Source: an uncultured Bdellovibrionales bacterium (GTDB lineage Bacteria; Patescibacteriota; Minisyncoccia; Moranbacterales; UBA1568). Taken from it: a DNA stretch of 64,000 bases. Both the position numbers and the translations under genes were made by a program. Shown one piece after another: positions 1-64,000 of this stretch (position 1 is the first letter of the stretch; the number at the start of each line of letters is the position of its first letter). The notes under the pieces are model-generated. The model had not been told where the DNA came from and searched no databases. It saw nothing but the letters and a program-made list of their open reading frames with translations. The DNA lies in assembly GCA_964624415.1 (NCBI GenBank), contig CAZUWR010000002.1, positions 12,454 through 76,453 of the forward strand, written 5' to 3'.

Positions 1-94
1 ATCGCAAGACCATTGGCAGAACCGCCCTTTAAGTAAGACGAAATCCTGCGATTAAATTATTGGGTAAGTATTTACAGTATAACACCTATTCCCA

Positions 95-123
95 ACACAG
101 GGGTAAATTTAATTAATTAATTC
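95..123 (-). repeat. Partial inverted copy of the island repeat family (ACACAGGGGT-AAATTT-TTAATTAATTAAT). It overlaps the 3' end of the P-loop NTPase gene; the TTAATTAATTAA palindrome encodes the C-terminus and stop codon.
   Basis: By eye it aligns to the reverse complement of 8975-9010 (…CCCCTATGCAAT… / TTAATTAATTAA) and of 11070-11100. Confidence 0.5.
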
Positions 124-1398
124 TTTAAGTAGCCCTAACGCTATGTTACTATACAGCCAAGATAGCTTATTTGGAATAATAAAGGTCTTACTCGGTCTTC
201 CAGGATCATCATTTTTTACTCTTATTTCTTCCAGTATGCCAAGCGCAACCATTTCTTTTGCAATCTTTAATGTATATGGCTTGGAATACCCTGATGCTTT
301 CATGAGAGCCTCTATTCCAATCTTTCCATTGTTTTTAATGGCTTCAAGCAAACAGATAGAACGGTTATTCGGCATCGAATCAATGGCTACTCTCAAAATA
401 ACGCCAATATCAGCCCAGTTTATTTTATCTCTCGCTTGGATAATCGCATGTCCGCGAGCAAGGTTATAAAGCCACTGATTTATGCGATCGGGCCGTTCAC
501 ACATCGAAGTTATTTGGTCACCTTGCTCTTGAGTGGTTCCGCGTGACATTGCAAGCATACTAGCTACGATACCAATTGATTCAAGTAATGTCTGGTCTTC
601 ATTTCCAGTTTCCCACTCAATGCCTTTAGGGTGGCTTTCCCAAAGTGTTTTTATAAAATCACCGGTAGCCTCCTTACATGAGCGCTCCTTTTCTCGAACT
701 GGGTTGCGTAATTGATTAGCAAGAGCGGTTGTTGTTTTTTCTGCTGAACGTATCTTTAAGAAGAACAACCGCTGACCAAGGTTCCCCATAGAGCGCCATA
801 CTGCGTTAGAAATCGGCGTAGACGCTCCAAGAAGCATAAAAGGGTATTCTCCTCTATACCCGCGTGATCCATGCACTCCACTGTTCGTTTCTAACCCGCG
901 ACCGTCCATTACCCGAGTTAGTATTCCAAGGAGCATATTGCGATCGTCCTCGCGTTTGGAAAAAACAGGAGCTAGATCGGGCAATATAAGTGTTCGATAC
1001 CGAATACGTGGCAGGAGATCTATTTTTCCCAATTCTGATTCTTTTTTCTTGGCAGAATGAGATACAAAGGAAGCTGGAGTAAAATTATCAACCTGAAGAG
1101 TAACCCCATCCAGATCTGAAAAAAACCCTAAAAGTGTCGTTTTTCCCGATGAAGGCACATCTACATATATAAGTCCGAATGGATTTTGAATATCTTTGAT
1201 TAATAGTTGCGCGATAACACTCAGTCCAATTTCTGTTGCAAGTGTAAGATCCGGAAAATTATCCACTAAAACACCTCGCCACTCATCAAATTGGATGGTT
1301 TTGGTTGGATGTAGCGGAGTGAAGCGGAGATTATTTTGAACTTCTTCAATTTGTTCTTTTTTCTTTGACAATGCTTTTGATAATGGCTTCATACTCAT
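109..1398 (-). CDS. P-loop NTPase with a C-terminal winged-helix-like domain. Possibly a mobile-element replication or regulatory ATPase.
   Basis: Walker A YVDVPSSGKTTLL, then a hydrophobic-Asp stretch (LILPDL). The C-terminal segment ICLLEAIKNNGKIGIEALMKASGYSKPYTLKIAKEMV looks like a wHTH. No specific family is recognised. Confidence 0.35.
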   Translation of the reverse strand: MSMKPLSKALSKKKEQIEEVQNNLRFTPLHPTKTIQFDEWRGVLVDNFPDLTLATEIGLSVIAQLLIKDIQNPFGLIYVDVPSSGKTTLLGFFSDLDGVTLQVDNFTPASFVSHSAKKKESELGKIDLLPRIRYRTLILPDLAPVFSKREDDRNMLLGILTRVMDGRGLETNSGVHGSRGYRGEYPFMLLGASTPISNAVWRSMGNLGQRLFFLKIRSAEKTTTALANQLRNPVREKERSCKEATGDFIKTLWESHPKGIEWETGNEDQTLLESIGIVASMLAMSRGTTQEQGDQITSMCERPDRINQWLYNLARGHAIIQARDKINWADIGVILRVAIDSMPNNRSICLLEAIKNNGKIGIEALMKASGYSKPYTLKIAKEMVALGILEEIRVKNDDPGRPSKTFIIPNKLSWLYSNIALGLLKELIN

Positions 1399-1576
1399 AT
1401 ATTAATAGTTGTAGGAATTAATTTAAGACTACTTTTTAATAGGCTTATAGATGGCGCGCACCAAATTTAATAGCTCCAAAGCACTCTCAAGAGCGACCTC
1501 AGGAGAAAGTTCTTCTCCAAGTTCATCTTTGACTAGTTCAATATACTCTTGTACCTGTGTTTCAGATAACATTGAT

Positions 1577-1822
1577 TTAGATATAAATCCGTGATTTTAA
1601 GTCTTTTTGAATAGCGATAAAACGCTTAGGCTCTACTAAGAGGTGCTCATCAAAAAATTGTTCGACGGTTTTACTTGATTCTTCTGTTTGAGAGAGCACA
1701 AAAACACATCTACGCGGCTCTCGTCGATCTATTTCAATTAATTGATGCCCAAAATACAGCAACACCGCGCACACGTTAAAATCACTTGTTCTCTGCATCA
1801 CCGCTTCTTCATGTATACTCAT
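1577..1822 (-). CDS. Hypothetical small protein
   Basis: 81-codon ORF, co-directional with neighbouring island genes. A hairpin (1831-1851) lies on its upstream side. No recognisable motif. Confidence 0.25.
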   Translation of the reverse strand: MSIHEEAVMQRTSDFNVCAVLLYFGHQLIEIDRREPRRCVFVLSQTEESSKTVEQFFDEHLLVEPKRFIAIQKDLKSRIYI

Positions 1823-1899
1823 AAAATAAAAACTTACGAATTAATCGTAAGTTCATTATAAGGACAATGTATTTTCAAAAAGTGACAACTTAGACCCCT

Positions 1900-2625
1900 T
1901 TATTTTGTCACCGTATTTTTGAGCCTTCTTCTCTTTTGTTTAAGTAAATCGGCAGACTTTTTATCCAAAATGCCCATCTCTTCGTATGATATGTGATCAA
2001 TGTTTTTGTCGCTAAGGTCATTATTAACCACACTCATCGTAATTTTATCGCTACACCCCTCATTAATCTTAACCGCCATTGCGTATTTCCATGGCGCTAA
2101 ATCCTTAATATCTTGCCTTGAGTGAAGTGTTGACTTCGCTTTTCCAAACAGCCTCTCTCTATCACTCTTATGGCACCGCCAAGCAAAAATAAGATCATCA
2201 AGAGTCGTGTTTTTATGAACCTCAAACGTAATGGTTTTTTCTTCTTCATTCACTTGAGCATGCGCATTGAACCGAACCGGTATCAAAACTCCGGTTAAAA
2301 CAAACCTTGTTAAAATAGGGTGCCATTCTTTTCCAAGTCCAAATGCTTTTTTCACCTGGTTTGTTTCTCTGAACAATGCAAGGAATGCTTCTGGATTAGC
2401 TTTCTCAAAGGATTTTGATTGTTGAATGGCCTCCTGCTCGATATTTTGAAACTCTTTTGGATGCTCATGCGCAACTATAGTTTCTCTATCCGATATCCCA
2501 TATTTCTTCCTCAAAGGAATAACATACGACATCAGATCTACCAATCTAGTCGCCACCAAAGCTTCCAAAAGGTAAATGGCATTCAAAACAACTTTTTCAT
2601 TATATACATCCATCTTCATTTTCAT
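1900..2625 (-). CDS. Hypothetical protein (241 aa), island gene
   Basis: Clean ORF with no recognisable domain. Confidence 0.4.
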   Translation of the reverse strand: MKMKMDVYNEKVVLNAIYLLEALVATRLVDLMSYVIPLRKKYGISDRETIVAHEHPKEFQNIEQEAIQQSKSFEKANPEAFLALFRETNQVKKAFGLGKEWHPILTRFVLTGVLIPVRFNAHAQVNEEEKTITFEVHKNTTLDDLIFAWRCHKSDRERLFGKAKSTLHSRQDIKDLAPWKYAMAVKINEGCSDKITMSVVNNDLSDKNIDHISYEEMGILDKKSADLLKQKRRRLKNTVTK

Positions 2626-2881
2626 TAATTTCCTCTATTATACCTTATTATTGATTTTAAGCAGGAAATGGTATACATTTAAGGTGGACTCACATTTACA
2701 ATTTTATCCTAATACTAGGCTTTTTTGCCTATTTTCATACCCATTTGTGTTTTGTAGCGGGCGCCTCCGATGCACGCAAATGGGAAAACCTTTAGGTAAT
2801 TCTGTAAGTGTGAGTCCCGTCGGGGCGTCCACTTTAGGTGAATAGACTACGCTTCGACGACTTAATCTTTAAGTCGTTTTT

Positions 2882-4180
2882 ATGTTAAAGAGAATAGTAA
2901 TTATTTCATTGTTTTTATTTTTTCCTCTATCCTCCTATGCCTCTGATAATAGGCTTTTAGATGGGTTTGATAAATGGGAAGCGGAGCAGAATAAAAAAGT
3001 AACAGTAATCCAACCTAGCAATGTTGAACAAAATAGTGTACAGCCCATACTGTATAGGAATGATGATTATAAATTCAGAATAAAATTCCCAGATGGATGG
3101 GAAATGAAGGATGGTGATGGACAGCATGTGGTTAAAAAGGCTGTAAAAGATAATAGCACCATCCTTATCCTTGTGAGGGAGTTTTCGGATTTCTTAGGTG
3201 ATGCTGGAAAAGACTCATTATCGCCGAAGGACATATCTGATCTTAATTCTGCCGAGTCCAACGATCTTTCTGATGAAGAAATCAATGTATTTCTAGAATC
3301 AATAGCAACCGGACAGCTCGAGGCTTTTCCTGGAAGCACCGTTCTAGAAAAAGGTATCCGCTATATTGATAATAGAAAGGCGGTTTACGTCAAGACGAAT
3401 CAGGTGTATAAGGTGCAAAATATGCAAGTAGAAGGTGTCTCGATAAACTATTTTACTCTCCATAAAGGAAAACTCTATCAAATTGGAGGATTTTATCCAA
3501 CAATACCCATAAATGAAACAGCTAAAGAAAGCATCATAAATACATCATTATCAACTTTTGTCTTTGAGAATTGGGATGATACAAAAAATGCTGTAAATGA
3601 AATAACATCCAATTCTGCTAATGAGGCACTTGGAGATTCGTATGGTAAAAACCTGAATGGGTTAGGGTTATCATTAACTATCATTTTAAGCATTCTTTTC
3701 ACTTGGGGATTGGGATTAATTATCCCTCTATTATTGCGATTTGTTTTTCTAAAAAGGCATCTTTCTGTTGAAATGGCATTATCTGTAGTTGCAGCCGTTT
3801 ACTTTATTCAATTAATAGGTTCTCTTGCGTTGGATAGCAAAAGTAAAAGCCATAGCGCATTACTTTTAGTTGCTTTTATATCCTATAGAATCATGAGGAA
3901 AGGCTCTATAGATAAGGAATCATCAAGAGAAATCCCTCATCCAAAAGTTGAATCCATAAAATATACCGCTAATAAAGAGCTGAGTTTATGGCATTCAAGA
4001 CTTGCGAATGTTATTTTAGTGCTTGTTGTACCAGTAGGCTGGATAGCATTTTTTGTTAGTGATGGGGGTGAATCTCGATATATTCCAATACTACCGCTGC
4101 TTATCGCATTGTCTGATCTCGCTGTATGGATTTTGTATAAAGCTATTCTTTACGTTATTTACGGATATCAAAAAAGGTAG
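2882..4180 (+). CDS. Secreted/membrane hypothetical protein
   Basis: N-terminal signal peptide (MLKRIVIISLFLFFPLSSYAS), a central soluble region and several C-terminal TM helices. Confidence 0.5.
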   Translation: MLKRIVIISLFLFFPLSSYASDNRLLDGFDKWEAEQNKKVTVIQPSNVEQNSVQPILYRNDDYKFRIKFPDGWEMKDGDGQHVVKKAVKDNSTILILVREFSDFLGDAGKDSLSPKDISDLNSAESNDLSDEEINVFLESIATGQLEAFPGSTVLEKGIRYIDNRKAVYVKTNQVYKVQNMQVEGVSINYFTLHKGKLYQIGGFYPTIPINETAKESIINTSLSTFVFENWDDTKNAVNEITSNSANEALGDSYGKNLNGLGLSLTIILSILFTWGLGLIIPLLLRFVFLKRHLSVEMALSVVAAVYFIQLIGSLALDSKSKSHSALLLVAFISYRIMRKGSIDKESSREIPHPKVESIKYTANKELSLWHSRLANVILVLVVPVGWIAFFVSDGGESRYIPILPLLIALSDLAVWILYKAILYVIYGYQKR

Positions 4181-4232
4181 TTTTAAAAAATGCTAATGCT
4201 AGCATGCTTAATTTTATTAAATCTACAATGAT

Positions 4233-4832
4233 ATGTTCGGTATTTTTCTGCAAAAAAACAAAGTGGTGTTACTTACGGCTATCATAGCATCCGTAATAAC
4301 CGCAGGCGCTTCATTGAGCTATGCCGCTATAAAGAACAAGAAAGAGGCTTCTGATCGAAAAATTGAAGCGCTACAGAAATCAATAGAGGACTTACAGATG
4401 AAAAATGAGCAATCTGCTAAGGCTGAAGAGCCTGAAAAGATAAGTATTGAAGCTGTTCAGCAAGCCGAAACATCCGAGATTGCTAGTCAAAAGAAAGTAA
4501 CTGGCAACAAAATTCTGGAATCCACCTCAGAAAAAACTCAACCAAAAGATACTGTTAAAGACGAACCGCTCGTAAAGTGCCTCTCTTATGATGGTAGCGT
4601 AGCTGAATTGAGCGCAAATGATTGTGAAATATTGAAGCAATCTAATGCAGTATTCGAAAAGATTGTAGATGAATACAAAAAATGCGTTTCTGACGCGGAA
4701 AACAGATTCCAGGATCGCCTAAACACGGGGTATGATTCATCAATGGTTACTGCTTACAATAAAACAGCGCAAGCATGTGCACTTGAAAGGAATAACCAAG
4801 TCAACAAATTTCAAAAAAACTTTAAAAAATAA
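4233..4832 (+). CDS. Membrane-anchored coiled-coil hypothetical protein
   Basis: N-terminal TM segment (VVLLTAIIASVITAGASLSYAAI) followed by a charged coiled-coil-like region. Confidence 0.45.
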   Translation: MFGIFLQKNKVVLLTAIIASVITAGASLSYAAIKNKKEASDRKIEALQKSIEDLQMKNEQSAKAEEPEKISIEAVQQAETSEIASQKKVTGNKILESTSEKTQPKDTVKDEPLVKCLSYDGSVAELSANDCEILKQSNAVFEKIVDEYKKCVSDAENRFQDRLNTGYDSSMVTAYNKTAQACALERNNQVNKFQKNFKK

Positions 4833-4927
4833 TAAAACAACCGGTCTGGTATGCGCACAGTATCCAACCAGAACCAGCCAATATGTATCCAATCACAACT
4901 AGTTAATGCTCATCAAGCTTACACCAT

Positions 4928-7900
4928 TCAATCCCAACGAAAATCGCGTATATCTGTATCAATATCCTCACGCTTGGCATCGCTTTCATAATTTTCCGCC
5001 ATTTTTCGAAGCATTCTCGCGGCACGAGGCCACTTCACTTTCAGAGCATCACCCATTTTTTTGTACTTCTCTGCCAGAGCTCTTTCTTGCTCTCCTCCGG
5101 CATCCAGGGATCGCGAAACCACTCCTCGGCTATTGAACAAGCCGGTTTGAATATGACTCTCTATGACTTCGCTTTTAAGTTTCTCAAGGAGATCCCTCAC
5201 AGCCTCATGAGGCCAGTGTCCGTCACTGCCAATGGGAGCGTTGGCAAGCATAAGACCAATTTGAATATCTCCCCCGGTCACATACTTTTTTGAAGCACAT
5301 TCTTCTCTTGCTGCCTCAATCCACTTCGAGAATTCTTTTTCGTTGAAAGATCCGTCCTTTTGGACTCCCGGAACAAGGTGCCAGGAATAGAGTACCTCCC
5401 GGGCGTTCTTCGCCAAAAAAGGAGAGGTCTCCCTCTTTTTCTTCGTTGGACTGGAAATTTGATCATCTTGCTTATAGACATAAGAAATAAGCTCAACAAA
5501 GAATAAATAGTCTTTTTGGAGGAGGCGATGAACAGCTAATGATGAACCGTGTTTTTCAAAACTATGGAAAAATGCTGCAAAAGGCCACTCTAACTTCATT
5601 ATTTCCTCCAGAGAAAGCTCATCTCTCTCCTGGAGCTGTCTAAATATATTTCCAAGATGATACTCATCCAAGGAGCCTCTTCTAAAATCCTTATGTTTAG
5701 AATCAACCAGTAAGACATCCTGCAGTAATCGCTGGAGCAGAGTACTTGGCAGAGATATTCTATGATCGCCGGCTATAGAGAGCGCGGAAAAGGGTCTTTT
5801 GGCGTCGAGGAGTTTTTCAACTGCAAAAGCCGTGTCTTCGATACTATCACCCTGAAAATATCCCGTAGCGTGATCCCAGTACGCGGCTTCTACTTCACTA
5901 CCACGAGCACCCACAAGAGACCACGTGGCTCTGCTTGAAGGTAAGCCTGAGTACAACAGCGCCTCGCGATCTGCAGTGTAGTTCCCTTTGGCCTTTATTC
6001 TTTTGGCCTGCTTCTCGATCCATTTTTGATCAGTGGCTTGTATTCTCCCTTGGGCATAACTTTCAAGCAGCATCGGATGTTTATTGGAGACACCGAGTAT
6101 TGCGTCCAGGACAGCACTGTCTTCTTTTTCATCTCGGATGATTTTTCCAAGTGCCTGCCCGAAAACACCCTGATATGAAATTTCACAGGCGTATTTGATG
6201 ATCTTTTTCAGCGTAACCTTATCCAAAATCTCACGCATTGCTTTCTCTCTGGCTTTGGTGATCGCCACGGTTTTTTCATCGTATTCCTTTGAATCTCCCT
6301 CTGGCAGTTCTGGCCAGGGATTATTTACTAGCCACCCCAGTCTTTCTAATGTATCTTTCGGGGTAATTTTTTCCAGTACTCGATTCAGTGCAGGAAGAAA
6401 CTTTTTTATTTCTCCATCGCCGTAGGTGTTGATCCAGTGCAGCGTGTCCCGGGTATTTTTAAAAAGCTCCGAAACTTTCTCTTTTGGAAGACTTTTGAGG
6501 CTTTCTTTTTCAATTACCTCCAGAAGATGTTCTCGTATTTCTATGGGAAGTCGGATAAAGTCATCCATCGAAGTTGCCAAGTTTTCCTCCGCAGATGCAA
6601 CATCAATCATTCGCGGGAATAAACCTTTGCTATATTCCTGGTCTTCTGCTCCATTTTCTCGCTCAAGCCCGCGTCTTGGATTGCCGGTCTCTCGCCACCG
6701 GAAGCGGTGTGATTCACTGAAGCTTTCGGGACTGAAATAGCCTTTAGCAAAATCCCAAGTTAACTTCGGGTTCTGTGATACAAGTTTTTCAAATACCCCA
6801 ATTCGCTCTTGGGGCGTGGAACAAGTTTGTGGATATGCTGGCCGGAAAATATCCTTCAGGCTATTCAGAGGCCGATTACTATAACCTCTGCCCTGATCAA
6901 TCTGAGCCAGCTTTAAAAGGATGTCTGCAGAATCCCCTAAATACTCTGAGTCCCAAGCTGTGGATTCAAGAGCCCAAAGCAATCCTGAATGCTTACACTC
7001 GCCGAAAATACCACCTTCGTCCTTCATTAATTCTTTAAATACATCTGGTCGAGTTTCTATAGCCCTCGCCAGACCCTGCAGAAAAGCGTCCGGAGCCGCC
7101 TCAGCGAGAAGGGGGGTCATATCTGAGAGTGACGCCCAGACCTCCCAAGTACTGGCTCTGGTTAAAACTTCCTCTACGATTCTATCGGCGAATGCCTGTG
7201 AGGAGGAGATATGAGGGCAATGATCACTGTGAACTGCTAAGAGTACAAGAGATTCGACCAGTCCGGTTTGTATCCACCCAGAATACGGGCTGACTTTTCC
7301 ATACACAGCTGCAGCCCAACGCTTCTCTACTGCTAGACGGTACTTCGGATCAGTCTTGGTAAGTATCGAAAGAAGGGACGTCTTAAAAAGTTTCAGAAAG
7401 CTTTCGCTAAGATGCGAAGCAAGAAGTTCCCAGGTATCGAGCGGTGCTTTAATCATCCATACGCTTCCCGATTTTCTGATAGGCGTGTCATCCACCCTAA
7501 GAAGCTTTTCTAGTTTCTTGGAATATTCCTCATATTTTAATCCAGAAAGAGTTTCCAATATACGACGATCTCCCTCCTTGTTTTCATCCCAAGAGCCCGC
7601 GAACAATGCAGGAAAGAGAAGATCTGTTTTATCGGGAGCTGCCCACGCAGGTTGGCTTGCGCTTGTGGAAGAAAGCTGGCGATGAAGAACCGGGATGCTT
7701 CGTCCAAAATCTCTGGCCAGTTTCTGAGACTGCACTCCAGACACTCCGTTTTCTAAAAACTTCTTTTCTATTACGTTCCGTTTTGGCCGTGAAAGCCTTA
7801 TTACTTTGCCGTGCAGATCAATTGATTGTGCGTCTGCTGTTAGGAAGACGTGATGGCCATTCTTAACGGCGAGATCAGCAGCGTTTCTACAATCAGCAGG

Positions 7901-8707
7901 CGCGACAATTATGAGATTTTTAAAGTTCGCACTACAGTCTTTAAATTGTTGAATATTTTCTACTACTACACATCGAGAAAATGCTCGAAGTTTGTCTGTT
8001 TCAGAAAGCTCAGTAAGAGCAGCGTACAAAAATGCGCTAGGCTCTTCTGGAGAATCCCCCTGCACTTCTAACAACTCAGGAATACCCACTACCCATTGAT
8101 GGATACGGGCAACTTCGATTGCTCGACCACCAATTACAACGGCCGGGGCGATTTCCGGACTGGTTCCTGCTGCCCACTCTTCCCAGAAACCTTCAATGTC
8201 CTGAATGCCTCCAGAGAGCCCTTTAATTTGGCGAGCTAGCCACAGAGCTACTGCGGGTGTAGCTGAAAGCCAAGACACAAGCTTATCAACAGCAATAACT
8301 TTCACATCAGCCCACTCATAAGTAGCCTTCTTCTTGGCTTCCCAGTTCGTCCTGTCTTTCCAGGGGCGTGGAGTAACAAAAATGAAAGTCGTACTTTGAG
8401 GATCTATCCCCAATGGATTTTTTGTCCGTTTCGTGTAATCATCCTCAGCCTTTTTCCCTGGATTAGCTCCCGTCCCGATTTCCCAGACCGACTCTCCTGC
8501 AGGAAAAAAGCGCGAGCCAGAAGAGGATCGCAGATGGCCATCCCAGCCTCCGATTGCCGTGTTGTCACCACTCGGGAAGTCTATCTCTTCGATAGATGCT
8601 GAGCTGGCCAATATCAAACGACTAAGAAGCTGAGGCAGAGTAGTCTCGCAGTCTTTTTTCTTCCCTGTCAGCCAGGTTTTTATGTCACCAGAATCTATCC
8701 AAATCAT
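4928..8707 (-). CDS. Very large (1259 aa) hypothetical protein with no recognisable NTPase or nuclease motif. Candidate defense/accessory function.
   Basis: Uninterrupted 3.78-kb ORF. I found no Walker A, DEAD/DExH, HxH or YxDD motifs by eye. The C-terminal third is predicted helical/repeat-like. Confidence 0.6.
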   Translation of the reverse strand: MIWIDSGDIKTWLTGKKKDCETTLPQLLSRLILASSASIEEIDFPSGDNTAIGGWDGHLRSSSGSRFFPAGESVWEIGTGANPGKKAEDDYTKRTKNPLGIDPQSTTFIFVTPRPWKDRTNWEAKKKATYEWADVKVIAVDKLVSWLSATPAVALWLARQIKGLSGGIQDIEGFWEEWAAGTSPEIAPAVVIGGRAIEVARIHQWVVGIPELLEVQGDSPEEPSAFLYAALTELSETDKLRAFSRCVVVENIQQFKDCSANFKNLIIVAPADCRNAADLAVKNGHHVFLTADAQSIDLHGKVIRLSRPKRNVIEKKFLENGVSGVQSQKLARDFGRSIPVLHRQLSSTSASQPAWAAPDKTDLLFPALFAGSWDENKEGDRRILETLSGLKYEEYSKKLEKLLRVDDTPIRKSGSVWMIKAPLDTWELLASHLSESFLKLFKTSLLSILTKTDPKYRLAVEKRWAAAVYGKVSPYSGWIQTGLVESLVLLAVHSDHCPHISSSQAFADRIVEEVLTRASTWEVWASLSDMTPLLAEAAPDAFLQGLARAIETRPDVFKELMKDEGGIFGECKHSGLLWALESTAWDSEYLGDSADILLKLAQIDQGRGYSNRPLNSLKDIFRPAYPQTCSTPQERIGVFEKLVSQNPKLTWDFAKGYFSPESFSESHRFRWRETGNPRRGLERENGAEDQEYSKGLFPRMIDVASAEENLATSMDDFIRLPIEIREHLLEVIEKESLKSLPKEKVSELFKNTRDTLHWINTYGDGEIKKFLPALNRVLEKITPKDTLERLGWLVNNPWPELPEGDSKEYDEKTVAITKAREKAMREILDKVTLKKIIKYACEISYQGVFGQALGKIIRDEKEDSAVLDAILGVSNKHPMLLESYAQGRIQATDQKWIEKQAKRIKAKGNYTADREALLYSGLPSSRATWSLVGARGSEVEAAYWDHATGYFQGDSIEDTAFAVEKLLDAKRPFSALSIAGDHRISLPSTLLQRLLQDVLLVDSKHKDFRRGSLDEYHLGNIFRQLQERDELSLEEIMKLEWPFAAFFHSFEKHGSSLAVHRLLQKDYLFFVELISYVYKQDDQISSPTKKKRETSPFLAKNAREVLYSWHLVPGVQKDGSFNEKEFSKWIEAAREECASKKYVTGGDIQIGLMLANAPIGSDGHWPHEAVRDLLEKLKSEVIESHIQTGLFNSRGVVSRSLDAGGEQERALAEKYKKMGDALKVKWPRAARMLRKMAENYESDAKREDIDTDIRDFRWD

Positions 8708-8791
8708 AATCTTTTTCTTTTAAAGATACCTCTTTCCACGTTTAAGTAATTATCCTAAGGAAAGAACTATGTGTCAAAATTGCCTTATGCT

Positions 8792-8821
8792 CATCAAACC
8801 AGAACCAACCGATCTCCAAAG
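8792..8821 (+). repeat. Partial extra copy of the 5' arm of the island repeat (TCATCAAACCAGAACCAACC…)
   Basis: About 80% match to 8944-8973. Confidence 0.3.
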
Positions 8822-8940
8822 ACTTCAACTTTTCTATATCATCCAAACCCCAAAAGTATATTTCATGCCCATTGATCATAGTGAGAAGGTATTTGATCTC
8901 TTTTACTGAAATATAAAGCAAAAAGATGGTTTGAATTTGC

Positions 8941-9090
8941 ATATCATCGAACCAGAACTAACCTACTTCTCATTAATTAATTAACAAATTCAACCCCTAT
9001 GCAATACCCCCCAGTAAAATGGTTCGAACTTCATTGACCATCGAGATCCAAGAATGGAAACGGTCTCGAAAGAAGCTATTTTTGTTTTAT
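8941..9090 (+). repeat. Island repeat copy A, immediately downstream of the RT stop codon
   Basis: ATATCATCGAACCAGAACTAACC…TTAATTAATTAAC…CCCCTATG…GGTTCGAACTTCATTGACCATCGAG…CTATTTTTGTTTTATTTAAG. It aligns at about 75% identity with 11037-11200. Confidence 0.6.
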
Positions 9091-9095
9091 TTAAG

Positions 9096-10067
9096 CTACT
9101 TTCTATATTTTTCAACATAGTTTTTATAACGATTCATGGCTTTCTTTCTAGATGAAAATGTTTTTCTATCCTGAGAAGATGGGTTGGCATTAAGAAGGTC
9201 TTTAATCTTCTTTTTCTTCGCTCTTGCTTTTATTCCTACAGCCAAACTGTCGCGACGTAAGTCAATCCCGACATAATGCATCCCGTCCCTATGAGATCGG
9301 ATACTTGTCTTTTTTTCATTTATTCTGAGTGGTTGATTAGGATCAGCCTCAGCCAATAATTTCACAATTTCATTTCTCAGCTCTTCCATTGCTTTCTTGA
9401 AAACATGACTAGCCGTGATACCAATATCATCGACATAAATAGCTATTCTTGGGTCATGTCCTTTGAGCCTCTTTAAAACAAGATTTCGCAACTTCAGGAA
9501 TAAGTTAAGATTGCACCAAACGGCTAGTCGCGGGGATGTAGCAAAGCCCCTTGCAATGGTCATGATGGGTCCACCAGAGCCCTTGGGGCCCAAAGGGACA
9601 CAACAGAGCCTGGTGAGGATTTTAGAAGCTCTGGGGCTACATCCGCACATTCGTTTGAAAAAGAACTCGACCCTGGAGCTCTCAACTTGCTCGAAAAATC
9701 GTCTTAGGTCAAGTTTTAGCATATGCCGCCTCATCTTTGATCCCAAAAGCTCCCTGGCCGCCATCACATGATCTCTTTTTTTAAGACCTCCGAAAATAAA
9801 AAATGGCACCAAATTATCATGAGGCGCCAAAACCAATGCATTTATTTTTCGATGTAGTTTCTTAAGATTCTTCCCTGAAGCATTTCGAATATACTTGCCT
9901 TTTTTCAACTCAGAACTAGCGCTATCTTTCCAGTATGAATCGAGATTTAAAAGACAGTCATTTATCAAATCAAGGGCTTCCTTCGAAGGAAAGTCTTTGT
10001 GGCTAATATGCTTCGCAAGCTCATTTTTACTTTTTATGAAAAGCTTCGGATAAATTGACTTTGACAT
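9096..10067 (-). CDS. Reverse transcriptase, retron-like (fingers-palm only, 323 aa)
   Basis: RT motifs in order: FIFGGLKKRDHVMAARELL…LKLDLRRFFEQV (motifs 2/A), ARGFATSPRLAVWCNLNL (retron-type PQGxxxSPxLxN), IAIYVDDIGI (YxDD catalytic box), INEKKTSI (motif 6), HYVGIDL (retron VTG-like). There is no RNase H, maturase or endonuclease domain. Confidence 0.85.
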   Translation of the reverse strand: MSKSIYPKLFIKSKNELAKHISHKDFPSKEALDLINDCLLNLDSYWKDSASSELKKGKYIRNASGKNLKKLHRKINALVLAPHDNLVPFFIFGGLKKRDHVMAARELLGSKMRRHMLKLDLRRFFEQVESSRVEFFFKRMCGCSPRASKILTRLCCVPLGPKGSGGPIMTIARGFATSPRLAVWCNLNLFLKLRNLVLKRLKGHDPRIAIYVDDIGITASHVFKKAMEELRNEIVKLLAEADPNQPLRINEKKTSIRSHRDGMHYVGIDLRRDSLAVGIKARAKKKKIKDLLNANPSSQDRKTFSSRKKAMNRYKNYVEKYRK

Positions 10068-10383
10068 ACTTTTTCAACCGCTTAGCTCGGTTATAAATAA
10101 GAAGATCTTGCATCTTTTCCCCCCATTCCACCAGAAGTTTTTCCACACCACTTACTCGACCCTTACTTAACTCGGTATCCATGAAAAGAAATGGGGTGAT
10201 AGATGCTGGATGAACATCCATTCGATCGGCAAGTTTCAATAAAAACCCCTTAGAGACTTCTTTCTGTCCAGTCTCAATCATCGCAATAAGGACTGCCGAC
10301 ACATTCAAAGCAGAGGCAAACTCCGCCTGAGTCAAACCAGATTCACTCCTGATTTTCTTAATAAGTTCCGAAAAAGTATACAT
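10027..10383 (-). CDS. XRE-family helix-turn-helix protein whose 3' end overlaps the RT start by 41 nt
   Basis: IRSESGLTQAEFASALNVSAVLIAMIETGQKEVSKGFLLKLADRMDV is a classic XRE/Cro-type HTH. Its stop codon (10027-10029) lies inside the RT ORF (RT start codon at 10065-10067). Confidence 0.75.
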   Translation of the reverse strand: MYTFSELIKKIRSESGLTQAEFASALNVSAVLIAMIETGQKEVSKGFLLKLADRMDVHPASITPFLFMDTELSKGRVSGVEKLLVEWGEKMQDLLIYNRAKRLKKYVKVNLSEAFHKK

Positions 10384-10589
10384 AAAACCACTACGAGACG
10401 ACTACCAATTGATCAAGTCCAGGATGATGCGAACAATCCGAAGGATTGAATACAACATCCGCAAGAACTTTTTCATATTTAGTAGCCGCCTCGCTATACG
10501 AAAGCTTCGATTCAGCAATGAAGAAGTGATTCATAGTGTTTCCATTATAGCTAGGACTGGCTTATTATTATCTTTGTTGCTATTTAGAA

Positions 10590-10880
10590 GCACAAACCAA
10601 CTTCGCCCGACGGTTAAGAGTTTCGAGTGGTAAAAACAGCTTTCGGTAACTATTAAATAACCCGTCGGGCTAATTGATAGGTGCTCTGCAAGTTGAATGT
10701 GCGAAACAAATCACTTACTTCCCAACTCTACCATCCTATCTCTCATCATTATCATGTCCAAACTAGTCCGAATACGACTCGTGATAACCGACGAAATAGG
10801 TTGCTAGGGTCGAGCTCCGCTCAATAAAGAGTGGTCAGATAATTCCTCCAGAGGAACATCTATTATTTTCGATTTTTTAA
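10590..10880. ncRNA. Candidate structured non-coding RNA (possibly the RT-associated ncRNA) in the 0.95-kb ORF-poor stretch upstream of the HTH-RT pair
   Basis: A perfect 9-bp GC-rich stem GCCCGACGG (10604-10612) pairs with CCGTCGGGC (10662-10670) around a 49-nt loop, in an otherwise AT-rich spacer. A weak hairpin plus T-tract lies at 10844-10880. The only ORF here (10409-10633) is implausible. Confidence 0.3.
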
Positions 10881-11036
10881 CCGTTTTTGATGCGTGAATC
10901 ATTTGTTAAGCAACAGTCCTATTCACAATTATATACAAAACGTATAACTCCTGTCAAGCTTCCACTCCAGCAGAGACTTATTCAAAGTAGACAATATCTT
11001 CCCAATTAAGACTGTTCTTATGTGACAGGAAAATAT

Positions 11037-11200
11037 ATATCATCGAACCAAAACCAACCTATTTTTTATTAATTAACACATTCAGCCCCTGTGTAACACT
11101 CTCCATTTCCCCCATATTTTCCACCAAAAGAGTTCGAACTTCGTTGACTACCGAGCTCACATATCAAAAAAGTGACTATCTAAGTCTCTTTTTGTTAATT
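11037..11200 (+). repeat. Island repeat copy B, upstream of the DUF4238-like gene
   Basis: ATATCATCGAACCAAAACCAACC…TTAATTAACAC…CCCCTGTG…AGTTCGAACTTCGTTGACTACCGAG…CTCTTTTTGTTAATTTGCAG. Confidence 0.6.
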
Positions 11201-11342
11201 TGCAGAATTACACTGAAATCTAAACCTGAGTGCGGTTAGTACCGTTTCGATGTTATCTAGTCTAGAGCCAAACTAAATAAAAATGATTAACACTTTTTTA
11301 TAAAATACTACACTAAAATAATTCTTCGCCATCTTTAAACCT

Positions 11343-12350
11343 ATGGCTCAAGGAAAACCAAAAGATCATTATGTGCCACAGTTTTATCTAGACGCTTTTG
11401 CTATAGAGGGTCCGGGAAAGAAACGATCTCATATATACCAATATATGGACAAGCAAGTAGTTTCTTCAAGAATAAGTGATGTTGCTAGTGAAAAAGATTA
11501 CTACACCTTTATACTAGATGAGGAAGATAAGAATACTGTCACTAGAGATGTTGATGATTTTTTTACAAATATAGAGGCTTCAGCAGCACCAGTGATTCAG
11601 CGGATTATAAAAGAAGAAAGTTTGGACATTACTAAAGAAGAAAGGGGATGGGTAGCTGTCTTTTTTTCGACATTAGCTGTACGTACACCAGGCTTTCTTA
11701 ATCTAGCGCAAGCACTACATGGTACTGCAATAAAAGAAATTGGTATAGCTGGAGCAGTGAATAAAGAAGTTCTAGCTGAGGATGTAAGGCGAGCAGGAAT
11801 GACAATTGATGAAAAACAACTTAATAACCTTCATAATTTTGTTATGAAGGGGGACTACGATATTACTTTTTCTAAAAAATCAAAGTCGTATTTTGTTGCT
11901 ACAGGGCTTAAAGACGCAAAAAATCTATCCAATATGTATTTTGAAAAGTTCTGGCATCTACTATTGGTAAATGGAAAAACTCCACTCTTAACCTCAGATA
12001 ATCCGGTTTCTCTTTATAGACCAAAATACATACCGGCCATATATAATGCTGGTTATGGTAATGGGGTCATAGTGATACCTCTTTCACCTAATGTAGCCAT
12101 ATTAATGAGAGAAAAACCTCTTCGAAAAGAAATTTCTCATATTAACGAATATATGGTAAGACGTCTCAATCAGAATACAATCCGTTTCTCTAATGAGTTT
12201 GTTTTTGGAAATCTACACATTCCCCAACTTGAGAAGCTTTTTAATAAAACACCAAAAAAGGCACACCAAAAGGTAAAAGCAACAAGAATAAAATGGACTC
12301 CATACACAGTTATGAGTACGGGCGTTATCCCGGAAGAATTTATAAAATAA
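11343..12350 (+). CDS. DUF4238-family-like protein (N-terminal HYVPQFYL signature)
   Basis: The N-terminus KDHYVPQFYLDAFA matches the HxVPxxYLxxF hallmark I associate with DUF4238 proteins (the family appears near defense/abortive-infection genes). 335 aa. Confidence 0.5.
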   Translation: MAQGKPKDHYVPQFYLDAFAIEGPGKKRSHIYQYMDKQVVSSRISDVASEKDYYTFILDEEDKNTVTRDVDDFFTNIEASAAPVIQRIIKEESLDITKEERGWVAVFFSTLAVRTPGFLNLAQALHGTAIKEIGIAGAVNKEVLAEDVRRAGMTIDEKQLNNLHNFVMKGDYDITFSKKSKSYFVATGLKDAKNLSNMYFEKFWHLLLVNGKTPLLTSDNPVSLYRPKYIPAIYNAGYGNGVIVIPLSPNVAILMREKPLRKEISHINEYMVRRLNQNTIRFSNEFVFGNLHIPQLEKLFNKTPKKAHQKVKATRIKWTPYTVMSTGVIPEEFIK

Positions 12351-12443
12351 TCCTGACTGTTTGTTGTTTCCGACTCTAATGAAAAATGTTTCTATAATAA
12401 TTACATCCTTTATACAGGTAACGTAACTAAGAAATGTAATATA

Positions 12444-12472
12444 AAAACAACCCCAAATGAGGTTGTTTTTAT
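12444..12472. terminator. Bidirectional hairpin terminator between the convergent DUF4238-like and hsp20 genes
   Basis: AAAAACAACCCCAAATGAGGTTGTTTTTAT: stem AACAACC/GGTTGTT with flanking A/T runs. Confidence 0.5.
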
Positions 12473-12527
12473 ATCGCCTGTCCTATGCAAGTTTCTGTAG
12501 GAAATCACTTCCTGTAAGAATCCTCTG

Positions 12528-12941
12528 TTACTTCACCTTGATGGCGATTTTCTTGGGCTTGGCTTCTTCCGCTTTCGGCATCACGACCTTGAGAATGCCC
12601 TTCTCGTAGTGAGCCTCGGCCTGGTCGCCCTTGACGCGCATTGGGAGAATCACCGATCGGGCGAAAGAACCGGAGCGCATCTCCTTGCGGTAGTAGTCCT
12701 CGCGCTTCACCTCCTTGTTTTCCTCGACGTGCCCGCTGATGGTGAGGACATCATTTTCAATCGTGATGTCCACTTTCTCAGGATCGATACCCGCGACCGC
12801 CACCTCGGCGACCACATGATCATTGTCCTGATATACATCGATAGCGGGGGCGAATTCGCCACCAAAGCGACCCAGTCCGAAATCCTCGATAAGTCCCTCA
12901 AGATCTCTTGTGGTGCTCCATGGAATCATTCCTCGTGTCAT
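12528..12941 (-). CDS. hsp20: Small heat-shock protein, Hsp20/alpha-crystallin family
   Basis: Alpha-crystallin domain signature (…DVYQDNDHVVAEVAVAGIDPEKVDITIENDVLTISGH…AHYEKGILKVVMPK). GC content is noticeably higher than in flanking DNA. Confidence 0.85.
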   Translation of the reverse strand: MTRGMIPWSTTRDLEGLIEDFGLGRFGGEFAPAIDVYQDNDHVVAEVAVAGIDPEKVDITIENDVLTISGHVEENKEVKREDYYRKEMRSGSFARSVILPMRVKGDQAEAHYEKGILKVVMPKAEEAKPKKIAIKVK

Positions 12942-13008
12942 ACTTTGTTCACCTCCTTTCTTAGTGATATTTTATTTTCACTCTTTCTACTTCCAGTATA
13001 GTACGGAA

Positions 13009-13035
13009 TTAGCACTTGTCAAGTGCGAGTGCTAA
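13009..13035. promoter_or_regulatory. CIRCE element (HrcA operator) in the hsp20 promoter region
   Basis: TTAGCACTT-GTCAAGTGC-GAGTGCTAA versus the consensus TTAGCACTC-N9-GAGTGCTAA. It lies about 70 bp upstream of the hsp20 start. Confidence 0.8.
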
Positions 13036-13129
13036 TCCTTAAAAATGCGGTAGAAGAAATAAAAGCGCCGCCCCAAAAGTTTCTGGGAGCGGCATTGCAT
13101 TATGTTTTATTATGTGAGCGCAATTACTC

Positions 13130-13279
13130 ACAAGGATCCTCCTGGATGACTTTTTGTAGCACTTCCTCTGCCTCAGCATCGCCGACCGCAGAATAGATTT
13201 CTACTACAAATTTTTTATCATCAGGATCAATCAAGCCCTCCTCAAAACCGTGTTTTGTGATACCATCGGTCATTTTAAC
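13130..13279 (-). CDS. Possible small ORF (about 49 aa; MTDGITKHGFEEGLIDPDDKKFVVEIYSAVGDAEAEEVLQKVIQEDPCE), not in the supplied track
   Basis: Hand translation of the minus strand. GC-rich like its neighbours. No known motif. Confidence 0.2.
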
Positions 13280-13459
13280 CCCCTATTTAAAAACGATTAT
13301 TACCCTATCACCCTCATTGAGATGACCCGGCCAGTATAGAATAAACCGCGAAAAAAATCAAGGTTTTTCATACCCATTAAAAAGCATCTTAACGCTCAAA
13401 TGAAATAAAACCGTGCTAAAAGTGCTATACTAAGAGAGGAGAACATTGTTTCAATCCCT

Positions 13460-14662
13460 ATGTCCGCATTCACATTTTTTCTGCGTTCGCATATCAAAGC
13501 GCTTCTTATCCTGCTCATTTTAGTGATCGCAGGTGTGTTTGCGGTACAGAAAAACATCCAGCGCTCATTCATCCCCGACATCCCGCTCCCGGAGCATCCT
13601 GGGCAAGGGCTCAGCGCCAGTCCTTTCGGTCCCATAGAAGACGTCCCGCAAAAAGCGCCTGTTCCCGCGCCGCCTTCGATGGAACGCATGAAGCAGCAAG
13701 GGTGCGTCGCCGACGGATTCCTCTCGGATTATGGAGAGAATGCCGATAGTATGGCAAAACTCATCAGCCGCTCCAACTGCTACTACCTGCACAGATCGCT
13801 CGAGACCTGGCTTCGTCCGCCGGATTTCGAGTTGGCGAAAAAAATCAAAGCGCGTGTCACCAAGCAAAATATGGTCTACGGGATGTTTATCGCGGAAGCC
13901 ATCGATACCAAGGCCAACTACTATTACCCACCCGAGCAGCGTGATTTTGAATTTTCAAAAATGTGCCGTGATGGAAGCAAAAACAAGTGGGGAGAACACA
14001 CCTGCCAGCCGTCTTTCGAAAAGCGTGAGTATATGCTCTATGTCCAGTACATCACCAAACAGGCTATCGATATGGGTATCCAGAGCTTTATGTTCGGTCA
14101 GGTCTTCCTTCAGGATGCCAATGATCCGGATCGATCACTCCTCAAAACCGTCATGGACAGTATGCGCGGCTATGCAGAATCCCAAAACGTTCAAATCGTC
14201 ATCGGCGCACAAACGAATGACATCGAGGACGAGAGCTATCTACGGATGTTCGACTACATCGAAGGCGGGGTCGGACTTCATACCGATGGCACCATCGAAC
14301 AAGGTGCTTGCTTTTCACGCTGGTGGAAACAAGAGGGTGACTGGTGCTGGGCGCTCCTTTGGAATGAAAAATTCGCGTCCAAGGCAAACAACGTCTTTAT
14401 TCACCTCGACTGGAGTGGCCGATCAGGCGATGATATGAGCACCTTTGCGCGTATGTCTGCAGAAGACCGCGCTCAGGCGATGCGGAACCTACACACCTAC
14501 TTCACCGATCGTCATATCGGCTTCTTCCTCCCGTTTCTCGCGCCCTTGCCGGTCAATAATGGCAGTTGCTACGGCCCAAAAAAGCGCTTTTACTCGCCGG
14601 ATAATAAATACAGCTGCCAGGACGAAAACGCCTTCAATACCATCCTTTCCGGCAAAAAGTAA
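13460..14662 (+). CDS. Membrane-anchored hypothetical protein (400 aa), GC-rich
   Basis: N-terminal TM anchor (ALLILLILVIAGVFAV) and a large Cys/Trp-containing extracytoplasmic domain. Its base composition is atypical for the window. Confidence 0.55.
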   Translation: MSAFTFFLRSHIKALLILLILVIAGVFAVQKNIQRSFIPDIPLPEHPGQGLSASPFGPIEDVPQKAPVPAPPSMERMKQQGCVADGFLSDYGENADSMAKLISRSNCYYLHRSLETWLRPPDFELAKKIKARVTKQNMVYGMFIAEAIDTKANYYYPPEQRDFEFSKMCRDGSKNKWGEHTCQPSFEKREYMLYVQYITKQAIDMGIQSFMFGQVFLQDANDPDRSLLKTVMDSMRGYAESQNVQIVIGAQTNDIEDESYLRMFDYIEGGVGLHTDGTIEQGACFSRWWKQEGDWCWALLWNEKFASKANNVFIHLDWSGRSGDDMSTFARMSAEDRAQAMRNLHTYFTDRHIGFFLPFLAPLPVNNGSCYGPKKRFYSPDNKYSCQDENAFNTILSGKK

Positions 14663-14910
14663 CCCTACCTAAAAACCACTATATTTGCTTTATATAAGCC
14701 ATTTAGCTCTCACTTGAGGGCTTTTTTCCTTGACTTTTTTTGGTAGGTATGCTATAGTAGACAGTCAACCTCACAGGGAGATTGGCTCAGTTCCTCGACA
14801 ATAAGATCGTCCGCTGCAAAGGCTCAGCGTATCCCCCTACATAAGGATGCGACACCTCTGCGAAGCGCGCGACTCTTAGAGAGCATCTGGATAAATGGTA
14901 ATGACACCTT

Positions 14911-15474
14911 ATGCGTATCATTAGTATGACTGTTGCCTCTATGGTGATTATACTGGTCATCACGACCAATGTAGCCTCCGCAGACACTGCCACTACTAAT
15001 ATCAATACCAATATCTCAAACGAAATCAGTACTTACTCAATACAAAATGACCCATTTTTGATAGCCTATGGCCTTGGTACTCTTTCACAGACATCAGCTT
15101 CCGAGAAAACCGCCGAGGAAATCAAATATGAGGAAACGCTTAACAAATGGAAATTGAAACAGGGTCACTTGTGGAATAACCTTCCAAAGGAATCCTTTAC
15201 TATCAACGCTTCCGCTTATACGGCTGCTGCCGATGAGTGTGGCAACGACAAGGGTATCACTGCTTCAGGTATCAAGGTACAGGAAAAAAGAACGCTCGCT
15301 TGTCCTCCGATGTACCCATTCGGTGCAAAGATCGACATCGAGGGTCTGGGTATCTTTACCTGTGAGGACCGTGGTGGTGCCATCAAGGGTAACCACTTCG
15401 ATATCTATACCCAAACCAAAACAGAGGCTTTTGCCTTCGGCCGCCGTAACTTGACGGCTCACGTGGTGCAGTAA
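14911..15474 (+). CDS. Secreted 3D-domain protein (MltA/YuiC-like cell-wall hydrolase fold)
   Basis: Signal peptide, then the C-terminal 3D-domain signature …TASGIKVQEKRTLACPP…IDIEGLGIFTCEDRGGAIKGNHFDIYT…. Confidence 0.75.
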   Translation: MRIISMTVASMVIILVITTNVASADTATTNINTNISNEISTYSIQNDPFLIAYGLGTLSQTSASEKTAEEIKYEETLNKWKLKQGHLWNNLPKESFTINASAYTAAADECGNDKGITASGIKVQEKRTLACPPMYPFGAKIDIEGLGIFTCEDRGGAIKGNHFDIYTQTKTEAFAFGRRNLTAHVVQ

Positions 15475-15482
15475 GCGACATT

Positions 15483-15515
15483 AGCCACTCCCTTTCGGGG
15501 GTGGTTTTTGTTTTG
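15483..15515 (+). terminator. Rho-independent terminator after the 3D-domain gene
   Basis: GCCACTCCCTTTCGGGGGTGGTTTTTGTTTT. Confidence 0.6.
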
Positions 15516-15603
15516 TGTATGCAAGCCACCGCATCCGATGAGTATGTTTACGATTGAGTATACATTGACCTAAGGCCTTTTTTTTGCTACTATTGAACCA
15601 ATA

Positions 15604-15677
15604 GGTCCGATGGCCGAGTGGTGAGGCAAGAGTCTGCAAAACTCTGTACAGCGGTTCAATTCCGCTTCGGACCTCAC
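15604..15677 (+). tRNA. tRNA-Cys (GCA)
   Basis: GGTCCGA…TCGGACC acceptor stem, anticodon loop CTGCAAA, T-arm AGCGGTTCAATTCCGCT, U73 discriminator. Confidence 0.85.
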
Positions 15678-15682
15678 ATATT

Positions 15683-15769
15683 GCTGCAGTGGTGGAATTG
15701 GTATACACGGCAGACTTAAAATCTGCTGCCTTAAACGGCTTGAGGGTTCGAGTCCCTCCCGCAGCACAG
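15683..15769 (+). tRNA. tRNA-Leu (TAA), type II with a long variable arm
   Basis: Anticodon stem-loop GCAGA-CTTAAAA-TCTGC, long variable arm, T-arm GAGGGTTCGAGTCCCTC. Confidence 0.8.
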
Positions 15770-15813
15770 ACATCGTAATACTCTGATTTATACAAAAAGT
15801 AAAACCATAAAGT

Positions 15814-17049
15814 ATGAGTGAATACCCGAAGTTCGAAATCTTGTCAGAGAAGCCATCAGAAGAGACTGTGGTTGATCAAGAATCAGCCTCCTTAGAACGT
15901 GCTCAGGAAATCGCAGGTCAAGGAAACTATGAAGCTATTCACAAAGAACTCGAGGAACAGCATTTGCTTGAGCGATACACGCAGCACATGAAGGAATTAT
16001 ACTCAGGATACTTTGGGACGAAAGATTTTTCGTTAGAAGAAAGATCCTGGGAAATGCTCGCTATCTTGTATCTCTATGATGAACCGACGCTTCAGCACAG
16101 CCTGCGCACCTTTGATATCGCTCATGAAATGGTGACACAAAAACTATACGAACCGAAAAGTGGTGAGGAAGTACATCTTGGTGAGGCTATACAACAAGAA
16201 GGTGTAAATCTCGAACAATTCCTCAATGCCGCACTCTTTCACGATATCGGTAAAGTGACCGTCCCAAGAGAAATTTTGAATAATAGTCTCACAGGCTATG
16301 ATATGGGTTGTATCCTTATGCGGATGATGCGTGAGGGAAAATGTCAGGAATTATTCGATGAAATCGGCATTGAATACACACCTGGTACGGATGATGAAAA
16401 TGCTGCGCTGAAAAATCTGCACAAAAAAGGTTTCCGCTCCATTGAAATTGTTCCTCTTTCCGAAGTTTTTCCGGAAACCGAATATCCAAACTTACTACAG
16501 GATTTTGAATCGCGTGGCTTCTCGAAACAACAATCACTTAAAAGCGTCCTTGATACGCACGAAATGCAAAGCGCGGAAATTTTAAAAAACGATACGATTG
16601 TAGCAGAACTTGCAGGACACCACCACAATTACAAGGAAGAACCTTCAAAACTTACCCTTAGCATCGCCGCAATCCGAGCGAATATACAGATGACGGAAAT
16701 AGATGACCTGGATACAGAGATGACGGAAATAGATGACCCACAGACATATGACATTGCCATGATGCACCTCATCACCATTGCTGATATAACCGATGCATTA
16801 AGGGATACGACTCGTCCTTATAAGGGTGGTAAAAAATTCAGCGAACCGGAAATCTTTGTCAATCTCATACGAACCGTTGGGCAGGCAGAGTATGGCGAAG
16901 GATTCGTTCATTTATGGATCAGCAACAAATACCCCGCTTACAAGGAATCTCTTCAAAATAAGGAGGTACAACAAACAGAGCGAGATATTGAGTGTTGCGA
17001 AATCATCGAGTCTTTTCTTGAAAAACAGCAAGATCCCTCAAAAAAATAA
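15814..17049 (+). CDS. HD-domain phosphohydrolase
   Basis: HSLRTFDIAHEMV … ALFHDIGKVTVP … HHHNY metal-binding pattern. It contains an in-frame 27-bp tandem duplication at 16683-16736. Confidence 0.6.
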   Translation: MSEYPKFEILSEKPSEETVVDQESASLERAQEIAGQGNYEAIHKELEEQHLLERYTQHMKELYSGYFGTKDFSLEERSWEMLAILYLYDEPTLQHSLRTFDIAHEMVTQKLYEPKSGEEVHLGEAIQQEGVNLEQFLNAALFHDIGKVTVPREILNNSLTGYDMGCILMRMMREGKCQELFDEIGIEYTPGTDDENAALKNLHKKGFRSIEIVPLSEVFPETEYPNLLQDFESRGFSKQQSLKSVLDTHEMQSAEILKNDTIVAELAGHHHNYKEEPSKLTLSIAAIRANIQMTEIDDLDTEMTEIDDPQTYDIAMMHLITIADITDALRDTTRPYKGGKKFSEPEIFVNLIRTVGQAEYGEGFVHLWISNKYPAYKESLQNKEVQQTERDIECCEIIESFLEKQQDPSKK

Positions 17050-17059
17050 ATGATGGCAA

Positions 17060-17635
17060 CTAAATACTCTTAAGAAGTTTCGGTATCTTACTGAAATCTT
17101 CTAAGAGTATTTTGCGCATCGAGCCATTATAAAGCGCGGCCGCCGGGTGATACAGGGTGTAAAAATTCCTCTTCCCGAGGTTGGGCATATCGATTTCGAA
17201 GAGCTGTCCATGCACTTCCGATATCTTTTTCCCTTCAATGAAGCGCTCCATCGCATGCCGTCCAAGAGGCACAATGAGTTTAGGGCTAATGAGTCGTATC
17301 TGGGCCTCAAGCCATGGCCAACAATCAGCCACCTCTTCAGGCAATGGATCCCGATTATTCGGCGGTCGATACTTCACCACATTGGTGATATAGATATCTT
17401 CACGCTTAAGTCCTATGGAGGCGAGCATTTCACTCAAAAACTTCCCTGCCGCTCCGATAAACGGCTTCCCTTGCTCATCCTCTTTCTTTCCAGGAGCTTC
17501 CCCGATAAACAGGATTTTTGCTTTCGCACTTCCTTCTCCGGGCACGACGTTTATCGCTGTGTATTTAAGCGCACATTGACATTCCTGTGCCATTGTTTGA
17601 TTTAAGGCTTCAAGTTGTTTTTGTTTTGTGGTCAT
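17060..17635 (-). CDS. udg: Uracil-DNA glycosylase, family 4
   Basis: GEGSAKAKILFIGEAPGKKEDEQGKPFIGAAGKFL … HPAAALY motifs, typical of family-4 UDG. Confidence 0.85.
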   Translation of the reverse strand: MTTKQKQLEALNQTMAQECQCALKYTAINVVPGEGSAKAKILFIGEAPGKKEDEQGKPFIGAAGKFLSEMLASIGLKREDIYITNVVKYRPPNNRDPLPEEVADCWPWLEAQIRLISPKLIVPLGRHAMERFIEGKKISEVHGQLFEIDMPNLGKRNFYTLYHPAAALYNGSMRKILLEDFSKIPKLLKSI

Positions 17636-17687
17636 TGCTTTCGTGCATCGTTTACTGTTGTTTGTTGATTGTTGATTATTGATTGCT

Positions 17688-18650
17688 TTAAATCACCATC
17701 CAGCCATCTGCGGTCTCCTGTATCCTTCCCGGCATCTCAAATCCGCTGGCCAATCGATGCCCGGCCCCGCCGAGCTTTCGTGCCAATGCCGAAAGATCGA
17801 TGCCTTTACCTTCTTCTGAACGCATACTTCCCTTTATGGTAGCGTCATCCATCTGAAAGAAAACGAGTGAGAATTTTGTTCCCGGAACGGTATTAAGAAT
17901 AGTCGCCACCTGATTCACATCGGTAGTCGAAGCTTCACATTCAGCGATGTCTTGTTGCGTCAGAGCGGAAACAATCATACCATTCTTGGGATTGATTTTT
18001 GCTTTCGCAAAAGCCCTTCCCCACAACTTAAGCGTCGATATCTTTTTATTCGTAAAGACGCTTCCTGAAATTTTCGAAAGTGGCGCCCCGCGTTTCATAA
18101 GCACGGAAGCGATTTCCATCACGCGTGGCGTGGTGCATGAGTGCTGGAAACTTCCCGTATCAAAAGATATGCCTGTGAGGAGCGCTGTGGCGATACGAGG
18201 GGTAATGGCAGCATGCGCATACTCCAGGTAATCAAAGAGAATTTCGCACGCTGAAGAATACGAATCATCCACCATCATCACGTCCCCGCTGATAGTAATG
18301 TTTGGGTGGTGATCGATCAATACCGTCGCCTGTTCTTCGGTGATATACTCCAACATCTTGTCGAATCCGCGATCGACGCTATCGGAAGCTATCACTGCCT
18401 GATAATCCTTCCAGTTTACCTTATCAGGAGTATAAAAGTCCCCCACGAACAATTCTGCCAAATATTCAGGAAAGGGATCAAAACACACGATATCGACACG
18501 TTTACCAAGACCGACAAGGTATTCCTTGAGCGCTACATTAGCACCGATCGTGTCAGGATCGGGTCTGGTATGAGCCACTAAGAGGATATCCGTGGCATTG
18601 GCGATGATATATTTCAGATTGCGGAATTCAGAGGAAAATCGTTTGTTCAT
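17688..18650 (-). CDS. nrnA: DHH-family phosphoesterase (NrnA-like oligoribonuclease / pAp phosphatase)
   Basis: DHH motif (VLIDHHPN) and an HTRPDPDTIGA N-terminal motif. Confidence 0.75.
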   Translation of the reverse strand: MNKRFSSEFRNLKYIIANATDILLVAHTRPDPDTIGANVALKEYLVGLGKRVDIVCFDPFPEYLAELFVGDFYTPDKVNWKDYQAVIASDSVDRGFDKMLEYITEEQATVLIDHHPNITISGDVMMVDDSYSSACEILFDYLEYAHAAITPRIATALLTGISFDTGSFQHSCTTPRVMEIASVLMKRGAPLSKISGSVFTNKKISTLKLWGRAFAKAKINPKNGMIVSALTQQDIAECEASTTDVNQVATILNTVPGTKFSLVFFQMDDATIKGSMRSEEGKGIDLSALARKLGGAGHRLASGFEMPGRIQETADGWMVI

Positions 18651-18660
18651 AGCCGTATAA

Positions 18661-18996
18661 TTAGCGAAGCTCGCGAAGGATGTCTTCGACTTTTTGCGCT
18701 TCCTCCTCCGTTGAATCGAGCTTGAAGTGAATGCGTGGCAAAGGGTTCATGTGCAGCTGCTTATTCAAAGCCCCTTGTAAGGCATAAATCTCTTTTTTCA
18801 GCGTCTTGATGATATACTGTCCATCACTGGCCGGAAACACGCTCACAAGCACCTCGCAACGGCGCAGATCAGGAGAAGTGCTCACGCGAGCTACCGTCAC
18901 GATCACACCAATCTTAAAACTCACTTCGGTAGTCAGAAGAGCACTTATTTTATGCTGTAACAATTCATTGATTTTCTCCAAACGCAAAGCCGCCAT
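18661..18996 (-). CDS. rbfA: Ribosome-binding factor A
   Basis: About 110 aa. …IGVIVTVARVSTSPDLRRCEVLVSV… matches the RbfA KH-like core. Confidence 0.7.
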   Translation of the reverse strand: MAALRLEKINELLQHKISALLTTEVSFKIGVIVTVARVSTSPDLRRCEVLVSVFPASDGQYIIKTLKKEIYALQGALNKQLHMNPLPRIHFKLDSTEEEAQKVEDILRELR

Positions 18997-19151
18997 ATCT
19001 TATATTCTTATTAACTTACCCGTTATGTGATTATAAATGTTTTTGAGTATTTCTTGCGGAAAAGATTTTTTCAAAAGCCATTGGCGTACTCGCCTCGGCT
19101 GTGAAAAAATACTTTTGTGTAAGAAATACAACACCAAAAATACTCACTTTG

Positions 19152-19224
19152 TGCCCTTGGTAGGAATCGAACCTACATCTAACCCTTAGGACGGGCCCGT
19201 TCTATCCATTGAACTACAAAGGCT
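19152..19224 (-). tRNA. tRNA-Arg (CCU), tentative isotype
   Basis: Reverse complement GCCTTTGTAGTTCAATGGATAGAAC-GGGCCCGTCCTAAGGGTT-AGAT-GTAGGTTCGATTCCTAC-CAAGGGCA. The cloverleaf folds with anticodon CCT. Confidence 0.65.
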
Positions 19225-19235
19225 ATCCGATCGCT

Positions 19236-19455
19236 TTCCTTTGATTATACCATGAGTAACTCTTTTACATCTCACCGCCATAAACATCTCAGAAGGGGAG
19301 AACTTTAGGGCTTGCCGGAAAAATAGTGTGTATTTTCGCTGCAAATCGTTTATCGCGTGTCAACATATATCCATATGCCTTCGTGCGATAAAGCGATTTT
19401 CGCTGAAAATTCATACTATTTTTCTCGACATGAGATGTAAAAGAGTTACTCAAAC
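19236..19455. repeat. About 200-bp nested inverted-repeat (long hairpin) element between gyrA and the tRNA
   Basis: Outer arms ATGAGTAACTCTTTTACATCTCA (19241-19263) and TGAGATGTAAAAGAGTTACTCA (19428-19449) are perfect reverse complements. The inner pair is TATTTTCGCTGCAAATCG / CGATTTTCGCTGAAAATTCATA. Confidence 0.6.
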
Positions 19456-19550
19456 GAGACGATAGTACACTCTAGCACTAAATCACGATTGAGGCAACTT
19501 TTATACCAAAAGCAAAAGACGCCACACCAATGACGCCTTTTGCTATTCTT

Positions 19551-22019
19551 TTATACGAAGGTGAATGATCCGACTTTATCCCCTGCCTGCGGACGCATCA
19601 CGCGCACACCCTGCGTCACTCGCGAGAGCAGCGGCACGCTCTTGAGCGGCACGCGGATAATAGTGCCTTTGTCTGAAGTAGACATGATATCCGCATCCTC
19701 TTCCTCACCCTTGCGCATCACGCGCGCACCGATGAGATTGCCGGTCTTGGGTGTCACCTTGACCGTCCGGATACCCGACCCGCCGCGCTTTTGGATTTTG
19801 TAGTGCCTGATTTCGCTGCGTTTACCATATCCATTCGCTGTAAGGATGAGGAGTTGGGAACCCTTTTGATCCTGCGGAATCACATCCATACCCACCACCG
19901 TGTCTTTTTCTTTCAATTTGATACCATGCACACCAGCTGCATTGCGTCCCATTGGCCGTGCATCGGTTTCCTTGAAGCGGATAGCCTGTCCATCAGATGT
20001 GGTAATGATAGCCTGATCAGTGCCGGTTGTCGGCCTCACCCATCCGAGTGTATCACCCTTCTCCAGAGTGATGGCGATCAAACCGCTTCGGCGTACATTA
20101 GCGAAATCGCTTATCTTGGTTTTCTTGACCGTTCCATTGGTCGTTGTCATAAAGAGGTACTTGTACCCATCCTCTTTCGCATTGAGTGCGATCATCACGG
20201 TAATTTTCTCGCCCTGAGCCAATTGCAAGAAATTCACCACTGCCTGTCCTTTGGAAGTACGGGATGATTCGGGTATTTCGTATGCCTTGGTCTGGAACAC
20301 TTTTCCCGTATTGGTAAAGAACATCAGATCATCATGCGTCATAATGCTGGTCACCTGAGCGATCGAATCGCCTTCCTTAGTGGTTGCACCGATCACGCCT
20401 TTGCCACCGCGCTTCTGCACGCGATACACATCGGGATTCATACGCTTGATATACCCATCTTCACTAAGAGTAATAAGAGCCTCTTCATTTGGAATCAGAT
20501 CTTCCTGGCTAAATTCACCGATAGCCGATCGCATGACTTTGGTCTTGCGCGCATCACCGTATTTTTCCTTCAGTTCTGCCAACTCATCTTTGATAATACC
20601 GAATATTTTTTTGCGATGCTTAAGAATATCCTCGAGCTTGGCGATGATTTTCAACTTCTCCACCAATTCATCCTCGATTTTTTTGCGTTCCAATCCGGCC
20701 AGTGTCTGTAAACGCATTTCCAAGATAGCAGTGGCCTGCCTATCGGAAAGCTTGAACTTTCGCATCAAATTGGTGTGTGCCAGTTCTCGTGTCGGGGATT
20801 TTTTGATAACAGCAATCACTTCATCAATATGATCGAGGGCTATTTTCAATCCCTCCAAGATATGCGCACGATCCTTGGCTTTCTGCAATTCAAACTGTGT
20901 ACGCCTCACCACCACGTGTTCACGGTGCGTGATATAGTGCTCGAGGATAGACTTGAGGTTGAGAATCTGAGGATCGATACCATCCACCAGTGCCAACATA
21001 TTGAAGTTGAAGTTTTTCTGTAAATCAGTATGCGAATAGAGTTGATTGAGCACCTTCTGCGGATACGCTTCTTTTTTCAGCTCGATCACGATACGTACGC
21101 CGTCTTTGTCGGATTCATCGCGCAAGTCTCGGATACCGGCGATCTTCGCCTCCTTCACCAAGTCAGCCATCTTCTCGATCATCACCGCTTTATTGGTCGC
21201 ATAGGTCATTTCTGTCACCACGATCTGGAACATGCCGGATTTAGTTTCCTCAATTTCCGCCTTGGCGCGAGTCACGACGCGCCCGCGACCGGTGATATAG
21301 GCATTGCGGATGTCTGAAGCATTGTAAATGATGCCTCCTGTTGGAAAATCCGGTCCCTTAATAAACTGAAGCAAATCATCGATAGTCGCTTCAGGATTAT
21401 CGATCAGGCAGGCAATAGCATCGATGAGCTCATTAAGGTTATGCGGCGGGATATTGGTTGCCATACCGACCGCGATACCCATCACACCATTGAGAAGTAA
21501 CTGCGGGAGTTTGGCGGGCAATACGAGCGGTTCTTGATGTACACCGTCGTAGTTCGGTATAAAATCCACCGTGTCCTTTTCGATATCCACAAGCATCTCT
21601 TCAGCAATCGCTTTCAGTTTCGCCTCGGTATATCGATACGCTGCAGGACTATCACCGTCCATCGAGCCGAAGTTTCCCTGGCCCCATATGAGCGGGTAAC
21701 GCAGAGAGAAATCCTGGGCCATACGCACCATCGAGTCATACACCGCGGTATCGCCATGCGGATGCCATTTTCCCAGCACCTCTCCGACTACGGTAGCGGA
21801 TTTTCGAAATTTTGCTCCGGACTTCAAGCCCGTTGACCACATAGAATACAAGATGCGTCTGTGCACCGGCTTCAAACCGTCCCGCACATCCGGCAAGGCG
21901 CGTGATACAATCACGCTCATCGCATAATCCAGATATGACTGCTTCACCTCATCGGTAATCGTACGCGGATTGATGATTCCATCCTTATATTCTTTGAAAA
22001 CGTGATTTTTTTTCGCCAT
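19551..22019 (-). CDS. gyrA: DNA gyrase subunit A (type IIA topoisomerase A subunit)
   Basis: [27 protein letters not shown] active-site region, 822 aa with C-terminal beta-pinwheel repeats. Confidence 0.9.
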
Positions 22020-22037
22020 AGCGTTGCAATAAATTCG

Positions 22038-22307
22038 TTACTTTTTTATCCATTCATTAAGTGATGGTGCCGTATCCGATGGTGGTGTGTTTGTATTGGG
22101 AGTAGACTGATTGGTCTGTTGAGCTGGTTCCGATGCCTGTGGCGCGTTTTCTTGCTGTTTCTGAAATGATGTCGTGAGAGAGAAAATCCACAAAAGACTG
22201 ATAATGCACATAGAAACGAACACGCTCACCAACACATACCGCATACGGACTTCCTCAGGCTTGCTGCGAATCTCTTCTATTTTCCTGTAAATATTCATAA
22301 TCAACAC
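22038..22307 (-). CDS. Small membrane-anchored protein upstream of gyrA
   Basis: Single TM helix and a Pro/Thr/Ser-rich tail. Confidence 0.35.
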   Translation of the reverse strand: MLIMNIYRKIEEIRSKPEEVRMRYVLVSVFVSMCIISLLWIFSLTTSFQKQQENAPQASEPAQQTNQSTPNTNTPPSDTAPSLNEWIKK

Positions 22308-22340
22308 TTCGTATGATAATTACGCTTCTTCAAAGAAGGC

Positions 22341-23042
22341 TTACGCTCGCTCTAAAAGGACTATTTCCATACTCTTACCCTCCAGATCTTTCTTTTTAAG
22401 GGAAAGTTTGGCAACTTTTTCGGTAGGACAATTCCCGATTTCCACACAAAACGCCTTCTCATCCTCAAAGCCAACCGTCATACCATCCATCTTGTAGTGC
22501 ATTGGGATTACGAGAGCAGGTTCGATTTTTCGGATGGTTTCCTCAATCTGCTTGATGGCCAAGGTATCGTTATCCCCCACGGGAATAAACAAGATATCGA
22601 CGGCGGCGATTTTTTCAATTTGAGCGGGAGTCAACTCGTGCCCTAAAGCGCCAAGGAAACACAGATTCATAGACTCTGCCTGAAACACAAATACCGTGTT
22701 CTGACCACGCAAAGCGCCTTTTTCCATATCTTGATAGGAGGCGATACCAAAAGCATTCACTCCTTTAACGGCATATTCTCCCGGATCGCTCAGTGTCACC
22801 TTATCACCCTTAAGCCCGGCTGCCTCAATGTCCACGCTATTGCTATGTGAAAGAAACATAATATCCGCCTGTCCTTGAGGGCTGCGCAAGCCCGTAGCCT
22901 TATCGCACGGATCCGTCCAAATAACGATATCTTCGGTTGCACGGCCAAAAGGCTTCGTGGTTATCTTAAAACAATAGTCTCCGTAATACTGGATATTCAT
23001 ACCATTCAATATACACAAATAAGTAAGACAAGTACCAAACAC
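22341..23042 (-). CDS. Metallo-beta-lactamase-fold metal-dependent hydrolase
   Basis: MBL-like fold with a degenerate HxHxDH region (FLSHSNSVD) and downstream His/Asp residues. Confidence 0.5.
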   Translation of the reverse strand: MFGTCLTYLCILNGMNIQYYGDYCFKITTKPFGRATEDIVIWTDPCDKATGLRSPQGQADIMFLSHSNSVDIEAAGLKGDKVTLSDPGEYAVKGVNAFGIASYQDMEKGALRGQNTVFVFQAESMNLCFLGALGHELTPAQIEKIAAVDILFIPVGDNDTLAIKQIEETIRKIEPALVIPMHYKMDGMTVGFEDEKAFCVEIGNCPTEKVAKLSLKKKDLEGKSMEIVLLERA

Positions 23043-23259
23043 ATTCCTAATAGAATACGTTTGATTTCCTTACTAGTATACTATGCAAGCCTTCCCTTGT
23101 CGAGAATAGCAGACATCCTACCTTGGGGATGGCGGGCATCTTGCCAAAATATACAATATGCGCTACAATACCTTGACGATGAAGAAAAGAGAGAAGTGAA
23201 TATCAGCATCATAATTTTTAATGGATAGCGAGATGCGGCTATCGTAGGATACTTTATTT

Positions 23260-24441
23260 ATGACAAAGAAAACGCTCAAGGACTTGGTGGACAACTCGGA
23301 AACACCAATCTCCGCAAAAAAAGGCTCTGTAAAGGAAAAAACAAGCGAAACAGAGGTATCCGTTATGGAGGCACTGATGGAGGCGCATCCATTTGAAATC
23401 CCAATGGTGGGCGATGTACTTACCGGAACCGTGATCGATACCTCTTCTAATTCGGCTCTTTTGGACTTAGGACCCCTCGGAACCGGTGTTGTTTTGGGCA
23501 AGGAAATGAAGGATGGTCTCGGCTCCAATGCGAAACTGAAAGTAGGAGATGTCGTGACCGCAACCCTCACCGATCTTGAGAACGAGGATGGCTACATCGA
23601 ACTTTCCATCCGTGAAGCTTCTTACGAGAAGTCCTGGGATGATATCGAGAATAAGCGTGATAACAAGGATATTGTTACCACCAAGGTACTCGAAGCCAAT
23701 AAGGGTGGTCTTATGATTGAAATCAACGGTATTGTTGGATTTCTCCCGGTTTCCCAGCTTTCAAGCGAGCACTATCCTCGCGTTGAAGATGGCGACAAGA
23801 ATAAGATTCTCGAACTATTGCGCAAATTGATCGGTCAAGAGCTTACCGTTCGCATCCTTGATGCTGATCGCGAGGCACAGAAGCTTATCGGTAGTGAAAA
23901 GGCTGCACAAAGCGAAAAGGAACGCGAGGTTATCTCGAATCTTAAGATCGGCGATAAAATCGAGGGAGAAGTCAGTGGTGTCGTGGACTTCGGAGCTTTC
24001 GTGAAATTCCCATCTCCAAGCGGAAAGAAGGGTGAAAAACTCGAAGGATTGGTACATATTTCCGAATTGGCATGGCAGCTTATCGATGATCCTCGTGAAA
24101 TCGTCAAAATGGGCGATATGGTGCAGGCACAGATTATCGGTATCGAAGATACCCGTATCTCCCTTTCTATGAAGACCCTGAAGGAAGATCCTTGGAGCCG
24201 CGTCAAAGAAAAGTACAATGTCGGTGACATTGTCGATGGCAAGGTGGACAAGATCAATCATTTCGGATCATTCGTTTACCTCGACAAGGATATCCACGGA
24301 TTGGCTCATGTGAGCGAATTCCAGGATGTCTACGCGGGAAAGAAAATGGAAGATATCTTCAAGACCGGAGAGGTCTACAAGTGGAAAATCCTTTCTATCG
24401 AGCCAAAAACTCACCGAATGGGATTGCTTCCGGTCAAATAA
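23260..24441 (+). CDS. rpsA: Ribosomal protein S1-like, multi-S1-domain RNA-binding protein
   Basis: Four S1-like repeats (GDVLTGTV…, GDKIEGEVSGVVDFGAFVKF…, GDMVQAQIIGI…, GDIVDGKVDKINHFGSFVYL…). Confidence 0.75.
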   Translation: MTKKTLKDLVDNSETPISAKKGSVKEKTSETEVSVMEALMEAHPFEIPMVGDVLTGTVIDTSSNSALLDLGPLGTGVVLGKEMKDGLGSNAKLKVGDVVTATLTDLENEDGYIELSIREASYEKSWDDIENKRDNKDIVTTKVLEANKGGLMIEINGIVGFLPVSQLSSEHYPRVEDGDKNKILELLRKLIGQELTVRILDADREAQKLIGSEKAAQSEKEREVISNLKIGDKIEGEVSGVVDFGAFVKFPSPSGKKGEKLEGLVHISELAWQLIDDPREIVKMGDMVQAQIIGIEDTRISLSMKTLKEDPWSRVKEKYNVGDIVDGKVDKINHFGSFVYLDKDIHGLAHVSEFQDVYAGKKMEDIFKTGEVYKWKILSIEPKTHRMGLLPVK

Positions 24442-24569
24442 GGTCTTCGGACTTTGCAATATACAAAAAACGGGACTTCGTGTCTCGTTTTTTGTATACT
24501 CACTTCGAGTTGTCTTTTTCTCTTTGATGTACTATAATGAGCTATCCATTTATTCATTAACACTTTATC

Positions 24570-25124
24570 ATGTACTCAAATATTTTTGTTATTTATGGTC
24601 CTTCTGGTTCGGGTCAAGATTCTGTTATTGAGGGGGTTCAAAAGCAAATACCGCTAGAAAGAGTTGTTACGACTGTGACACGTACCATGCGCCCAACAGA
24701 ATCTCAGGGACATCCCTACTATTTCATCACCAGGGAAGCTTTTGAAGAAAAAATTAAAAATAACGAACTCCTTGAATACTTAAAAAAATACGAAGGGGAC
24801 TACTACGGCGTAACAAAAAGCGAAATTGAGCGCGTAGCACAAAGTAATAAAATAGGCATATGGAAAGTTGATTTTGCTGGAGCGCGCGATTTAAAACAAC
24901 GATTTCCAGAGCTCACCGTTATCTGTATCAACGCACCACTTTCGGCCATTGAAAGACGCATTCGAAAACGAGACAATCCAACAGAAGAATATCTCCAAGC
25001 TCGATTAAAACATATCCGCGAATGGCTTCCAAAAAGCATTTATGATTTTAAGGTTGAAAATGAAGATGGGAAGCTTGAAGAAACTATTAATCAAGTCTGC
25101 TCAATAATACGAAGCAAGAAATAG
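24570..25124 (+). CDS. gmk: Guanylate kinase-like protein with an atypical P-loop
   Basis: TTVTRTMRPTESQGHPYYFITREAFEEKIKNNELLEYLKKYEGDYYGVT fits GMP kinase. The P-loop is YGPSGSGQDS, with Gln where the Walker A Lys is expected. Confidence 0.65.
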   Translation: MYSNIFVIYGPSGSGQDSVIEGVQKQIPLERVVTTVTRTMRPTESQGHPYYFITREAFEEKIKNNELLEYLKKYEGDYYGVTKSEIERVAQSNKIGIWKVDFAGARDLKQRFPELTVICINAPLSAIERRIRKRDNPTEEYLQARLKHIREWLPKSIYDFKVENEDGKLEETINQVCSIIRSKK

Positions 25125-25129
25125 ATCCT

Positions 25130-26128
25130 ATGTCAGCCTTTATCAAAACAGTCCAAAACACCGCCCACACACACCGCCTGTGGTCAAAGGGATCACGGAT
25201 GATTGTTGGTGTCTCAGGCGGCGCTGACAGTGTGTGTTTGCTTGATGTTTTGGTAGAGCTTGGCAAAAAATACGATTGGGAGCTTCGTGTCGCTCATGTG
25301 AACTACGGTCTGCGTGGATCCGATTCGGATGATGATGAACGTCTCGTCAGAGAATTGGCGCAATACTACCAGCTTCCCTGCTCCGTGTATAAGCCAAAAA
25401 TTACAACCACAAGCAATCTTGAAGAGGTGTTACGCGATAAACGGTATCGTTTTTTCGAAACAATACGCCAAAAATACGACTGTGAAAGCATAGCGATCGC
25501 ACACACCCTCAATGATCAGGCGGAGACCGTCTTGATGCGGCTTATCCGTGGATCAGGACTTTCCGGTCTCTCTGCTATGCAAGCAAAAACAAACCATATT
25601 ATCAGACCCTTTCTTGAAGTAAGCCGCCACGACATCCTAGAATACATCAAAGAGCGCAAACTGACCTATCATACCGATAGTTCCAACAGCGACACTCGTT
25701 TTCTGCGTAACAGTATCCGACATAAGCTTATTCCTTATCTTCAAAAAAACTTCAATCACAATATACAAGAAGTACTCGCCAACACCGCACGAGTTACCGG
25801 CGAAGACTATGCCCTTCTGCAAGCATACGAAAAAGAGCATCTTATTCCCTTTCAGTATAATGACAATAGTCATACACTTACTTTTCATCGCGATGCCTTT
25901 CTCAAACTCGACCAAAGTATACAAAAAATGACCCTTCGCACATTCTTCACTCTTGTGAAAGGTACTATTAAAGGCATTACAAGCGCCCATATACACGGGG
26001 CTGTGCGTATGCTCGAAAGCGAAAAAAGCAAAATCAAGACTCTCTCTTTTGGGGGTATCTGCGTTACCTATACAACCAATCAAGTGGCGATACATATCAT
26101 AGATCTATCCGAAAAAGCCGTTTTATAA
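25130..26128 (+). CDS. tilS: tRNA(Ile)-lysidine synthetase
   Basis: PP-loop VGVSGGADSVCLL, located immediately upstream of ftsH. Confidence 0.85.
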   Translation: MSAFIKTVQNTAHTHRLWSKGSRMIVGVSGGADSVCLLDVLVELGKKYDWELRVAHVNYGLRGSDSDDDERLVRELAQYYQLPCSVYKPKITTTSNLEEVLRDKRYRFFETIRQKYDCESIAIAHTLNDQAETVLMRLIRGSGLSGLSAMQAKTNHIIRPFLEVSRHDILEYIKERKLTYHTDSSNSDTRFLRNSIRHKLIPYLQKNFNHNIQEVLANTARVTGEDYALLQAYEKEHLIPFQYNDNSHTLTFHRDAFLKLDQSIQKMTLRTFFTLVKGTIKGITSAHIHGAVRMLESEKSKIKTLSFGGICVTYTTNQVAIHIIDLSEKAVL

Positions 26129-26270
26129 ACGCATAAGGTTGAAGATAATACGAAAAGATGCTACAGTAGCAAGGACTCTTATGTAAACAGGGGCTTTTTT
26201 TGAGAGATGGTTATGCTGCTCAAAAATAGCCTTTTATAGACCTTTATAAAAAGTTAATCACAATAACTGT

Positions 26271-28103
26271 ATGAAAAACATCACCAAGAATCTGAGTGGT
26301 ATCATTCTCCTGTTTCTTTTGATTTCCGGGATAATGATACTCTATCAGTCCCCAACACCGAAACCAGCTGATGTATCCCTCAGCCAGCTTGCCGAACAAC
26401 TCAATGCCGGACAAGTCAAACAGATCACGGTCAACAAAAATGACCTGGCCATCGACCTTAAGGATGGTAAAACGGAAAAAGCTACTAAAGAATCTGAGGC
26501 TTCCCTCACCGATTCTTTGAGTAATTACGGGGTAGACAAGGACAAGCTTAAAGAAGTGAGTATCACTATCGAGGGTGAATCCGGAACTTCTTTTTGGGCA
26601 GCGGCTATTTTGCCTTTCCTCCTCCCTTTCCTCCTCATCGGAGCATTGCTGTGGTTTATGCTCCGTCAAGCACAGCGAGGAAACTCCCAAGCGATGTCAT
26701 TCGGTATGAGCCGCGCTCGTATGGTAGATCCTAACGACAAAAAGAAGCAGGTAAAGTTTTCCGATGTGGCGGGTGCGGAAGAGGCTAAAATTGAGCTTCA
26801 GGAAATCGTCGAATTCCTCAAACACCCCAAGAAATTCAAAGACATGGGTGCAAAAATCCCCAAAGGTGTGCTCCTTTTGGGTCAGCCGGGAACCGGAAAG
26901 ACTTTGATGGCGCGTGCTGTCGCAGGTGAAGCCGGCGTACCTTTTTTCAATATCAGCGGTTCGGAGTTTGTGGAGATGTTTGTGGGAGTTGGCGCCAGTC
27001 GCGTACGAGATCTCTTCAAACAAGCACTCAAAAGCGCTCCTGCTATTGTTTTCATTGATGAGATCGATGCTGTCGGTCGCCATCGTGGTGCGGGCCTTGG
27101 AGGCGGACACGACGAACGAGAACAGACACTCAATCAGATTCTGGTAGAAATGGACGGTTTTGAGACTGATACCAATATTATCGTTATCGCAGCCACCAAT
27201 CGCCCGGACGTACTTGATCCAGCATTGCTTCGGCCAGGTCGTTTCGATCGCCGCGTCACAATGGATCTTCCAGATATCAATGAGCGCGAAGCCATCCTTG
27301 CTATTCATGTAAAAAACAAACCTCTTGAAAAAGAAGTTCGCCTGCGGACTTTGGCCGAACGAACCCCTGGTTTTTCGGGCGCTGACCTTGCTAACTTAGT
27401 CAATGAAGCCGCTATCCTCGCTGCTCGTCGCAACAAAAAAACCATCAGCATAGCCGAGCTTACCGAGTCCATCGAAAAGGTGATGCTTGGACCGGAACGA
27501 AGAAGCAAAGTAATCAGCCCGAAAGAAAAAGAGATTATCGCCTATCACGAAGGCGGACACGCTTTGGTAGCTGCATTCTTGCCCTATGCCGACCCAGTGC
27601 AAAAGGTTTCTATCATTTCTCGCGGTCACGCTGGAGGCTATACCCTCGCCGTACCGACCGAGGACCGGGGACTGCACTCTTATAGGTACTTCCTTGATGA
27701 ACTCGCCACTTTTCTCGGTGGCTACGCGAGTGAGAAGCTTATTTTTGACGATGTTACGACCGGACCATCCAGCGATCTGGAGCGCGCCACCCAAATGGCT
27801 CGTAGTATCGTTACTCGTTATGGTATGAGCACGCTTGGACCTCGTACCTTTGGAAAAAAGGAAGAGCTGGTCTTTTTGGGACGGGAAATGCACGAGGAGC
27901 GCAATTACTCAGAGAAAACCGCCCAGGAAATCGACCAGGAGGTATCCCGATTTGTGAGCGAGGCTTATGATAGGGCTCGTAGCATCCTCGTAGAGAAAAA
28001 AGATATCCTGAAAAAGATTGCGGAAACGCTTCTGGAAAAGGAGATTCTTGAAAAAGAGGAGTTTGATGCTATTATCGGTACGGTTCCGGCAAAAATCCTT
28101 TAG
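26271..28103 (+). CDS. ftsH: ATP-dependent zinc metalloprotease FtsH
   Basis: N-terminal TMs, AAA Walker A GQPGTGKT, second region of homology, zinc site HEGGHA. Confidence 0.95.
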
Positions 28104-28129
28104 AAGTACTTGCTTCTCCACTGTCATCT

Positions 28130-28162
28130 CAACAAAAAACAAGGTCTCAGAGCCTTGTTTTT
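28130..28162 (+). terminator. Rho-independent terminator after ftsH
   Basis: AAAAAACAAGGTCTCAGAGCCTTGTTTTTTGTTT. Confidence 0.65.
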
Positions 28163-28212
28163 TGTTTGCCTCTTGATTTTTATAGCAAACTTGTCTATAC
28201 TGAGGTTACTTT

Positions 28213-28289
28213 GGGTGTATAGCTCAGTTGGTTAGAGCGCTACATTGACATTGTAGAGGTCTCCTGTTCGAGTCAGGATACACCCACCA
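28213..28289 (+). tRNA. tRNA-Val (GAC), CCA encoded
   Basis: GGGTGTATAGCTCAGTTGGTTAGAGC…CATTGACATTG…GGTTCGAGTCC…TACACCCACCA. Confidence 0.9.
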
Positions 28290-28415
28290 TCGAAGTAATA
28301 CTTACACACAGCTATTTAGTATCTCTTAACGAATACACAAAAAACCCTCTGTAAAGGGTATGGGAGTTTTTATTAAGCCAAACAACCGCTTTGTCATAAA
28401 CAAGCGGTTGTTTTA

Positions 28416-29561
28416 TTATTGGCTTTGAAAATTAAAGTTGCTCGCATCAAGGCCGGTATAGCTATTCTGCGTCGAGGTATTGGTGCTACCGACATTCGCA
28501 CCCTTGAAATTCATATCGCCCCATGTTGTATTGCTACTCGTGATACCCTTGCTCGCATCCGTATTGAATGTATCTATACCGGAATTAAAATCGGATGACT
28601 GCCCCGATCCCGAGTTATTCCAATCGACATTAGCCAGCGATGAAAGACCTAAGTTTACACCCGTCGCTCCCGCTATTTCATTATTCACCTTATTAAGCCC
28701 CTCTGTCATAGCAATCCCTATGAAGGATGAGCCCATACTCGACACAAAGGCAGCAACATTATCCGTATTAAATCCCGCGCTTAAATTCAAATTCTGAACA
28801 TCACCCACCAACTGACCAACGGTGTAACCAGGGGTCTGCACAGTTCCGTTTTTCTCAACTGCCTTAAATCCATTATAGGCAATGGCCTGCACATCAGCCT
28901 TACGCTCTTCTTGAGCAACATAGGCAGCGTGAGCTTCCTGCGCTTTGAGCGTGTAGCTTGCCGGATAATTATTCGGGGACATCCCGGCACTAAAGGTACG
29001 CCAATTTGAGAATATCTGTGTCGGCGAACCATAGTTCATCAGATCGACATTCGGGAGTCCGGAATTCATTGCACTGCGAGCTCCGTTAACCAGATAAGAA
29101 TCATAGTTTGTCGTATCTCCGGGACAAAATCGTCCGACACATCCAGGCTGGCTACCCATAGCGATGCCTTCCTGTCGATAATTGGCAGTATTGCGACCAT
29201 GCGTCGTCATGGAGAAAAAATCATTCATATACGTACTCGCCTGCCGTTGCGGATCTGCCACCAAAAAAGTCTGCCAATTGGCGATAAACATAGGGCCCTT
29301 ACCATTGCCGCCGCCCACCATCATCGATATCTGAGTATTCATCACCTGGACCGTCGCTTGTTTAAGCGCGCCCAAAATCGCTCCGTTCAAGCGTAAGGTC
29401 AATTCCTCCTGTGCTTGTTTAAATATCGACGCCGCCATAGCAGCACCCCAAACATCCGCACGAGCACTTTGAACCTCCGTGAAAAAGAATGATGAAAAAA
29501 TCGCCGCTAAAAGCAAGAGTTTTTTAGGTCCTGAGGACAAAGATGATACATTTTTCATCAT
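28416..29561 (-). CDS. Secreted Gly/Asn/Ser-rich hypothetical protein
   Basis: Signal peptide and a low-complexity C-terminal half. It is the downstream gene of a two-gene minus-strand unit with 29574-30611. Confidence 0.5.
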   Translation of the reverse strand: MMKNVSSLSSGPKKLLLLAAIFSSFFFTEVQSARADVWGAAMAASIFKQAQEELTLRLNGAILGALKQATVQVMNTQISMMVGGGNGKGPMFIANWQTFLVADPQRQASTYMNDFFSMTTHGRNTANYRQEGIAMGSQPGCVGRFCPGDTTNYDSYLVNGARSAMNSGLPNVDLMNYGSPTQIFSNWRTFSAGMSPNNYPASYTLKAQEAHAAYVAQEERKADVQAIAYNGFKAVEKNGTVQTPGYTVGQLVGDVQNLNLSAGFNTDNVAAFVSSMGSSFIGIAMTEGLNKVNNEIAGATGVNLGLSSLANVDWNNSGSGQSSDFNSGIDTFNTDASKGITSSNTTWGDMNFKGANVGSTNTSTQNSYTGLDASNFNFQSQ

Positions 29562-29573
29562 AGTGCAGTAAAA

Positions 29574-30611
29574 CTAATTCGAAGTAGGGGTATCGGCGAT
29601 ACTATTTTCCGTCAACGTTTTTTCCATATCATTAGCAAGATCCGTAAACAACTGCATAAATCCTTCTACCTGAGCGAATGAATTGATTTGCGCTAACGGA
29701 TCATTGCTGTCACTTGGTTTGATCTTATCCTTAAACGTCGTGATATATTGAGCTAAACGCAAAGCTTTCATATGCATCGGAAGCATATTCTCAGGAACCT
29801 TTAGATCCTGAAGCTGCTGAGTAATCAGATTTCCTTTTGATACAAAATCATCCAAAAGCGCGGAATTCTCTCCCGAAAGAACCCCCATAGAGTTGGTGGT
29901 TATAAACGAAGCCAATTTTTGCATATCGCCATCGGATTGCAGGGGCACTGGTGATGTATTGACCAGAATATACGATACGGCCGCCACATACGCCAATGTG
30001 TCCTCTTTTATTTTTGCAACTCGATCAGCCTCTGATAAGTTCGAATATTTCTGCTTTTGGATCTTTATCGATTTCACATCAATCTCAGGCAATGTGTCGG
30101 TACTCACATTATCATTAATGGTCTTTTGGACCACACTGCGCAAATCATCCAACGAAAGATTCTGTTTATTAGAAGCACTTTCTTTTAACGCAGTCGCAAC
30201 TTGTCGAGAAACTTCTTCCGTAAGATTCGTTTTTTGAGACCCTGTTTCTGAAGAAACGGCCATTGCAAGAACATCAGCACTCTGAACATCCGTTAGCGTG
30301 CTTACTTTATCCCCAGGAGCTGCTTTTAGAGGATTGTAGCCGCTCTTGATTTCCGTTCCATCCGAGTAACCATCTCCATCCGTATCAGCTTTATGAGGAT
30401 CCGTACCATATAAACGCTCCTCTTCATTACTCAAACCATCCTGATCCGCATCCTGAAAAATATTTTTACTTGAGGTGCTCTGCGTATCAGCTAAAGAAAA
30501 AACAGCGAAACTAAAGGCAAAAAGGCTGCCAAATACAAATGTAGCCAGTTTGAGATTTTTTATTTTTATTTTCTGTGCAAGAAACGTGAACATAGCACCT
30601 GAATATGACAA
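29574..30611 (-). CDS. Secreted protein with thrombospondin-type-3-like calcium-binding repeats
   Basis: N-terminal hydrophobic anchor, then DADQDGLSNEEERLYGTDPHKADTDGDGYSDGTE (DxDxDG acidic repeats). Confidence 0.5.
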   Translation of the reverse strand: MSYSGAMFTFLAQKIKIKNLKLATFVFGSLFAFSFAVFSLADTQSTSSKNIFQDADQDGLSNEEERLYGTDPHKADTDGDGYSDGTEIKSGYNPLKAAPGDKVSTLTDVQSADVLAMAVSSETGSQKTNLTEEVSRQVATALKESASNKQNLSLDDLRSVVQKTINDNVSTDTLPEIDVKSIKIQKQKYSNLSEADRVAKIKEDTLAYVAAVSYILVNTSPVPLQSDGDMQKLASFITTNSMGVLSGENSALLDDFVSKGNLITQQLQDLKVPENMLPMHMKALRLAQYITTFKDKIKPSDSNDPLAQINSFAQVEGFMQLFTDLANDMEKTLTENSIADTPTSN

Positions 30612-30656
30612 TACACTCTTTATTCAACTATACCACTAGTTTATACTTTCGCAAAA

Positions 30657-32210
30657 TTATGGTCTTTTTATTGTCAAAAATGTATTTTTGTGTTCTATTA
30701 TTAAACCGGCGCTTAAACCACAAACTATCCAAAAAAGCAATTGCCCTTGCTGTATATCCCACAAATAATGATCAGCAATCAAAATAGGAAGAAAACCGAT
30801 AAGCGCTGCGCGCGCATACACATTCAAATAGATTAGCTTCTGTAAAAAATTCTGAGCATCATTTAAAACGACAGTTGTTAACATAGTATGTTTTAGCTTA
30901 CTTCCGACAAGCGTTATGTACCACATCGTAAAAATGAAGAATCCAATAACTCCCAGTTCCGCCCAAATAAGCAAGAATACATTATGTACGGGCTGCAATT
31001 GCCAGTCATACAGTGGATAAATAGTCTGCTGCGCCATAAAAATAACCAGTTGTCCACAACTTATCCCCAAAATAGGGTGGTTGTGTATAACATCAAAAGC
31101 TACCTGTTGATAGAGTACTCGTTCTCTAAGCGATTGAAATAAAAGCGCGTCTTTATCCACTCTTACATAAAACTCTGTGCAAACAAACGCTCCTACAACA
31201 AGTATCGCCACACTAAAAACATGCTTAAAATTAAACTTCTTTAATCTTACTGTATTTTTTCTCATACCAGCATACTCATGCTTTGTTCCACGTGAAACAA
31301 TGACGATAAAACAAACGCTCAAGAGAAATCCTAGAATGGCTGATTTCGAAAAACTTACTCCCAATCCAATGATCTGTATAAGTAAGACTCCATAGTACAT
31401 CAACTTGCCTTGCTCCTGTTCCACGTGAAACATTTTGAAATACATATGGCTCAAAAGGATAGTGCAGCATAAAAAGCCTCCTAGTATATTGGGGTGTGGG
31501 AAGGTACCATAGGCGCGAATGTACTTATCGCCATCAAGAATGATTTTTGCAACCCCCAAAGACGATGGCTGGAGAATACTTTCACGTAAGAAAGTGAGTC
31601 CCAATGAATGCTGCAGCATGAATTGCCCTATACTAAGGGAAGATTCTAAAACACCTGCTAGTATAAAAATACCGAGCACCTTTCGAAAAATAACCTGCTT
31701 TTGAGCTAGCGCATATGTTCCATGTGGAACAATGTGAAACAGTGTAAAGAGGTACAGTCCGTACAATTCAATTAACTTACACACAAAGAAGATCCCTACC
31801 ACACTATCTCTTGCCCAGAGCAAAGAGGCGATTGACCATAGTATCAATACCACAGGAAATCCTACGAGGACACTCCTAGTGTTCCACGTGAAACATTTCC
31901 TTGCTATTGACATAAGTTTTAAATCGTGTCTTTCTTTTAAAAACCATGCTCCTAGAGCAAGCATAAGCATTATGTCAGACAGGTAGAGAGATATATCAGC
32001 ATACTCATTAAATGCTCCGTGCAGTGGTCTGTACCATAAAACCTTCCTTATAGACAAGGGAAGGGTGAAAAGAAAGCCGTAGAAGAGATATACGTCGATT
32101 TTTCCCTTCATATTTTTACCTATGTCTTTCACACTCTTTTCATTAAATGAGGCTTCATTGACTCTAGTATACAGAGTTTTGCTTTTTTTGGATATTTGAC
32201 GAATCTCCAA
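30657..32210 (-). CDS. O-antigen ligase/polymerase-family (Wzy_C-like) polytopic membrane protein
   Basis: 517 aa with more than 10 predicted TM helices. It is the longest frame in the region. Four copies of a 16-bp palindrome sit inside it (see the repeat feature at 31284-31905). Confidence 0.55.
   Translation of the reverse strand: MEIRQISKKSKTLYTRVNEASFNEKSVKDIGKNMKGKIDVYLFYGFLFTLPLSIRKVLWYRPLHGAFNEYADISLYLSDIMLMLALGAWFLKERHDLKLMSIARKCFTWNTRSVLVGFPVVLILWSIASLLWARDSVVGIFFVCKLIELYGLYLFTLFHIVPHGTYALAQKQVIFRKVLGIFILAGVLESSLSIGQFMLQHSLGLTFLRESILQPSSLGVAKIILDGDKYIRAYGTFPHPNILGGFLCCTILLSHMYFKMFHVEQEQGKLMYYGVLLIQIIGLGVSFSKSAILGFLLSVCFIVIVSRGTKHEYAGMRKNTVRLKKFNFKHVFSVAILVVGAFVCTEFYVRVDKDALLFQSLRERVLYQQVAFDVIHNHPILGISCGQLVIFMAQQTIYPLYDWQLQPVHNVFLLIWAELGVIGFFIFTMWYITLVGSKLKHTMLTTVVLNDAQNFLQKLIYLNVYARAALIGFLPILIADHYLWDIQQGQLLFWIVCGLSAGLIIEHKNTFLTIKRP
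31284..31905. repeat. Four intragenic copies of the 16-bp palindrome-like motif TGTTCCACGTGAAACA (31284-31299, 31417-31432, 31890-31905) and the variant TGTTCCATGTGGAACA-ATGTGAAACA (31716-31741)
   Basis: Exact 16-mer matches. The arms TGTTCCA/TGGAACA surround a CACGTG core. The copies fall in three different reading frames of the host ORF (CFTWNT, MFHVEQ, VSRGTK, FHIVPHGT). Confidence 0.7.
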
Positions 32211-32248
32211 AATCTGCTATGATACTAGTGTTTCATATGGTATCGTAA

Positions 32249-32322
32249 GGGCCTGTAGCTTAGCCCGGTAGAGCGCTTCCATGGCATGGAAGAGGTCAGG
32301 AGTTCGAATCTCCTCAGGTCCA
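32249..32322 (+). tRNA. tRNA-Ala (GGC)
   Basis: GGGCCTGTAGCTTAGCCCGGTAGAGC…CTTCC-ATGGCAT-GGAAG…GGAGTTCGAATCTCC…CAGGTCCA, including the G3:U70 Ala identity pair. Confidence 0.85.
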
Positions 32323-32398
32323 CAAAAACAACTGCGTTTATAGTAAGAATATCTGACTAAATTGGTTCGACAATACAAAAAACAATCCTAATACGCAC

Positions 32399-32824
32399 AT
32401 GGGACATTCCTCTCAAAAAAGCCTCGGTTACGCTTTATCTCAACTCAATCGGCTGTGGAATCAACGCTTTATGGAGAAATTGCGTGCCCAAGGGTACTAC
32501 AATCTCAAACCATCGTTTTGCGTTGTATTTATACCTCTTTTTGAAAATGACGGTCAAAGTGCATCAGATCTTGCTCGCGAAGCGAAGATAAGCAAACAAA
32601 CTATGAGTATCTATGCTCATGAATTGAGACAGCGCGGGTATATCAAAATGGTTCAAGATACCACGGACAAAAGAGTATACCGGATTTTTCTCACTGCTAA
32701 GGGGTCACTCCTCCATAAGGTATTCGAATCAACACAGCATTCTATCAGTCAGGAACTCTGCGGACACCTTCTTGCTTCAGAAGCAGCTGAGCTTTCACGG
32801 ATTTTAGAAAAATGCTTTAAATAA
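32399..32824 (+). CDS. MarR-family transcriptional regulator
   Basis: A winged HTH of MarR type (…ASDLAREAKISKQTMSIYAHELRQRGYIKMVQDTTDKRVYRIFLTAKG…). Confidence 0.7.
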   Translation: MGHSSQKSLGYALSQLNRLWNQRFMEKLRAQGYYNLKPSFCVVFIPLFENDGQSASDLAREAKISKQTMSIYAHELRQRGYIKMVQDTTDKRVYRIFLTAKGSLLHKVFESTQHSISQELCGHLLASEAAELSRILEKCFK

Positions 32825-32968
32825 AACCATAAAAGGAAATTTACATCCTAAAATAGAAAAGTATTTGCCAAAAAGAAAGTTTTCTGTTACTCTGTAAAAG
32901 TAGTAATTTATAAGCACTAGCGCATATTGGTTTTATGTATAAAACGAGCATGCTGCTACCACAATGTT

Positions 32969-33235
32969 ATGGCGCTCACGCACCAACAGAAGGATAAAGT
33001 AACAAAAGATATTAAGAGGCATGATAAAGATACCGGCTCTCCGGAGTATCAGATCGCTCTTTTTACCGAAAGAATCAAGAAACTTACGACTCACCTTAAA
33101 AAGAACAGTAAAGATTTTCATTCCCGGCGCGGATTGTTGAAAATGGTAGCAAAAAGACGAAAATTGATGTCCTATCTAAAAAAAACCGATGAGGCATCTC
33201 AGCAGACATTGGCCAAGAAACTCAACTTGAAATAA
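32969..33235 (+). CDS. rpsO: 30S ribosomal protein S15
   Basis: MALTHQQKDKVTKDIKRHDKDTGSPEYQIALFTERIKKLTTHLKKNSKDFHSRRGLLKMVAKRRKLMSYL. The track ORF starts at 32927, but the ATG at 32969 is the likelier start. Confidence 0.9.
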   Translation: MALTHQQKDKVTKDIKRHDKDTGSPEYQIALFTERIKKLTTHLKKNSKDFHSRRGLLKMVAKRRKLMSYLKKTDEASQQTLAKKLNLK

Positions 33236-33242
33236 GTACTCG

Positions 33243-33285
33243 ATGCAGGTTTTCTTAACCTGCATTTTGGTTTTTTTATTTTATG
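33243..33285 (+). terminator. rpsO terminator hairpin
   Basis: GATGCAGGTTTTCTTAACCTGCATTTTGGTTTTTTTATTTT. Confidence 0.7.
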
Positions 33286-33298
33286 AGCAAATAGTTAT

Positions 33299-33796
33299 AT
33301 GGCAAAATTTAAAGAGCAGCGTGTTGGAATGCTAGTAGATATACAAAACATCTACTACAGTGCTCGCGTATTGTACGGGAAAAAAGCGAATTTCAAAAAC
33401 ATTCTCTTAGCCGGGGCTGGGGACAGAAAGCTTATTCGAGCCATAGGGTATGGCATCAGCACGGTTGAGGGGATGGAAGAGAAATTTTTTGACGCGCTTG
33501 AAAAATCAGGTTTTGAGGTAAAAACGAAGGATCTTCAGATATTTCCGGATGGCGCTAAGAAAGGTGATTGGGATGTCGGGCTCGCTATCGATGCCATCAA
33601 AATGTCTCAGAGTCTTGATGCGGTTATTCTGGTTTCCGGAGATGGAGACTATATTCCCTTGGTGGAATATATCCAAAACACCACCGGTTGCCGTGTTGAG
33701 CTCATCGCTTTCCAAGAGTCGACAAGCGGAAAACTCATCGAAAAGGTGGATGATTTCCTCAATCTCTCTTCGGATAAAAAAAGATTTCTTATTTAG
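33299..33796 (+). CDS. NYN/LabA-like (PIN-like) domain protein inserted between rpsO and pnp
   Basis: LVDIQNIYYSA … AIGYGI … GDWDVGLAIDAI … VILVSGDGDYIPLV, matching the NYN acidic-residue pattern. Confidence 0.7.
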   Translation: MAKFKEQRVGMLVDIQNIYYSARVLYGKKANFKNILLAGAGDRKLIRAIGYGISTVEGMEEKFFDALEKSGFEVKTKDLQIFPDGAKKGDWDVGLAIDAIKMSQSLDAVILVSGDGDYIPLVEYIQNTTGCRVELIAFQESTSGKLIEKVDDFLNLSSDKKRFLI

Positions 33797-33819
33797 CTCT
33801 GTTTATCTCCTAAAAATCA

Positions 33820-33850
33820 CCCTTAATTCGGGTGGTTTTTTGTTTTGTTA
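33820..33850 (+). terminator. Terminator after the NYN gene
   Basis: AATCACCCTTAATTCGGGTGGTTTTTTGTTTTG. Confidence 0.55.
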
Positions 33851-34036
33851 ATGATTAGCTATTCAAAACGGAATGTGAGTTTTATTTTTTGACAAAAACT
33901 GAAAAATACTTCACACTAAGAACAGTTTTCATTAATAAGCACACCTTCTCTCAAAGACTGAGGCACTGTAGCGTAGTGAAGTATTGCTTCAATGCGGCAC
34001 CGTGTTAGAGTCTGTGAGTGATGGCGCTCTAAAACT

Positions 34037-36166
34037 ATGCAAGAGAAACAATGGTCCCTCCAGATCGGGGGACGTGAGCTGGTTATTTCAACCGGTCTTT
34101 TAGCGGATCAGGCGAATGGATCAGTAACAGCTCGATATGGCGACACCGTTATCCTCGCTACCGCTGTTATGAGTAAAGGGGCTTCAAGGATAAATGGGTA
34201 CTTTCCGCTCATGGTGGATTTCGAAGAGCGCTACTATGCTGCAGGAAAAATCAAAGGTTCAAGATTCGTTAAGCGCGAGGGGCGGCCATCTGATGACTCA
34301 GTGCTCGCAGGACGTGCGGTTGACAGAACTATCAGGCCACTTTTCAATCCCCGCATGCGCAATGAAGTACAGGTTATCGTCACAACACTCTCTTTCGATG
34401 GCGAGAACTCTTCTGATATCGTTGCTATGATAGCCGCATCCGCAGCACTTTCCCTTTCGGATATTCCTTGGAATGGCCCTATCGGAGCTGTACGTGTCGG
34501 ACTCATTAATGATCAGTTCGTCCTCAACCCGGTCAATGAAGAACGTAAAGAAAGCGCGCTCGATCTTTTGATTTCCGGAACACAATCAAAAATCAATATG
34601 CTCGAGGTCGGAGCTAATGAGGTTCCTGAAGAAACCATTACCAAAGCCTTTGCATTCGGATTTGAAGCCCTCCAAAAAATCGCGGCATTTATCGAAAGTA
34701 TCCGACAGGAAGCTGGTAAAGAGAAAGCTCTCCCGGCACTTTTGAAAGGTTCGGATGAATTCGAAGCAAAAATCCGTGAACTGCTCTTAACAGAAAATAT
34801 CGGCGATGCCCTATATCTTAAAGATAAAAAGGCTGTGTATACTCGCACAGACGAAATACAAGCAACTATTACAGAGTACATCAATACCAACTATGCTGAA
34901 GAATCAGCTAAACTCCAGGATGTTGCCAGGCAAATATTCGACGAAGTTTCCGATGAAATCGTTCATGCAAATGTCTTGGAAAAAGGTTTGCGTCCGGATG
35001 GAAGAAGTTTAACAGAAATCCGTCCTATCACTTGCCGAGTGGGTATTTTGCCACGAACACACGGCACAGGACTCTTCACTCGCGGTGAAACACAAGCGCT
35101 CACTATCACCACCTTAGGCGCACCTGGAGACGAACAGACTATCGATACCATGGAAACAGACACCAAGAAGCGGTATATCCACCACTATAATTTTCCACCC
35201 TATTCCGTCGGCGAAGTTCGCCCGATGCGTGGACCTGGTCGTCGAGAAATCGGGCATGGGGCTTTGGCTGAAAAAGCCCTTCTTCCTGTGCTTCCAAGCA
35301 AAGAAGAGTTTCCTTACACCATGCTGCTTGTTTCGGAAGTTCTTTCTTCCAATGGGTCTTCCTCTATGGCATCGACATGCGGATCAACACTCTCACTTAT
35401 GGACGCGGGTGTGCCTATTAAAGCGCCGGTAAGCGGTATTGCTATGGGTATTATCGTCGGTGATGAAAAAAACTTCAGAGTACTCACTGATATCCAAGGT
35501 CTGGAAGATCACTACGGTGATATGGATTTTAAGGCAGCAGGAACAACCAAAGGTATCACAGCCGTACAAATGGATGTCAAGGTTGATGGTGTAACACTTG
35601 AAATGCTTGAGGCGGTTCTTACTCAATCCCATGGTAATCGCAAAGAAATCTTAGAGAAGATGCTCTCCGCTATTCCGGAATCCCGTCAAAACCTCTCAGT
35701 CTACGCTCCACGCATTATCACGCTACATATTAATCCGGATAAGATCCGTGATGTTATCGGGCCTGGCGGTAAAATGATCAATCAAATCATCGATGAAACG
35801 GGTGTGTCTATCGATATCGAAGATGATGGCTCCGTGTTTATAACATCCGCAGATGAAATAAGCGCTAAAAAGGCAGTAGAATGGATCAATAATATTACTC
35901 GGGAAGTGATGGTGGGAGAAATATTCACTGCACGCATCACCCGTATTATGACTTTTGGCGCTTTTGCTGAAGTGCTTCCGAATCAGGAAGGTCTCATCCA
36001 TATCTCAGAACTCTCCGCTGATCGTGTTGATAAGGTTGAGGATGTAGTTTCGGTAGGGGATATGGTCTCGGTAAAAATAAAAGAGATTGATAGCCAAGGA
36101 AGAATCAACCTTTCTATGAAGGCAACAAAACAACCTTCACCGGAGAATAGTGAGAATCTCAGTTAG
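34037..36166 (+). CDS. pnp: Polyribonucleotide nucleotidyltransferase (PNPase)
   Basis: Two RNase PH domains, a KH and a C-terminal S1 domain (…GEIFTARITRIMTFGAFAEV…). Classic rpsO-pnp neighbourhood. Confidence 0.95.
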   Translation: MQEKQWSLQIGGRELVISTGLLADQANGSVTARYGDTVILATAVMSKGASRINGYFPLMVDFEERYYAAGKIKGSRFVKREGRPSDDSVLAGRAVDRTIRPLFNPRMRNEVQVIVTTLSFDGENSSDIVAMIAASAALSLSDIPWNGPIGAVRVGLINDQFVLNPVNEERKESALDLLISGTQSKINMLEVGANEVPEETITKAFAFGFEALQKIAAFIESIRQEAGKEKALPALLKGSDEFEAKIRELLLTENIGDALYLKDKKAVYTRTDEIQATITEYINTNYAEESAKLQDVARQIFDEVSDEIVHANVLEKGLRPDGRSLTEIRPITCRVGILPRTHGTGLFTRGETQALTITTLGAPGDEQTIDTMETDTKKRYIHHYNFPPYSVGEVRPMRGPGRREIGHGALAEKALLPVLPSKEEFPYTMLLVSEVLSSNGSSSMASTCGSTLSLMDAGVPIKAPVSGIAMGIIVGDEKNFRVLTDIQGLEDHYGDMDFKAAGTTKGITAVQMDVKVDGVTLEMLEAVLTQSHGNRKEILEKMLSAIPESRQNLSVYAPRIITLHINPDKIRDVIGPGGKMINQIIDETGVSIDIEDDGSVFITSADEISAKKAVEWINNITREVMVGEIFTARITRIMTFGAFAEVLPNQEGLIHISELSADRVDKVEDVVSVGDMVSVKIKEIDSQGRINLSMKATKQPSPENSENLS

Positions 36167-36237
36167 CTAAAAACGACTTTTTATTATACAATAAGGATAT
36201 CTTTATAAGGTATCCTTATTTGTTTATCATTCTTCTT

Positions 36238-37323
36238 ATGTCGTTTTTTTCTCAAAAGACACCTTCTCAAAATAATCCTGGCGGACCTGCCTTGAAAGTA
36301 AGGACTATGCAGGATGATATCAATAATTTTTCCGATGCGCCAGCTGAAAAAACAGTTCCCGAAATGCCAGTCATACAAACACAAAAGACTGAGCCGCTTA
36401 AACCGGTTGAGAATATTCCTCAACACAATAATTCGCCATTTGCCAATACTCCGCCTCCATTAGCTGCATCAACATCCAAAGGACCCTTCACGCAAAACCC
36501 CTTCATAACAACACCTCAAACCCAAGATGGTCAGGTACAACAAACACCAACTAGCTTCCAAAAAGATCCGTTCATGCAGGCAAATGATTTCAATGCCAAT
36601 ATACATATAAGTGGCACCTCTTCAACCACATCGAAAGTGCTTTCTTTTTTGGTAACACTTATCATACTAGCCTCCATAGGCGGAGGAGGGTATTATTTCA
36701 TACACACAAGAAATATTGATGTATATTCCTTGCTAGGAAAAACGCCTATACAGGAAACTCCGAAATTACTCTTCTCTAGCGAAAAACCGAATTATCTTCC
36801 TCTAGATAGCTCTATTAGTACCCCTCAGGCATTTCAAACGCTTCTCGCCCAAACAGCGCAGCAAGTGACCAGCCTTAAGAGCACAAAACCTATCGAATTC
36901 TTCGTCACGGACGCCAATAATAAACCGCTTTCTTTTAGGGAATTTTCGAAACTTTCAGGCATACAACTTTCTTCGGCAACGCTTAACGCGCTTGGCGATA
37001 CCTTTTCCCTCTTTGTCTACACAGATGGTCAACGCACCAACATAGGACTTTCTATTACAATAAAAGATGTTACTGCGCTCAAAGAAAGTTTCAAACAAGA
37101 AGAACCTTCACTCATACAATCGCTTACGCCGCTTTTCCTCAACAATTCACCAACAGTAACAACAAAAACATTTAGCGATGGCTCTTACAAAAATATGCCC
37201 CTACGCTATCTCAATCTTCGCGAAGACACGTCGCTCTCTATCGACTATGCTATTACCACTACTCATCTTATTATCGGAACAAGTATGAAAACGCATCATG
37301 CATTACTTGATATTGTTCAATAG
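36238..37323 (+). CDS. Pro/Thr/Gln-rich membrane-anchored hypothetical protein
   Basis: Low-complexity N-terminal half, one TM helix (LSFLVTLIILASIGGGGYYFI), then a C-terminal domain. The track ORF begins at a TTG at 36220; the ATG at 36238 is the likelier start. Confidence 0.45.
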   Translation: MSFFSQKTPSQNNPGGPALKVRTMQDDINNFSDAPAEKTVPEMPVIQTQKTEPLKPVENIPQHNNSPFANTPPPLAASTSKGPFTQNPFITTPQTQDGQVQQTPTSFQKDPFMQANDFNANIHISGTSSTTSKVLSFLVTLIILASIGGGGYYFIHTRNIDVYSLLGKTPIQETPKLLFSSEKPNYLPLDSSISTPQAFQTLLAQTAQQVTSLKSTKPIEFFVTDANNKPLSFREFSKLSGIQLSSATLNALGDTFSLFVYTDGQRTNIGLSITIKDVTALKESFKQEEPSLIQSLTPLFLNNSPTVTTKTFSDGSYKNMPLRYLNLREDTSLSIDYAITTTHLIIGTSMKTHHALLDIVQ

Positions 37324-37354
37324 GGATAGTGTGTTAAGAAATACCAAAAATAAT

Positions 37355-37390
37355 TCTCTTGTAAAAGAGAATTATTTTTTTAAGGCTTAT
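37355..37390 (+). terminator. Strong Rho-independent terminator
   Basis: AAATAATTCTCTTGTAAAAGAGAATTATTTTTTT (perfect 13-bp stem). Confidence 0.75.
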
Positions 37391-37399
37391 ATACAGAAA

Positions 37400-38440
37400 A
37401 AGAAAGTGGCTTTTTTCAAAAACATGAAAATGGTAGTGTAGGAATATATTTTCTTCTTTGACACGCACGCTTCATAAGAGAGTTATTTACGCGATACAAT
37501 GAATTCTTGATTGACGTATGCATTTTTTTTTGCTATACTATAGATAAGAGTAAGTAAAGAACTTTGACAACTAAGGAACGGTGAGGGTATTTCCAATCAC
37601 AATTTCCCCCTATTTGTGATTGGAATTCTCTTACTGTTCAAATGATCTTATAACATAAGATCTCCCCTGACTGACCAGGGAAACATAAAACAAAAATAAA
37701 AAAATGCCCTAAGTCAGCTACCTGTGTAGTAACCTTTACGCGTTAGTATATAGATAACTGACTTAGAAGCATACCTTATAAAAAAATAAAAAATAAGGAA
37801 AAAACAAAAATAAAGAAAAAAACCAGTTCTTTTAAACAAAGGCCAAGTGCCAGAGAACGGTAAAGAGAAAAGATGTTAAAGTCAGAAAGACATCAAACAA
37901 AAAAGCATGCGCACAAATTACATGCGTAGAAAGCTTGATCATAGTATCTTAAGCTAACATATCTACTCACCCGTTGATATACCAGTAGGGATGCTATTAT
38001 CACACTACACATGTTGGCACATGCCGTCAGGCGATTCACACTGCCCAATATTATTTTATTTAAGGCGTGTCACTGAATCGCCTGACAACCAACTATTTGT
38101 CAGGTGTTGATACTTCCAAACGCTCCTTTATAAGGTGTTTTTTTATTCTCAAAATAAGCTTTTTTCCTTTATTGTGTTTACTCTACACACATTTATCATT
38201 TTCGCTTCTCAGTGTCTGATTGTGGATAAAGTGTGGATAAATGGTGAGTAACTCTTCAAAAAACGTGTTTATCCTTGTGGTTACTTTCTGAGTAAGTCGC
38301 TTTCCTTCGTTTACAAGTTATCCTCTTGTTTTCAACAAACACTATCTATCCACATATTTCACAAAGCACTTCTTTTTTATACACCAAACAGTTCTCCCAT
38401 TAATCATACGTAGGAAAGAAAAAACGAGCTATCCACCAAT
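37400..38440. promoter_or_regulatory. 1.1-kb gene-free AT-rich region with a cluster of DnaA boxes and multiple hairpins. Candidate oriC or DnaA-regulated control region.
   Basis: Perfect DnaA boxes (TGTGGATAA = reverse complement of TTATCCACA) at 38221-38229 and 38232-38240. 8/9 matches lie at 38346-38354 (CTATCCACA) and 38430-38438 (CTATCCACC), with weaker boxes at 38268-38276 and 38328-38336. There are long A/T tracts (37681-37700, 37781-37830). Inverted repeats: CCAATCACAA/TTGTGATTGG (about 37592-37627), CTAAGTCAG/CTGACTTAG (37712-37770), TCAGGCGATTCA/TGAATCGCCTGA (38028-38087). Confidence 0.5.
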
Positions 38441-38444
38441 TCGC

Positions 38445-38873
38445 ATGCCTAATAGTAACCATAAAGGAAAAAATATTTATAATGCTTCTATGCAGAGTTT
38501 AATTCGAAAGAAAGGAATCCTAGGAGAAACTATCGCTTGTACCTATCTTACCAAAAAGGGGTACGTGATAGTGGAAAGGAATTTCCAAAATACCAAGGGT
38601 TATAAATATGGTGAAATAGATATCATAGCGCGCTATGAAAATACGCTCGTTTTTGTTGAAGTAAAAACCCGTCTTACTCGAGAGGGGGAAACAATTCTTC
38701 CTGAAGAGAATATTTCTCCAAAAAAGTTAAAAAATATGGAGAAAATAGCCTCAACCTATATTCGAATGCAAAATATGCAAAATATCCCATACCGCTTCGA
38801 TGCCGTTTCCGTACTTTTCAATCCTCAGTCAAAAATAGCGAAAGTAAGACATTTAGAGCATATATTTTTCTAG
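38445..38873 (+). CDS. yraN: YraN-family (UPF0102) endonuclease-like protein
   Basis: GILGETIACTYLTKKGYVIVERNFQNTKGYKYGEIDIIARYENTLVFVEVKTR. Confidence 0.75.
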   Translation: MPNSNHKGKNIYNASMQSLIRKKGILGETIACTYLTKKGYVIVERNFQNTKGYKYGEIDIIARYENTLVFVEVKTRLTREGETILPEENISPKKLKNMEKIASTYIRMQNMQNIPYRFDAVSVLFNPQSKIAKVRHLEHIFF

Positions 38874-38920
38874 ACAAAGATCGGTATTTTGGTATACTGA
38901 AGTGTATAAGGTTGGGGAAA

Positions 38921-38929
38921 TGTGGATAA
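38921..38929. promoter_or_regulatory. Isolated perfect DnaA box (TGTGGATAA) upstream of the dksA/traR-like gene
   Basis: Exact 9-mer match. Confidence 0.4.
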
Positions 38930-38971
38930 TTTCTATTAACAAAAGGAATACTGGCAAATAGGAATCGATAT

Positions 38972-39349
38972 TTGAGAGTATTTCATGTAATGTTTATGGC
39001 ACTGGAACAAACGCAGTTACAGGAATTGCAGGCTCAGCTTGAAAATAAGAAAGTTCAACTTGAACAAGAATTGAATCGTATCGCGACGCCAACCGGAACC
39101 CCCGGCGAGTATAAAACCCGTTTTGAGGATTTTGGAAGAGAGGATGGCGATAGTGAAAGTGAGACACAGCAGTATGTTGACACTATCGGTGTGGAAGATA
39201 CGCTTGAACAGCAATTGGCTGCTGTGACAGATGCTTTGATGCGTATTCAGGATGGATCCTACGGAAAATGCGGGAAATGCGGTATGGATATTGATCCCGA
39301 ACGGCTTCGCGCCTACCCTGCGGCAAAAATGTGCATACAACATGCTTAA
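38972..39349 (+). CDS. DksA/TraR-family C4 zinc-finger protein
   Basis: C-terminal GSYGKCGKCGMDIDPERLRAYPAAKMCIQHA, preceded by a coiled-coil. Confidence 0.75.
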   Translation: MRVFHVMFMALEQTQLQELQAQLENKKVQLEQELNRIATPTGTPGEYKTRFEDFGREDGDSESETQQYVDTIGVEDTLEQQLAAVTDALMRIQDGSYGKCGKCGMDIDPERLRAYPAAKMCIQHA

Positions 39350-39410
39350 AGGAAAGCAAAAATACGCTGCTTGGTGTATCGGTGGGGGTTTGTTTATTAT
39401 TGATCGCATA

Positions 39411-39749
39411 ATGAAGACTTTTTTCATTATGCGATTTGCTGTATGTAATACAGGTGTAGCCTTCAGTATAGCCATACCTGGAACTATACTCCTTATAGTG
39501 AATGTGTTTTTCATACTAGGTATTCTTTTGTGGTATATAAGGACACCGTATGTGAAGAGCGCGCTTATTAACCGGGGTATGGCGTGTCTTGTCGGGGGTG
39601 CCGTATCGAATATGATCGATCGCCTATGGTATGGGTGTGTGGTGGATTATCTGTATGTTTTTCTTGATTTCATATGGTTCAATATCGCTGATATAGCTAT
39701 CGTATGCGGTGGAGCGCTGATTATAATGGAATGTTTTAGAAAAAAATAG
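39411..39749 (+). CDS. lspA: Lipoprotein signal peptidase (signal peptidase II)
   Basis: NTGVAFSI … GGAVSNMIDRL … VVDYL conserved LspA boxes. The track ORF 39252-39749 probably over-extends at the 5' end; the ATG at 39411 is the likelier start. Confidence 0.8.
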   Translation: MKTFFIMRFAVCNTGVAFSIAIPGTILLIVNVFFILGILLWYIRTPYVKSALINRGMACLVGGAVSNMIDRLWYGCVVDYLYVFLDFIWFNIADIAIVCGGALIIMECFRKK

Positions 39750-39806
39750 ACACTGGTTTAAATAAAATCAGAGTATCGTGTATACTGGAAAGAGATTTTT
39801 GATTTT

Positions 39807-41339
39807 TTGTTTATGCCAGCAAAAATATTTTCAGCAGCAGTACTTGGATTGGAAGGGGAAGTGGTTGAAGTAGAGGTGGATGTATTGGGTTCCGGATTGC
39901 ATCGATTCACCCTTGTCGGTTTGCCTGATACCGCTATCAAAGAATCTCGTGATCGCGTGAGTTCGGCTATAAAAAATAGCGGACTAAAACCACCGCATCA
40001 TTGCGGGAGGATCACGGTTAATTTAGCGCCGGCTGATCTGCCGAAAAACAGCCCCCTGTATGATGTGCCGATAGCACTTTCTTTTCTTGTGGCTACCGAA
40101 CAATTGAAATTCGATGTCCATAAAAAAATGTTTCTTGGAGAGCTTGCCTTGGATGGGCGCATCCGCCCGATTCATGGAGCGCTTCCCATCGCTCTTTTAG
40201 CGAAAAAAGCCGGTTTTGAGGAGGTGTATGTTCCGGAGGATAATGCGCAAGAAGCTGCTCTAGCAGGAGAGATTAAGATATTTCCCATAAAGACGCTTAC
40301 GCAAGTGATCAAACACTTGCAAGGGATGGATCGTATCGAGCAAGTTGCTTTTGATGAAAGTCAGCGTATTTTCGATGAACAAATACATCTATTTGACATG
40401 AAACACGTGCATGGGCAAGAACATGCCAAGCGAGCACTGGAAATCGCGGCGGCGGGAGGGCATAATGTGCTACTGAGCGGTCCTCCGGGATCAGGAAAAA
40501 CCCTTCTCGCCAAAACGCTCCCGTCGATTTTACCCAAACTGGTGTTTGAGGAAAGTCTTGAGATAACGAAAATATTTTCCGTATCAGGCCAACTTTCCAA
40601 ACACAATAGGCTTATAACGCAGCGTCCCTTTCGTTCCCCGCATCACAGTGCGAGTGCCGTGTCACTTGTTGGTGGTGGTTCGATTCCTCGTCCCGGGGAG
40701 ATTAGTTTGTCTCATCGCGGGGTCTTATTTTTGGATGAATTCGGCGAATTTTCAAAAACTATTTTGGAAAATCTGCGCCAACCGCTCGAAGATGGGTACA
40801 TTACGGTAACGAGGGCGAAAGGAGCTATCCGATTCCCGGCACGATTTATGCTTATCGCGGCTATGAATCCCTGCCCTTGCGGCAATGCTTCCGATCCGGA
40901 GAAGATGTGTTCTTGTTCTCACCAGCAGCTTGAAAAGTACAAACAAAGGATATCCGGTCCCATACTTGATCGTATCGATTTGCATATCGAGGTTCCTCGC
41001 GTGCCATTTCATAAACTTGAATCTTCACAGGTATCGGAATCAAGCACTGCTATCCGAAAACGAGTCGAAATCGCTCGTGTCATACAACGGAATCGTTTCA
41101 ATAAGTCAGATATTCTGACGAATAGTGAGATGACCGCTAAGCATATAAAGCAGCACTGTCTTTTAGATGCGCCAAGTATGGAATTATTGCGCCAAGCGGT
41201 TTCTACATTTCATATGAGCGCTCGAGGATATCACCGGCTTATCAAGGTAGCACGGACCATTGCTGATTTGGAGGGTACTGATGCTATCAGCGCGCAGCAT
41301 ATCGGTGAAGCGATTCAGTATCGATTTCGTACCGAGTAG
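39807..41339 (+). CDS. comM: YifB/ComM-family Mg-chelatase-like AAA+ ATPase
   Basis: N-terminal Lon-like domain, Walker A LSGPPGSGKT, Walker B VLFLDEFGEF, zinc-ribbon-like CPCGNASDPEKMCSCS. Confidence 0.9.
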   Translation: MFMPAKIFSAAVLGLEGEVVEVEVDVLGSGLHRFTLVGLPDTAIKESRDRVSSAIKNSGLKPPHHCGRITVNLAPADLPKNSPLYDVPIALSFLVATEQLKFDVHKKMFLGELALDGRIRPIHGALPIALLAKKAGFEEVYVPEDNAQEAALAGEIKIFPIKTLTQVIKHLQGMDRIEQVAFDESQRIFDEQIHLFDMKHVHGQEHAKRALEIAAAGGHNVLLSGPPGSGKTLLAKTLPSILPKLVFEESLEITKIFSVSGQLSKHNRLITQRPFRSPHHSASAVSLVGGGSIPRPGEISLSHRGVLFLDEFGEFSKTILENLRQPLEDGYITVTRAKGAIRFPARFMLIAAMNPCPCGNASDPEKMCSCSHQQLEKYKQRISGPILDRIDLHIEVPRVPFHKLESSQVSESSTAIRKRVEIARVIQRNRFNKSDILTNSEMTAKHIKQHCLLDAPSMELLRQAVSTFHMSARGYHRLIKVARTIADLEGTDAISAQHIGEAIQYRFRTE

Positions 41340-41404
41340 TGATTTTTAGAGCGAAACACGCTATACTTAGAACCTATCGACAGGCTCTAAGAATTGCTCG
41401 ATAG

Positions 41405-42379
41405 ATGAGAAGTGCTACTATGAAACGATTGTTGTTTATAGCGATACTTGTAGTGATAGGAGTGGGATTGTGGCGAGGGTTATCGATGCCTGGCAGTTTT
41501 TGGTATGAGCAGCGGGTATGGATGCCAAAAGACCCTGAAAAAGCGTTGCGCGTGACACTAGATGATGAAGGATACATATTTGAGATAATGACGCATGCGC
41601 GTACGGTGAGCGACTTTTTAAAGGAACAACACATAGCGATAGCCGATACAGATACTCTGTCTGCATCAAAAAATGATCCGCTTTACGAAAACAAAATAAT
41701 ACGCATTCAACGTGCCAAGCATATAATCTTAACTATTGGTGGTGAAAAGCGATCGATAACGACATACCAGACCGATACGGAGAAAATGCTGATTGAGAAC
41801 GGTATTTTTCTCGGGAATGATGATATATTGCTTCCGAAAAAGAGTGGGATAGTGGTGGATGGAGGCAATCTTTCGGTTATACGAGTTGATATTACGGAAC
41901 AGATAGTTGATAAGCCGATTGCCTTTACGAAAACCGAGGAAGAAGATGCAACGCTAAGTTTCAGGAAAACGAAAGTGTTGCAGAAAGGGGAGGATGGCGT
42001 GAAACGATTGACGTATAGGATCATATCGCACGATGGCAAGGAGATTGATCGCACTATGACAAAGCAAGAAGTGATAAAGGATCCTGTTATGGAAAAGACA
42101 GTACAAGGAACCTATGTGGAGGTAGGAAAGGCACATACCGGACTGGGAACATGGTATGCATTCACAGGGACGATGGCTGCGGCTAGTCCCTGGCTTCCAA
42201 TGGGAAGCTATGTAAAAGTCACGAATCAAAATAACGGTAAAACGGTTATCGTAAAAATAAATGATCGCGGACCGTTCGGGAAGAATCGTATTCTTGATCT
42301 CGATAAAGTCGCTTTCGCTAAAATAGCTTCTATTGGAGCCGGTATCATACCGCTTAAAGTAGAGGAAATTACAAATTAG
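41405..42379 (+). CDS. Cell-wall protein with a G5 domain and a C-terminal RlpA-like double-psi beta-barrel
   Basis: TM anchor, a G5-like segment (…KTKVLQKGEDGVKRLTYRIISHDGKEIDRTMTKQEVIKDPVMEKTVQGT…) and a C-terminal DPBB region GTWYAF…GSYVKVTNQNNGKTVIVKINDRGPF. Confidence 0.7.
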   Translation: MRSATMKRLLFIAILVVIGVGLWRGLSMPGSFWYEQRVWMPKDPEKALRVTLDDEGYIFEIMTHARTVSDFLKEQHIAIADTDTLSASKNDPLYENKIIRIQRAKHIILTIGGEKRSITTYQTDTEKMLIENGIFLGNDDILLPKKSGIVVDGGNLSVIRVDITEQIVDKPIAFTKTEEEDATLSFRKTKVLQKGEDGVKRLTYRIISHDGKEIDRTMTKQEVIKDPVMEKTVQGTYVEVGKAHTGLGTWYAFTGTMAAASPWLPMGSYVKVTNQNNGKTVIVKINDRGPFGKNRILDLDKVAFAKIASIGAGIIPLKVEEITN

Positions 42380-42384
42380 AGGAG

Positions 42385-42405
42385 TTATCCATTATTGTGG
42401 ATAAC
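42385..42405. promoter_or_regulatory. Pair of DnaA-box-like 9-mers (TTATCCATT and a perfect TGTGGATAA) upstream of rsmA
   Basis: Sequence match only. Confidence 0.35.
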
Positions 42406-42508
42406 ATTGTATAGATTGTGTATAACTTTATGCATACAGAAGAAACAAAAAAGTAGCGTTCATTGCTTTGATAGGGGTTTATCTGTATAGTAAAGATAAA
42501 CGATTTAT

Positions 42509-43333
42509 ATGTTTTTTATTTTCCCTATGGCTATACAGGCTAAAAAACAACTCGGACAAAACTTTTTGAAAGATGATGCGGTACTTGATCGAATCGTGGA
42601 AGCAGCATCGCTTCAAAAAAGCGATGTAGTGGTGGAAATAGGTCCGGGTACAGGCGCTTTGACGCGAGTGCTTTCAGCGCAGGCTAAAAAAGTTGTTGCA
42701 TTGGAGGTGGATACCGATTTGATGCCCACACTCTTGAAACAATTCCCGCTTTCCGGTAATGTATCGATTATCGAACAAGATATCCTGACGGCAGATGTGG
42801 CGGATATACTGCGAAAACAAGACGTAGCAGAAGGAGATAACTATAAAGTGGTAGCGAATATTCCGTATTATATTACCGCACCTATTATCCAGCGTCTTTT
42901 GGAGCTCCCTATGCCACCTAAGTGTATCGTGTTGATGATACAAAAAGAGGTGGCAGAGCGTATTACGGCCAAAGTCGGCGCTCTGAGTATTTTAGCGGTT
43001 TCGGTGCAGTATTACGCCGACCCAGAACTGCTTTTTATGGTGTCGAAAACAGCCTTTGATCCGGTTCCGAAGGTGGATAGTGCGGTAGTGCGGCTTATAC
43101 CGAAGCGCATTTTCAATAAGGATACGGACAAACTCTTTTTCCGTTATGTGAAAGCCGGGTTTTCTTCGCGTCGCAAAACACTGGTCAATAATCTATCATC
43201 CGGGTTTCATATATCAAAAGAAATCGTAGCGGAAAAACTTACGCGTATAGGAATTGATGTGAATATTCGCGCCCAAGCACTTTCTATTGACGATTGGAAG
43301 CGAGTAGTTGAGATTATGACACCACTTGTATAA
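42509..43333 (+). CDS. rsmA: 16S rRNA (adenine1518/1519-N6)-dimethyltransferase
   Basis: LGQNFLKD … VVEIGPGTGALT … NIPYYIT. Confidence 0.9.
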   Translation: MFFIFPMAIQAKKQLGQNFLKDDAVLDRIVEAASLQKSDVVVEIGPGTGALTRVLSAQAKKVVALEVDTDLMPTLLKQFPLSGNVSIIEQDILTADVADILRKQDVAEGDNYKVVANIPYYITAPIIQRLLELPMPPKCIVLMIQKEVAERITAKVGALSILAVSVQYYADPELLFMVSKTAFDPVPKVDSAVVRLIPKRIFNKDTDKLFFRYVKAGFSSRRKTLVNNLSSGFHISKEIVAEKLTRIGIDVNIRAQALSIDDWKRVVEIMTPLV

Positions 43334-44957
43334 GTATCAGCATATACAGCGTGATGATGCCCAGGAGCCATCCCGGAAGCTTTCGGTAGGAAAGCCACTT
43401 TTTTTCACTTAATTGTGAAAGCATAAGTATCCAAAAAGAAGCGCTTCCTCCTATAAGTGCCCATATAATCAGCTTTGATTCATGAAAAATAATTACGCTA
43501 AGGATATAGGAGAGAAAAATACCGCTACCGATAATAACTTTCCCCCACTGTTCACCGAAAAGAACGGGAATAGTGTATACGTGATCGGCTTTGTCACCGA
43601 CAATATCTTTGAAATCTTTTAATGGGAGCGATACCATAAGGATAAAAAGGAAAAAAGCGATGAAGGATCCCGGAAGTTTGGCTATAGTGCCATCGGGTGA
43701 TACAAGAACAAAGCCTATGACGAGAATAAGGACGCTGGCAATAGCTGACCACAGTGTTGCAAGAAGAGGAAATCGTTTGATACGCAGCGGCCAAGCGGAG
43801 TACATCCAAGCCAAGGCTTGATAAGCGAGAAGTAGGAGCATGCTTTTGAAGCTTACTAATCCTGCAAATACCAGGGATAGTAAGAAAAAGGTTATACCCA
43901 AAGACTTGTATTCTTCGAGAGAAAAGGATTTTTGAGGGAGTGGCCGATAAGTATTGGTCATGTTGTCGATATTTTGGTCGAACAAGTCATTAGCAATAAC
44001 TGAAGCGAGCCAGGCGCAACCGATAGCGATGAGCAGATTGATAATTCCGAGTACATTGAAGAGATTAAGTGTGAGCGCCGCATCTGCAAATTTGAGAGCT
44101 AGGCCGATACCGATGAAAAAAAGGCCGCCATGATAGCAAATTTGCGGGATGCGAGCATTGTGGACAAGCGCGAAGAATTGTTTCGGGAAGTATCGCCAGA
44201 GATAGAAGGTTGCAAGAAAAATGCTAAGCGGTGCATAAATGAGGCTCATTTTTATATTGAGCGCGCTAATGAATTCAAAATGAGCCTGGGTGAATAGTGT
44301 GGGTGGCGAGAGGAAAAGTTGCGCGGTATCGATGTCATTGATAAGAAAAATACTTTTCTGGAATCCAAGTAGCAGGAAACTTAGCCAAGAAGGGAATGTT
44401 CCCAAAATAAAGAGTGTGCTGTAAACGCAAACACTTGATAGAGTCGCGCGGAGCAAGGATTTTGTTTTCAAATAGGTGTATACGCCAACAAAGAGAGTGG
44501 TGATGACGACTTCGATGCGTACGCCATAAGTAATGCCCATATCAGGACGGTCGCCGAAAAGGGTGATATATCGATGTCCTAATCCCGAAAGACTGTCGAA
44601 TTTATAAAAACTCCAAAGATGAGCGCCATGAGTGATCCAGGTGTCCAGCAGTGGCGGTGTGAGAATAATCAAGAAACCGAAAAGAAGCAATGATGAGGAT
44701 TTCGTAAGGGATACTTTCCAAAAAAACGCTACCAATGGCCATAAAAGAAGAAATGAAAAGAGGAAAAAGAAGAAGGTATGCGTGAATTCGTAGAATAAAA
44801 ACTGTAGTGAGCGGGTTTCGAAGTCTCCTAACCAAAATTCGATCATAAGTCGCCCGAGGATAAGCGTTGCAAATGACGATAACCATAAAGCAAAGCTTGA
44901 AGGCGTCTCCTCAAGGGAGGTTACAAATTTTTTTGTTAGAGAGAGAAGGCTTTTCAT
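43314..44957 (-). CDS. UbiA-family prenyltransferase fused to an N-terminal polytopic membrane domain of about 270 aa
   Basis: The C-terminal half carries both Asp-rich UbiA boxes: NDLFDQNID (NDxxDxxxD) and DFKDIVGD (DxxDxxxD). The N-terminal half is an extra multi-TM region. Confidence 0.65.
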   Translation of the reverse strand: MKSLLSLTKKFVTSLEETPSSFALWLSSFATLILGRLMIEFWLGDFETRSLQFLFYEFTHTFFFFLFSFLLLWPLVAFFWKVSLTKSSSLLLFGFLIILTPPLLDTWITHGAHLWSFYKFDSLSGLGHRYITLFGDRPDMGITYGVRIEVVITTLFVGVYTYLKTKSLLRATLSSVCVYSTLFILGTFPSWLSFLLLGFQKSIFLINDIDTAQLFLSPPTLFTQAHFEFISALNIKMSLIYAPLSIFLATFYLWRYFPKQFFALVHNARIPQICYHGGLFFIGIGLALKFADAALTLNLFNVLGIINLLIAIGCAWLASVIANDLFDQNIDNMTNTYRPLPQKSFSLEEYKSLGITFFLLSLVFAGLVSFKSMLLLLAYQALAWMYSAWPLRIKRFPLLATLWSAIASVLILVIGFVLVSPDGTIAKLPGSFIAFFLFILMVSLPLKDFKDIVGDKADHVYTIPVLFGEQWGKVIIGSGIFLSYILSVIIFHESKLIIWALIGGSASFWILMLSQLSEKKWLSYRKLPGWLLGIITLYMLILIQVVS

Positions 44958-44964
44958 ACGTATA

Positions 44965-47205
44965 GTGTATCATAGGATGAAAGATGTGTGCTACAATACT
45001 GAGGCTATGAGTGATTTTTTGGAGCGAGAACTCAATCCCGAGCAGGTACGGGCTATGAAGGCGACGGATGGACCGGTGCTTATTTTAGCTGGTGCTGGAT
45101 CAGGAAAGACCAAGACGCTGACGCATAGGTTGGCGTATTTGATGTATGAAAAAAACGTGCCCCCTTCTCATATACTCGCGGTTACCTTTACCAATAAGGC
45201 TTCCCAGGAGATGAAGGAGCGCATCGCGCACTTGCTTTCACGTATGCGGAGCGAGAATGGTACGGAGCAAACCTATCGATCAGCGCTGCCGCATATTGGT
45301 ACCTTCCACAATATCTGCGCCAAGATACTGCGACAGGAAATTGAAATACTGGGCTATGGCAAGAACTTCAATATTTCGGATGACCAGGATCAGTTGTCGT
45401 TGATGAAGAAGGTGATGAAGTCGCAAAACATCAGCACGGAGCAGATTGCGCCGCGTTCGATACTGAGCGCTCTATCCAAGGCCAAGAATGAATTGTTGGA
45501 TGAAGAGCAGTTTGCCGCACAAGCCGGAAGCTATTATGAGGAGATGGTCGCTAAAGCCTATCGGCAGTACCAGCAGGAACTGCGCAAATCAAATATGCTC
45601 GACTTTGATGACCTTATTTTTCTGACCGTCAGATTACTTCGGGATCACGTCTCTATTCTTGAAAAGTATCAAAACCAATTCCGCTATATTATGGTGGATG
45701 AATACCAAGATACGAATCATTCGCAATATACACTCATCACATTGCTTGCGAAGAAACATCGTAACCTGTTTGTTATCGGGGATGACTACCAATCAATTTA
45801 TGGATGGCGGCAGGCGGATATCCGCAATATCTTGGATTTCGAAAAAGATTATCCTGATGCCAAAATTATCACCCTCGATCGGAACTATCGCTCTACACAG
45901 ATTATCCTCGATGCTGCAGGAAGCGTTATTGCGCGCAATGAGAATCAGCGACATAAGAAAATGTGGACGGAAATAACGGAAGGCGAAACCATAACGGTTT
46001 TTTCGGCTCGGGATGAGCGGGAAGAAGCGGAGTATGTAGTGCAGGAAGTCGTCCGGCAAGCATCTGCACAAAATCGGCCGATGTCTGATTTCGCCGTGTT
46101 GTATAGGACAAATGCACAATCGCGTATGATGGAAGAGGCTTTCTTGCGGGCATCGCTTCCATATCGCGTGGTCGGCGGTATCAAGTTTTACCAGCGCAAG
46201 GAAATCAAGGATATTATCGCCTATCTTCGTTTGACCAAAAACCCTCTGGATAACTTGGCACTGGAACGGATTATCAATGAACCGAAAAGAAGTATCGGTA
46301 AGGCGACGCTGGAAAAATGGTTGAAATCGGCTCAGAACGAGGGGAAAGGCATGCTTGAGGCAGGATATGCACTGACAGCCGAGACGAGCGGTTTAAGGGA
46401 GGTGAAAATACGGTCGATACACGATTTTTGCGAATTGATGAGCAGTTTTCGGGAATCGATCGAATCGTCGAAATCACTTTTTCATCTTATCGGGCATATT
46501 TTGAAAAAAAGCGGCTACTTGAAAAGCTTGGATGACAAGACGAGCGAGGGTGAAACACGCCAGGAAAATGTGCGGGAGCTTTTGAGTGTGGCGAAAAAAT
46601 ACGATGAATACGAGACTGGAGAAGCGCTCCAGCTTTTCCTAGAAGAAGTGACATTGGCTTCGGATACCGATTCTATCGATAGAAGCCTTCCAACCATACA
46701 CCTTATGACCATACACAGCTCCAAGGGACTTGAGTTTCCGGTTATTTTCGTTATCGGTCTTGAGGAAGGGATTTTCCCGCATTCAAGAAGCGCGTTTTCT
46801 CCGCATGAATTGGAAGAAGAGAGACGATTGATGTATGTGGCATTGACCCGCGCCAAACAGAAGGTTTATCTACTTTTCGCTGATCAGCGGACGATTTTCG
46901 GATCGACACAAATCAACCCGACATCGCGCTTTGTGGGTGAAATACCCGAGCATCTCGTGAAGGAGGAACGTTTGAAACGGACCGATATGACGGTAACGGC
47001 TTTTACGGAAGAGCAATTTAAAAGAAAACCAAAGATAAAGCTTTTTTCCAAATCGGATGCGTTTCGTCCCGGGGATTCCGTGAAACACCCGGACTTCGGA
47101 CAAGGACTGATTGTCACACTGGCGAATGATATTGCCACTATCGCTTTCAAAAAGAAGGGGTTGAAGAAAATCAATATTTCTTTGGCGTCGCTGGAGAAGG
47201 TGTGA
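44965..47205 (+). CDS. pcrA: ATP-dependent DNA helicase, UvrD/PcrA family
   Basis: Motif I ILAGAGSGKTKTLTHR, DEYQDTN, further SF1 motifs, and C-terminal VKHPDFGQG. The true start may be the Met of MSDFLERE, slightly downstream. Confidence 0.9.
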   Translation: MYHRMKDVCYNTEAMSDFLERELNPEQVRAMKATDGPVLILAGAGSGKTKTLTHRLAYLMYEKNVPPSHILAVTFTNKASQEMKERIAHLLSRMRSENGTEQTYRSALPHIGTFHNICAKILRQEIEILGYGKNFNISDDQDQLSLMKKVMKSQNISTEQIAPRSILSALSKAKNELLDEEQFAAQAGSYYEEMVAKAYRQYQQELRKSNMLDFDDLIFLTVRLLRDHVSILEKYQNQFRYIMVDEYQDTNHSQYTLITLLAKKHRNLFVIGDDYQSIYGWRQADIRNILDFEKDYPDAKIITLDRNYRSTQIILDAAGSVIARNENQRHKKMWTEITEGETITVFSARDEREEAEYVVQEVVRQASAQNRPMSDFAVLYRTNAQSRMMEEAFLRASLPYRVVGGIKFYQRKEIKDIIAYLRLTKNPLDNLALERIINEPKRSIGKATLEKWLKSAQNEGKGMLEAGYALTAETSGLREVKIRSIHDFCELMSSFRESIESSKSLFHLIGHILKKSGYLKSLDDKTSEGETRQENVRELLSVAKKYDEYETGEALQLFLEEVTLASDTDSIDRSLPTIHLMTIHSSKGLEFPVIFVIGLEEGIFPHSRSAFSPHELEEERRLMYVALTRAKQKVYLLFADQRTIFGSTQINPTSRFVGEIPEHLVKEERLKRTDMTVTAFTEEQFKRKPKIKLFSKSDAFRPGDSVKHPDFGQGLIVTLANDIATIAFKKKGLKKINISLASLEKV

Positions 47206-47284
47206 GCACTATAGATGCAAAAAACTTGCGCCCACATATAATACGTATATACTAAATGTAGAGTGTGTATAAATAAGTCATTCT

Positions 47285-47692
47285 ATGAAAAATATGGAAT
47301 ATGTAACGCCATCACAATTAACTGAAAGGCCGAGAAATGCTTCTCATGAGAATCAAGAAAAGCCTGATTTTGGCATTGTGAAAAGTATGCTTATGGAAAA
47401 ATTATCCAGTGATACACAAAAAACTGCTGAAATTCTCAAAAGTTTAGATGAAGAACTTAATCAGCAAGGGCTTAATATTAAAACTTTTTGCGATTTATTT
47501 GGTGCTGCCAGTGATAATGATAAAAATACTATTTTGGAAAAGTTAATGACACTTAAACAACCCGATTTTAGTGGAAACTTTGAAGATATAAAAATTGTAC
47601 GAAAAAAAACAAAAGATACCGTTCAAGAAATAGATAGTATCTTGGATGCTGTCTTGGAAAAAATACGAAGCACGAACAATAGGATTCATTAG
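47285..47692 (+). CDS. Hypothetical protein (135 aa)
   Basis: Clean ORF with no recognised domain. Confidence 0.35.
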   Translation: MKNMEYVTPSQLTERPRNASHENQEKPDFGIVKSMLMEKLSSDTQKTAEILKSLDEELNQQGLNIKTFCDLFGAASDNDKNTILEKLMTLKQPDFSGNFEDIKIVRKKTKDTVQEIDSILDAVLEKIRSTNNRIH

Positions 47693-47697
47693 TGAGT

Positions 47698-48624
47698 CTA
47701 GCGTGGTAATTTTCTCTTTCCGTGGAACTGTCTATAAATATCGCGCAAACCTTTGTCGACGACATGAGTATATACCTGGGTAGTGGTGATTGAGGCGTGT
47801 CCAAGCATAGCCTGCACGCTCCTGATGTCCGCTCCGTTCGAGAGAAGGTTGGTGGCGAAGCTATGGCGAAGGGTGTGGGGATGTACATCTTTGACGATGC
47901 CGGCCTTGTGGGCGTAATGCTTAACGATACGCTGTACGGTGCGCGGCGACAGGCGAAGATCATCGGAGACTGATTTTTTTCCGAAACCTTTCGCGTAGGC
48001 GATAAAGAGGGCTTCGTCGACGTCTGTTCTTTTGCGAAGATACCATTCGATAGCTTGTTTGGCGTCTTCGGAGAGGAAAATAAGACGCAATTTCGAACCC
48101 TTTCCCCGAACACTAAACTCTCCCTTTTCAAGATTGACCTGATCACGGTTAAGACTGACCAATTCAGATACCCGCAATCCCGAAGAAAATAAGAGTTCAA
48201 GGATGGCTCGATCACGAAGCGATTTGAGGCTTTTTCCAGAAGCAGCAGCGAATAATCGTTCTATCTCATCGATTTCAAGAAAATCAACCTCTCGTGTGGG
48301 ATTTTTACCAACCTCGATAGTTTCCGGCGATACAACCAAAACCCCTTGCTTGGTAAGGAATTTAAGAAAGGTGCGCAGGACGATGATGTGATGCGACTGG
48401 GAATTTTTAGCGAGCGCTTCTTTTCGTGATGCCGAGGACCGATTGAGGAAAAGGCGGTATTGTCGGATGCTTTCAGGGGTGATATCGCTTGGTTTGACAC
48501 TTTTTGACCATAGTAAAAACTGGCTTAGGCATTGGTCATAATTTTCCAGTGTCTGCGGCGAACGATTAAGCTCAATTTCCAGGTGTTCCAGGAATCGACG
48601 TTTAAAGTGATCGAGAGTATGCAT
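47698..48624 (-). CDS. xerC: Tyrosine site-specific recombinase, XerC/XerD family
   Basis: Catalytic boxes …HTLRHSFAT… and …LGHASITTTQVYTH…, with an N-terminal SAM-like core-binding domain. Confidence 0.85.
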   Translation of the reverse strand: MHTLDHFKRRFLEHLEIELNRSPQTLENYDQCLSQFLLWSKSVKPSDITPESIRQYRLFLNRSSASRKEALAKNSQSHHIIVLRTFLKFLTKQGVLVVSPETIEVGKNPTREVDFLEIDEIERLFAAASGKSLKSLRDRAILELLFSSGLRVSELVSLNRDQVNLEKGEFSVRGKGSKLRLIFLSEDAKQAIEWYLRKRTDVDEALFIAYAKGFGKKSVSDDLRLSPRTVQRIVKHYAHKAGIVKDVHPHTLRHSFATNLLSNGADIRSVQAMLGHASITTTQVYTHVVDKGLRDIYRQFHGKRKLPR

Positions 48625-48839
48625 AGTCCTATTGTACCATAAGCTTTATATAAGCCAAATAATGACAATATTGAACCGGGAACGATTGACAGAATGCAGA
48701 GGGTTTAGTATCATAGGAATACATAAAAATTAGGGTTTTCTCCAATGGACGCCACGTACTACACGAAGGTGTAGGTGTTCTACGGTGGAAACTTAACTGA
48801 AGGATTGATCTTATTCGTACAAATCTTCTCCATGCGACC

Positions 48840-50024
48840 TTGGGATGGCTCAAGCGCAAGCAGCAAAGGTTTAGAGCCTTCCAGACGAAGGTCTATCGCG
48901 CGCAAAGACGTCTGACGCACTATCTTAAGCAACATAAAACGCTCTATTTCCTGCATTTGTTCAGGAATTACTCGGCGCTTTCGGTTGTGGTGGGGAGCGC
49001 TTTTTTAGTGACCGGTACCAATGTTTCAGCCACGAATGATGCGAATGGCTTTTTATCCGGATATTTTCAGAATGAATCGGCCGCTACGAAACATAAGATA
49101 GCCGCGCAAGCGAGTAAAAAGGACAGCTTATCCATGGTACCTTTGGCGAGCGCTTCAACAAAAGTGGATCCGGATGCTCAGGATGCCGTGCTTTCTGTGG
49201 CGGATATGTCGACGGGTATGTCAAATAGTCGCATTGTGGCGACTTCTGCTGGTATGATGAAAGATCCGGAGGAAGATGGCGGTGTGACCATGTATACCGT
49301 TAAAGAGGGGGATACGGTGAGTGGTATTGCTGCCAAAAACTTTATTACGGTCAATACGATTTTGTGGGCGAATGATTTGGACAACGTTGATGCTATCAAA
49401 CCGGGAGATCAGATATTTATTCTGCCGGTAGCTGGCGTGACACATATCGTGCAGAATGGCGAAACCATCGATTCAATCGCGCAGAAGTATCATGCCGACA
49501 AGGATCGAATTATCGCTTTCAATGAATTGCCGGCAACAGGTGAAGTGAAAACCGATCAGGAAATCGTTATTCCTGATGGCCAAAAAGAAACATCCAAACC
49601 AACTGCTACTCCAGACACTTCCGATACGCTTCGCCGCCAGTATGCCACATCGGCAGGGGCTGGTGCAGTGACCGATATTTCTTCCGGATGGAAAAAACTT
49701 GAAGGCAAAGCAGGTGCAGGACATCGTTTCCCTTACGGATACTGTACCTGGTATGTAGCGCAAAAGCGTTATGTCCCATGGAGCGGCAACGCAGGAACGT
49801 GGTTGTATAATGCGAAAGCGCAAGGATATAGGACAGGAAAGACACCATCAGTCGGAGCTATCGTAGTGACAACGGATAGTCCATACTACGGACACGTTGC
49901 TTTGGTGGAAAGTGTGAGCGGCGGCTCTATCACCGTAAGCGAAATGAACTTTAAGGGTTGGGGCAAGGTGGATCGTCGCGTGATTTCAACCGCGAGCCGA
50001 TCAATCAAGGGATATGTGTACTAA
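48840..50024 (+). CDS. Secreted peptidoglycan hydrolase with 2x LysM and a C-terminal CHAP domain
   Basis: LysM repeats (YTVKEGDTVSGIAAKN…, HIVQNGETIDSIAQKY…). CHAP region …GYCTWYVAQKRY…GAIVVTTDSPYYGHVALVESV…. Confidence 0.75.
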   Translation: MGWLKRKQQRFRAFQTKVYRAQRRLTHYLKQHKTLYFLHLFRNYSALSVVVGSAFLVTGTNVSATNDANGFLSGYFQNESAATKHKIAAQASKKDSLSMVPLASASTKVDPDAQDAVLSVADMSTGMSNSRIVATSAGMMKDPEEDGGVTMYTVKEGDTVSGIAAKNFITVNTILWANDLDNVDAIKPGDQIFILPVAGVTHIVQNGETIDSIAQKYHADKDRIIAFNELPATGEVKTDQEIVIPDGQKETSKPTATPDTSDTLRRQYATSAGAGAVTDISSGWKKLEGKAGAGHRFPYGYCTWYVAQKRYVPWSGNAGTWLYNAKAQGYRTGKTPSVGAIVVTTDSPYYGHVALVESVSGGSITVSEMNFKGWGKVDRRVISTASRSIKGYVY

Positions 50025-50138
50025 TAATAAAAACTGAAGAAAAGAAGAGCAGGCAGCAAGCTTGCTCTTCTTTTGTTGCACTTATTTTTTATGGTATACT
50101 GAAACAGTGCTAGGTTCTTAGTCATTAGCAAAGCGACC

Positions 50139-52238
50139 GTGCTTTCAAAAATGAAAATACAATTGGGATTTCCCCGTCTTTTTCCTCGTCGTACAAGCGT
50201 TTTTTTGACGTTTCTTTTTGCGTTTATATTTTTTTCTTCTTCTATTTCTCCAGCTCAAGCTGTTTGTACAACTCAGGCGGGTTGTGCAGTTGATAAGATT
50301 CTTACGGGTATAGGTGGAACAGTCATTAGTGGGGCATCAAGCGTGGCTAGCTCAGCGTCAGATTCATTCCTTAAACCATTCGCTCTCGGGTTGCTCGGAT
50401 TTGAAGCTGGACTCGCCAATGCTGCTGCCGGACTTTTCGCTTTTATGCTTGATCCGGTCGCTTTTTCCGATATCATGAACAACGGAGTGTTTTATGAAAT
50501 ATGGAAAATCGTACGCGATACCATGAACATGCTCTTTATTCTTGTGCTGCTCTTCTCTGCTTTTGCTACTATCTACCAAATAGATCGGTACAAGTATAAT
50601 AAAATCCTGTGGATGGTGGTTCTGATGGCGCTTTTGGTTAATTTCAGTTGGCCGATAGCACGGACCATCGTGGATTTTTTCAATAGCATGATGTACTTTT
50701 TTGTTCAGTCTGTCTTCCAAACCAATGGACCGGCAGCAGCTAATGGTATCTTAGGTGGTGCAGATCTGAAAAATATCTTCTTACCCAACAATGGCGCTGG
50801 CGCTGAGTGGCCGCAAATCATCCTCGCGGTTGTGACGATGGCTATTTTTGCTATTACACTTCTCGTGCTTTCCTTGATGATGCTGATTCGATTGGTAGCT
50901 TTGCCGGTATTAGTCATGTTTTCACCGCTCGGGTTTGCTGGTATGGCGGCTCCTTTCACACACAGTTATGCGAAAAAGTGGTGGGATAAGCTTTTTCAAT
51001 ACGCTTCTTTCGGACCGATAGCGGTATTTATGGTATTGGCAAGCATTCGCATCCTGGGTGCAATGGGTGATTGGAAATTACATATGGGAGTGACTGTGCA
51101 AAAAATGAGTGCATCAACAGGAGTTTTGTCACCAGAAAGTCTTCAGACATTGATTTTTTTCGCCATCCCGATCATTCTTATGTGGATGGCTATCACATCA
51201 GCGCGAAGTATGAGTAATCAGCTCTCTTCCGAAGCGACAAAATATGGAACAACCTTTGGCAAGTGGGCTGGTCGTCAGCCATGGCGAGCGACGAAGGGGG
51301 TTTTGCGCTGGACGGGTGCTTCCGGTGGTATTGAAGAAGCCTGGAAAAACAGACGGGGATTGTTTGGCGCTGACTCAAGACGCGCCACTGAAGCACGGGC
51401 AAACCGATTGGCCGGGCTTATCGGCGGGGGCACGTCCGGTTTCAAAAATGCCGGATACGAAAACTTTGAAAAACGAGTCGCTGCCGAGCAAGAAGCGCTC
51501 AAGAAATTTGGTAATGCTTCAAAAGCGAAAGGCCTGCTCAATAGCGGTAATGCAGAACAGAAAAAAGCGGCCGCCTTGTATCTTGCCGAGAAAGAAATGC
51601 TTACCAATGCAGAAGACTTGCAAAATGCTTTGCGCGCTGTCGGTACAGATTTTTCTGCGGCACGCAATATCATTAGCAAGGCTCCAAAGTCATCACTTAC
51701 CAATGCTAATGATTTGAGCAAGTCGCTGAAAATCTTAAATGACAACGGCCACCAAAGACTCTTGGGTGAAACTATATTGAAGGCGGAGAAAGGTGCTTTA
51801 GGCACGAATTACACCGAGTATGGTTCCGTGCTGGCTCAATTATCAGCCAGAGATGCTAATGGTAATATAAGGAAAGATGCTTCCGGTAAGGCGATAGTGG
51901 ATGCGGAATTGGAAAAAGCCTATAATAGGCGATTGACCGCAGAAGGCCAGACTCATATTCGAGTAGATACATCAAGCTGGACACCTCAGACAAGTAATGC
52001 TGTCAAAAATGCCGCTTACGGAGAAGTTTTTGATAAGATAAATACTGAAGATTTAGTAAAACAAAATAAAGATGATCTTTTGAAAAATCCTAATTTCATA
52101 GCTTATCTAAAGAGTAGAACTGATGCAAATAAAGAATATAAGAAACAGCTTCTTGCGTCTGCTGGAAGACAGAGCGATAGCTCGGTGATGAGTGCTTGGT
52201 CAGCTGGTGGTATTTCTAATACCTCATCAACACCATAA
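50139..52238 (+). CDS. VirB6/TrbL-like polytopic membrane protein (T4SS-like channel component), tentative
   Basis: Signal/anchor, Cys pair (CTTQAGC) and several Trp-rich TM helices, followed by a long hydrophilic C-terminal tail. It lies next to a VirB3/VirB4 module. Confidence 0.45.
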   Translation: MLSKMKIQLGFPRLFPRRTSVFLTFLFAFIFFSSSISPAQAVCTTQAGCAVDKILTGIGGTVISGASSVASSASDSFLKPFALGLLGFEAGLANAAAGLFAFMLDPVAFSDIMNNGVFYEIWKIVRDTMNMLFILVLLFSAFATIYQIDRYKYNKILWMVVLMALLVNFSWPIARTIVDFFNSMMYFFVQSVFQTNGPAAANGILGGADLKNIFLPNNGAGAEWPQIILAVVTMAIFAITLLVLSLMMLIRLVALPVLVMFSPLGFAGMAAPFTHSYAKKWWDKLFQYASFGPIAVFMVLASIRILGAMGDWKLHMGVTVQKMSASTGVLSPESLQTLIFFAIPIILMWMAITSARSMSNQLSSEATKYGTTFGKWAGRQPWRATKGVLRWTGASGGIEEAWKNRRGLFGADSRRATEARANRLAGLIGGGTSGFKNAGYENFEKRVAAEQEALKKFGNASKAKGLLNSGNAEQKKAAALYLAEKEMLTNAEDLQNALRAVGTDFSAARNIISKAPKSSLTNANDLSKSLKILNDNGHQRLLGETILKAEKGALGTNYTEYGSVLAQLSARDANGNIRKDASGKAIVDAELEKAYNRRLTAEGQTHIRVDTSSWTPQTSNAVKNAAYGEVFDKINTEDLVKQNKDDLLKNPNFIAYLKSRTDANKEYKKQLLASAGRQSDSSVMSAWSAGGISNTSSTP

Positions 52239-52311
52239 ACCATTTTTCGTTTCAAGCCAGCAACATAATTATCCTCATAATCCATAAACCTTTTCTTGTA
52301 TTAGTATACGT

Positions 52312-53607
52312 ATGGAAACATCCAATAATCAAGAATTACTTTTCGATCCACTTCTTGCGCCGATTCATCCGAACGGCACTCCTTTGACAGAGCAGGAAGC
52401 TATCGATATATGGCTGTATTTGAAGCAGGTTTCCGAGGAAACCTATCAACTACTCTCCTCTTCCCTTATAGATGAGGCTTTGCATCGCATGCAGCAAACG
52501 CTTGGGTTTACGGACGAGGTGATGATAAGGATGGCATCGCTTTTGCGGATGATGTATTTTGGTAAGATTACTTTTGAACAATTCCCGGAGTTATTGCAGA
52601 AGGAAGTGGGTATTCCTCAGGATAAGGTTGCCGTGACAGTGAATTTCATACAGGCAGAAGTACTGTCACTTAAAGCGATACCGAAACAGCCTGAGGTGGC
52701 GGAGGATGTTGTCCAAACACAAATGCAAACCACCGCAATAATGCTGCTTGATGCTCTGGCAAAATACCCTCGTATCAACGACCAACAGATTACCACTGAT
52801 CGCATCAAAATACGTAGCGAGAGAGAATCCGTGCGCGGGACGGTACGCAATTGGCTCAGGGCTTATCGTGATAGTGTCGGTGTGCGCCAGCATAGTGCTA
52901 TCGAACGCGGGCAATTCCTGTTCCAATCTGAGAATGCCAAAGGTCTCTCCGCTCAAGAACGCGAGAAGGTGGCTGCGCTCTTGAAATCGCTTGATGATCG
53001 CGAGGCGCTCGCTATCGATGTTCAAAGACAGGAGATAGTGTTTCCAGTATTCATACCATCGCAAACTACCACTGCGCCGCCATCAGCACTGGCGCAACCA
53101 CCAGCATTCGTCGCCGATTCATTTGTAACTGAACAGAAACCGGAGTTTGTACCTGAAATGCAACCGGTAATCGCGCCGCAAAATAACGGACAAGTAGCAG
53201 GTTCTTTTCCTCAGGCGCCGCAACCGACGACATTCAATTTTTCACAAGCCCTGCCTGATCCCCTCCATCCTTCCGTATTAAATCCTCAAACGCTTCAATC
53301 AACACCTCCGGTATCGACTGAGAAATACAATCTTACTCCTGAAGCATCAAGTCCTCTCATACCACTGAATCCGGCTGATGAGAAAGCGTTTCATTTTTCG
53401 TCGGGACACATCTTGCCAGCAGAGAAGCAATCTCCTGAAAACCCGGTCATTCCATCAAAAACACCTTCGCCGCCGTCATCATTCGGGTTAGGATATAATC
53501 CCGGTACGCCGTTTCGCTCATCGCCACAAATAACTGGTCAGAAAAAAGAAGTTTGGGAGATTCCTTCCGGATTACAGAATGTGGTGGATCTGCGAGCAAA
53601 GGAATAA
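52312..53607 (+). CDS. Hypothetical protein with a Pro/Gln-rich C-terminal half
   Basis: No TM helix or recognised domain. Confidence 0.4.
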   Translation: METSNNQELLFDPLLAPIHPNGTPLTEQEAIDIWLYLKQVSEETYQLLSSSLIDEALHRMQQTLGFTDEVMIRMASLLRMMYFGKITFEQFPELLQKEVGIPQDKVAVTVNFIQAEVLSLKAIPKQPEVAEDVVQTQMQTTAIMLLDALAKYPRINDQQITTDRIKIRSERESVRGTVRNWLRAYRDSVGVRQHSAIERGQFLFQSENAKGLSAQEREKVAALLKSLDDREALAIDVQRQEIVFPVFIPSQTTTAPPSALAQPPAFVADSFVTEQKPEFVPEMQPVIAPQNNGQVAGSFPQAPQPTTFNFSQALPDPLHPSVLNPQTLQSTPPVSTEKYNLTPEASSPLIPLNPADEKAFHFSSGHILPAEKQSPENPVIPSKTPSPPSSFGLGYNPGTPFRSSPQITGQKKEVWEIPSGLQNVVDLRAKE

Positions 53608-53647
53608 AGGTATGGTATACTAAGAAGGTAAAAATCTATATTGTTGT

Positions 53648-54046
53648 ATGTTATTCAATGTTCCACAGTACATCGATGTCGAAGATAAAGTGGCAGGACC
53701 GCTGACCGCTAAGCAGTTACTGTGGATGATCGGTATGGGGGCCGCACTGATGTTTTTGTGGAGCATGCTCAATACGGGCGCTTTTTTTGCTGCAGCAATC
53801 CCGGTAGTGTGCGCATTCGTGGCCCTCGCTTTTTACCGGCCTTATAATCAACCCTTAGCTATGTTCATAGCCAATGCATTACTCTTTATGATCCGGCCGA
53901 AAATTTATGTCTGGGAGCGTCCTACCAAGAGGACGCCTCAGCGAAAGGAAAAAAATCCTGTGATGGGAGAGATAGTTGTCAATAAACAAGTAACGGTCGA
54001 AGAAGTGAACCGGCTCGCAAAAATAGTCGATAGTCAGAGACATTGA
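53648..54046 (+). CDS. VirB3/PrgI-like small two-TM protein
   Basis: 132 aa, two adjacent TM helices. It sits immediately upstream of the VirB4 ORFs, as in Gram-positive-type T4SS. Confidence 0.45.
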   Translation: MLFNVPQYIDVEDKVAGPLTAKQLLWMIGMGAALMFLWSMLNTGAFFAAAIPVVCAFVALAFYRPYNQPLAMFIANALLFMIRPKIYVWERPTKRTPQRKEKNPVMGEIVVNKQVTVEEVNRLAKIVDSQRH

Positions 54047-54056
54047 ACAGTTTTTT

Positions 54057-54737
54057 ATGGAAAATTCTCAACAAAAAAAGAAATCGGCTAGCACGCAGCA
54101 ATACGTCGATGTGCGCGAGGTACGAGATGGCGTGATTGTGCTTAAGAACGGCGCACTCCGAGCTATTTTATTGGTGTCTTCTTTGAATTTCGATCTGAAG
54201 TCAACTGAAGAGCAAGACGCTATTATTTCGCAGTATCAAAGCTTTCTAAATTCCTTGGACTTTCCGGTGCAGGTGCTTATTCATTCGAGAAGGTTTAATA
54301 TAGAGCCCTATCTTCAATTACTCAAGGAAAAAGAAGAGGAACAGACGAATGAATTGTTGCGCCTCCAGATTTCAGAGTATCAGCATTTTATTAAAAATCT
54401 GACGGAAGTATCCGATATCATGTCGAAATACTTTTATGTCATCGTACCTTTTGCTTCTATTGAAGATAAGCAAAGTGGTTTGCTTGAAAAATTGAGCAAT
54501 ATGATAAATCCGAAAGAGGCTATTCATGAGCGACGCGAACTTTTTGAAACATACAAAAATCAGCTATGGCAAAGGGTTGATCATGTGAGTATCGGCCTTT
54601 CGGGTACAGGAGTAAAGGTAGCGGCGCTCAATACGGAAGAAATCATAGAACTTCTCTATAATACCTATAATCCATCACTGTTCTCGACGACCCTGACAAA
54701 AAATATCAAGGATATCGAACTGAATACGGCGATTTGA
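54057..54737 (+). CDS. VirB4/TraC N-terminal-domain protein (first piece of a split VirB4)
   Basis: YVDVREVRDGVIVLKNGALRAILLVSSLNFDLKSTEEQDAIISQYQSFLNSL resembles the CagE/TrbE/VirB N-domain. It ends 10 nt before the ATPase ORF, in a different frame. Confidence 0.45.
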   Translation: MENSQQKKKSASTQQYVDVREVRDGVIVLKNGALRAILLVSSLNFDLKSTEEQDAIISQYQSFLNSLDFPVQVLIHSRRFNIEPYLQLLKEKEEEQTNELLRLQISEYQHFIKNLTEVSDIMSKYFYVIVPFASIEDKQSGLLEKLSNMINPKEAIHERRELFETYKNQLWQRVDHVSIGLSGTGVKVAALNTEEIIELLYNTYNPSLFSTTLTKNIKDIELNTAI

Positions 54738-54747
54738 TGAGCAATAG

Positions 54748-56595
54748 GTGAATATATACAATAAAAAGCATCGTATGGCATTTTTTTCCAAAAAACAAGA
54801 ACAACAGGATGAATTCCTGGCGAGCGAAGAACTCTATCAAAGAGGTGTTGCGACGATACGCGACCTTATCGCGCCTTCAGCTATCAAATTGAGCTCCAAC
54901 TTCATGCAGATAGGAGAGACGATGGCTCGGACGCATTTCGTGGTAGCTTACCCGCGATACCTCAATACGAACTGGTTTTCACCGATTGTGAATCTGGACT
55001 TTCCTCTCGATATTTCGATGATGATTCACCCTATCGATACGCGGGAAATCTTAAAAAACCTCCGAAAATCGGTAACGCAAGTGCAGTCTCAGATTCATAT
55101 TGAGGAGGAAGGCGGCAAGGTACGTGATCCGATTCTCGAGACAGCTCTCAAAGATATCGAAGAATTGCGCGACAAACTTCAGCAGGGAACGGAGAAGTTT
55201 TTCCGGTTTGGTTTGTATATCACGCTGTATGCGCAGTCGTTGGAGGATTTGAACCGCATGAGTCAGGCAGTTGAGGCGATTTTGGAATCACAACTGGTCT
55301 ATATTAAGCCGGCAGTATTGCGTATGGAGCAGGGGTTTACTTCGACGCGACCCTTGATGAACGATGTGCTCGATATTGCAAACAACCTCAATACAGCACC
55401 ATTATCCACCACTTTTCCATTCGTTTCGGCGGATCTCTCATCGAATGAGGGAATATTGTATGGCATCAATCGTCACAACAATAGCTTGATTCTGTTTGAT
55501 CGTTTCAAATTGGAAAATGCCAATATGGTGGTATTCGCCAAATCCGGTGCCGGAAAAAGCTATACCGTCAAACTCGAAGTGCTCCGTTCGATGATGCTCG
55601 GTTCGAGCGTGATCATTATCGATCCTGAAAACGAATACCGCCACCTGTGTGAGATGGTGGGCGGATCCTTTATTGATATCAAGCTGGGCACGAATTTCCA
55701 TCTCAATCCTTTTGATCTACCGCGTGTCGGCGAGGACGAAGATCTTACAGCGGTGCTGCGCAATACTATCGCCGGGCTTATCGGGTTGATTCATTTGATG
55801 CTTGGCAATCTCACACCGGAAGAAGATTCGATTCTCGACCGTGCTCTTCGGGAAACCTACGCTATTCGTGACATTACTCCTACGGGGCGTTTCCGCGACA
55901 TACCATCCAACGCTTTTCCGACCATGCTCGATTTGTATGAAGTCTTGAAAAATATGGAGGGTGCAGAATCTTTGGCTGCGCGTCTCGAGAAATACACCGA
56001 GGGCATCTTTTCGGGATTTTTGAGTAATCATACTAACGTATCCTTGCGCGAGCAGTTAGTCGTATTTAATATCCGCGATTTGGAAGAAGAATTGCGTCCT
56101 ATCGCGATGTATATTATCTTGCAATTCATTTGGAATGAGATGCGATCAGAGCTTAAAAAACGGATTGTGGTGGTGGATGAGGCGTGGGTGATGATGCAGC
56201 ACGAAGACGCGGCTTCATTTCTGTATGGCATAGCCAAGCGTTGCCGAAAGTACTATACGGGATTGACGACTATCACTCAAGACATCGGGGATTTTATGCA
56301 TTCGCGCTATGGCAAGCCTATTTTGACAAACTCTTCGCTCCAGCTCCTGCTGAGGCAATCACCAGCATCTATTGAATTGGTTGCGGAGACATTTTTCCTT
56401 ACTGACCACGAAAAATTCCTGCTTTTGGAAAGCAATGTGGGCGAGGGGATTTTCTTTGCCGGTACCAAACATGTCGCTATCAAGGTTATTGCCTCCTATA
56501 GTGAGGACCAGATTATCACCTCTGATCCGCGACAACTCTTGGAAATCGAGCAAGCGAAACAGGATTTCGAACAAGAAAATAAGGAGAATGTTTAA
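54748..56595 (+). CDS. virB4: VirB4-family T4SS ATPase (C-terminal ATPase piece)
   Basis: Walker A VVFAKSGAGKSYTVK, Walker B IVVVDEAWVMM, and TraC/VirB4-like flanking motifs. Confidence 0.8.
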   Translation: MNIYNKKHRMAFFSKKQEQQDEFLASEELYQRGVATIRDLIAPSAIKLSSNFMQIGETMARTHFVVAYPRYLNTNWFSPIVNLDFPLDISMMIHPIDTREILKNLRKSVTQVQSQIHIEEEGGKVRDPILETALKDIEELRDKLQQGTEKFFRFGLYITLYAQSLEDLNRMSQAVEAILESQLVYIKPAVLRMEQGFTSTRPLMNDVLDIANNLNTAPLSTTFPFVSADLSSNEGILYGINRHNNSLILFDRFKLENANMVVFAKSGAGKSYTVKLEVLRSMMLGSSVIIIDPENEYRHLCEMVGGSFIDIKLGTNFHLNPFDLPRVGEDEDLTAVLRNTIAGLIGLIHLMLGNLTPEEDSILDRALRETYAIRDITPTGRFRDIPSNAFPTMLDLYEVLKNMEGAESLAARLEKYTEGIFSGFLSNHTNVSLREQLVVFNIRDLEEELRPIAMYIILQFIWNEMRSELKKRIVVVDEAWVMMQHEDAASFLYGIAKRCRKYYTGLTTITQDIGDFMHSRYGKPILTNSSLQLLLRQSPASIELVAETFFLTDHEKFLLLESNVGEGIFFAGTKHVAIKVIASYSEDQIITSDPRQLLEIEQAKQDFEQENKENV

Positions 56596-56606
56596 GCGCT
56601 CCCTGT

Positions 56607-57251
56607 ATGAATATATCGCACAAGCAAAAACAATTTTGGATGAGCAATGTCGTCATTGTGATAAGCCTATTAGGAGCTGTCTTATTTCCTGCCGCTGATG
56701 CTATTCAGTCGATTATTATAAGTATAGCTTTTCTCATCGTCCTTCCTTTGCTATTCACATATTTATTTTTGAAAGAAAGACTCCCTTTTCTCGGTCTTTC
56801 TTGGGGAAATGTGACGCAGGGTAGCTTGTGGTTAGCGACATTTCTGTCTCTTGAGGTGTTTTCGTTAATCGGATTGATTCGTTATACGGACGCATTGAGC
56901 CGCTTCGATATGCCGCTCGCTGTTCGTTTGAGTTTCCCGTTGTTTATACTCTTTATTGTGGTTGTCGGTATATATGTATTCATGGCTGAATTTTTTTTCC
57001 GAGGATTCGTATTTTCCGTATGGCAAAAAAATATCGGTACCAAGGCTTTGTTCGCCCAAACTACCGTGTATCTCATTTTTTTGGTAGCGTTGTCTCACTG
57101 GAAAATAGGCGCATCTTTTCTTGTTGTTGGTATCATGGCTCTTCTTTCAGGATTTCTCGTTATCCGTTCCCGATCGATAGTGTATTCATTTTTATTTTCA
57201 TATATCTCTGTTATACTAGGGATAGTGAGTATTATTTTTTTCGTAAAATAA
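56607..57251 (+). CDS. Polytopic membrane protein, possibly a CPBP-family intramembrane protease
   Basis: Six or more TM helices, EFFFRG (EExxxR-like) and LSH (FxxxH-like) motifs. Weak call. Confidence 0.3.
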   Translation: MNISHKQKQFWMSNVVIVISLLGAVLFPAADAIQSIIISIAFLIVLPLLFTYLFLKERLPFLGLSWGNVTQGSLWLATFLSLEVFSLIGLIRYTDALSRFDMPLAVRLSFPLFILFIVVVGIYVFMAEFFFRGFVFSVWQKNIGTKALFAQTTVYLIFLVALSHWKIGASFLVVGIMALLSGFLVIRSRSIVYSFLFSYISVILGIVSIIFFVK

Positions 57252-57285
57252 ATTAGAAAAAGCCGGAGTAAAAGATACATCGTTT

Positions 57286-59922
57286 ATGAAACATGGTATC
57301 GTACCAAAAACAAAAATGGCACACAAATTAGTTGTTGTAAGTTTAATTATCTCGCAGCTCGTTTTCGCTTTTTCGATACCGAAGAATGCATATGCCGAAG
57401 TCTTCCCTTGGGATCTGGTAGCTGAGACCGCTTCTATAAATGCTGGCACAAGTGCCGCAAATACTGCAGCAGCAGCCACGGTATCTGCAGCTATTGTGAC
57501 CGCGCTTGGCTTAGGAGCTTCAGTTTTAAGCAGCTCCAATATGAATGGTGTCATGAGTGATGTGGAAAAACGATACCACATCAACACGAGCTCCGTGCAG
57601 AATCTGGGCGAGACAATGAACACTTCTTCCAATAAGGAAACCGTTCCGCAGACGAATGTTTTTTTTAATCCGACCGATCCGAAAAACGGTAAGGAGATAA
57701 CCGCACAAGCCTTTCCTATGTATTTTTCAAGTCCGAAGGAGACGCTTTATTTCACTTGGTATCTTAAGCGGAAAAATTGCGATTTGAAAAATGATAATCT
57801 GAGCGAGGAAGAAAAGGCTTGCGACCTCGATGGGAGCGGGTCCATCACTGTCAATGACTGGAAAGTAGCGGCGATGCGCAGGATTGCGACTGGAGGTTTT
57901 TCATACGATCAAGCGAATTACAGTGTCGCCAGCAACGACAATGACGAGTATAAGGCGCAATTCGGCGGTGATAAAAGCAAGAGCGGGTATTGTTTTGTGC
58001 ATAATTTCGATACAGGAATTGATTACGGTTTAGTCGATGGCGGTGACAACAACGGATGTAAACACCTGTTCCCGAAAACTCCGGGACATACGACCGGAGA
58101 CGGGTCGTCATTCGATGCTGATGCCGAGCGTTTTTGGCAGACTGATCCGCAAGATCCAAGTACGGCGCAAAATGGTAATAAGGATGAAGCAAATGTAGTT
58201 GGACTCGGACAGGATAAATTTACTTGGAGCTATGCTACCGGGGATCAAGTAGGGGTTGTGATTGAAGGACTATCTATGGTTCCGACCAAGTTCCCCGATG
58301 CTTCCATGCAGGTGATGTGGGCCTTCTCCAGAAACAAATGCACTCCTATACCGACAGGAAGATCCGTACCTGGAGCAGCTTACAATGGAGGTGCTTCACA
58401 AATTCCCACGGCGAATATGGATGTGAACGATTGTTTGAAAGATAACCTCATTGATCCGACACAAGGTGATCAAGCCGGAAAATTGGATATTCAGCTTACG
58501 AGCTCCCCGGAGAATCCGGTCATGCATTTCTTTTCGGACAGCAAACCTGATAGGCAAGGTAGTGTCGTGACGGCCCAGTCAGTCCTTTCGAATTCCGTTA
58601 CCCAAAGTTCTCGGGTATCCTATGAATGGCGCGTGTACGCTAATACCAATAAATCACAGACAGATGATACTGCCTGGGAGGATGTGACGCAAGGATTGAT
58701 TGATATGCATAATCTTTCCAATGTGAAAGGGAATGATTTAGCTGCTCTTAAAATCAATCTCAATATTGATGAAAAAACCCAAGTGAGCGGAGAGACAGTA
58801 TCAAAAAGATACTTTAAAGATGGTGTGGGTTACTTGCGTGTCAATCTGACAGCAACAGAAAATTTTGAAGCAGGCAAAAAGCGTGTAGGGAGGGCCTCAA
58901 CTATCATTAAAATGACTGAGGATCAAGCTCGTATACAGACCCATGCAGTCAACGTCGACACTTCAAATTGGAAGCTTCGGTTTGTAAATCCTAGTTTGAC
59001 GGATAATGGCCTGTTATGTGAGGATAACGCTTCTGATCGAACTATTTGCCCGGTCGTAAAGGGGCAGATTATCGGGGTGAATTTCAATCCAGATAAACTT
59101 GGATTACAGCCCAATAACGGAGCTGATATTTCCTGGACAATCAACAACCAACTCTTTCATTGTAGCAGCGCTATTTCACAGGATGGGGATTGCGCCAATG
59201 GAACGGAGAATTTTTTCCCAGTGACGGGCGATATAGGCGAGACATATAATGTGACAATGACCGCCAATAATCCGGTAACAGGAAAATCGATTACGCTCAA
59301 TCGCATGTTTTCTGTTGTTGAACCATCGCTTTTGATAGTATCGGCTGATAGTGCCAAGGTGTGGCCAAAATACCTGGGGCAGTATGTGGATGCCAGTGGA
59401 AAGACCACGGATAACTACAGTCAGGATGTGTTTGAAGCATTCGCTGGAGGGGCGTTTTCCTTAAAGGGTCTTTTTTATCCTAACGCGCTTAAAAACAGCG
59501 CCAGCGTGTCGTGGCTTCTCAATGGTGTGGCTGCAGCGCCTGATAGTGCCGGACTACTCGCTATCGACGCGGCAGCCGCTCCGGGATCAGTTTACACGGT
59601 TTCTTTGAATGGTTTATACTCCCCATCGCAGAATAGTATCAAAGCGATATCGACGATCTGGGGCATTTCAGTGGTCGGTGCCGTGGAAACGAAGCTTTCC
59701 CGTGATATCCAAGTTGAAATTATGCCAAGTGCTGATGGAATCGCTCGAGGACCGATGAGTGGTCCCAAGAAGTTTTTCGCGAGCATTATTTCGTATATTC
59801 CGACATCGATCATTTTCTTCTTCCGTTTGATCGTGACTATGGGAATGATTTTACTGACGCTTGGAGTGATATTTTCCCTTGTTCCTGAGCAAAGAAAATC
59901 CGGTCAAAATTTGAATTATTAA
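57286..59922 (+). CDS. Large (878 aa) secreted surface protein with a C-terminal membrane anchor
   Basis: Signal peptide, a long Asn/Asp/Thr-rich extracellular region, and a C-terminal TM (IISYIPTSIIFFFRLIVTMGMILLTLGVIF). Confidence 0.55.
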   Translation: MKHGIVPKTKMAHKLVVVSLIISQLVFAFSIPKNAYAEVFPWDLVAETASINAGTSAANTAAAATVSAAIVTALGLGASVLSSSNMNGVMSDVEKRYHINTSSVQNLGETMNTSSNKETVPQTNVFFNPTDPKNGKEITAQAFPMYFSSPKETLYFTWYLKRKNCDLKNDNLSEEEKACDLDGSGSITVNDWKVAAMRRIATGGFSYDQANYSVASNDNDEYKAQFGGDKSKSGYCFVHNFDTGIDYGLVDGGDNNGCKHLFPKTPGHTTGDGSSFDADAERFWQTDPQDPSTAQNGNKDEANVVGLGQDKFTWSYATGDQVGVVIEGLSMVPTKFPDASMQVMWAFSRNKCTPIPTGRSVPGAAYNGGASQIPTANMDVNDCLKDNLIDPTQGDQAGKLDIQLTSSPENPVMHFFSDSKPDRQGSVVTAQSVLSNSVTQSSRVSYEWRVYANTNKSQTDDTAWEDVTQGLIDMHNLSNVKGNDLAALKINLNIDEKTQVSGETVSKRYFKDGVGYLRVNLTATENFEAGKKRVGRASTIIKMTEDQARIQTHAVNVDTSNWKLRFVNPSLTDNGLLCEDNASDRTICPVVKGQIIGVNFNPDKLGLQPNNGADISWTINNQLFHCSSAISQDGDCANGTENFFPVTGDIGETYNVTMTANNPVTGKSITLNRMFSVVEPSLLIVSADSAKVWPKYLGQYVDASGKTTDNYSQDVFEAFAGGAFSLKGLFYPNALKNSASVSWLLNGVAAAPDSAGLLAIDAAAAPGSVYTVSLNGLYSPSQNSIKAISTIWGISVVGAVETKLSRDIQVEIMPSADGIARGPMSGPKKFFASIISYIPTSIIFFFRLIVTMGMILLTLGVIFSLVPEQRKSGQNLNY

Positions 59923-59932
59923 CAGTGTCCGT

Positions 59933-60790
59933 ATGAAACTTTCTCGATTCCATACTCTTTCATTGGCCATACTTCTCTGTATGGGCGTGTTTGTGTTTAT
60001 CGGAAGCCCGGTTGCAAAGGCGGTCACAGCTCCGCAGTATACCCAATTGGAGAATATTCCGGGAGCTGAAGGGAAAAACAAGTCATTTCCCGAATACGTG
60101 ACATCCATATATAATCTCGGACTATGGTTGGTGGGTATTTCGGCTATGTTTATGCTCTCGGTCGGGGGGTTTATGTATTTGACAAGCGCTGGCAATACAT
60201 CGGCTGCCGGATCTGCCAAAGGTGTAATCAAGGATGCTCTTATCGGCCTTGTGCTCGGGCTTTTTGCATGGCTTATCCTCAATACCATCAATCCAGACCT
60301 CACGACATTGAATGTGAGCGGACTGCAAACAGGCACATCGGTAACGCCGATTCCCGGAGGGCAGGCACCATCAATACCTTCTGTAGGAGCTAGCGGACAG
60401 TATACAAACAGTGAAGCAGTAGCAGTATTGCAGTCTGCGGGAATTTCTGTAACCAGTAGCGGTAATTGCAGCGATCAGAACAATGCAAACTGTACCAGTT
60501 TGGAAGGAATACCAAAAGATGCGATTAATAAAATTATCAAACTGAAACAGAGTTGCGGATGTTCTTTCAATGTGACAGGAGGTACGGAAGTAGGTCATGC
60601 CAGCCATGGCCCAGGACTGCCCGTAATGGATGTTTCTCAAGACCAGACACTCGGTAATTACCTTAATAATAGATCGAACTTATCATCTGCAGGCATAAGT
60701 AAAATATGTGCTACATCGACATGGCAGAGAGTCTCATATAATTGCGGCGGGTATGTTGAGCAAAAACAACATTTCCATCTCGCATTTTGA
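59933..60790 (+). CDS. Pilin-like protein (VirB2/TrbC-like hydrophobic core) with a Cys-rich C-terminal extension
   Basis: Signal peptide, then two TM helices (LGLWLVGISAMFMLSVGGFMYL … LIGLVLGLFAWLILNTI) in the VirB2-pilin arrangement. Confidence 0.4.
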   Translation: MKLSRFHTLSLAILLCMGVFVFIGSPVAKAVTAPQYTQLENIPGAEGKNKSFPEYVTSIYNLGLWLVGISAMFMLSVGGFMYLTSAGNTSAAGSAKGVIKDALIGLVLGLFAWLILNTINPDLTTLNVSGLQTGTSVTPIPGGQAPSIPSVGASGQYTNSEAVAVLQSAGISVTSSGNCSDQNNANCTSLEGIPKDAINKIIKLKQSCGCSFNVTGGTEVGHASHGPGLPVMDVSQDQTLGNYLNNRSNLSSAGISKICATSTWQRVSYNCGGYVEQKQHFHLAF

Positions 60791-60828
60791 TTGGTGAAGA
60801 ATAGAGGTGGTTTTTATCGGCGTATTCT

Positions 60829-61968
60829 ATGAAAAAGGTATTCTTCATTTCCGCCGTCGTATTGGGTATCACGCTGCTTTTGGCAGGAGTGTACAATTTT
60901 GCGTTCCGCAACAATGTCAATAACCCATTGGCAAATGACACCGCGACCATCGAAGTGAAGAACCCGTCAATAACAGTGCCTGAAATAAAGGAAAATCCTA
61001 TCAAAGCATTGACTGATGAAAAGGCTATGAGTCCTTCGTATGATGCGCAGAGCAATAGTGTCCGGTATTTTTCTTCTCAGAAACGCGAAATAAAGAATGT
61101 TTCTCTGGATACGCAAGATGTGACCACGGTCATGCCTCTTTCTGGAGAGCCGTCTCATGCTGCGTGGTCGCCTCGCAAAAACCAAGCTTTAGCGGAGCTT
61201 AAAACAGGACAAGAAACGCGATGGTATCTTATCGATACGGATACAAAGACGGAGATACCACTGAAAAACGGTATCGAAACACCCATATGGACACAGTTGG
61301 GAGATCGCATTGTATATAAATACTATGATACCAAAACAAAAGCGCGAACCTTAAATACCGCTAATCCTGACGGGAGCGATTGGAAGGAGATTGGAGAAAG
61401 TCCTTTTAAGAATATGAGTGCTACGGTCATGCCACAGGGAGGACTGTTTGTTTTCTGGAATCAAGGTAATGCTTTCGAGGAAACATCTTTGCGTAGTGTG
61501 GCACTTGTCGGCGGTGATGTGAAAACGATGTTTTCCGGAAAATTTGGCGCTGATTATGCGTTTTCTCCTGACGGACAAAAGATACTGATGAGCTCGACCA
61601 ATAAAAAAGGTGGTACGCTGCCGATGCTGGGATTACTGCTGAATCAAGGTGCTCAGTATCAAAATCTTTTGATCCCGACACTGGTCACTAAAACCGTGTG
61701 GGCAAAGAATGGGAAGTTAGTATACTATGCTCTTCCCGGGGCGCTCCCTGAGAATGCGATTATCCCCAATGACTATTTTTCCCAGGCTATTCTAACGCAG
61801 GACACGTTTTGGAAGGTGAACCTCGAGACAGGAGAAAAAAACCGTATCGTGGAAACGAAAGACATAACTACCAGCTACGACGCCTCATCTATGATACTTA
61901 GCGATGATGAGACTATGCTTATCTTTATAAATCGTGTAGACGGAAAGCTCTACAGTATCCGTCTCTAA
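60829..61968 (+). CDS. Membrane-anchored TolB-like (PD40/WD40-like) beta-propeller protein
   Basis: N-terminal anchor and repeated …SP(D/R)G… blades (AWSPRKNQ, FSPDGQKILMSS, etc.). Confidence 0.6.
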   Translation: MKKVFFISAVVLGITLLLAGVYNFAFRNNVNNPLANDTATIEVKNPSITVPEIKENPIKALTDEKAMSPSYDAQSNSVRYFSSQKREIKNVSLDTQDVTTVMPLSGEPSHAAWSPRKNQALAELKTGQETRWYLIDTDTKTEIPLKNGIETPIWTQLGDRIVYKYYDTKTKARTLNTANPDGSDWKEIGESPFKNMSATVMPQGGLFVFWNQGNAFEETSLRSVALVGGDVKTMFSGKFGADYAFSPDGQKILMSSTNKKGGTLPMLGLLLNQGAQYQNLLIPTLVTKTVWAKNGKLVYYALPGALPENAIIPNDYFSQAILTQDTFWKVNLETGEKNRIVETKDITTSYDASSMILSDDETMLIFINRVDGKLYSIRL

Positions 61969-62124
61969 TGCTTTGCGCGGAGCATGCTTCTCAGTAACTG
62001 TCTAAAATATTTTCATTTTTTGCTTTTGCGTGGTGTTTTTTCGAACTGCCGGGTCAAAGACGAAAGGCGAGAAAAAATATCATCAAAAGCTAAAAAATAA
62101 GGGAAAAAAGATTTTAGACAGTTA

Positions 62125-63357
62125 CTAAAGACCCAATGCCATCAAAAGCCAAAACTGATACGCGAGATCATTTTTCCAGTACGGTGTATCCAAGAGGCCG
62201 ATGAGCAAAAGAGTTATGAATATCCCGACAAGCGTCCATTTTACGGATGCTTTTTTTGGTATGTCGGTACGCGTGCAAAGTAGGCTTCGTATCCATAAGA
62301 CAATCAGTATGAGGAAGCCGATAAGCCCGATAATCCCTGTCTGGAGCCAGAAAGCAAGGTAAAGGTTATGCGGATGCGGCACGGCCCACTCAAGGTAGGG
62401 TGGGAAATAGTGTTGATAAGCAAGGTAGGTGGTCTGGAAATTGCCCGGACCGATACCAAAGAAAGGATGGTCAGAGATCATTTTCGCGGAAGACTGCCAG
62501 ATCATGATGCGCGAAGCCAATGAAGAACGGTCGCTGAGATGAATGATATCGGAAAACTTCTGTGTGTGTGCTTGGAAAAGCAAGAAGACTGTGATAAGAG
62601 CGATGTATAGAGCTCCGATTCTGATGCGTATTGCCGGCGATGATACGCTTGTAAAGAAAAGAATACCGAAAAAACCGATAAGGGAATCGATAATCACCGT
62701 ATACGAAAGCGTAAGGTAGAGCGTTACACAAAGTAATATCCATGAGGTTAGATCAATGACACCCCGAAGATTTTTTTTGTGCGAAAAGGTCTGAGTCACC
62801 CAATACCATCCAAGCAAAACTCCCGGAAAAAGAAAGAGCGCGAGATAATTCGGCGAGAGGTAAAAGGCCTTGAGGCGCCCGTCATAAGTGAGGCTGCCTC
62901 GGGAAAAAAAGAAGAGAGCCGCAATCGCGGTGAGCACCAGTGTGGCGTACCATACCATCAGTGTTTTCTGAACCACAACAGAGGGATTGTTTTGATGTAT
63001 GGTTTGAGAGGTTTCTTCCTGATGAATGGTTTGGAATACCAGCCATCCAAAGAGTGCAGGAAAGAAAAACCAGCTCTTAATAATGCCCAGTTGAACCAGG
63101 GTGAGACCATTGAGTATTGATGAAGAAATGACACCGAGAAAGATCATCGTAATTGCTATTAAAATTGACGTAGGAAGCTTTTGTATTCTCAAACCATCAG
63201 TATGACATCGTGTCCATACAAATACCGCAGAAGCGAAAATAACCATCAATTCCGGCATATATATCGGCACTCCGAGCACAAAGAAGCGCGCTCCGGCAAA
63301 AGGGAGCGTCATAATGGTCGCGAGCAGGAGATACTGAAGGATAGATTGGGGTTTCAT
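62125..63357 (-). CDS. O-antigen ligase/polymerase-family membrane protein (second paralog)
   Basis: 410 aa, about 10 TM helices, Wzy_C-like loop. Confidence 0.5.
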   Translation of the reverse strand: MKPQSILQYLLLATIMTLPFAGARFFVLGVPIYMPELMVIFASAVFVWTRCHTDGLRIQKLPTSILIAITMIFLGVISSSILNGLTLVQLGIIKSWFFFPALFGWLVFQTIHQEETSQTIHQNNPSVVVQKTLMVWYATLVLTAIAALFFFSRGSLTYDGRLKAFYLSPNYLALFLFPGVLLGWYWVTQTFSHKKNLRGVIDLTSWILLCVTLYLTLSYTVIIDSLIGFFGILFFTSVSSPAIRIRIGALYIALITVFLLFQAHTQKFSDIIHLSDRSSLASRIMIWQSSAKMISDHPFFGIGPGNFQTTYLAYQHYFPPYLEWAVPHPHNLYLAFWLQTGIIGLIGFLILIVLWIRSLLCTRTDIPKKASVKWTLVGIFITLLLIGLLDTPYWKNDLAYQFWLLMALGL

Positions 63358-63473
63358 AGCGATTTTAGAATAGCATTTTTTCCATTTTAGACATAGGAAT
63401 CAGTGTTATGTACTATATTTTATTTTTTGGTGAGTATGTTACTATGGATGGGTACTAAATCTTTAAAGAAAGC

Positions 63474-63821
63474 ATGAATATGGCACTTTCAATTCAAGGT
63501 ATGACCGAGGATGTCCTCCGTATTTTTAGCAAGTACACATCCACAGGAACAAATCCTTGGGATTACAAGGTAGCTGCTTTTGATTTGCAGTATCAACTCG
63601 GTAATCTTTCGAAACGTATTTCTCAGCTCGATAACAATCGGTATAACGAAGGTTTATCTCCGGAGAAAATAAAGGCATGTATCGCCGATGAAATTGCGGA
63701 TATTATGGCGGAAGCGCTCTTTATCGCCCATGAGCTCGATATCGATGTCGAAAAAGGATGGCGTGCAATGATCACAAGCGATGAGACAAAAATCAAAAAT
63801 CGTCAAAGTGATTCTGAGTGA
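63474..63821 (+). CDS. MazG-like nucleotide pyrophosphohydrolase domain protein
   Basis: …EIADIMAEALFIAHELDIDVEKGW… matches the EExxE/D MazG helix pattern. Confidence 0.5.
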   Translation: MNMALSIQGMTEDVLRIFSKYTSTGTNPWDYKVAAFDLQYQLGNLSKRISQLDNNRYNEGLSPEKIKACIADEIADIMAEALFIAHELDIDVEKGWRAMITSDETKIKNRQSDSE

Positions 63822-64000
63822 TAGTATGTTTCAGTAAAATAAAACATGACATCCTTTGTTTTATCAGGTTATTTTTGTGAGATTTTTACAGCGCGGAGGG
63901 AAATAAGGAAAAGCAAAAGAGGGACGATATGCACGGAGTAGAGCGGAGTTTCGACGAGGGAGTGCGCGGTGAAAATAATGAGGGATATGGCTGGCCAGAG

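Follow-up and report, generated by a model that had tools for sequence, protein, structure and literature searches.

Organization of the locus

The window (the whole stretch of 64,000 nucleotides that was analysed) begins inside a genomic island made up of modules with repeats at their boundaries. The first module, an intact element referred to here as M1, has as part of its backbone a P-loop NTPase (109-1398, minus strand; ORF and homologous islands); in two homologous islands a gene of 437-467 aa adjoins a large serine recombinase (LSR) gene or is separated from it by one gene. M1 carries as cargo a 1259-aa ORF (4928-8707, minus strand; ORF call) with its own promoter at 8749-8777 on the same strand. 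The second module, M2, is a type VI retron (9096-10957, minus strand) with a reverse transcriptase gene at 9096-10067 (RT_VI, 4.5e-29), an HTH gene at 10027-10383 (HTH_VI, 2.1e-12) and a promoter, TTGACA-18-TATAAT, at 10928-10957; its leader of roughly 400-550 nt may be the retron ncRNA, and no recombinase gene is present in it. A third module (11161-12424, plus strand; domain search) contains a DUF4238 gene at 11343-12350. No conjugation genes were seen in the island.

The first-pass annotation had described a repeat family at these junctions, and this is confirmed: RepA (8941-9103) and RepB (11037-11200) are genuine, diverged direct repeats with the sub-motif order claimed for them, and a consensus search across the 64 kb finds copies of the motif only in the island. 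RepA, originally given as 8941-9090, extends to about 9103. Two gapless blocks align at 76% identity (8960-9013 with 11052-11105) and 79% identity (9011-9048 with 11121-11158), and a global alignment gives 123 matches in 187 columns.

Anatomy of the repeats

Each repeat is a composite which, read along the minus strand, consists of a terminator-like arm, a crossover core, a half-site, a spacer, TTAATTAA and a piece of a phage terminase gene. The outer arm comprises a terminator-like hairpin followed by AACAAAAA, and in a live element it consists of the final ~50 nt of the LSR gene. In RepA this arm (9049-9103, minus strand), with its hairpin and TTTTTGTT, is the decayed 3' end of such a gene, a relic of its last ~55 nt that marks the right end of M2. 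In RepB the outer arm (11160-11200, plus strand) is formed by the hairpin AAAAAGTGACT-ATCTA-AGTCTCTTTTT and then GTTAATTT, similar in form to the terminator found after tRNA-Gly in relatives that lack the island, and it may be either a native attB arm or the relic of a P arm from an older DUF4238 module. The core is short, GAGC or GCTCA depending on the strand, and reads (T)GAGC on the minus strand. In RepA it has decayed to GATCCA (9045-9050), equivalent to GCTCAC by anchored alignment; in RepB it is GCTCA (11155-11159), and the divergence of other contigs, described below, places the right-hand boundary of the LSR island of this genome here. The identical 5-mer ends tRNA-Gly at the opposite boundary.

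Next to the core lies a conserved half-site, P', which reads GTCAAYGAWGTTCGAAC on the minus strand and loosely mimics the acceptor/T-arm region of tRNA-Gly. Both copies were delimited by alignment on the minus strand: P'(A), at 9022-9044 (TCGATGGTCAATGAAGTTCGAAC), is the left end of M1, and P'(B), at 11132-11154 (TCGGTAGTCAACGAAGTTCGAAC), is the left end of M2. Clear dyad symmetry is absent from the half-sites, and the palindrome GTTCGAAC, once taken as a key feature, is merely part of this half-site and of its T-arm mimicry. The other palindrome that had been emphasized is the 12-mer TTAATTAATTAA, and neither of the two forms the functional core. In RepA it occupies 8973-8984 (sequence match) next to the spacer (..CATAGGGG..GGGGGG.., 8985-9021, minus strand, by alignment), about 80 nt from the crossover, and in RepB (11065-11131 with the spacer, minus strand) it is replaced by TTATTAATTAA at 11065-11076, which differs by one mismatch and hence lacks the six-frame stop; that stop is likewise lost in a homologous copy in another genome (contig L012), with GTTAATTG at this position. 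The spacer, TTAATTAA and the 20-nt terminase fragment are found in this lineage only, and the cargo starts after them.

The terminase fragment comes from the Walker-B region of a phage large subunit (TerL): when reverse-complemented, the common 5' arm ATCATCGAACCA... codes for (E/K)(V/I)GWFWFD(D/E). Its 20-mer GGTTRGTTYTGGTTYGATGA forms the cargo-side edge of RepA (core A, 8944-8963) and of RepB (core B, 11040-11059) and occurs a third time at 8791-8810 (core 1), all on the minus strand, against 0.01 copies expected; the fourth partial copy of the first-pass annotation (8792-8821) thus has a non-random core. Core 1 belongs to a longer TerL relic (8791-8893, minus strand, residues ~91-133, within the ORF 8742-8942; Terminase_3, E=1.6e-5), which shares 86% nucleotide identity and 34 of 43 amino acids with the intact TerL of an IMG/VR contig (L008), and the phage homology ends directly after GATGA. 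The remaining partial copy, TTAATTAATTAA-ATTTA-CCCCTGTG (96-120, minus strand), is inverted relative to RepA and RepB and overlaps the stop of the NTPase ORF, to which TTAATTAATTAA supplies, as had been noted, the C-terminus KELIN and the stop codon. The pattern TTAATTAA-N(1-12)-CCCCTRTG matches here (minus strand) and at 8977-9001 and 11069-11093 (plus strand), against 0.01 matches expected; having been built from RepA and RepB, it is genuinely tested by the third match only. The inverted copy, placed earlier at 95-123, is therefore non-random and akin to the repeats, although what it shares with them amounts to only ~27 nt. It does not mark an island boundary and is not present upstream of the LSR gene in other members of the family.

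The serine recombinase and its tRNA-Gly target

The first-pass annotation had proposed a search for a cognate integrase or transposase, and directly beyond position 1 of the window lies the gene of a 534-aa LSR with Resolvase, Recombinase and Zn_ribbon_recom domains (8881-10485 of contig L002, 162 nt beyond the NTPase gene). Comparison of elements identifies positions 1-95 (minus strand) as the distal part of its 5' leader, and four different elements have, upstream of their LSR genes, a conserved hairpin with a possible pseudoknot. The stop codon of the gene overlaps tRNA-Gly(gcc), some 1.6-1.65 kb past the window start, and this is followed by tRNA-Met/Phe/Val/Leu and rplS. The suspicion that the island boundary or further modules lay at or beyond the window start was thus right in that the island continues, and wrong in that the boundary is the 3' end of tRNA-Gly, about 1.65 kb past the inverted copy at 96-120. 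The serine recombinase is the only recombinase present: no tyrosine integrase was found in the island, with no Phage_integrase match among its ORFs. Its gene also left a trace in RepA, where 9049-9103 shares 78% identity with the final 55 nt of the live gene and translates to ESSLNKTKIASFETVSILGS, compared with ESSLDKTKTAFSEAVSVLVSE followed by the stop in the live protein (13 of 20 residues, counted by hand).

A search for homologues of the LSR returned 2143 at E<=1e-20, and the loci inspected (6/6) all end inside tRNA-Gly, either gcc or tcc. The five besides this island carry different cargo, in part defence genes (RM, PIN-TPR, AbiEii), and one (L048) contains an internal P-like-GAGC-GTCAATGATGTTAGAAC site. 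Relatives with no island exist. The same tRNA-Gly is carried by L030, L033 and L040, with rplS at 92-93% amino acid identity, and by L036, which has its sequence downstream of tRNA-Gly in common with L033. In L033, L036 and L040 a hairpin and T-run follow tRNA-Gly directly and there is no LSR (in L036 a 3D-domain gene lies 1.9 kb downstream), whereas the L030 contig ends at tRNA-Gly. These island-free genomes are more distant relatives, an empty site of the same species not having been found, and their post-tRNA sequence resembles the outer arm of the window in form only.

Breakpoints in other contigs

Comparison with other contigs, proposed earlier as a check for presence/absence polymorphism, places a breakpoint exactly within RepB. 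A JGI contig (L006) is 100% identical to the window from 11159 down to 1 and a Logan contig (L007) from 11159 down to 8799, and both part from it exactly after the GAGC of RepB, beyond which lie a gene with an HD domain and RepC, the third such site. L006 opens with 77 nt identical to the final 77 nt of the LSR gene short of its stop-codon region, running as far as GTGAGC, and passes from there into P'(C); contig L003 terminates exactly at GTGAGC, and L007 begins 30 nt ahead of it. These contig ends and overlaps indicate a branch in the assembly graph exactly at the crossover core, where the LSR gene has its 3' end. From the contig ends in two datasets we infer an attP-like junction, in which the LSR 3' end is joined to P'(C), and L003 and L007 together would close a circle of ~13.5 kb, although this follows from contig ends and overlaps, not reads, and a second copy in tandem would give the same picture.

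A further genome, represented by L012 (93% nucleotide identity to the window genome in the HSP20 region), does not have the DUF4238 module, and there the HSP20 terminator directly abuts the crossover core. The order in L012 is HSP20 terminator, GAGC, P', spacer and TTAATT, with RepB 11071-11160, including P'(B) and the core, matched at 88% identity and a different cargo beyond TTAATT. The core GCTCA(C) is common to RepB, RepC, L012 and the LSR/tRNA junction.

A model of serial insertion

The earlier proposal of attL/attR-type recombination sites at the module boundaries is borne out, and we consider it probable that the repeats are the attachment-site junctions of integrative elements inserted serially by an LSR at the 3' end of tRNA-Gly. 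The anatomy of the repeats, the adjacent LSR, the exact breakpoints, the island-free relatives and the family-wide association with tRNA-Gly are direct observations. The recombinase gene lies at the end of the element and the exchange core is short and identical, as at LSR attachment sites, and in RepA the LSR 3' relic, marking where a decayed element ends on its right, is joined to a core and P'(A), as in a tandem formed by accretion. The order of events and catalysis by the LSR of this island are inferred from sequence. A first element would have integrated at tRNA-Gly and then decayed to the recombinase-less type VI retron M2, with nothing of its LSR gene left but the final ~55 nt. An intact second element, M1 (from the giant ORF to the NTPase and LSR), would then have integrated into the junction beside the tRNA, creating the hybrid junction RepA, in which the LSR relic of M2 is joined to the P' of M1. 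RepB would be attL, the outer junction of the composite, and attR, 1.65 kb past the window start, would be the fusion of the 3' end of the LSR gene to tRNA-Gly. The composite is probably still mobile as a unit, with recombination occurring exactly at these cores. Serial insertion is a known route of island building, and here it would be at work in a little-studied group, the Patescibacteria (CPR).

An LSR of the canonical kind pairs attP with attB rather than with attR, and accretion would thus need the outer arm of attR to be attB-like; the outer arms do resemble each other, a likeness that may or may not be enough for such a role. A three-step route of integration, decay to a cis-mobilizable element and entry of a newcomer into attR beside the target gene is established (PMC5704250, section 2.3), as is modular excision at internal att copies (PMC4057263). 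The attachment-site model does not account for the TerL 20-mer at the cargo edges of RepA and RepB, nor for the inverted copy at 96-120.

Alternative explanations

The repeats might instead be the flanks of a hotspot at which cassettes are swapped by homologous recombination between diverged copies, with no involvement of the LSR. RepA and RepB are alike over ~150 nt, far above the roughly 50 bp that an LSR site needs, and the change of cargo in L012 falls at TTAATT and not at the crossover core, so that another process is needed for that junction. We nevertheless think this explanation improbable: one and the same 5-nt core holds the L006/window breakpoint, the end of L003 and the LSR/tRNA junction, the arms on one side of it are only ~60% alike and would be a poor substrate for homologous recombination, RepA contains a relic of the LSR gene, and every family member inspected sits at tRNA-Gly.

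Another idea is that unrelated elements, such as those with tyrosine integrases, left duplicates of the native tRNA-Gly 3' end and terminator which then decayed into the repeats, with no connection to the LSR of this island. P' is loosely like the T-arm and acceptor, the outer arms are like the native terminator, and in one family member (L052) a tyrosine integrase adjoins the LSR. In two other Patescibacteria MAGs the P' motif also lies beside tRNA-Gly(tcc), carrying a direct repeat of the tRNA 3' end (TTTGTGCGGG) in L025 and accompanied by a separate partial copy of that end in L024; no LSR was found near the motif in either, and under the attachment-site model these would have to be relics. 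A reading of the repeats as tRNA gene fragments was rejected, as ARAGORN and Rfam give no match at them and, judged by eye, P' agrees with the 3' region of tRNA-Gly at only ~13 of 20-22 positions. Yet elements whose LSRs share ~52% identity, and gcc as well as tcc targets, have the half-site conserved as GTCAAYGAWGTTCGAAC, which fits a protein-binding half-site and not a decaying tRNA copy. Since, in addition, RepA and RepC have LSR coding sequence as their outer arm and the island is without a tyrosine integrase, such duplicates are scarcely probable as the origin of the repeats.

It is very improbable that the repeats arose as regulatory punctuation (terminator, six-frame stop and outward promoter) copied with each cassette. 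The outer arm does combine a terminator-like hairpin with a T-run, TGTTAATTAAT resembles by eye an extended -10 box facing the cargo, and TTAATTAATTAA terminates the NTPase ORF. Against this, the six-frame stop is not conserved, each cargo has a strong promoter of its own downstream of the repeat, and the exact polymorphic breakpoints, the LSR relic and the tRNA-Gly association are left unaccounted for; punctuation can be a secondary role of the repeats. Integron attC-like sites or a MITE family, suggested by the first-pass annotation and alike in size (110-160 nt) and placement between cassettes, can on sequence evidence practically be discounted, as folding of either strand gave local hairpins but no imperfect hairpin spanning a repeat (shuffle z-scores -0.6 to -3.1), no IntI or Phage_integrase was found among the island ORFs and the only recombinase is a serine recombinase, and as terminal inverted repeats and target duplications are absent and the copies are confined to the island within the 64 kb.

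Comparison with known systems

Several known systems offer close parallels. In SCCmec and other SCC composites, CcrAB or CcrC serine recombinases act at the 3' end of rlmH, and direct repeats lie between tandem elements. The island described here likewise combines a large serine recombinase at the 3' end of a conserved housekeeping gene with what is probably serial insertion; direct repeats that contain integration-site sequence separate its modules, and the modules could be excised alone or together. It is not an SCC element, since its LSR is only a distant relative of the Ccr proteins (76, 74 and 66 bits against NCBIfam CcrB, CcrC and CcrA, with cut-offs of 900, 900 and 700) and its target is tRNA-Gly, not rlmH; its repeats also exceed those of SCC in length and contain a remnant of the 3' end of the recombinase gene itself. 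Tyrosine integrases are the classical enzymes of islands and prophages that target tRNA genes and bring a copy of the tRNA 3' end with them. Such islands and prophages resemble this island in inserting at the tRNA 3' end, in providing a replacement for that end (located here in the final LSR codons) and in having a degenerate tRNA-like repeat at the far end, but the identical core is here only 5-7 nt.

The integrase of PAISt, an island of Streptomyces turgidiscabies, is a tyrosine recombinase. PAISt similarly has internal copies of the att core that allow alternative excision of modules, but its core is an 8-bp palindrome at the bacA 3' end, and the host is different (PMC4057263). Elements with serine recombinases are usually reported as disrupting dispensable genes, not as targeting tRNAs (PMC5704250, section 2.1). 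In the CIME-ICE/IME tandems of streptococci, as is proposed here, a resident element decays with its att sites kept, a newcomer enters the att site beside the target gene, and internal hybrid att sites bound modules that can be excised as a whole or as a subset; those tandems, however, are conjugative elements of Firmicutes with mostly tyrosine integrases, whereas the present island has an LSR, belongs to Patescibacteria, shows no conjugation genes and carries a retron as cargo (PMC5704250, section 2.3).

Implications

A wider and, in our estimation, unlikely reading is that this LSR family is a tRNA-Gly cassette platform across Patescibacteria and, jointly, that the TerL traces reflect recombination between islands and phages. 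Were it true, short recombinase-less modules with a P-core-P' site apiece (retron, HD, DUF4238 and others) would be cut out and put back singly or in sets by one resident LSR, in the manner of an integron or SCC for defence genes, and the TerL 20-mers at the cargo edges of two modules and the fresher 103-nt relic would record recombination with an infecting phage from the same metagenome.

Anatomy of the repeats

RepA (8941-9103) and RepB (11037-11200) are genuine, diverged direct repeats, as the first-pass annotation had observed, and its core inference, that they are recombination sites delimiting the modules of a modularly built island, was right. A repeat search of the window returned two blocks, 8960-9013/11052-11105 (76% identity) and 9011-9048/11121-11158 (79% identity), and a global alignment of 8941-9103 with 11037-11215 gave 123 matches over 187 columns. 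In a motif scan, the 20-mer GGTTRGTTYTGGTTYGATGA was found three times on the minus strand (starts 8791, 8944 and 11040), as was, on counting an inverted copy at 96-120, the composite TTAATTAA-N1-12-CCCCTRTG; the expected number was 0.01 for each. The inverted 25-nt copy is particular to this element and is missing upstream of the recombinase gene in other family members. The palindromes that had been stressed proved incidental: the 12-mer is exact at 109 and 8973 only, with one mismatch in RepB, and the six-frame stop, unconserved in RepB and in the related genome L012, was not borne out as a functional feature. A further inverted match (8909-8939/32500-32530) was treated as chance; it falls in an unrelated ORF (32399-32824), which, from reading its sequence, we take to encode a MarR-like regulator.

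The recombinase and its probable attachment site

A cognate recombinase, which the first-pass annotation proposed to look for, is present just past the window start, and the island runs beyond that start as predicted. In the contigs extending the window (L001-L003), the NTPase is followed after 162 nt by the gene of a 534-aa large serine recombinase (LSR). The LSR stop codon and the 3' end of tRNA-Gly(gcc) overlap, and beyond this tRNA come tRNA-Met/Phe/Val/Leu and rplS. In NCBIfam, the LSR only distantly matches XisF and CcrA/B/C.

Window positions 9049-9103 and the final 55 nt of the LSR gene share 78% identity and translate to ESSLNKTKIASFETVSILGS and to ...ESSLDKTKTAFSEAVSVLVSE with a stop, respectively. 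When all repeat copies were aligned by anchoring on the core, (T)GAGC (minus strand; GCTCA on the plus strand), every copy had AACAAAAA, a hairpin and then ~10 nt to its left. To its right, GTCAAYGAWGTTCGAAC is present in RepA, RepB, RepC (a third site, in the matching metagenome contig L006) and L012, as well as at an internal site of L048 (an LSR homologue locus); in the real attR this position is taken by GAGTAACGGGAGTCGAACCC from tRNA-Gly. The GTTCGAAC ‘palindrome’ is therefore part of a half-site, a loose mimic of the tRNA T-arm region. The repeat outside its terminase arm is probably an att site, and the CT(A/C)TTTTTGTT motif is the T-run of a terminator; such a terminator stands right after tRNA-Gly in island-free relatives. 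An attC-like site, as proposed in the first pass, was rejected: folding gave only local terminator-type hairpins on both strands of both repeats. A tRNA-fragment or known-RNA origin was rejected, no tRNA or known RNA being found in the repeats, and so was a MITE family, also suggested earlier, there being no terminal inverted repeats and, within the 64 kb, no dispersed copies.

The two half-sites, the outer arm P and the inner half-site P', showed no convincing dyad symmetry when compared by eye. Viral collections contained no match to P', to the spacer motif or to the 24-mer arm. A scan of the genome collection with P' gave 14 hits, 12 of them random-looking; the other two lie beside tRNA-Gly(tcc) in two Patescibacteria MAGs, L025, where P' includes the tRNA 3' end as a direct repeat, and L024, which has a separate partial copy of that end. 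In both MAGs, the 3' end of tRNA-Gly(tcc) is partially duplicated in tandem (L024 6290-6580, including a 21-nt exact repeat; L025 2500-3080), each duplication having a terminator hairpin before it and one small gene inside; the L024 partial copy has only ~170 nt of non-coding sequence. These duplications look like scars of the same kind as the window repeats, without a recombinase.

Upstream of the LSR gene lies a structured leader, conserved in four different elements (window 1-~80, minus strand, and on into L002 8745-8870; L045 ~9880-9990; L047/L048 ~9885-9990; L051 ~480-600). Its 14-bp outer stem shows about six double compensatory changes between lineages, and its 9-10-bp inner stem is different in all four elements and always complementary. 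Pairing of the invariant loop, CTTACTnnAnGGGCGGTTCTGC, with CAGAACCGTCCTTTTRGTA immediately 3' of the hairpin would give a pseudoknot or an alternative fold, and L051 has a compensating change in this pairing. The leader matches no family in Rfam.

Breakpoints at the core and probable use of an internal site

The metagenome contigs L006 (JGI, 216 kb) and L007 (Logan) are 100% identical to the window over 11159->1 and 11159->8799, respectively, and both diverge from it exactly after the RepB core, beyond which lie an HD-domain gene and then RepC. The window and L006 arrangements are interconvertible only via exchange at the RepB core, which argues that this internal site has been used. L006 opens with the final 77 nt of the LSR gene ahead of its stop-codon region, as far as GTGAGC, and continues with the P' of RepC. 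Since this stretch is 100% identical and the older relic arms resemble the LSR end at only ~70-78%, we favour a circle that was excised, or a tandem copy made very recently, over an old scar. The end of L003 is exactly at GTGAGC, with L007 starting 30 nt before that point, so the graph forks at the core, and the two contigs together would close a circle of ~13.5 kb. In L012, the HSP20 terminator is followed by the core, P', spacer and TTAATT (88% identical to RepB) and then by other cargo, with neither the DUF4238 gene nor the TerL core. Seeking the other side of L006's island, we looked up HSP20 and the 3D-domain protein; identical copies occurred only in the window's own contig and L012. The breakpoint between L047 and L048 adjoins an rve transposase and is uninformative on att sites.

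Island-free relatives and the recombinase family

A metagenome scan found the tRNA-Gly 3' end in 17 contigs, three of which (L030, L033 and L040) have an rplS with 92-93% amino acid identity to that of the window's genome; in L036, the sequence downstream of tRNA-Gly is as in L033. A terminator directly follows tRNA-Gly, with no LSR, in L033, L036 and L040, and L030 stops at the tRNA. The 3D-domain gene lies 1.9 kb downstream in L036, compared with ~16.5 kb in the window's genome.

Homologues of the LSR number 2143 at E<=1e-20 and are annotated as Moranbacteria, Parcubacteria or Patescibacteria. All six loci inspected end inside tRNA-Gly (four gcc, one tcc and one cut by the contig end), and at the five other than this island's the cargo differs and consists partly of defence genes (HpaII RM + Vsr, PIN-TPR, AbiEii, SNase, type III-like RM). 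A DUF5659 gene and small ORFs are kept upstream of the LSR in two of three homologous islands (L045 and L048), a gene of 437-467 aa lies close to the LSR in L045 and L049, and L049 also encodes a DnaG-type zinc-ribbon protein. The distal cargo swapped among these three islands comprises RM + Vsr, PIN-TPR-GreABC, AbiEii, SNase and DUF4238-SEC-C.

A terminase fragment and a phage

The 5' arm shared by the repeats, ATCATCGAACCA..., translates on the minus strand as (E/K)(V/I)GWFWFD(D/E) and is a terminase fragment. What had been described as a fourth copy (20-nt core at 8791-8810) lies within a 66-aa ORF (8742-8942, minus strand) with a Pfam match to Terminase_3. L008 (IMGVR_UViG_3300020576_003192), a phage contig in IMG/VR whose metagenome also yielded L006, encodes an intact 468-aa terminase large subunit (TerL); the TerL relic at 8791-8893 matches L008 5726-5828 with 86% nucleotide identity (34/43 aa), and the homology ends exactly after GGTTYGATGA. 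In RepA and RepB the TerL 20-mer comes directly after TTAATTAA, and each of the three copies breaks off immediately behind GATGA. The shared fragment makes L008 a candidate phage of a Moranbacteria-like CPR bacterium.

Because the shared arm encodes a Walker-B motif, we considered a homing element or group II intron within TerL. This was ruled out: the 323-aa reverse transcriptase (RT) belongs to a type VI retron, Rfam shows no intron domains and no RT precedes RepB. Logan contigs break at 8799-8826; a recombination polymorphism was rejected here, because an exact match of ~32 nt within the TerL relic, shared with the co-occurring phage L008, suffices to fork the k=31 graph. The TerL core as a pseudo-att site (TCGGT ... 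GTTCGA) is not claimed: the likeness, spotted post hoc, covers ~18/29 positions with a gap, and the breakpoints are on the wrong side. More speculatively, the succession core A, TerL(~75-126), core 1 might reflect a Campbell-type crossover at the 20-mer involving the phage, with subsequent deletion.

Cargo of the island

The main cargo of the intact element, M1, is a giant ORF of 1259 aa (4928-8707, minus strand), which matched nothing in Pfam, NCBIfam or PADLOC. It was found in four public datasets, with 100% conservation among them. The decayed module, M2, is a type VI retron (9096-10957, minus strand; PADLOC RT_VI 4.5e-29, HTH_VI 2.1e-12). Each brings its own promoter, near-consensus for the giant ORF (8777-8749, minus strand) and a perfect TTGACA-18-TATAAT for M2 (10957-10928, minus strand). 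The HTH_VI gene of M2 overlaps RT_VI, and the module's leader of ~400-550 nt, presumably the msr/msd ncRNA, contains a hairpin, GCCCGACGG...CCGTCGGGC, at about 10600-10670 and a 47-aa ORF called by the contig annotation.

The DUF4238 module (11161-12424; PADLOC DUF4238-Pers, 2.8e-12) is missing from L012, whose HSP20 terminator abuts the att core. Its left boundary is the L012 core position within a few nt, with no recognisable P'; the module may represent an earlier accretion that has a decayed P'. Between tRNA-Arg(cct) and gyrA, window positions 19253-19452 hold two nested inverted-repeat pairs (35-nt arms, 83% complementarity; 34-nt arms, 79%).

Proposed assembly and implications

Site-specific accretion, a process set out in PMC5704250 (section 2.3), fits the data. 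A first element would have integrated and decayed to a recombinase-less module, the type VI retron M2, and a new element would then have integrated at the junction adjoining the tRNA, with RepA as the hybrid junction produced by this second integration. RepB would be the composite's attL in this genome and, in L006, a further hybrid junction with the HD module.

Such accretion is conceptually already known as a mechanism; the analysis defines a widespread LSR family with its likely target, half-site and crossover core. Mobile elements of the Patescibacteria (CPR) are poorly characterised and, to our knowledge, most of the group has no genetic tools; the likely LSR/att pair is a directly testable one for these bacteria. 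The shared terminase fragment ties a specific IMG/VR phage contig to this host, and accretion of the kind proposed would show how Patescibacteria defence islands (retron, RM, Abi and others) get assembled and moved.

Follow-up and report, generated by a model that had tools for sequence, protein, structure and literature searches.

The window, the 64,000-nucleotide stretch of DNA that was analyzed, carries on its minus strand an uninterrupted open reading frame (ORF) at positions 4928..8707, which starts with ATG and encodes 1259 amino acids (aa) followed by a stop codon. At ~44% GC, a run of 1259 stop-free codons is estimated to arise by chance with a probability of ~1e-32. Together with the translation and the full-length homologs described below, this establishes the ORF as a real gene, a complete coding sequence of the family phrog_18693, in line with the uninterrupted giant minus-strand ORF described in the first-pass annotation. 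Approximately 40 nt upstream of the ATG, a consensus scan and reading of the sequence revealed a sigma-70-type promoter-like site (TTGACA-17 nt-GATAAT; 8749..8777, minus strand). This site agrees with the consensus at 11 of 12 positions and is a consensus match only, the regional count of such sites being no higher than in shuffled sequence. The ORF adjoins a reverse transcriptase (RT) gene and a helix-turn-helix (HTH) gene; the RT gene shares its strand and lies ~390 nt upstream.

Searches with the 1259-aa protein returned nothing significant from Pfam, NCBIfam, PADLOC, or the PDB sequences. PADLOC v2 assigned it to 0 families, using models (v2.0.0 of 2023) that predate the naming of Avs6-24, and profiles of the whole protein, the nuclease domain, and the NOD found no match in the PDB, Avs chains included. 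The earlier report of no Walker A/B, HNH, or HEPN signature therefore stands, in that no family model was matched in these collections. The protein had also been called an orphan, a description contradicted by at least 199 full-length homologs from about a dozen phyla (45-54% identity; nearly all 1255-1279 aa), by a match to phrog_18693 in PHROGs v4 (E 6.1e-159), and by the 2768 50%-identity clusters returned by a profile search with the central module. The PHROG match pairs residues 1-1256 of the protein with positions 1-1254 of the 1258 in the profile, identifying the two as the same family; the function of phrog_18693 is unannotated, so that the match adds only that (pro)phage genomes encode members. 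The literature on the PHROG identifier and on P-loop-less STAND defense proteins yielded no description of this family.

A pattern-based scan of 185,579 species representatives recovered 28 carriers; given this method, the number is a minimum. The carriers are scattered over ~12 phyla in a patchy distribution at ~50% identity, and several of the copies at these 28 loci are disrupted. Relatives were also found on 24 plasmid records. Sequence conservation is even over the whole length of the protein, including the solenoid described below. Collectively, these findings place the protein in a large, unnamed, horizontally mobile family.

Predicted architecture of the protein

Structure prediction, which the first-pass annotation had named as a check, yielded AF2 models of the N-terminal part (pLDDT 91.3) and of the C-terminal part (pLDDT 87.3) with a three-part, Avs-like architecture. 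Residues 1-165 (8213..8707, minus strand) are predicted to form a PD-(D/E)xK-like alpha/beta domain of topology H-H-E-E-E-H-E-H-E, a presumed nuclease effector. Conserved family-wide in this head are E26, D56 (in GWDG), E76 (in WExG), K86, D90 and R94 (in GKAxxDYxKR), and a TPRxW motif. Within the predicted alpha-beta-beta-beta-alpha-beta core, D56 precedes the second strand, E76 lies inside the third, and K86 is in the next helix. The predicted core topology, the Asp before strand 2, and the Glu in strand 3 fit PD-(D/E)xK nucleases and Mrr/Cap4-type effectors, as does the placement of the domain where Avs-like proteins carry their effector. Unlike in those nucleases, however, the lysine is not at the +2 position of (D/E)xK but is displaced to K86 in the following helix, and the domain matches no nuclease family in sequence, whether in Pfam or in the PDB. 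The earlier statement that no PD-(D/E)xK-like signature is present thus needs some qualification in view of the predicted fold, with its conserved D56, E76, and K86.

AF2 secondary structure, Foldseek, and BFVD matches delineate a NOD-like module at residues 166-420 (7448..8212, minus strand). In the AF2 model this module consists of a P-loop-NTPase-fold domain (~166-305), a helical lid (~310-344), and a winged helix (~358-420), the succession of parallel beta-sheet NBD, lid, and winged helix that is characteristic of the STAND/AAA+ fold. When the N-terminal model was compared with the PDB using Foldseek, 19 matches were obtained at E<=1e-3. The best were Avs4 (8dgf; E 3e-8) and Avs3 (8dgc; E 1.6e-6), and all others were AAA+ ATPases (RFC, ORC, ATAD2, Sec18/NSF, and TRIP13); Apaf-1 and NRC followed at E 2e-3 to 6e-3. 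The alignment to Avs4 covers 436 columns for the 420-residue query, and the TM-scores to Avs proteins are low (~0.3) because the query has several domains. In the BFVD viral structure library, the N-terminal part matched only generic RFC/AAA+ proteins, with no close viral homolog.

Column counts and an alignment with distant relatives located the Walker A position at a loop and helix start, residues 217-226 (GDSPEEPSAF; 8030..8059, minus strand), which contain neither lysine nor threonine. All 150 representatives examined carry at this site the family motif [AG]-[DE]-[ST]-x-[DE]-E-A-h-A-F, not GK[ST]. E222 is present in 148 of them, and H285 and R343 are conserved alongside it. Neither the column counts over the same 150 representatives nor the distant-relative alignment revealed any pair of conserved acidic residues where the Walker B strand ends. 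Judged from these alignments, the NOD appears to be without Walker A or Walker B in any family branch examined.

The remainder of the protein, residues 421-1259 (4931..7447, minus strand), is modeled as an alpha-solenoid made up of helices only and is the presumed ligand sensor. Helical repeats had previously been proposed for the C-terminal third; their helical character is borne out by the AF2 model, in which they span the C-terminal two-thirds instead. Foldseek matches of the solenoid are generic HEAT/ARM proteins at E ~3e-4 with TM-scores of 0.1-0.25, among them ATR, FANCD2/FANCI, condensin, and cohesin-loader HEAT proteins. The unusually high conservation of this presumed sensor and the generic nature of its matches count against an Avs-like reading. 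The C-terminal segment (~1190-1259) is charged and strongly conserved.

The nuclease-NOD-solenoid layout is found in 101 of the 150 representatives. For two longer relatives, P0217 (1754 aa) and P0191 (1474 aa), the alignment with the window protein starts only at residue ~160 and continues to the C terminus, with a domain swap boundary at residue ~165. The head of P0217 is a PNP_UDP_1 domain, which matches the PADLOC models "Effector PN-superfamily" (E 1e-23) and PDC-M60C (E 6e-33). By these profile matches, rare relatives appear to carry a PNP-type defense effector in place of the nuclease head.

Genomic setting of the family

Conservation of the gene neighborhood, a further check named by the first-pass annotation, was not found: all-against-all clustering of neighbors at 28 loci gave no neighbor gene common to the homologs across the 28 genomes. 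The tightly coupled upstream genes are all different (DUF2188, R.HinP1I, EngA GTPase, and S_4TM), the small ORFs directly upstream of homologs bear no relationship to one another, and one family copy stands by itself, inserted between priA and the aro operon. A large serine recombinase occurs within ~8 kb in 10 of the 28 loci as well as beside the island in the window. The best explanation of this setting is that the gene is cargo of an integrative island with a serine recombinase. As a description of the surroundings, neighbors of the family include restriction-modification, Shedu, RT-SLATT, and DUF4238 genes, and a PADLOC scan of 150 neighbor proteins, likewise a descriptive count, detected mainly DNA methyltransferases.

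Proposed mechanism and rival explanations

We propose, with a probability of roughly 60%, that the protein is a stand-alone, nucleotide-independent, Avs-like sensor-nuclease, a function predicted from its architecture. By analogy with Avs3 and Avs4, the C-terminal alpha-solenoid (~840 residues) would bind a conserved molecule of the invader, a phage protein being the likeliest candidate. Once this ligand is bound, the NOD-like module (NBD, lid, and winged helix) would be freed from autoinhibition, and the protein would oligomerize, uniting the N-terminal PD-(D/E)xK-like domains into an active nuclease that would destroy DNA and abort the infection. Since Walker A and Walker B appear to be lacking in every branch, switching would have to be ligand-driven, without ATP binding or hydrolysis. 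We infer nuclease activity, ligand sensing, oligomerization, and antiphage function of the window protein from this analogy, and its likeness to Avs proteins is structural only, as seen in the predicted models. A large sensor/effector protein in a defense-like island is what the first-pass annotation had suggested, and the predicted three-part architecture, the head swapping, and the mobile and restriction-modification contexts fit that part of its proposal. The description as an orphan does not hold, and AF2 and Foldseek indicate that the fold is not new.

A more far-reaching version of this proposal is put forward tentatively, at somewhat less than an even chance. The family may represent an unrecognized NLR/Avs-like receptor clade of ~2,700 50%-identity clusters, ranging from CPR to Actinomycetota, in which nucleotide binding has been given up entirely. 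The P-loop would have been rebuilt as an acidic latch (E222, with H285 and R343) that replaces ADP/ATP, and the ligand alone would fire the non-canonical PD-(D/E)xK nuclease. The extreme conservation across phyla suggests, in this latch reading, that one universal invader feature would be sensed.

What defines STAND/NLR receptors is a switch driven by nucleotides. If the proposal is correct, a widespread NOD family with an acidic motif in place of the P-loop would indicate that such receptors can work without nucleotides, and would provide a tractable bacterial model for ligand-only activation. The family went undetected by the Pfam, NCBIfam, and PADLOC (v2.0.0, 2023) copies searched and is therefore probably missing from model-based defense censuses, including those of CPR and other uncultured lineages. 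The idea is directly testable because cultured carriers exist, including Rhizobium tropici CIAT 899, Shewanella baltica OS195, Adhaeribacter radiodurans, Cupriavidus, and Ralstonia. The homologs of the first three are WP_004118204 (R. tropici), WP_012197948 (S. baltica), and WP_182411419 (A. radiodurans).

The occurrence of the family on plasmids and integrative elements would also suit a role in regulating or maintaining mobile elements, as either a STAND-like, signal-sensing, DNA-binding protein of the MalT or AfsR type or a plasmid/ICE addiction or exclusion factor. An added N-terminal extension of ~90 aa is present in 36 of the 150 representatives and is an HTH in the five proteins scanned (Pfam HTH_3 or HTH_17); RefSeq labels such members "helix-turn-helix transcriptional regulator" or "HigA family antitoxin." The high conservation of the sensor, which is not obviously expected from an arms race, points in the same direction. 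However, an HTH is absent from the window protein and from the majority of family members. In those that carry one, it precedes the conserved nuclease-like domain without substituting for it, and it resembles CapH and the control proteins of restriction-modification systems, which are autoregulators of defense genes. A PNP-type effector swapped in as the head does not suit a transcription factor either, and we regard a regulatory or maintenance role as unlikely.

The solenoid matches to ATR, FANCD2/FANCI, condensin, and cohesin-loader proteins, the nuclease-like head, and the very high conservation over the whole length could instead be read as those of a nuclease or scaffold with no immune role that takes part in element replication, recombination, or DNA repair, with the solenoid as a protein-protein scaffold and the dead NOD as a structural spacer. 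This reading is distinctly improbable, as those matches are generic and weak in both E value and TM-score, the family is not accompanied by repair or replication genes, its patchy, mobile occurrence includes frequent pseudogenes, and the PNP effector swap suggests toxicity over repair.

The first-pass annotation had linked the ORF to the adjoining RT cassette, and an effector or accessory partner of that cassette, as a retron effector or a DGR target, would fit its position downstream of the RT gene; retrons usually include an effector gene. The RT and HTH genes, however, match PADLOC RT_VI (E 4.5e-29) and HTH_VI (E 2e-12), and the RT of a type VI retron is partnered by the HTH protein. By these matches, the pair appears to be a complete, self-contained type VI retron, and its cassette is bracketed on its own by direct repeats. 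No RT occupies the corresponding position at the 28 genomic loci, the six loci from plasmids or the phage collection, or the four further contigs examined; a group II intron RT in two plasmid loci and an RT-SLATT pair in R. tropici each lie several kilobases from the homolog. With the RT_VI/HTH_VI pair already known, the RT absent at other loci, and a promoter-like site of its own in front of the ORF, the role of retron effector was rejected. That of DGR target was rejected as well, since the RT region and the ORF are not connected by any template/variable repeat pair, their sole shared repeat being 26 nt at 77% identity. An RT-dependent function is thus largely refuted and very improbable. 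Virtually no credence is left to a housekeeping multidomain cell-envelope or biogenesis factor, the case that the first-pass annotation had named as refuting its own proposal, for which no supporting evidence was found and which is refuted by the distribution of the family (at least 28 of 185,579 species representatives scattered over ~12 phyla, with variable neighborhoods, plasmids, recombinase islands, and the copy inserted alone between priA and the aro operon).

Comparison with known systems

The preferred reading, an Avs-like sensor-nuclease, rests on the three-part polypeptide of effector, NOD, and helical-repeat sensor found with AF2 and Foldseek. Like Avs3 and Avs4 (8dgc and 8dgf) and the wider Avs1-24 (PMC13581612, with its 589 STAND clades), the window protein is a single large protein with a nuclease-type effector, an NBD-lid-winged-helix NOD, and a helical-repeat sensor. 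Effector swapping at the N terminus and occurrence in mobile-element and defense-island contexts are further features shared with Avs3 and Avs4. The family differs from these proteins in having no detectable sequence similarity to them and no PADLOC Avs match, and in the absence throughout of a functional Walker A (GxxxxGK[ST]) and Walker B (hhhhD[DE]). Its sensor, unlike that of Avs proteins, is ~50% identical across phyla. Gao and colleagues reportedly found in 2022 that canonical Avs activity needs an intact Walker A, and Avs3 and Avs4 bind ATP and need Walker A; a NOD without a P-loop might therefore not oligomerize in the same way.

A precedent for an Avs-type sensor probably without ATPase activity is KpAvs8, of the PD-lambda-4 family, whose Walker motifs are described as degenerate in the legend to Extended Data Fig. 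11 of PMC13581612. In Avs8, degeneration affects one homolog, with EcAvs8 retaining the motifs, whereas the window family appears to lack them in every branch examined. The Walker A site of the window family, unlike that of KpAvs8, holds a distinct conserved acidic motif, and the two proteins have no sequence relationship (no PADLOC match, as judged with candidate and published defense models).

Inactive STAND modules, namely iSTAND and iSTAND2, occur in conflict systems (Kaur et al. 2020, 2021; PMC7159879, PMC8195603). These modules belong to MoxR-vWA systems, which comprise three genes and show enrichment in multicellular bacteria, whereas the window family stands alone, with no MoxR or vWA gene in any annotated neighborhood of the members examined. 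A REase-like head and a solenoid tail further set the window family apart from iSTAND by description, and the searches described above brought up no sequence relationship between them. What iSTAND and iSTAND2 have in common with it is an inactive STAND module, variable N-terminal effector or signaling domains, and the predicted sensing of invaders (PMC7159879, PMC8195603).

A large, unannotated protein family

The uninterrupted open reading frame (ORF) that the first-pass annotation had described on the minus strand (window 4928-8707) was confirmed exactly, with 1259 codons and an ATG start. At ~44% GC, ~5.6% of codons should be stops, which puts the estimated probability of a run of 1259 codons without one at ~1e-32. 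That no familiar motif is visible was also upheld by sequence searches: the protein matched zero families at E<=1 in Pfam, PADLOC, and NCBIfam and gave noise only against PDB sequences, and a profile of the whole family found no match in the PDB. Its description as an orphan was wrong, because at least 199 homologues were found in a search of ~5.8 billion proteins, and phrog_18693, which has no assigned function, matched it end to end (E 6e-159). The ORF is real and interesting, on grounds different from those first put forward.

The best 120 of the at least 199 homologues are nearly all 1255-1279 aa long and align at 100% query coverage and 45-54% identity; among the matches listed, every homologue is named 'hypothetical' and none has a Pfam domain. 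Conservation is uniform over the full length, with a mean column identity of 66% and very few indels. Each GTDB species was represented by one genome in a pattern-based scan, which recovered 28 loci, a lower bound, in Omnitrophota, Margulisiibacteriota, four CPR lineages, Elusimicrobia, Gammaproteobacteria, Terriglobia, Aminicenantes, Dehalococcoidia, Verrucomicrobia, and deltaproteobacteria. The 24 plasmid or chromid records that carry full-length but more divergent relatives (25-31% identity) come from Rhizobium, Bradyrhizobium, Shewanella, Cupriavidus, Ralstonia, Arthrobacter, and Adhaeribacter. A profile of residues 166-420 alone, searched against 1.84 billion representatives clustered at 50% identity, retrieved 2768 proteins at E<=1e-3, of which 674 reached E<=1e-30. 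The window protein thus belongs to a large, unannotated, horizontally mobile family.

Several homologues are probably pseudogenes, being split, truncated, or without annotation. Disrupted copies were seen at the homologue loci L023 (9998-13795), L028 (10230-13794), L031 (10514-13302), and L027 (9977-11956) and in Cupriavidus metallidurans CH34 (NC_007974.2 2311018-2314785). Such recurrent disruption is typical of costly, dispensable genes.

Predicted architecture and a rebuilt Walker A site

AlphaFold2 models were calculated in two overlapping pieces from 51-sequence alignments and compared with known structures using Foldseek; the fold was recognisable. In the model of residues 1-420 (pLDDT 91.3, pTM 0.85), residues 1-165 are predicted to follow the order H-H-E-E-E-H-E-H-E, which is the alpha-beta-beta-beta-alpha-beta core of restriction-endonuclease-like (PD-(D/E)xK) domains. 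Residues conserved family-wide coincide with the active-site positions expected of such domains: E26 in the long first helix, D56 (GWDG) directly before strand 2, E76 (WExG) in strand 3, K86, D90, and R94 (GKAxxDYxKR) in the helix after strand 3, and TPRxW after strand 4. Because the lysine of this head lies away from the canonical +2 position, nuclease activity is best regarded as putative.

The head is followed by a NOD-like module consisting of an alpha/beta domain (residues 166-305), a helical lid (310-344), and a winged helix of order H-E-H-H-E-E (358-420). The top PDB matches of residues 1-420 were the antiviral STAND receptors Avs4 (8dgf, E 3e-8, 436 aligned columns) and then Avs3 (8dgc), followed by RFC, ORC, Apaf-1, and plant NRC, and RFC/AAA+ proteins were matched in a viral structure library; TM-scores were low (~0.3), as expected for a multi-domain query. 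Residues 401-1259 (pLDDT 87.3) are modeled as helices throughout and matched only generic HEAT/ARM solenoids (such as ATR, CAND1, and importins; E ~3e-4).

At the Walker A position, the loop and helix start after the first alpha/beta strand (LLEVQ) read GDSPEEPSAF in the window protein. The 150 family representatives share the motif [AG]-[DE]-[ST]-x-[DE]-E-A-h-A-F here, and none carries an in-register GK[ST]; this is equally true of distant plasmid, Verrucomicrobia, Dehalococcoidia, and phage-collection relatives. No conserved acidic pair follows the putative Walker B strand (LIIVAP). Given the near-invariant replacement motif, together with E222 (148/150 representatives), H285 (149/150), and R343 (148/150), more than decay has taken place at the Walker A site, which has been rebuilt and is under selection. 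We speculate that it works as a built-in latch.

In two relatives, P0217 (1754 aa) and P0191 (1474 aa), homology runs from residue ~160-167 of the window protein to the C terminus, and the nuclease head is replaced. The P0217 head contains a PNP_UDP_1 domain (residues 300-640), a defense effector of nucleoside-phosphorylase type, that matched PADLOC 'Effector PN-superfamily' (E 1e-23) and candidate PDC-M60C (E 6e-33); the P0191 head, an unassigned region of ~370 aa (residues 1-373), opens with a segment that is hydrophobic by eye and possibly membrane-spanning. About a quarter of representatives have a ~90-aa N-terminal extension before the nuclease domain; in Rhizobium and Shewanella it is of type HTH_3 and in Arthrobacter of type HTH_17, and such extensions were therefore acquired more than once. 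Their resemblance to restriction-modification control proteins and CapH would be compatible with autoregulation. At homologue locus L006, a 70-aa plus-strand ORF (3571-3783) overlaps the homologue start at 3764; by eye it has the look of an excisionase/MerR-type HTH, HTH_17-like, and it may be a split form of the fusion in the Arthrobacter plasmid protein.

Genomic neighborhoods

ORFs of the 28 loci and the window were clustered, and no gene family besides the homologue itself was widespread among them. The commonest neighbor was a large serine recombinase (10/28 loci), and tyrosine integrases and ParB-methyltransferases also recurred. A 534-aa large serine recombinase (Resolvase, Recombinase, Zn_ribbon_recom), found at loci L001 (17451-19055), L002 (11955-13559), and L003 (8881-10485), adjoins rplS, just past window position 1, in three other assemblies with an identical protein, and bounds the island at left. 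The limit on the right is suggested by tRNA genes (window 15604-15766) and by the housekeeping genes that follow; the window right of ~15.6 kb is housekeeping (tRNAs, DHH, GyrA, S1, FtsH, and PNPase). Five island ORFs of 199-432 aa (109-1398 and 1900-2625, minus; 2882-4180, 4233-4832, and 13460-14662, plus) had no significant match in Pfam, PADLOC, or PHROG, the 199-aa ORF giving a single marginal one (phrog_23103, E 0.006); the four at 109-4832 accompany the giant gene in 3/3 other assemblies carrying it. At L002, a 193-aa HD protein takes the place of the window's DUF4238-HSP20-3D genes.

Genes abutting the start codon varied in every case examined (DUF2188, R.HinP1I, EngA GTPase, and S_4TM effector); those at L016 (1207-2103) and L012 (9207-9992) end a few bases before it. 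Such genes include the S_4TM (SMODS-associated 4TM) effector and the R.HinP1I restriction endonuclease, which places the family directly within defense gene clusters. The contexts of four further homologues were annotated with Pfam. One homologue is inserted alone between priA and the aro operon, and another lies with a serine recombinase and a type I restriction-modification system. The third is accompanied by a serine recombinase, a LexA-like repressor, and two restriction-modification systems, and the fourth by an RHS toxin, a recombinase, and a relaxase. Around the R. tropici copy are DUF2357, RT-SLATT, and Shedu genes. Three replicons that are unrelated to one another carry a DUF4238 gene (PADLOC DUF4238-Pers; window 11343-12350, L034 11999-13240, L037 16390-17277) close to a family member: besides the window, these are a plasmid of Adhaeribacter, where the gene lies 210 nt downstream of the homologue, and one of Bradyrhizobium. 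The DUF4238 gene was not found in the 28 GTDB loci by BLAST clustering, and its co-occurrence may merely be shared defense-island membership.

Proposed role and comparison with known systems

Drawing on predicted structure, conservation, and context for all functional statements, we consider it likely (probability roughly 0.6) that the window protein is a stand-alone Avs/NLR-like sensor-effector. The solenoid would sense an invader molecule, the NOD-like module would pass the signal on via oligomerisation, and the N-terminal nuclease-like domain would kill; with no P-loop present, switching would not depend on nucleotides. A regulator or maintenance factor of mobile elements is unlikely, and a nuclease or scaffold of non-immune function somewhat more so.

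The protein had also been tied to the reverse transcriptase (RT) beside it, and this tie does not hold. The RT (9096-10067, minus; PADLOC RT_VI, E 4.5e-29) and the overlapping HTH gene (10027-10383, minus; PADLOC HTH_VI, E 2e-12) form a complete type VI retron, a system separate from the giant ORF, and no RT was found at the equivalent position beside homologues. No template/variable repeat connects the RT region and the giant ORF, and a retron effector or DGR target is highly improbable. The ~2.1-kb cassette is bracketed by two adjacent direct repeats (54 nt, 76% identity; 38 nt, 79% identity; 8960-9048 / 11052-11158), which may have been left by an insertion or may belong to the retron ncRNA. 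A 66-aa ORF (8742-8942, minus) between RT and giant gene shows a weak match to terminase large subunits (phrog_3717, E 9e-5; weak also for Pfam Terminase_3) and includes the Walker-B-like sequence GWFWFDE; it has the look of a relic of a prophage gene. Inside it falls a near-consensus TTGACA-17-GATAAT, a consensus match only, 40 nt upstream of the giant gene's ATG. Least credible of all is a housekeeping factor.

The sensor-effector reading has two precedents. Degenerate Walker motifs have been reported for KpAvs8 (PMC13581612), and iSTAND and iSTAND2 are inactive STAND modules in MoxR-vWA ternary systems (PMC7159879, PMC8195603); this family, in contrast, is without such partners, and its nucleotide motifs are missing throughout. 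Its domains follow one another as in Avs proteins (effector head, NOD, helical sensor), but it shares no detectable sequence with searchable defense or family models; it resembles an Avs receptor whose switch is nucleotide-free.

Follow-up and report, generated by a model that had tools for sequence, protein, structure and literature searches.

Type VI retrons are organized as a small protein (SP) gene, a helix-turn-helix (HTH) gene and a reverse transcriptase (RT) gene. The HTH gene, of the Cro/C1 type (cluster 2_1), lies 5′ of the RT gene or overlaps it (bioRxiv 10.64898/2026.04.27.721009). Descriptions of this layout are found in Mestre et al. (2020) and in the studies of Retron-Vpa2 (2025) and Retron-Sen3 (2026). 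Members of the type are characterized by RT-dependent msDNA, primed from the 2′-OH of a conserved G, and an SP gene has been annotated in only ~27% of the known HTH-encoding members (Mestre et al. 2020). The published SPs are 55–79 aa in length. The ncRNA and the small-protein coding sequence are carried on a single “hybrid RNA” located 5′ of the HTH gene (bioRxiv 10.1101/2025.10.22.683967). Retron-Vpa2 is a Type VI retron of the “Large” lineage (Zhang et al., bioRxiv 10.1101/2025.10.22.683967), while Retron-Sen3 represents the cl2075 Type VI retrons (Garcia-Rodriguez et al., bioRxiv 10.64898/2026.04.27.721009). Experiments on both systems have demonstrated that the toxicity of the SP is neutralized by the HTH protein and that the retron provides anti-phage defence. 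Six census Type VI retrons, one of them from a CPR bacterium (Levybacteria), yielded no detectable msDNA in E. coli (bioRxiv 10.64898/2026.04.27.721009).

The locus described here resides on the minus strand of a 64,000-nucleotide stretch of DNA (the window) from a CPR (Patescibacteria) bacterium. Judged by its sequence, it is very probably a complete Type VI retron functioning as one operon, which runs from a promoter through a structured RNA, a small ORF and the HTH gene to the RT gene. The initial annotation had called it a retron, probably of type VI, from its RT and HTH genes. This call was right: RT_VI and HTH_VI are the top PADLOC models and a conserved structured RNA adjoins the pair. 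The layout had also been considered atypical and possibly undescribed, which was mistaken, since the order of RNA, small ORF, HTH and RT, with the hybrid RNA upstream, matches that of the published Type VI retrons. The 0.95 kb in front of the HTH gene, said to contain no credible ORF, reads instead as a single transcription unit with a promoter, a leader RNA and two overlapping small ORFs, both of them conserved in every related locus compared. The closest relative (L045) has 89% nucleotide identity to this locus, over a stretch that begins at the promoter and goes no further than the RT stop codon. The module shared by the two loci excludes the direct repeats that flank the operon in the window.

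The RT (9096–10067, minus strand) is a YVDD-type protein of 323 aa and contains, as had been noted, the motifs KLDLRRFFEQ, GFATSPRLAVWCNL, YVDD, INEKKT and HYVGIDL. Its sole Pfam match is RVT_1, which bears out the earlier statement that RNase H, maturase and endonuclease domains are missing. The class was assigned by comparing the window RT and 28 sampled homologues with the PADLOC profile models. RT_VI is the top model for the window RT (4.5e-29, 99.6 bits), ahead of a runner-up at 48 bits. As this score is only modest, the protein is best read as a divergent branch. All 28 homologues match RT_VI, with a best E-value of 2.6e-34 against 2.9e-23 for RT_IV in second place, and the families matched by all of them are retron RTs, bar one CRISPR-associated RT model (1.7e-12). 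A search with the RT returned 340 homologues, whose names are mostly from CPR/Patescibacteria genomes. Searches of isolated phages, of plasmids and of IMG/VR viral contigs yielded only a remote Burkholderia phage polymerase, and there is thus no sign of a phage-borne family. Solved structures searched with the RT gave no match.

The HTH gene (10027–10383, minus strand) encodes a Cro/C1-type protein of 118 aa (HTH_3, 1e-10; PADLOC HTH_VI, 2e-12), presumed to act as both antitoxin and repressor. Its 41-nt overlap with the RT ORF was described correctly from the outset, and the HTH gene is situated upstream of and overlapping the RT gene in 45 of 50 loci, with one further locus cut by a contig edge. 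The protein resembles the controller and antitoxin HTHs C.AhdI and HipB, as well as the HipB-type, RstR and DicA families. Its ATG lacks a Shine–Dalgarno sequence in all 41 loci compared. Transcription of the operon is expected to start from a sigma-70-type promoter, TTGACA-18 nt-TATAAT (10928–10957, minus strand), which agrees with the consensus at 12 of 12 positions. Related loci keep the TTGAC box and the spacing 5′ of their retron RNA. Between the -35 and -10 boxes, and overlapping the latter, is a 15-bp palindrome, TATACGTTTTGTATA (10932–10946, minus strand). The pattern TATAC-N5-GTATA recurs 468–632 nt 5′ of the HTH start in ~34 of 41 loci and is exact in 28. This palindrome is a candidate operator for the HTH protein.

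Downstream of the promoter is a structured leader of ~540 nt (10384–10921, minus strand; 5′ end deduced from the promoter position), a putative hybrid RNA that combines an msr-msd-like ncRNA with the toxin coding sequence. RNAfold of 10384–10900 gives -162.9 kcal/mol (z = -5.56), and none of 100 shuffles is as stable. Conserved blocks and helices of the leader recur across the relatives. The alignment of 36 full-length leaders with MAFFT and RNAalifold was too gappy, and the structure was taken from anchored segments and from tests of cognate against non-cognate arms. These revealed covarying helices, including one resembling the a2/a1 closing helix of retrons. The predicted fold, with a sequestered SP ribosome-binding site, fits the description of the Type VI upstream RNA. 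Rfam scans of the region, by gathering threshold and by E-value, returned no retron or other RNA family and only chance miRNA and snoRNA matches.

The closing helix, E2, is formed by UGAUUCA (10895–10901) and UGAAUCG (10508–10514) on the minus strand. Its arms covary at equal relative positions in 36 loci, with many variants, among them CAAUUCA/UGAAUUG, UGGUUCA/UGAACCG and CAGUUUAG/CUAAACUG, and it is statistically weaker than the other leader helices. Another long-range helix, E1 (10914–10921 with 10552–10559), is supported in ~10 closer relatives only. Since E1 and E2 cross, the leader is predicted to be either pseudoknotted or alternating between states. Inside the closing helix is an msr-like stem-loop, UAGAUGUUCC...GGAAUUAUCUGACC (10833–10862, minus strand). 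RNAalifold finds its AGAU/AUCU outer stem, the inner stems vary with compensation, and the trailing AUCUGACC is conserved. This element had been noticed as a hairpin plus T-tract at 10844–10880; the hairpin stands as a conserved RNA stem-loop, and the terminator scan calls no terminator there. The adjacent region (10722–10813, minus strand) folds into one long hairpin in the minimum free energy structure. It ranges in length from <30 to 149 nt across loci, is unconserved in sequence, and is a candidate for the msd template stem.

The extended hairpin P5 (10588–10686, minus strand) includes the perfect 9-bp GC stem that had stood out in the initial annotation. The stem pairs GCCCGACGG (10670–10662) with CCGTCGGGC (10613–10605), so that the coordinates shift by one base and the loop is 48 nt. 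The apical stem of P5 is present in 36 of 36 loci as 8–18 contiguous pairs of many different sequences, with cognate arms pairing over a mean of 11.5 bp versus 8.4 bp for non-cognate arms. In every case it flanks a loop element, K5 (CGAAAGCU, 10638–10645, minus strand). The partner of K5 is the element K3 (AGCUUUCG, 10499–10506, minus strand), located directly 5′ of the toxin ribosome-binding site. RNAduplex proved too greedy for this contact and gave inconsistent sites, and a fixed-register test was used instead. K5 and K3 form at least 8 contiguous pairs in all 36 loci through 29 distinct arm sequences, while only 13% of non-cognate K5/K3 combinations reach 8 bp. Eight consecutive positions are paired in 36 of 36 loci, each with 2–5 pair types, and the flanking positions are mostly unpaired. 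The spacing is 113–141 nt in 35 of the loci and 166 nt in the remaining one. The pattern points to a long-range kissing or pseudoknot contact.

Adjacent to K3 is a hairpin that encloses the toxin coding sequence (10393–10495, minus strand). Its 5′ arm (AGCGAGGCGGCUAC..., 10477–10495) pairs with a 3′ arm (...GUAGUCGUCUCGU, 10393–10413), and folding the 41 loci singly predicts this hairpin for the majority. RNAalifold reports 9 pairs for the stem, 8 with compensatory changes. A count over 14 pairs found double changes in 11, and 86.6% of cells paired. For this stem and its 9-bp inner hairpin, none of 500 shuffles attains the observed values, a statistic that overstates significance as the related loci are phylogenetically non-independent; slid controls pair at 35–51%. 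The modelled 14-bp stem would bury the toxin ribosome-binding site.

The SP position between the ncRNA and the HTH gene is filled by a conserved small ORF that is far shorter than the published SP clusters, and it has no similarity to those clusters that could be compared. The toxin candidate, MKKFLRMLYSILRIVRIILDLINW, is encoded in the +1 frame, frame B (10402–10476, minus strand), and is 24 aa from a conserved ATG or 38 aa from a TTG at 10518. Gene callers choose frame A (10391–10534, minus strand), an ORF of 47 aa. In frame B, variability is highest at codon position 3 and lowest at position 2. Amino-acid identity in the overlap is 0.305 for frame B versus 0.151 for frame A and 0.188 for the third frame, and the BLOSUM score per site is +0.70 versus -0.12 for frame A. 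In 84% of loci, frame B has an ATG at a fixed distance from its stop codon together with a strong Shine–Dalgarno sequence, which the HTH gene has in 0% of loci. The frame-B peptides are cationic and amphipathic (muH 0.45–0.86). The toxin is likely to be this peptide of ~24 aa.

The sequence features of frame A suggest a leader or coupling ORF that is merely kept open, and not a conserved protein. Frame A has no amino-acid conservation across its overlap with frame B. It is nonetheless open for 46–61 codons in 41 of 41 loci, with its stop codon 4–14 nt before the HTH ATG in 33 of them and 7 nt 5′ of the HTH start in the window. In a set of 35 loci, it is open in all, whereas synonymous recoding of frame B keeps it open in just 21%. 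An opposing view would make the 47-aa ORF the true small protein, and the frame-B peptide a by-product of constraints on RNA structure. It draws on the gene calls made for frame A in L045 and L046, on its being open with a conserved ATG distance and a stop just 5′ of the HTH gene, and on a length of 46–61 aa, which is near the 55 aa of the Vpa2 SP. Within the overlap, however, conservation in frame A is greatest at codon position 3 and variation greatest at position 1, and the non-coding third frame has a higher amino-acid identity. The frame-A product is neither hydrophobic nor amphipathic, contrary to known SPs, and its Shine–Dalgarno sequence is weak. The period-3 conservation of U at codon position 2 of frame B would not be expected from RNA structure alone. 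A toxin in frame A is accordingly regarded as unlikely. A different objection concerns the RT, which might belong to another class (DRT/UG, Abi, group II intron, DGR or CRISPR-associated) with the HTH gene as a mere neighbour. There are weak secondary matches to the Drt3a, UG26, UG17 and Cas-associated RT models, and the best UG/DRT E-values are ~1e-7 for the window RT and ~1e-13 to 1e-14 among the 28 homologues. The figure of ~1e-7 is to be set against 4.5e-29 for RT_VI, which leaves UG/Abi behind as a class and whose score is double that of any other model. Neither a group II intron nor a DGR is indicated, as Rfam scans were negative for group II intron RNA and for all other families, Pfam detected neither a maturase nor an endonuclease domain, and the surroundings of the RT have no TR/VR-type repeat pair. 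The overlap of the HTH and RT genes, kept in the great majority of loci, also speaks against chance neighbours, and a non-retron RT is highly improbable.

The flanking repeats raise the further question of whether the 2.2-kb retron is a mobile cassette with the repeats as its ends, in the manner of att-like or recombination sites. Both repeats described initially are real. The downstream copy (8941–9090, minus strand) begins 6 nt past the RT stop codon, and the upstream copy (11037–11200, minus strand) lies outside the transcription unit, ~80 nt 5′ of the -35 box. Identity is 79% between 8941–9013 and 11037–11105 and 82% between 9016–9048 and 11126–11158, with weaker similarity beyond, reaching ~9095/11205. 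This close fit around the operon would suit a cassette, as would the presence of just two long copies in the 64 kb (chance expectation 0.00–0.03). Each repeat closes with a terminase-like 20-mer that is also found elsewhere in the island, including at other module boundaries. A third copy of this core, at 8791–8810, lies in a terminase large-subunit gene remnant (8742–8942, minus strand), a 66-aa ORF matching Pfam Terminase_3 (1.6e-5) and the PHROG terminase large subunit (8.7e-5). One related locus, L010, bears 193-bp flanking repeats beside a serine recombinase gene. Against mobility, the two copies are 76–82% identical with indels, which is not a fresh target duplication, and the window has no recombinase gene next to the retron. 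The closest relative is repeat-free, with homology ending inside the repeats. The claim that repeats bound the cassette is not confirmed as a general feature: any flanking repeat is present in just 3 of 36 relatives, the other 33 have none, and the repeat of the window was not found in related loci. A metagenome scan with a composite repeat pattern gave no match, and one with the 20-nt core gave 25 chance-like matches, in which the GWFWFD frame lacks a long ORF. Mobility by way of these repeats is hence rather improbable. By comparison of the sequences, they appear to belong to this particular island and not to the retron, and most likely reflect the recombination history of a defence island. 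A terminase origin for the repeats was considered and rejected, as the translated repeats have no Pfam or PHROG match. Elsewhere, the downstream gene of 1259 aa was considered as a relative of the Avs2 gene located 3′ of the RT gene in L045/L050, and showed no similarity to it.

Comparison with Retron-Vpa2 reveals the same operon order of ncRNA, SP, HTH and RT. In both, one structured hybrid RNA of ~470–540 nt carries the retron RNA and the toxin coding sequence, and the toxin ribosome-binding site is buried in a stem. A toxin that relies on a hydrophobic helix, with the HTH protein as its brake, is a further predicted likeness. The SP is ~24 aa here versus 55 aa in Vpa2, with no detectable homology, and a longer open frame surrounds its ORF, which is read in the +1 register. 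The ribosome-binding site here pairs with a segment just past the toxin stop codon. The link between ncRNA and riboregulator is K5-K3 complementarity, whereas in Vpa2 it consists of 7-nt direct repeats. No Vpa2-style direct repeats between the msd loop or ncRNA and the riboregulator are consistently placed in the present loci, and the unlocking mechanism may therefore differ. The host here is a CPR bacterium.

With Retron-Sen3, the locus shares the SP-HTH-RT organization with partial overlap of HTH and RT, an SP ribosome-binding site sequestered in a basal stem, and a conserved long-range pairing that joins the ncRNA and the SP region. A variable internal stem in the ncRNA and a toxin with an amphipathic C-terminal helix (muH ~0.6) are also common to both. 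The Sen3 SP differs in having 79 aa with extra N-terminal helices, and the Sen3 lineage is proteobacterial. The IR1-IR2 pairing of Sen3 flanks the SP coding sequence, while here a hairpin loop joins a site 5′ of the ribosome-binding site. The operator palindrome and the overlapping reading frames are absent from the descriptions in the Vpa2 and Sen3 papers. In type I toxin-antitoxin systems such as hok and tisB, small hydrophobic toxins are silenced by mRNA structure. The peptide of 20–30 aa, hydrophobic or amphipathic, with its Shine–Dalgarno sequence in a long-range mRNA stem, resembles these systems, as does a leader reading frame that may influence toxin translation. This is a resemblance only, as there is no antisense RNA antitoxin here and control is expected from the HTH protein and the reverse transcriptase.

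A mechanism can be outlined by analogy with Retron-Vpa2 and Retron-Sen3. The HTH protein would bind the promoter palindrome and autoregulate the operon. It would also associate with the RT and the RNA, silencing the toxin through a block of translation, neutralization, or both. Translation of the HTH and RT genes would be coupled to the leader ORF. Phage infection could lead to accumulation of msDNA or to release from control by the HTH protein. The RNA lock would then open and the peptide be made, resulting in cell arrest or death (abortive infection). More speculatively, cDNA of the K5 hairpin would bear a K3-like loop that titrates K5 and breaks the K5-K3 lock.

It is tentatively postulated that the locus represents a distinct riboregulatory variant of Type VI, perhaps common in CPR, in which three features occur jointly; we judge this combination to have slightly less than an even chance of being correct. 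The toxin may be a minimal amphipathic peptide of ~24 aa, encoded in the +1 frame within a longer leader ORF. The sole job of that leader ORF may be to bring ribosomes to an HTH antitoxin gene that has no Shine–Dalgarno sequence. Closure of the toxin ribosome-binding site may be achieved by the stem together with the 8-bp loop-to-strand K5-K3 kissing contact, replacing the direct repeats of Vpa2, and msDNA that mimics K3 could break this contact.

The basic picture of a Type VI retron is unchanged by this locus, which supplies a candidate minimal toxin and specific RNA contacts that can be tested. With it, the range of retrons that keep their toxin translationally locked within the retron RNA would extend to a large clade in the ultrasmall CPR bacteria. 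Automatic gene calls at such loci probably choose the wrong toxin frame. If the variant postulated above is real, the “missing” SP of most annotated Type VI retrons may be found among unannotated or mis-framed mini-ORFs.

The window carries, on the minus strand, a reverse transcriptase (RT) ORF of 323 amino acids (9096-10067), in which Pfam recognizes only RVT_1, and a helix-turn-helix (HTH) ORF of 118 amino acids (10027-10383), in which it recognizes only HTH_3/HTH_31; the two overlap by 41 nt. The RT motifs listed in the initial annotation are present in the 323-aa ORF, and its guess that the gene belongs to a type VI retron was right, as RT_VI (4.5e-29, 99.6 bits, with the runner-up model at 48 bits) and HTH_VI (2.1e-12) are the top PADLOC matches of the two proteins. 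In NCBIfam, the RT gives retron RT matches at sub-threshold level only, and the HTH gives antitoxin or repressor-type matches. A search returned 340 RT homologues, the named ones nearly all from CPR/Patescibacteria (e.g., Moranbacteria, Saccharibacteria and Paceibacterota), which assigns the window to a CPR bacterium. RT_VI is matched by all 28 homologues sampled and has the lowest E-value of any PADLOC family for them. Fifty related loci were retrieved, comprising 44 chosen as one genome per species and six close relatives with RT identities of 86%, 71% (four contigs) and 68%. All 50 contain an RT homologue, with a full HTH directly upstream in 45. Judged from its sequence, the locus is a bona fide and complete Type VI retron.

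Type VI retrons consist of an RT and a Cro/C1-type HTH protein, to which some members add small accessory proteins (Mestre et al. 2020). [quoted passage not shown] The HTH and RT assemble with the RNA into a complex, and msDNA produced upon infection derepresses SP translation (bioRxiv 10.1101/2025.10.22.683967). Retron-Sen3 has the order SP-HTH-RT; the HTH gene lies ahead of the RT gene or overlaps it in part. Its basal stem holds the SP ribosome-binding site, a long-range pairing joins the ncRNA to the SP region, the SP is neutralized by the HTH, and the trigger is RecBCD inhibition (bioRxiv 10.64898/2026.04.27.721009). Since these two preprints describe the same layout as that of the window, the gene order is the canonical one, and the earlier view of it as atypical and possibly undescribed was mistaken.

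The RNA upstream of the HTH gene (about 10921-10384) folds far more stably than its shuffles (z = -5.56). The perfect GC stem reported previously forms the apex of an extended hairpin, P5 (10588-10686), which is found in 36/36 loci in many different sequences. The loop of P5 contains an element, K5 (CGAAAGCU, 10638-10645, minus strand), that is complementary to K3 (AGCUUUCG, 10499-10506, minus strand), located immediately 5′ of the ribosome-binding site of the toxin candidate. K5 and K3 form at least 8 contiguous pairs in each of the 36 loci, with an arm spacing of 113-141 nt in 35 and 166 nt in one. The arms occur in 29 different sequences, and pairing of 8 bp or more arises in only 13% of non-cognate combinations. 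When the register is fixed, eight positions in a row are paired in 36/36 loci with two to five pair types each, and the flanks are mostly unpaired. Retron-Vpa2 differs from the window locus in having direct repeats in place of this RNA contact.

UGAAUCG, directly 5′ of K3, and UGAUUCA, close to the 5′ end of the RNA, form a covarying closing helix that resembles a2/a1. The hairpin noted at 10844-10880 is likewise real and is a conserved msr-like stem-loop. Between it and P5 lies a stretch whose length and sequence differ among loci; the window's version folds into one long hairpin, a candidate for the template stem. The ribosome-binding-site region (AGCGAGGCGGCUAC) pairs with a segment just past the stop codon of the toxin candidate, and this hairpin is seen in most of 41 loci when each is folded singly. 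For the stem, RNAalifold gives nine pairs with compensatory changes at eight, and a 14-pair count gives double changes at 11 with 86.6% of cells paired. The values observed for the stem and its 9-bp inner hairpin were reached by 0/500 shuffles, and slid controls pair only 35-51%. As the loci share ancestry, the figures for these RNA structures are not probabilities, yet the distinct compensated variants are numerous.

All loci examined carry, just upstream of the HTH gene, a pair of small ORFs that overlap. Frame A encodes 47 amino acids (10391-10534, minus strand) and is the ORF annotated by gene callers. Frame B, at a +1 offset, reads MKKFLRMLYSILRIVRIILDLINW; on the minus strand it covers 10402-10518 if started at a TTG and 10402-10476 if started at an ATG whose distance to the stop is conserved. 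The frames were compared in a gap-free alignment of 31 loci. Entropy by codon position in frame B is highest at the third (1.60) and lowest at the second (1.07). Amino-acid identity is 0.305 for frame B against 0.151 for frame A and 0.188 for the third frame, and the BLOSUM score per site is +0.70 for frame B and -0.12 for frame A. A strong Shine–Dalgarno sequence precedes the frame B ATG in 84% of loci. The peptides are 20-31 amino acids long, cationic, 54-75% hydrophobic and strongly amphipathic, matching the C-terminal helix that published SPs need for toxicity. These statistics argue for frame B as the probable toxin. In one related locus (L019), frame B has an in-frame stop within the otherwise conserved peptide (SMKFFRAL*ILLQVV...), perhaps through decay of the toxin or an error in sequencing.

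The real SP might instead be the 47-aa ORF of frame A, but with its low identity and negative BLOSUM score this is improbable. Even so, frame A is more than noise: 41/41 loci keep it open for 46-61 codons with its ATG at a conserved distance, and it is open in 35/35 loci compared with only about 21% expected after synonymous recoding of frame B. Its stop lies 4-14 nt 5′ of the HTH ATG in 33/41 loci, and a Shine–Dalgarno sequence at that ATG was found in 0/41. With frame B as the toxin candidate, frame A would serve as a translated leader: ribosomes terminating on it would be handed to the HTH gene and from there, via the 41-nt overlap, to the RT gene.

The retron is preceded by a sigma-70-type promoter (10957-10928, minus strand) with 12/12 consensus positions. 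Between its -35 and -10 boxes lies the palindrome TATAC-N5-GTATA, which about 34/41 loci have at 468-632 nt before the HTH start and which neither the Vpa2 nor the Sen3 preprint mentions. The window HTH protein resembles controller and antitoxin HTH proteins, and the palindrome looks like a candidate operator that it may bind. About 14 related loci (L001, L002, L005, L009, L011, L015, L018, L019, L020, L033, L040 and others) also have a DnaA-box-like TGTGGATAA or near variant 5-15 nt before the retron -35 box; none is present in the window.

The direct repeats flanking the module are real, and the window has only two long copies; the repeat-bounded cassette that had been proposed is a local accident. 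Identity to the closest retron relative, L045 (89% nt), spans 10947-9108, from promoter to RT stop, with unrelated flanks beyond, and a flanking repeat of any kind occurs in only 3/36 loci. The repeats are therefore not part of the retron. Their translations have no family match in Pfam or PHROG, and metagenome scans for the repeat were uninformative. In another locus, L010, a 529-aa large serine recombinase (1358-2947, by eye from sequence) lies directly upstream of the retron; the 3′ end of its gene forms the upstream copy of a flanking repeat, with a 193-bp, 74%-identical copy downstream of the RT.

Each direct repeat ends in a 20-mer, GGTTRGTTYTGGTTYGATGA. Copies lie at 1293-1312 on the plus strand and, on the other strand, at 4862-4882 (four mismatches; just 3′ of a 1259-aa gene), 8791-8810 (inside a terminase large-subunit remnant, 8742-8942), 8944-8963 and 11040-11059. 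All five fall within a low-GC island (1-11.3 kb) at module boundaries. With up to three mismatches there are four matches against 0.03 expected by chance, and the remaining 53 kb of the window and ~410 kb from related loci contain none. In frame, the copies encode IGWFW(F/L)D, which resembles the terminase Walker B motif, and their differences are mostly at third codon positions. A suspected origin is repeated recombination with phage or satellite DNA, which would have left these copies as scars in a defence island.

The low-GC island has the order DUF4238-Pers, retron, terminase remnant and 1259-aa gene. The divergent DUF4238 gene (11343-12350, plus strand; Pfam 6e-40) matches PADLOC DUF4238-Pers (2.8e-12), and thus a second defence candidate abuts the retron. 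The 1259-aa ORF (4928-8707, minus strand) is without a Pfam, PADLOC or NCBIfam match and has its own 11/12 promoter (8777-8749), conserved in locus L051. Its 199 homologues are of near-constant length (most 1255-1279 aa; 45-54% identity) and come from CPR, Margulisbacteria and Bryobacteraceae MAGs; in two loci (L052 and L053) a Terminase_2 gene lies 1.2 kb away. On sequence grounds it is a possible single-gene defence candidate, so far uncharacterised. A 429-aa ORF (109-1398, minus strand), with a Walker-A-like GKT motif by eye and no match in Pfam, PADLOC, PHROGs or NCBIfam, and further ORFs without a family match at 1900-4832 make up a low-GC block (0.35-0.38) adjoining the retron.

In L045 (2778-6680) and L050 (3797-7879), the retron's two nearest relatives, an Avs2-type STAND NTPase follows the RT immediately, after a gap of 60-70 nt. 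The PADLOC matches (7e-189 and 0) align only from profile position ~175 onward, and both proteins seem to be without the usual N-terminal part. Avs2 senses phage terminase. The window has its terminase remnant at the place where these two loci carry Avs2.

Past the sequence-level anatomy, all mechanistic steps are inferred from likeness to Retron-Vpa2 and Retron-Sen3. Four features go beyond the accounts consulted: a minimal candidate toxin encoded within a leader ORF in the +1 frame, the K5-K3 RNA contact, a conserved candidate operator palindrome and the size of the CPR clade.

What the first reader, a model, noticed from the sequence alone, without database searches (positions are those of the whole stretch)
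31284..31905. Four copies of a 16-bp CACGTG-centred palindrome embedded in different reading frames of an O-antigen-ligase-family gene
Seen in sequence: TGTTCCACGTGAAACA occurs exactly three times (31284, 31417, 31890), plus a variant TGTTCCATGTGGAACA followed by ATGTGAAACA (31716-31741). All lie inside the 517-codon ORF 30657-32210. The copies lie in three different codon phases and each maps to a hydrophilic loop between predicted TM helices. Repeated in-frame-tolerated insertion of a small palindromic element into a coding sequence is unusual. Possibilities are a miniature mobile/REP-like element that targets this gene, a set of intragenic binding sites for a regulator or restriction-modification/recombination factor, or substrates for recombination-driven variation of a surface-polysaccharide enzyme.
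Basis: seen in the sequence. Interest (0 to 1): 0.55.

Follow-up and report, generated by a model that had tools for sequence, protein, structure and literature searches.

The report
parS centromere array inside a gene
The repeated 16-base palindrome is the universal bacterial chromosome-segregation site parS (the "centromere" bound by ParB), and in this group of ultra-small bacteria (Moranbacteria) the whole cluster of sites is written into the loops of one membrane-protein gene near the replication origin without breaking its reading frame.

Summary
TGTTCCACGTGAAACA is letter-for-letter the canonical chromosomal parS consensus (TGTTNCACGTGAAACA). The window comes from a Candidatus Moranbacteria (Patescibacteria/CPR) genome. 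The host gene, a Wzy_C/O-antigen-ligase-family membrane protein, carries 1-16 parS copies in each of 39 orthologous loci: 254 sites in 63 kb of gene against 7 in 518 kb of flanks. 145 of 150 exhaustive-search representatives carry parS-encoded peptides (up to 18). Sites use all three codon phases, show essentially no synonymous variation, lie only in variable hydrophilic loops, and the ORF stays open. This is selection on DNA, tolerated by the protein. The cluster lies about 6 kb from a GC-skew minimum with a DnaA-box-rich spacer. Relatives place the gene or an equivalent array 0.3-2 kb from dnaA. A gene-agnostic metagenome scan finds the same arrays beside parA/parB (39 and 29 of 80 loci) and embedded in mnmG/gidA. 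The mobile-element, restriction-site, peptide-repeat and recombination-switch readings are not supported. Best explanation: an origin-proximal ParB-loading centromere array. A ParB gene in this lineage could not be shown with the DNA held. It is a new architectural variant of a known element, of moderate interest.

The parts
30657..32111 (-). Host gene: a polytopic membrane protein of the Wzy_C / O-antigen-ligase family (484 aa from M34; the ORF is open up to the TTG at 32210)
   Evidence: Pfam PF04932 Wzy_C, E=4.5e-14, 52.9 bits against a cut-off of 31.7. Public gene call of 484 aa with the same Pfam hit. Homologues align from residue about 25-38.
31880..31895 (.). parS copy 1, an exact match to the consensus (TGTTCCACGTGAAACA); codon phase 0, peptide CFTWN, loop A
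   Evidence: The position is conserved in L001 (alignment column 316).
31716..31731 (.). parS copy 2, degenerate (TGTTCCATGTGGAACA; CpG to TpG in the core); phase 2, peptide VPHGT, loop B
   Evidence: The identical variant is present at the same position in L001 (column 498).
31732..31741 (.). Half-site remnant ATGTGAAACA that abuts copy 2 (probably a decayed duplicate)
   Evidence: Read directly from the sequence.
31417..31432 (.). parS copy 3, exact; phase 1, peptide MFHVEQ, loop C
   Evidence: Conserved in L001 (column 797).
31284..31299 (.). parS copy 4, exact; phase 2, peptide VSRGT, loop D
   Evidence: Conserved in L001 (column 930).
31012..31161 (.). Five one-mismatch DnaA-box-like 9-mers inside the same gene. 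Their significance is uncertain because they overlap the conserved ...HNHPILGISCGQ... coding motif.
   Evidence: Poisson P=2e-4 against the flank rate, and four of the five are positionally shared with L001.
37324..38444 (.). Candidate oriC: a 1.1-kb non-coding AT-rich spacer at the cumulative GC-skew minimum. It has tandem perfect DnaA boxes at 38221-38229 and 38232-38240, a one-mismatch box at 38346, and further degenerate boxes.
   Evidence: No Rfam family matches it.

Best explanation
The palindromes are parS sites, the centromere-like loading sites of the chromosome-partitioning protein ParB (Spo0J). Together they form the origin-proximal centromere array of this Moranbacteria chromosome. 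By analogy with characterised systems, ParB dimers nucleate on each 16-bp palindrome, close into CTP-dependent sliding clamps and spread over the neighbouring kilobases. The resulting partition complex marks the origin region for ParA-driven segregation and/or SMC loading (inferred, not shown here). What is unusual is where the array is stored. In this gene-dense, reduced genome it is written into the variable, probably cytoplasmic loops of one conserved polytopic membrane-protein gene of the Wzy_C family. This is possible because the 16-mer has no stop codon in any of the six frames and encodes innocuous hydrophilic peptides (CSTWN, VPRGT or FHVEH/Q, depending on phase). Copy number changes through local tandem duplication of 37-49-nt units, while selection on the host protein keeps the frame open.
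For: (1) Identity. The 16-mer equals the chromosomal parS consensus TGTTNCACGTGAAACA given in review PMC7022226. The orthologues' commonest form, TGTTCCACGTGGAACA, occurs in P. aeruginosa parS papers. (2) Non-random and exclusive. There are 4 sites in 612 bp and none elsewhere in 64 kb. (3) Lineage-wide. In 39 orthologous loci there are 254 sites in 63 kb of gene against 7 in 518 kb of flanks, about 300-fold. In an exhaustive, seed-free HMMER search, 145 of 150 representatives carry parS-encoded pentapeptides, 925 in total against 0.2 in shuffles. (4) Selection is on DNA. All three phases are used (58/78/112). Of 204 such peptides, 194 are encoded by the exact 16-mer, 10 by versions with 1-2 mismatches, and none by any other synonymous coding. 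The short flank is symmetric (A at -2 in 90%, T at +17 in 86%), as expected for a dimeric binder. (5) The protein tolerates it. The ORF is intact in 36 of 39 loci. Sites lie only in low-occupancy hydrophilic loops and never in conserved TM blocks. (6) Origin proximity. The window's GC-skew minimum and DnaA-box spacer lie about 6 kb away. Skew minima fall within about 9 kb of the gene in 13 of 22 loci. In L088 the orthologue starts 1.7 kb from dnaA, and in L048 (GyrA 70% identical to the window's) the same flanked motif forms an array in the dnaA-upstream spacer beside DnaA boxes. (7) Association with the par system. In a gene-agnostic metagenome scan for dense arrays of this 16-mer, 39 of 80 loci have a ParA/Soj gene and 29 a ParB/Spo0J gene in the held DNA, often directly adjacent.
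Against: No ParB, ParA or DnaA gene is present in the 64-kb window, in 10-kb flanks of 39 orthologous loci, or in the extra contigs of this organism. The cognate binding protein is therefore inferred and not shown for this lineage. The origin position in the window rests on GC skew and DnaA boxes only, and the gene-strand switch at 32.2 kb gives a slightly different estimate from the skew minimum at 38.4 kb. The window's clade has few sites, some of them degenerate (window 3+1; L001 has 2 perfect and 4 one-mismatch sites), which could mean relaxed use. No binding or localisation experiment exists for any Patescibacteria ParB in the literature searched.
Confidence: 0.85

Rival explanations
1. 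The sites bind a different sequence-specific protein and do not function in segregation. Candidates are a ParB paralogue with a non-segregation role (Noc-like or KorB-like), a transcription regulator of the polysaccharide gene, or a restriction-modification or recombination enzyme that recognises the CACGTG core.
For: ParB was not found in the held DNA. A MarR-family regulator gene lies just upstream, divergently oriented, at 32399-32824. The sites are intragenic, so a bound protein could act as a roadblock.
Against: The full 16-mer is conserved, not just the CACGTG core, and it is identical to the pan-bacterial parS. CACGTG alone occurs at chance frequency in the window (7 against 7.6). No R-M genes are adjacent. 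The same arrays sit next to parAB or dnaA in unrelated lineages. MarR operators are not of this form (established knowledge).
Confidence: 0.07
2. The copies are a miniature mobile or REP-like palindromic element that repeatedly inserts into this gene.
For: Copy number varies from 1 to 18 among orthologues. There are 100%-identical tandem units of 41 and 49 nt.
Against: Nothing is conserved beyond about 5 nt either side of the 16-mer, and there is no body, TIR or TSD. No copies are dispersed in 64 kb or in 518 kb of flanks. Site positions are shared between genes only 58% identical at the nucleotide level, which indicates vertical inheritance. Expansion is by local tandem duplication, not transposition.
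Confidence: 0.03
3. The repeats are substrates for recombination (deletion or inversion between copies) that switches or diversifies a surface-polysaccharide enzyme, as in phase or antigenic variation.
For: Identical 16-bp palindromes within one gene could recombine. Closely spaced neighbours are mostly out of frame (8 of 71 in frame, p=2e-5), so a deletion between them would switch the gene off.
Against: The ORF is intact in 36 of 39 genomes. The identical gene occurs in an independent assembly. The repeat is exactly parS, with no dedicated invertase or recombinase adjacent. The same arrays occur in mnmG and in non-coding DNA, where variation makes no sense.
Confidence: 0.03
4. The repeat is a protein-level motif (a functional peptide repeat) and the nucleotide identity is incidental.
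For: The peptides recur in many homologues.
Against: The same DNA is read in three phases and gives three unrelated peptides. There is no synonymous variation in 204 occurrences. The sites lie in the least conserved loops.
Confidence: 0.01

Closest known systems
Bacillus subtilis Spo0J/ParB parS sites (TGTTNCACGTGAAACA; 10 sites, 8 in the origin domain)
   Same: The window's 16-mer fits this consensus exactly. It is origin-proximal. From established knowledge, several B. subtilis sites also lie inside coding sequences, including spo0J itself.
   Different: B. subtilis sites are single copies scattered over hundreds of kilobases in different genes. Here the whole cluster (3-18 copies) is packed into the loops of one orthologous gene across a phylum-level lineage.
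Myxococcus xanthus parS cluster (22 copies of TGTTCCACGTGGAACG in 3 kb, about 4 kb upstream of parA; ParB binding shown by EMSA; PMC3899335)
   Same: It is a dense origin-proximal array of nearly the same palindrome. Its density (about 7 per kb) is similar to the largest Moranbacteria arrays (16 sites in 2.1 kb in L030).
   Different: It lies close to parAB. The passages of the paper that I read do not describe it as embedded in a conserved protein-coding frame. Here no parAB lies within about 10 kb, and the array is in-frame coding sequence.
Pseudomonas aeruginosa parS1-4 (perfect palindrome TGTTCCACGTGGAACA; four sites near oriC, one of which is sufficient; PMC4368675)
   Same: The same perfect palindrome is the dominant form in the orthologues, and there are four clustered sites near oriC, as in the window.
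   Different: The P. aeruginosa sites are spread over several kilobases and several genes or intergenic regions. They are not confined to one gene's loops.
In-frame parS arrays in mnmG/gidA of uncultured bacteria (found here: L044, L049, L058, L068, L097, L120)
   Same: There are 3-6 parS copies inserted in frame into one loop of a conserved, classically origin-proximal gene, splitting the GIDA Pfam domain into two stretches. The principle is the same: a stop-free palindrome stored in a tolerant loop.
   Different: The host is a different, soluble enzyme, only one loop is used, and the spacing can be in frame (39 nt in L049). I found no literature description of this either.

Membership tests
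Chromosomal parS (ParABS centromere site) | A 16-bp inverted repeat matching TGTTNCACGTGAAACA | tested here: met
   Three exact matches and one site with a single core mismatch. The consensus is quoted from PMC7022226.
Chromosomal parS (ParABS centromere site) | Located in the origin-proximal domain of the chromosome | tested here: met
   The cluster is about 6 kb from the cumulative GC-skew minimum and the DnaA-box spacer. The orthologue in L088 is 1.7 kb from dnaA, and the array in L048 lies in the dnaA-upstream spacer. Caveat: the origin is predicted, not mapped.
Chromosomal parS (ParABS centromere site) | Sequence conserved at the nucleotide level regardless of coding context | tested here: met
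   All three phases are used. 194 of 204 peptide occurrences are encoded by the exact 16-mer and none by an alternative coding. There are 254 sites in 39 orthologues.
Chromosomal parS (ParABS centromere site) | A cognate ParB (ParBc N-terminal domain plus HTH) is encoded in the same genome | not testable with these tools
   No ParB in the window, in 39 x about 20 kb of orthologous loci, or in extra contigs of the organism. The rest of these genomes could not be fetched. In other lineages the same arrays adjoin parA/parB.
Chromosomal parS (ParABS centromere site) | Specific ParB binding, CTP-dependent loading and spreading | not testable with these tools
   This needs EMSA/BLI or ChIP-seq with the lineage's ParB.
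Wzy_C / O-antigen ligase family (PF04932), host gene | Significant match to the Wzy_C domain and a polytopic membrane architecture | tested here: met
   52.9 bits against a gathering score of 31.7. There are multiple conserved hydrophobic blocks. The substrate and activity are unknown.
MITE / REP-type miniature mobile element | A defined element body with terminal repeats or target-site duplications, and copies dispersed in the genome | tested here: not met
   Conservation is limited to the 16-mer plus about 4 nt of flank. No copies occur outside the gene in 64 kb, and only 7 occur in 518 kb of flanks.
Restriction-modification target (CACGTG) | Biased genome-wide frequency of the core, or adjacent R-M genes | tested here: not met
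   CACGTG occurs 7 times against 7.6 expected in the window. No methyltransferase or endonuclease domains were found in the neighbours.

The most novel reading that the evidence does not exclude
The choice of host gene may not be incidental. By embedding the centromere in a gene whose product is co-translationally inserted into the membrane, these ultra-small cells would tether the ParB-parS/origin complex to the membrane by transertion. That would give segregation an anchor without dedicated polar landmark proteins. The marked avoidance of in-frame spacing between neighbouring sites would 'frame-lock' the array: any recombinational loss of a copy frameshifts a needed gene and is purged, so the host gene acts as a guardian of centromere copy number. 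The DnaA boxes conserved in loop A of many orthologues would make the same gene a combined replication and segregation control hub.
Probability: 0.1. Interest if true: 0.8.

Novelty: new variant of a known kind. Interest (0 to 1): 0.55.

Why it matters
parS/ParB is the most widespread bacterial chromosome-segregation system, but nothing on it was found for Patescibacteria/CPR in the literature searched. This result gives a ready-made, sequence-defined centromere and origin marker for an uncultured phylum. It shows that a cis-acting chromosome-maintenance array can be stored stably inside a protein-coding frame, making up to about 13% of the gene's length, which is a clear case of overlapping DNA-level and protein-level codes in a reduced genome. 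It also explains a recurrent annotation oddity: the CSTWN, VPRGT and FHVEH peptides in membrane proteins and in MnmG. In practice, the array can be used to locate origins in CPR MAGs and to test ParB loading, roadblocking by transcription, and the evolution of centromere copy number.

Tried and rejected
(1) I looked for parA, parB, dnaA and dnaN in the window with Pfam/NCBIfam on about 48 ORFs, with tblastn probes and with signature regexes. None was found. The probes were later validated on other loci. (2) Extending the window via exact-protein look-ups gave only short Logan contigs and no par genes. (3) Rfam searches of the window and of the candidate oriC spacer found only tRNAs. (4) Literature searches for a prior description (parS+ParB+Patescibacteria, Moranbacteria+ParB, CPR+ParB+ParA, the peptide strings, parS+O-antigen ligase) found nothing relevant. 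(5) The ParB-fold survey (PMC12704722) and the Saccharibacteria genetics paper (PMC10633639) do not mention CPR ParB or parS. (6) The DnaA-box-like cluster inside the window gene (31012-31161) was examined and set aside as evidence, because it overlaps the most conserved protein motif. (7) The MITE, R-M, peptide-repeat and phase-variation readings were considered and rejected as the main explanation. (8) I did not run a ParB homology search in the large protein database, because its hits carry no taxonomy and would be dominated by close relatives of any probe. I also did not run structure prediction, because the loop mapping was already clear from the alignment.

Full report
OBSERVATION. A variant, TGTTCCATGTGGAACA, is at 31716 and is followed by the half-site ATGTGAAACA. 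Allowing up to three mismatches, there is no other copy in the 64 kb. The 8 strand-matches compare with 0.51 expected, and no shuffle reaches that number. All copies lie in the minus-strand ORF 30657-32210, which matches Pfam Wzy_C (O-antigen ligase family) at E=4.5e-14, above the gathering score. The real start is probably M34 (nt 32111, 484 aa), which is the product called in an independent public assembly. The copies are read in phases 0, 2, 1 and 2 as CFTWN, VPHGT, FHVEQ and VSRGT, and they avoid the hydrophobic cores.

WHAT THE MOTIF IS. The 16-mer is letter-for-letter the chromosomal parS consensus TGTTNCACGTGAAACA, the binding site of ParB/Spo0J. The review PMC7022226 lists this consensus for B. 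subtilis (10 sites) and C. glutamicum (10 sites), and lists close variants for M. xanthus (22 copies of TGTTCCACGTGGAACG), Caulobacter and others. The perfect palindrome TGTTCCACGTGGAACA, which dominates in the relatives, appears in P. aeruginosa parS papers such as PMC4368675.

IT IS A LINEAGE-WIDE FEATURE OF THIS GENE. The gene's relatives in a species-representative genome collection are nearly all Candidatus Moranbacteria/Moraniibacteriota or unclassified Parcubacteria/Patescibacteria MAGs. In 39 orthologous loci (28-51% amino-acid identity) I counted 254 sites with at most one mismatch inside 63 kb of gene, against 7 in 518 kb of flanking DNA, about 300-fold. Copy number is 1-16 per gene. 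One retrieval seed (KMFHVEQE) encoded a site, so I repeated the test with an exhaustive, seed-free HMMER search of 1.84 billion representatives. That search gave 362 hits at E<1e-30. Of the best 150, 145 contain parS-encoded pentapeptides (median 5, maximum 18), 925 in total against 0.2 in shuffled sequences. The window's own paralogue, and a third Wzy_C gene of the same organism, have none.

SELECTION IS ON THE DNA, AND THE PROTEIN TOLERATES IT. Across the orthologues the sites use all three codon phases (58, 78 and 112) and give three unrelated peptides. Of 204 occurrences of those peptides, 194 are encoded by the exact 16-mer, 10 by versions with one or two mismatches, and none by any other synonymous coding. 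The only conserved context is a short symmetric flank (A at -2 in 90%, T at +17 in 86%), as expected for a dimeric DNA-binding protein. Nothing is conserved beyond about 5 nt. The ORF remains open across at least 98% of the match in 36 of 39 loci. This is possible because the palindrome has no stop codon in any frame (seen directly in the sequence). In a protein alignment the sites fall only in about six variable-length, hydrophilic inter-helix loops and never in the conserved hydrophobic blocks. The site-free paralogue has short loops at those positions. Gene length rises with site number (Spearman 0.47-0.50). The site-bearing loops are net positive (+1.3 to +4.5, apart from the short loop E at +0.6), whereas the conserved site-free loops are about neutral. 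This suggests, by the positive-inside rule, that the arrays sit mostly in cytoplasmic loops (inference). Arrays grow by tandem duplication of 41- or 49-nt units, some copies being 100% identical. Between the window and its closest relative L001, which share only 58% nucleotide identity, all four site positions are conserved, including the degenerate CATGTG variant. Sites are therefore inherited, not repeatedly inserted.

ORIGIN PROXIMITY. The window's cumulative GC skew reaches its minimum at 38.0-38.5 kb. There a 1.1-kb non-coding, 33-35% GC spacer (37324-38444) carries two tandem perfect DnaA boxes and several degenerate ones, and it matches no Rfam family. Gene orientation diverges at 32.2 kb. 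The parS cluster therefore lies between about 0.3 and about 7 kb from the predicted origin. In 13 of 22 related loci the skew minimum falls inside the fetched piece, within about 9 kb of the gene. In L088 the orthologue starts 1.7 kb from dnaA. In L048, whose GyrA and NYN proteins are about 70% identical to the window's, the same flanked motif forms a non-coding array in the AT-rich dnaA-upstream spacer next to perfect DnaA boxes. The chromosomal neighbourhood (gyrA, rpsA, gmk, tilS, ftsH) is conserved. In the distant L029 the sites spill into the next 1.6 kb and end at a tandem DnaA-box pair, which suggests that position as well as host gene matters.

INDEPENDENT LINK TO THE PAR SYSTEM. Only four of these are clear orthologues of the Wzy-like gene, two of them with 17 sites. 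Of the 80 loci, 39 carry a ParA/Soj gene, 29 a ParB/Spo0J gene and 8 a dnaA within the held DNA, often immediately beside the array. Six loci have the array inserted in frame into mnmG/gidA, splitting its GIDA domain. The 16-mer therefore behaves as bona fide parS in environmental bacteria, and storing arrays inside tolerant loops of origin-proximal genes is a recurring solution.

RIVALS. A MITE/REP element is excluded by the lack of any body, TIR or TSD, the lack of dispersed copies, and the vertical inheritance of positions. A restriction site is unlikely because CACGTG occurs at chance frequency (7 against 7.6) and no R-M genes are nearby. A peptide repeat is excluded by the three phases and the absence of synonymous variation. 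Recombination-driven switching of the enzyme has no positive support, since the ORFs are intact and an independent assembly has the identical gene. Read-level data could not be examined, however. Binding by some other protein cannot be formally excluded because ParB was not found in the DNA I could reach.

MECHANISM, SHOWN AND INFERRED. Shown: the sequence identity to parS, its extreme and lineage-wide concentration in this gene, the DNA-level constraint, the loop placement with ORF maintenance, the proximity to predicted origins or to dnaA, and the association of identical arrays with parAB elsewhere. Inferred from established knowledge of ParABS: ParB dimers nucleate at each site, CTP-dependent clamps spread over the flanking kilobases, and the complex drives origin segregation and/or SMC loading, with multiple sites raising the loading rate. 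Inferred: arrays live in coding loops because intergenic space is scarce in these reduced genomes, and because the stop-free palindrome encodes harmless hydrophilic peptides.

COMPARISON AND NOVELTY. The element itself is a known kind (parS). Dense arrays are known (M. xanthus has 22 sites in 3 kb with EMSA-proven ParB binding), and single parS sites inside genes are known. I could not find any description of the present architecture in the searchable literature. That architecture is an entire centromere array carried in frame in the loops of one orthologous polytopic membrane-protein gene across a phylum-level CPR lineage, with up to 18 copies and up to about 13% of the gene's length. I rate it a new variant of a known kind, of moderate interest.

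LIMITS. ParB was not demonstrated for this lineage, and the rest of the relevant genomes could not be fetched. Origins are predicted only. The spacing bias and the DnaA-box enrichment are not corrected for phylogenetic non-independence.

Noticed in passing
L014, L015, L017, L024, L027, L032, L039 (about 245-315 nt into the orthologous ORF); L008 rel. 262-286: Perfect DnaA boxes (TGTGGATAA) are about 7 times denser inside the Wzy-parS gene (16 in 66 kb) than in the flanks (20 in 579 kb; Poisson P=3e-9). In many orthologues one sits in loop A within a conserved nucleotide block (tgtcaagg.ttag.cTGTGGATAActcgtgttttgcacaa), and L008 has an inverted pair. The loops may therefore host DnaA sites as well as parS.
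   Followed up: partly
window 37324-38444 (also 38921-38929 and 42396-42404): A candidate oriC without an adjacent dnaA: a 1.1-kb AT-rich non-coding spacer at the GC-skew minimum, with tandem perfect DnaA boxes at 38221 and 38232 and no Rfam match. No dnaA, dnaN or parAB was found among the ORFs scanned in the 64 kb.
   Followed up: partly
orthologous loci L001-L039 (spacing statistics): Neighbouring parS copies avoid in-frame spacing. Only 8 of 71 spacings of 110 nt or less are multiples of 3 (binomial p=2e-5), and the favoured unit lengths are 37, 41 and 49 nt. This might 'frame-lock' the array against recombinational copy loss. The test is not corrected for phylogeny.
   Followed up: partly
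L044, L049, L058, L068, L097, L120 (metagenome contigs): In other lineages (GC 46-55%) there are 3-6 parS copies inserted in frame into one loop of mnmG/gidA, which splits the GIDA Pfam domain into two stretches.
   Followed up: partly
L069 (27 sites in 1.9 kb, GC 0.60), L096 (23 sites, next to soj and dnaA), L115 (16), L067 (13), L081 (13): These are very dense parS arrays in uncultured bacteria, equal to or denser than the 22-site M. xanthus cluster.
   Followed up: no
window 1-12400 and L040/L041 beyond the left edge: A probable integrated mobile island. It contains a large serine recombinase (Resolvase + Recombinase + Zn_ribbon_recom) just outside the window, a reverse transcriptase (RVT_1, 9096-10067) overlapping an HTH_3 gene, a small Terminase_3-like ORF, a DUF4238 gene and a 1259-aa ORF with no Pfam match. 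It is flanked by rplS and a pseudouridine synthase gene.
   Followed up: no
window 53648-60790: A type-IV-secretion-like or conjugative-pilus-like gene cluster (PrgI family, TraG/VirB4 P-loop ATPase, T4SS pilin) with several large ORFs that have no Pfam match.
   Followed up: no
window 62125-63357 and L043 832-2139: Two further Wzy_C paralogues lie next to a GT2 glycosyltransferase gene. Neither carries parS, so the array is specific to one orthologue group.
   Followed up: yes
window 36220-37323: A 367-aa Q/P/T-rich ORF with no Pfam or NCBIfam match has strongly negative GC skew (-0.24) although it lies on the plus strand. This skew shifts the apparent skew minimum. The ORF is conserved next to pnp in L001 and L004.
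   Followed up: no
L029 11600-13060: In this distant relative only one parS lies in the Wzy gene. Four more lie in or between small downstream ORFs (one Smr-like), followed by tandem perfect DnaA boxes at 13031 and 13053.
   Followed up: partly
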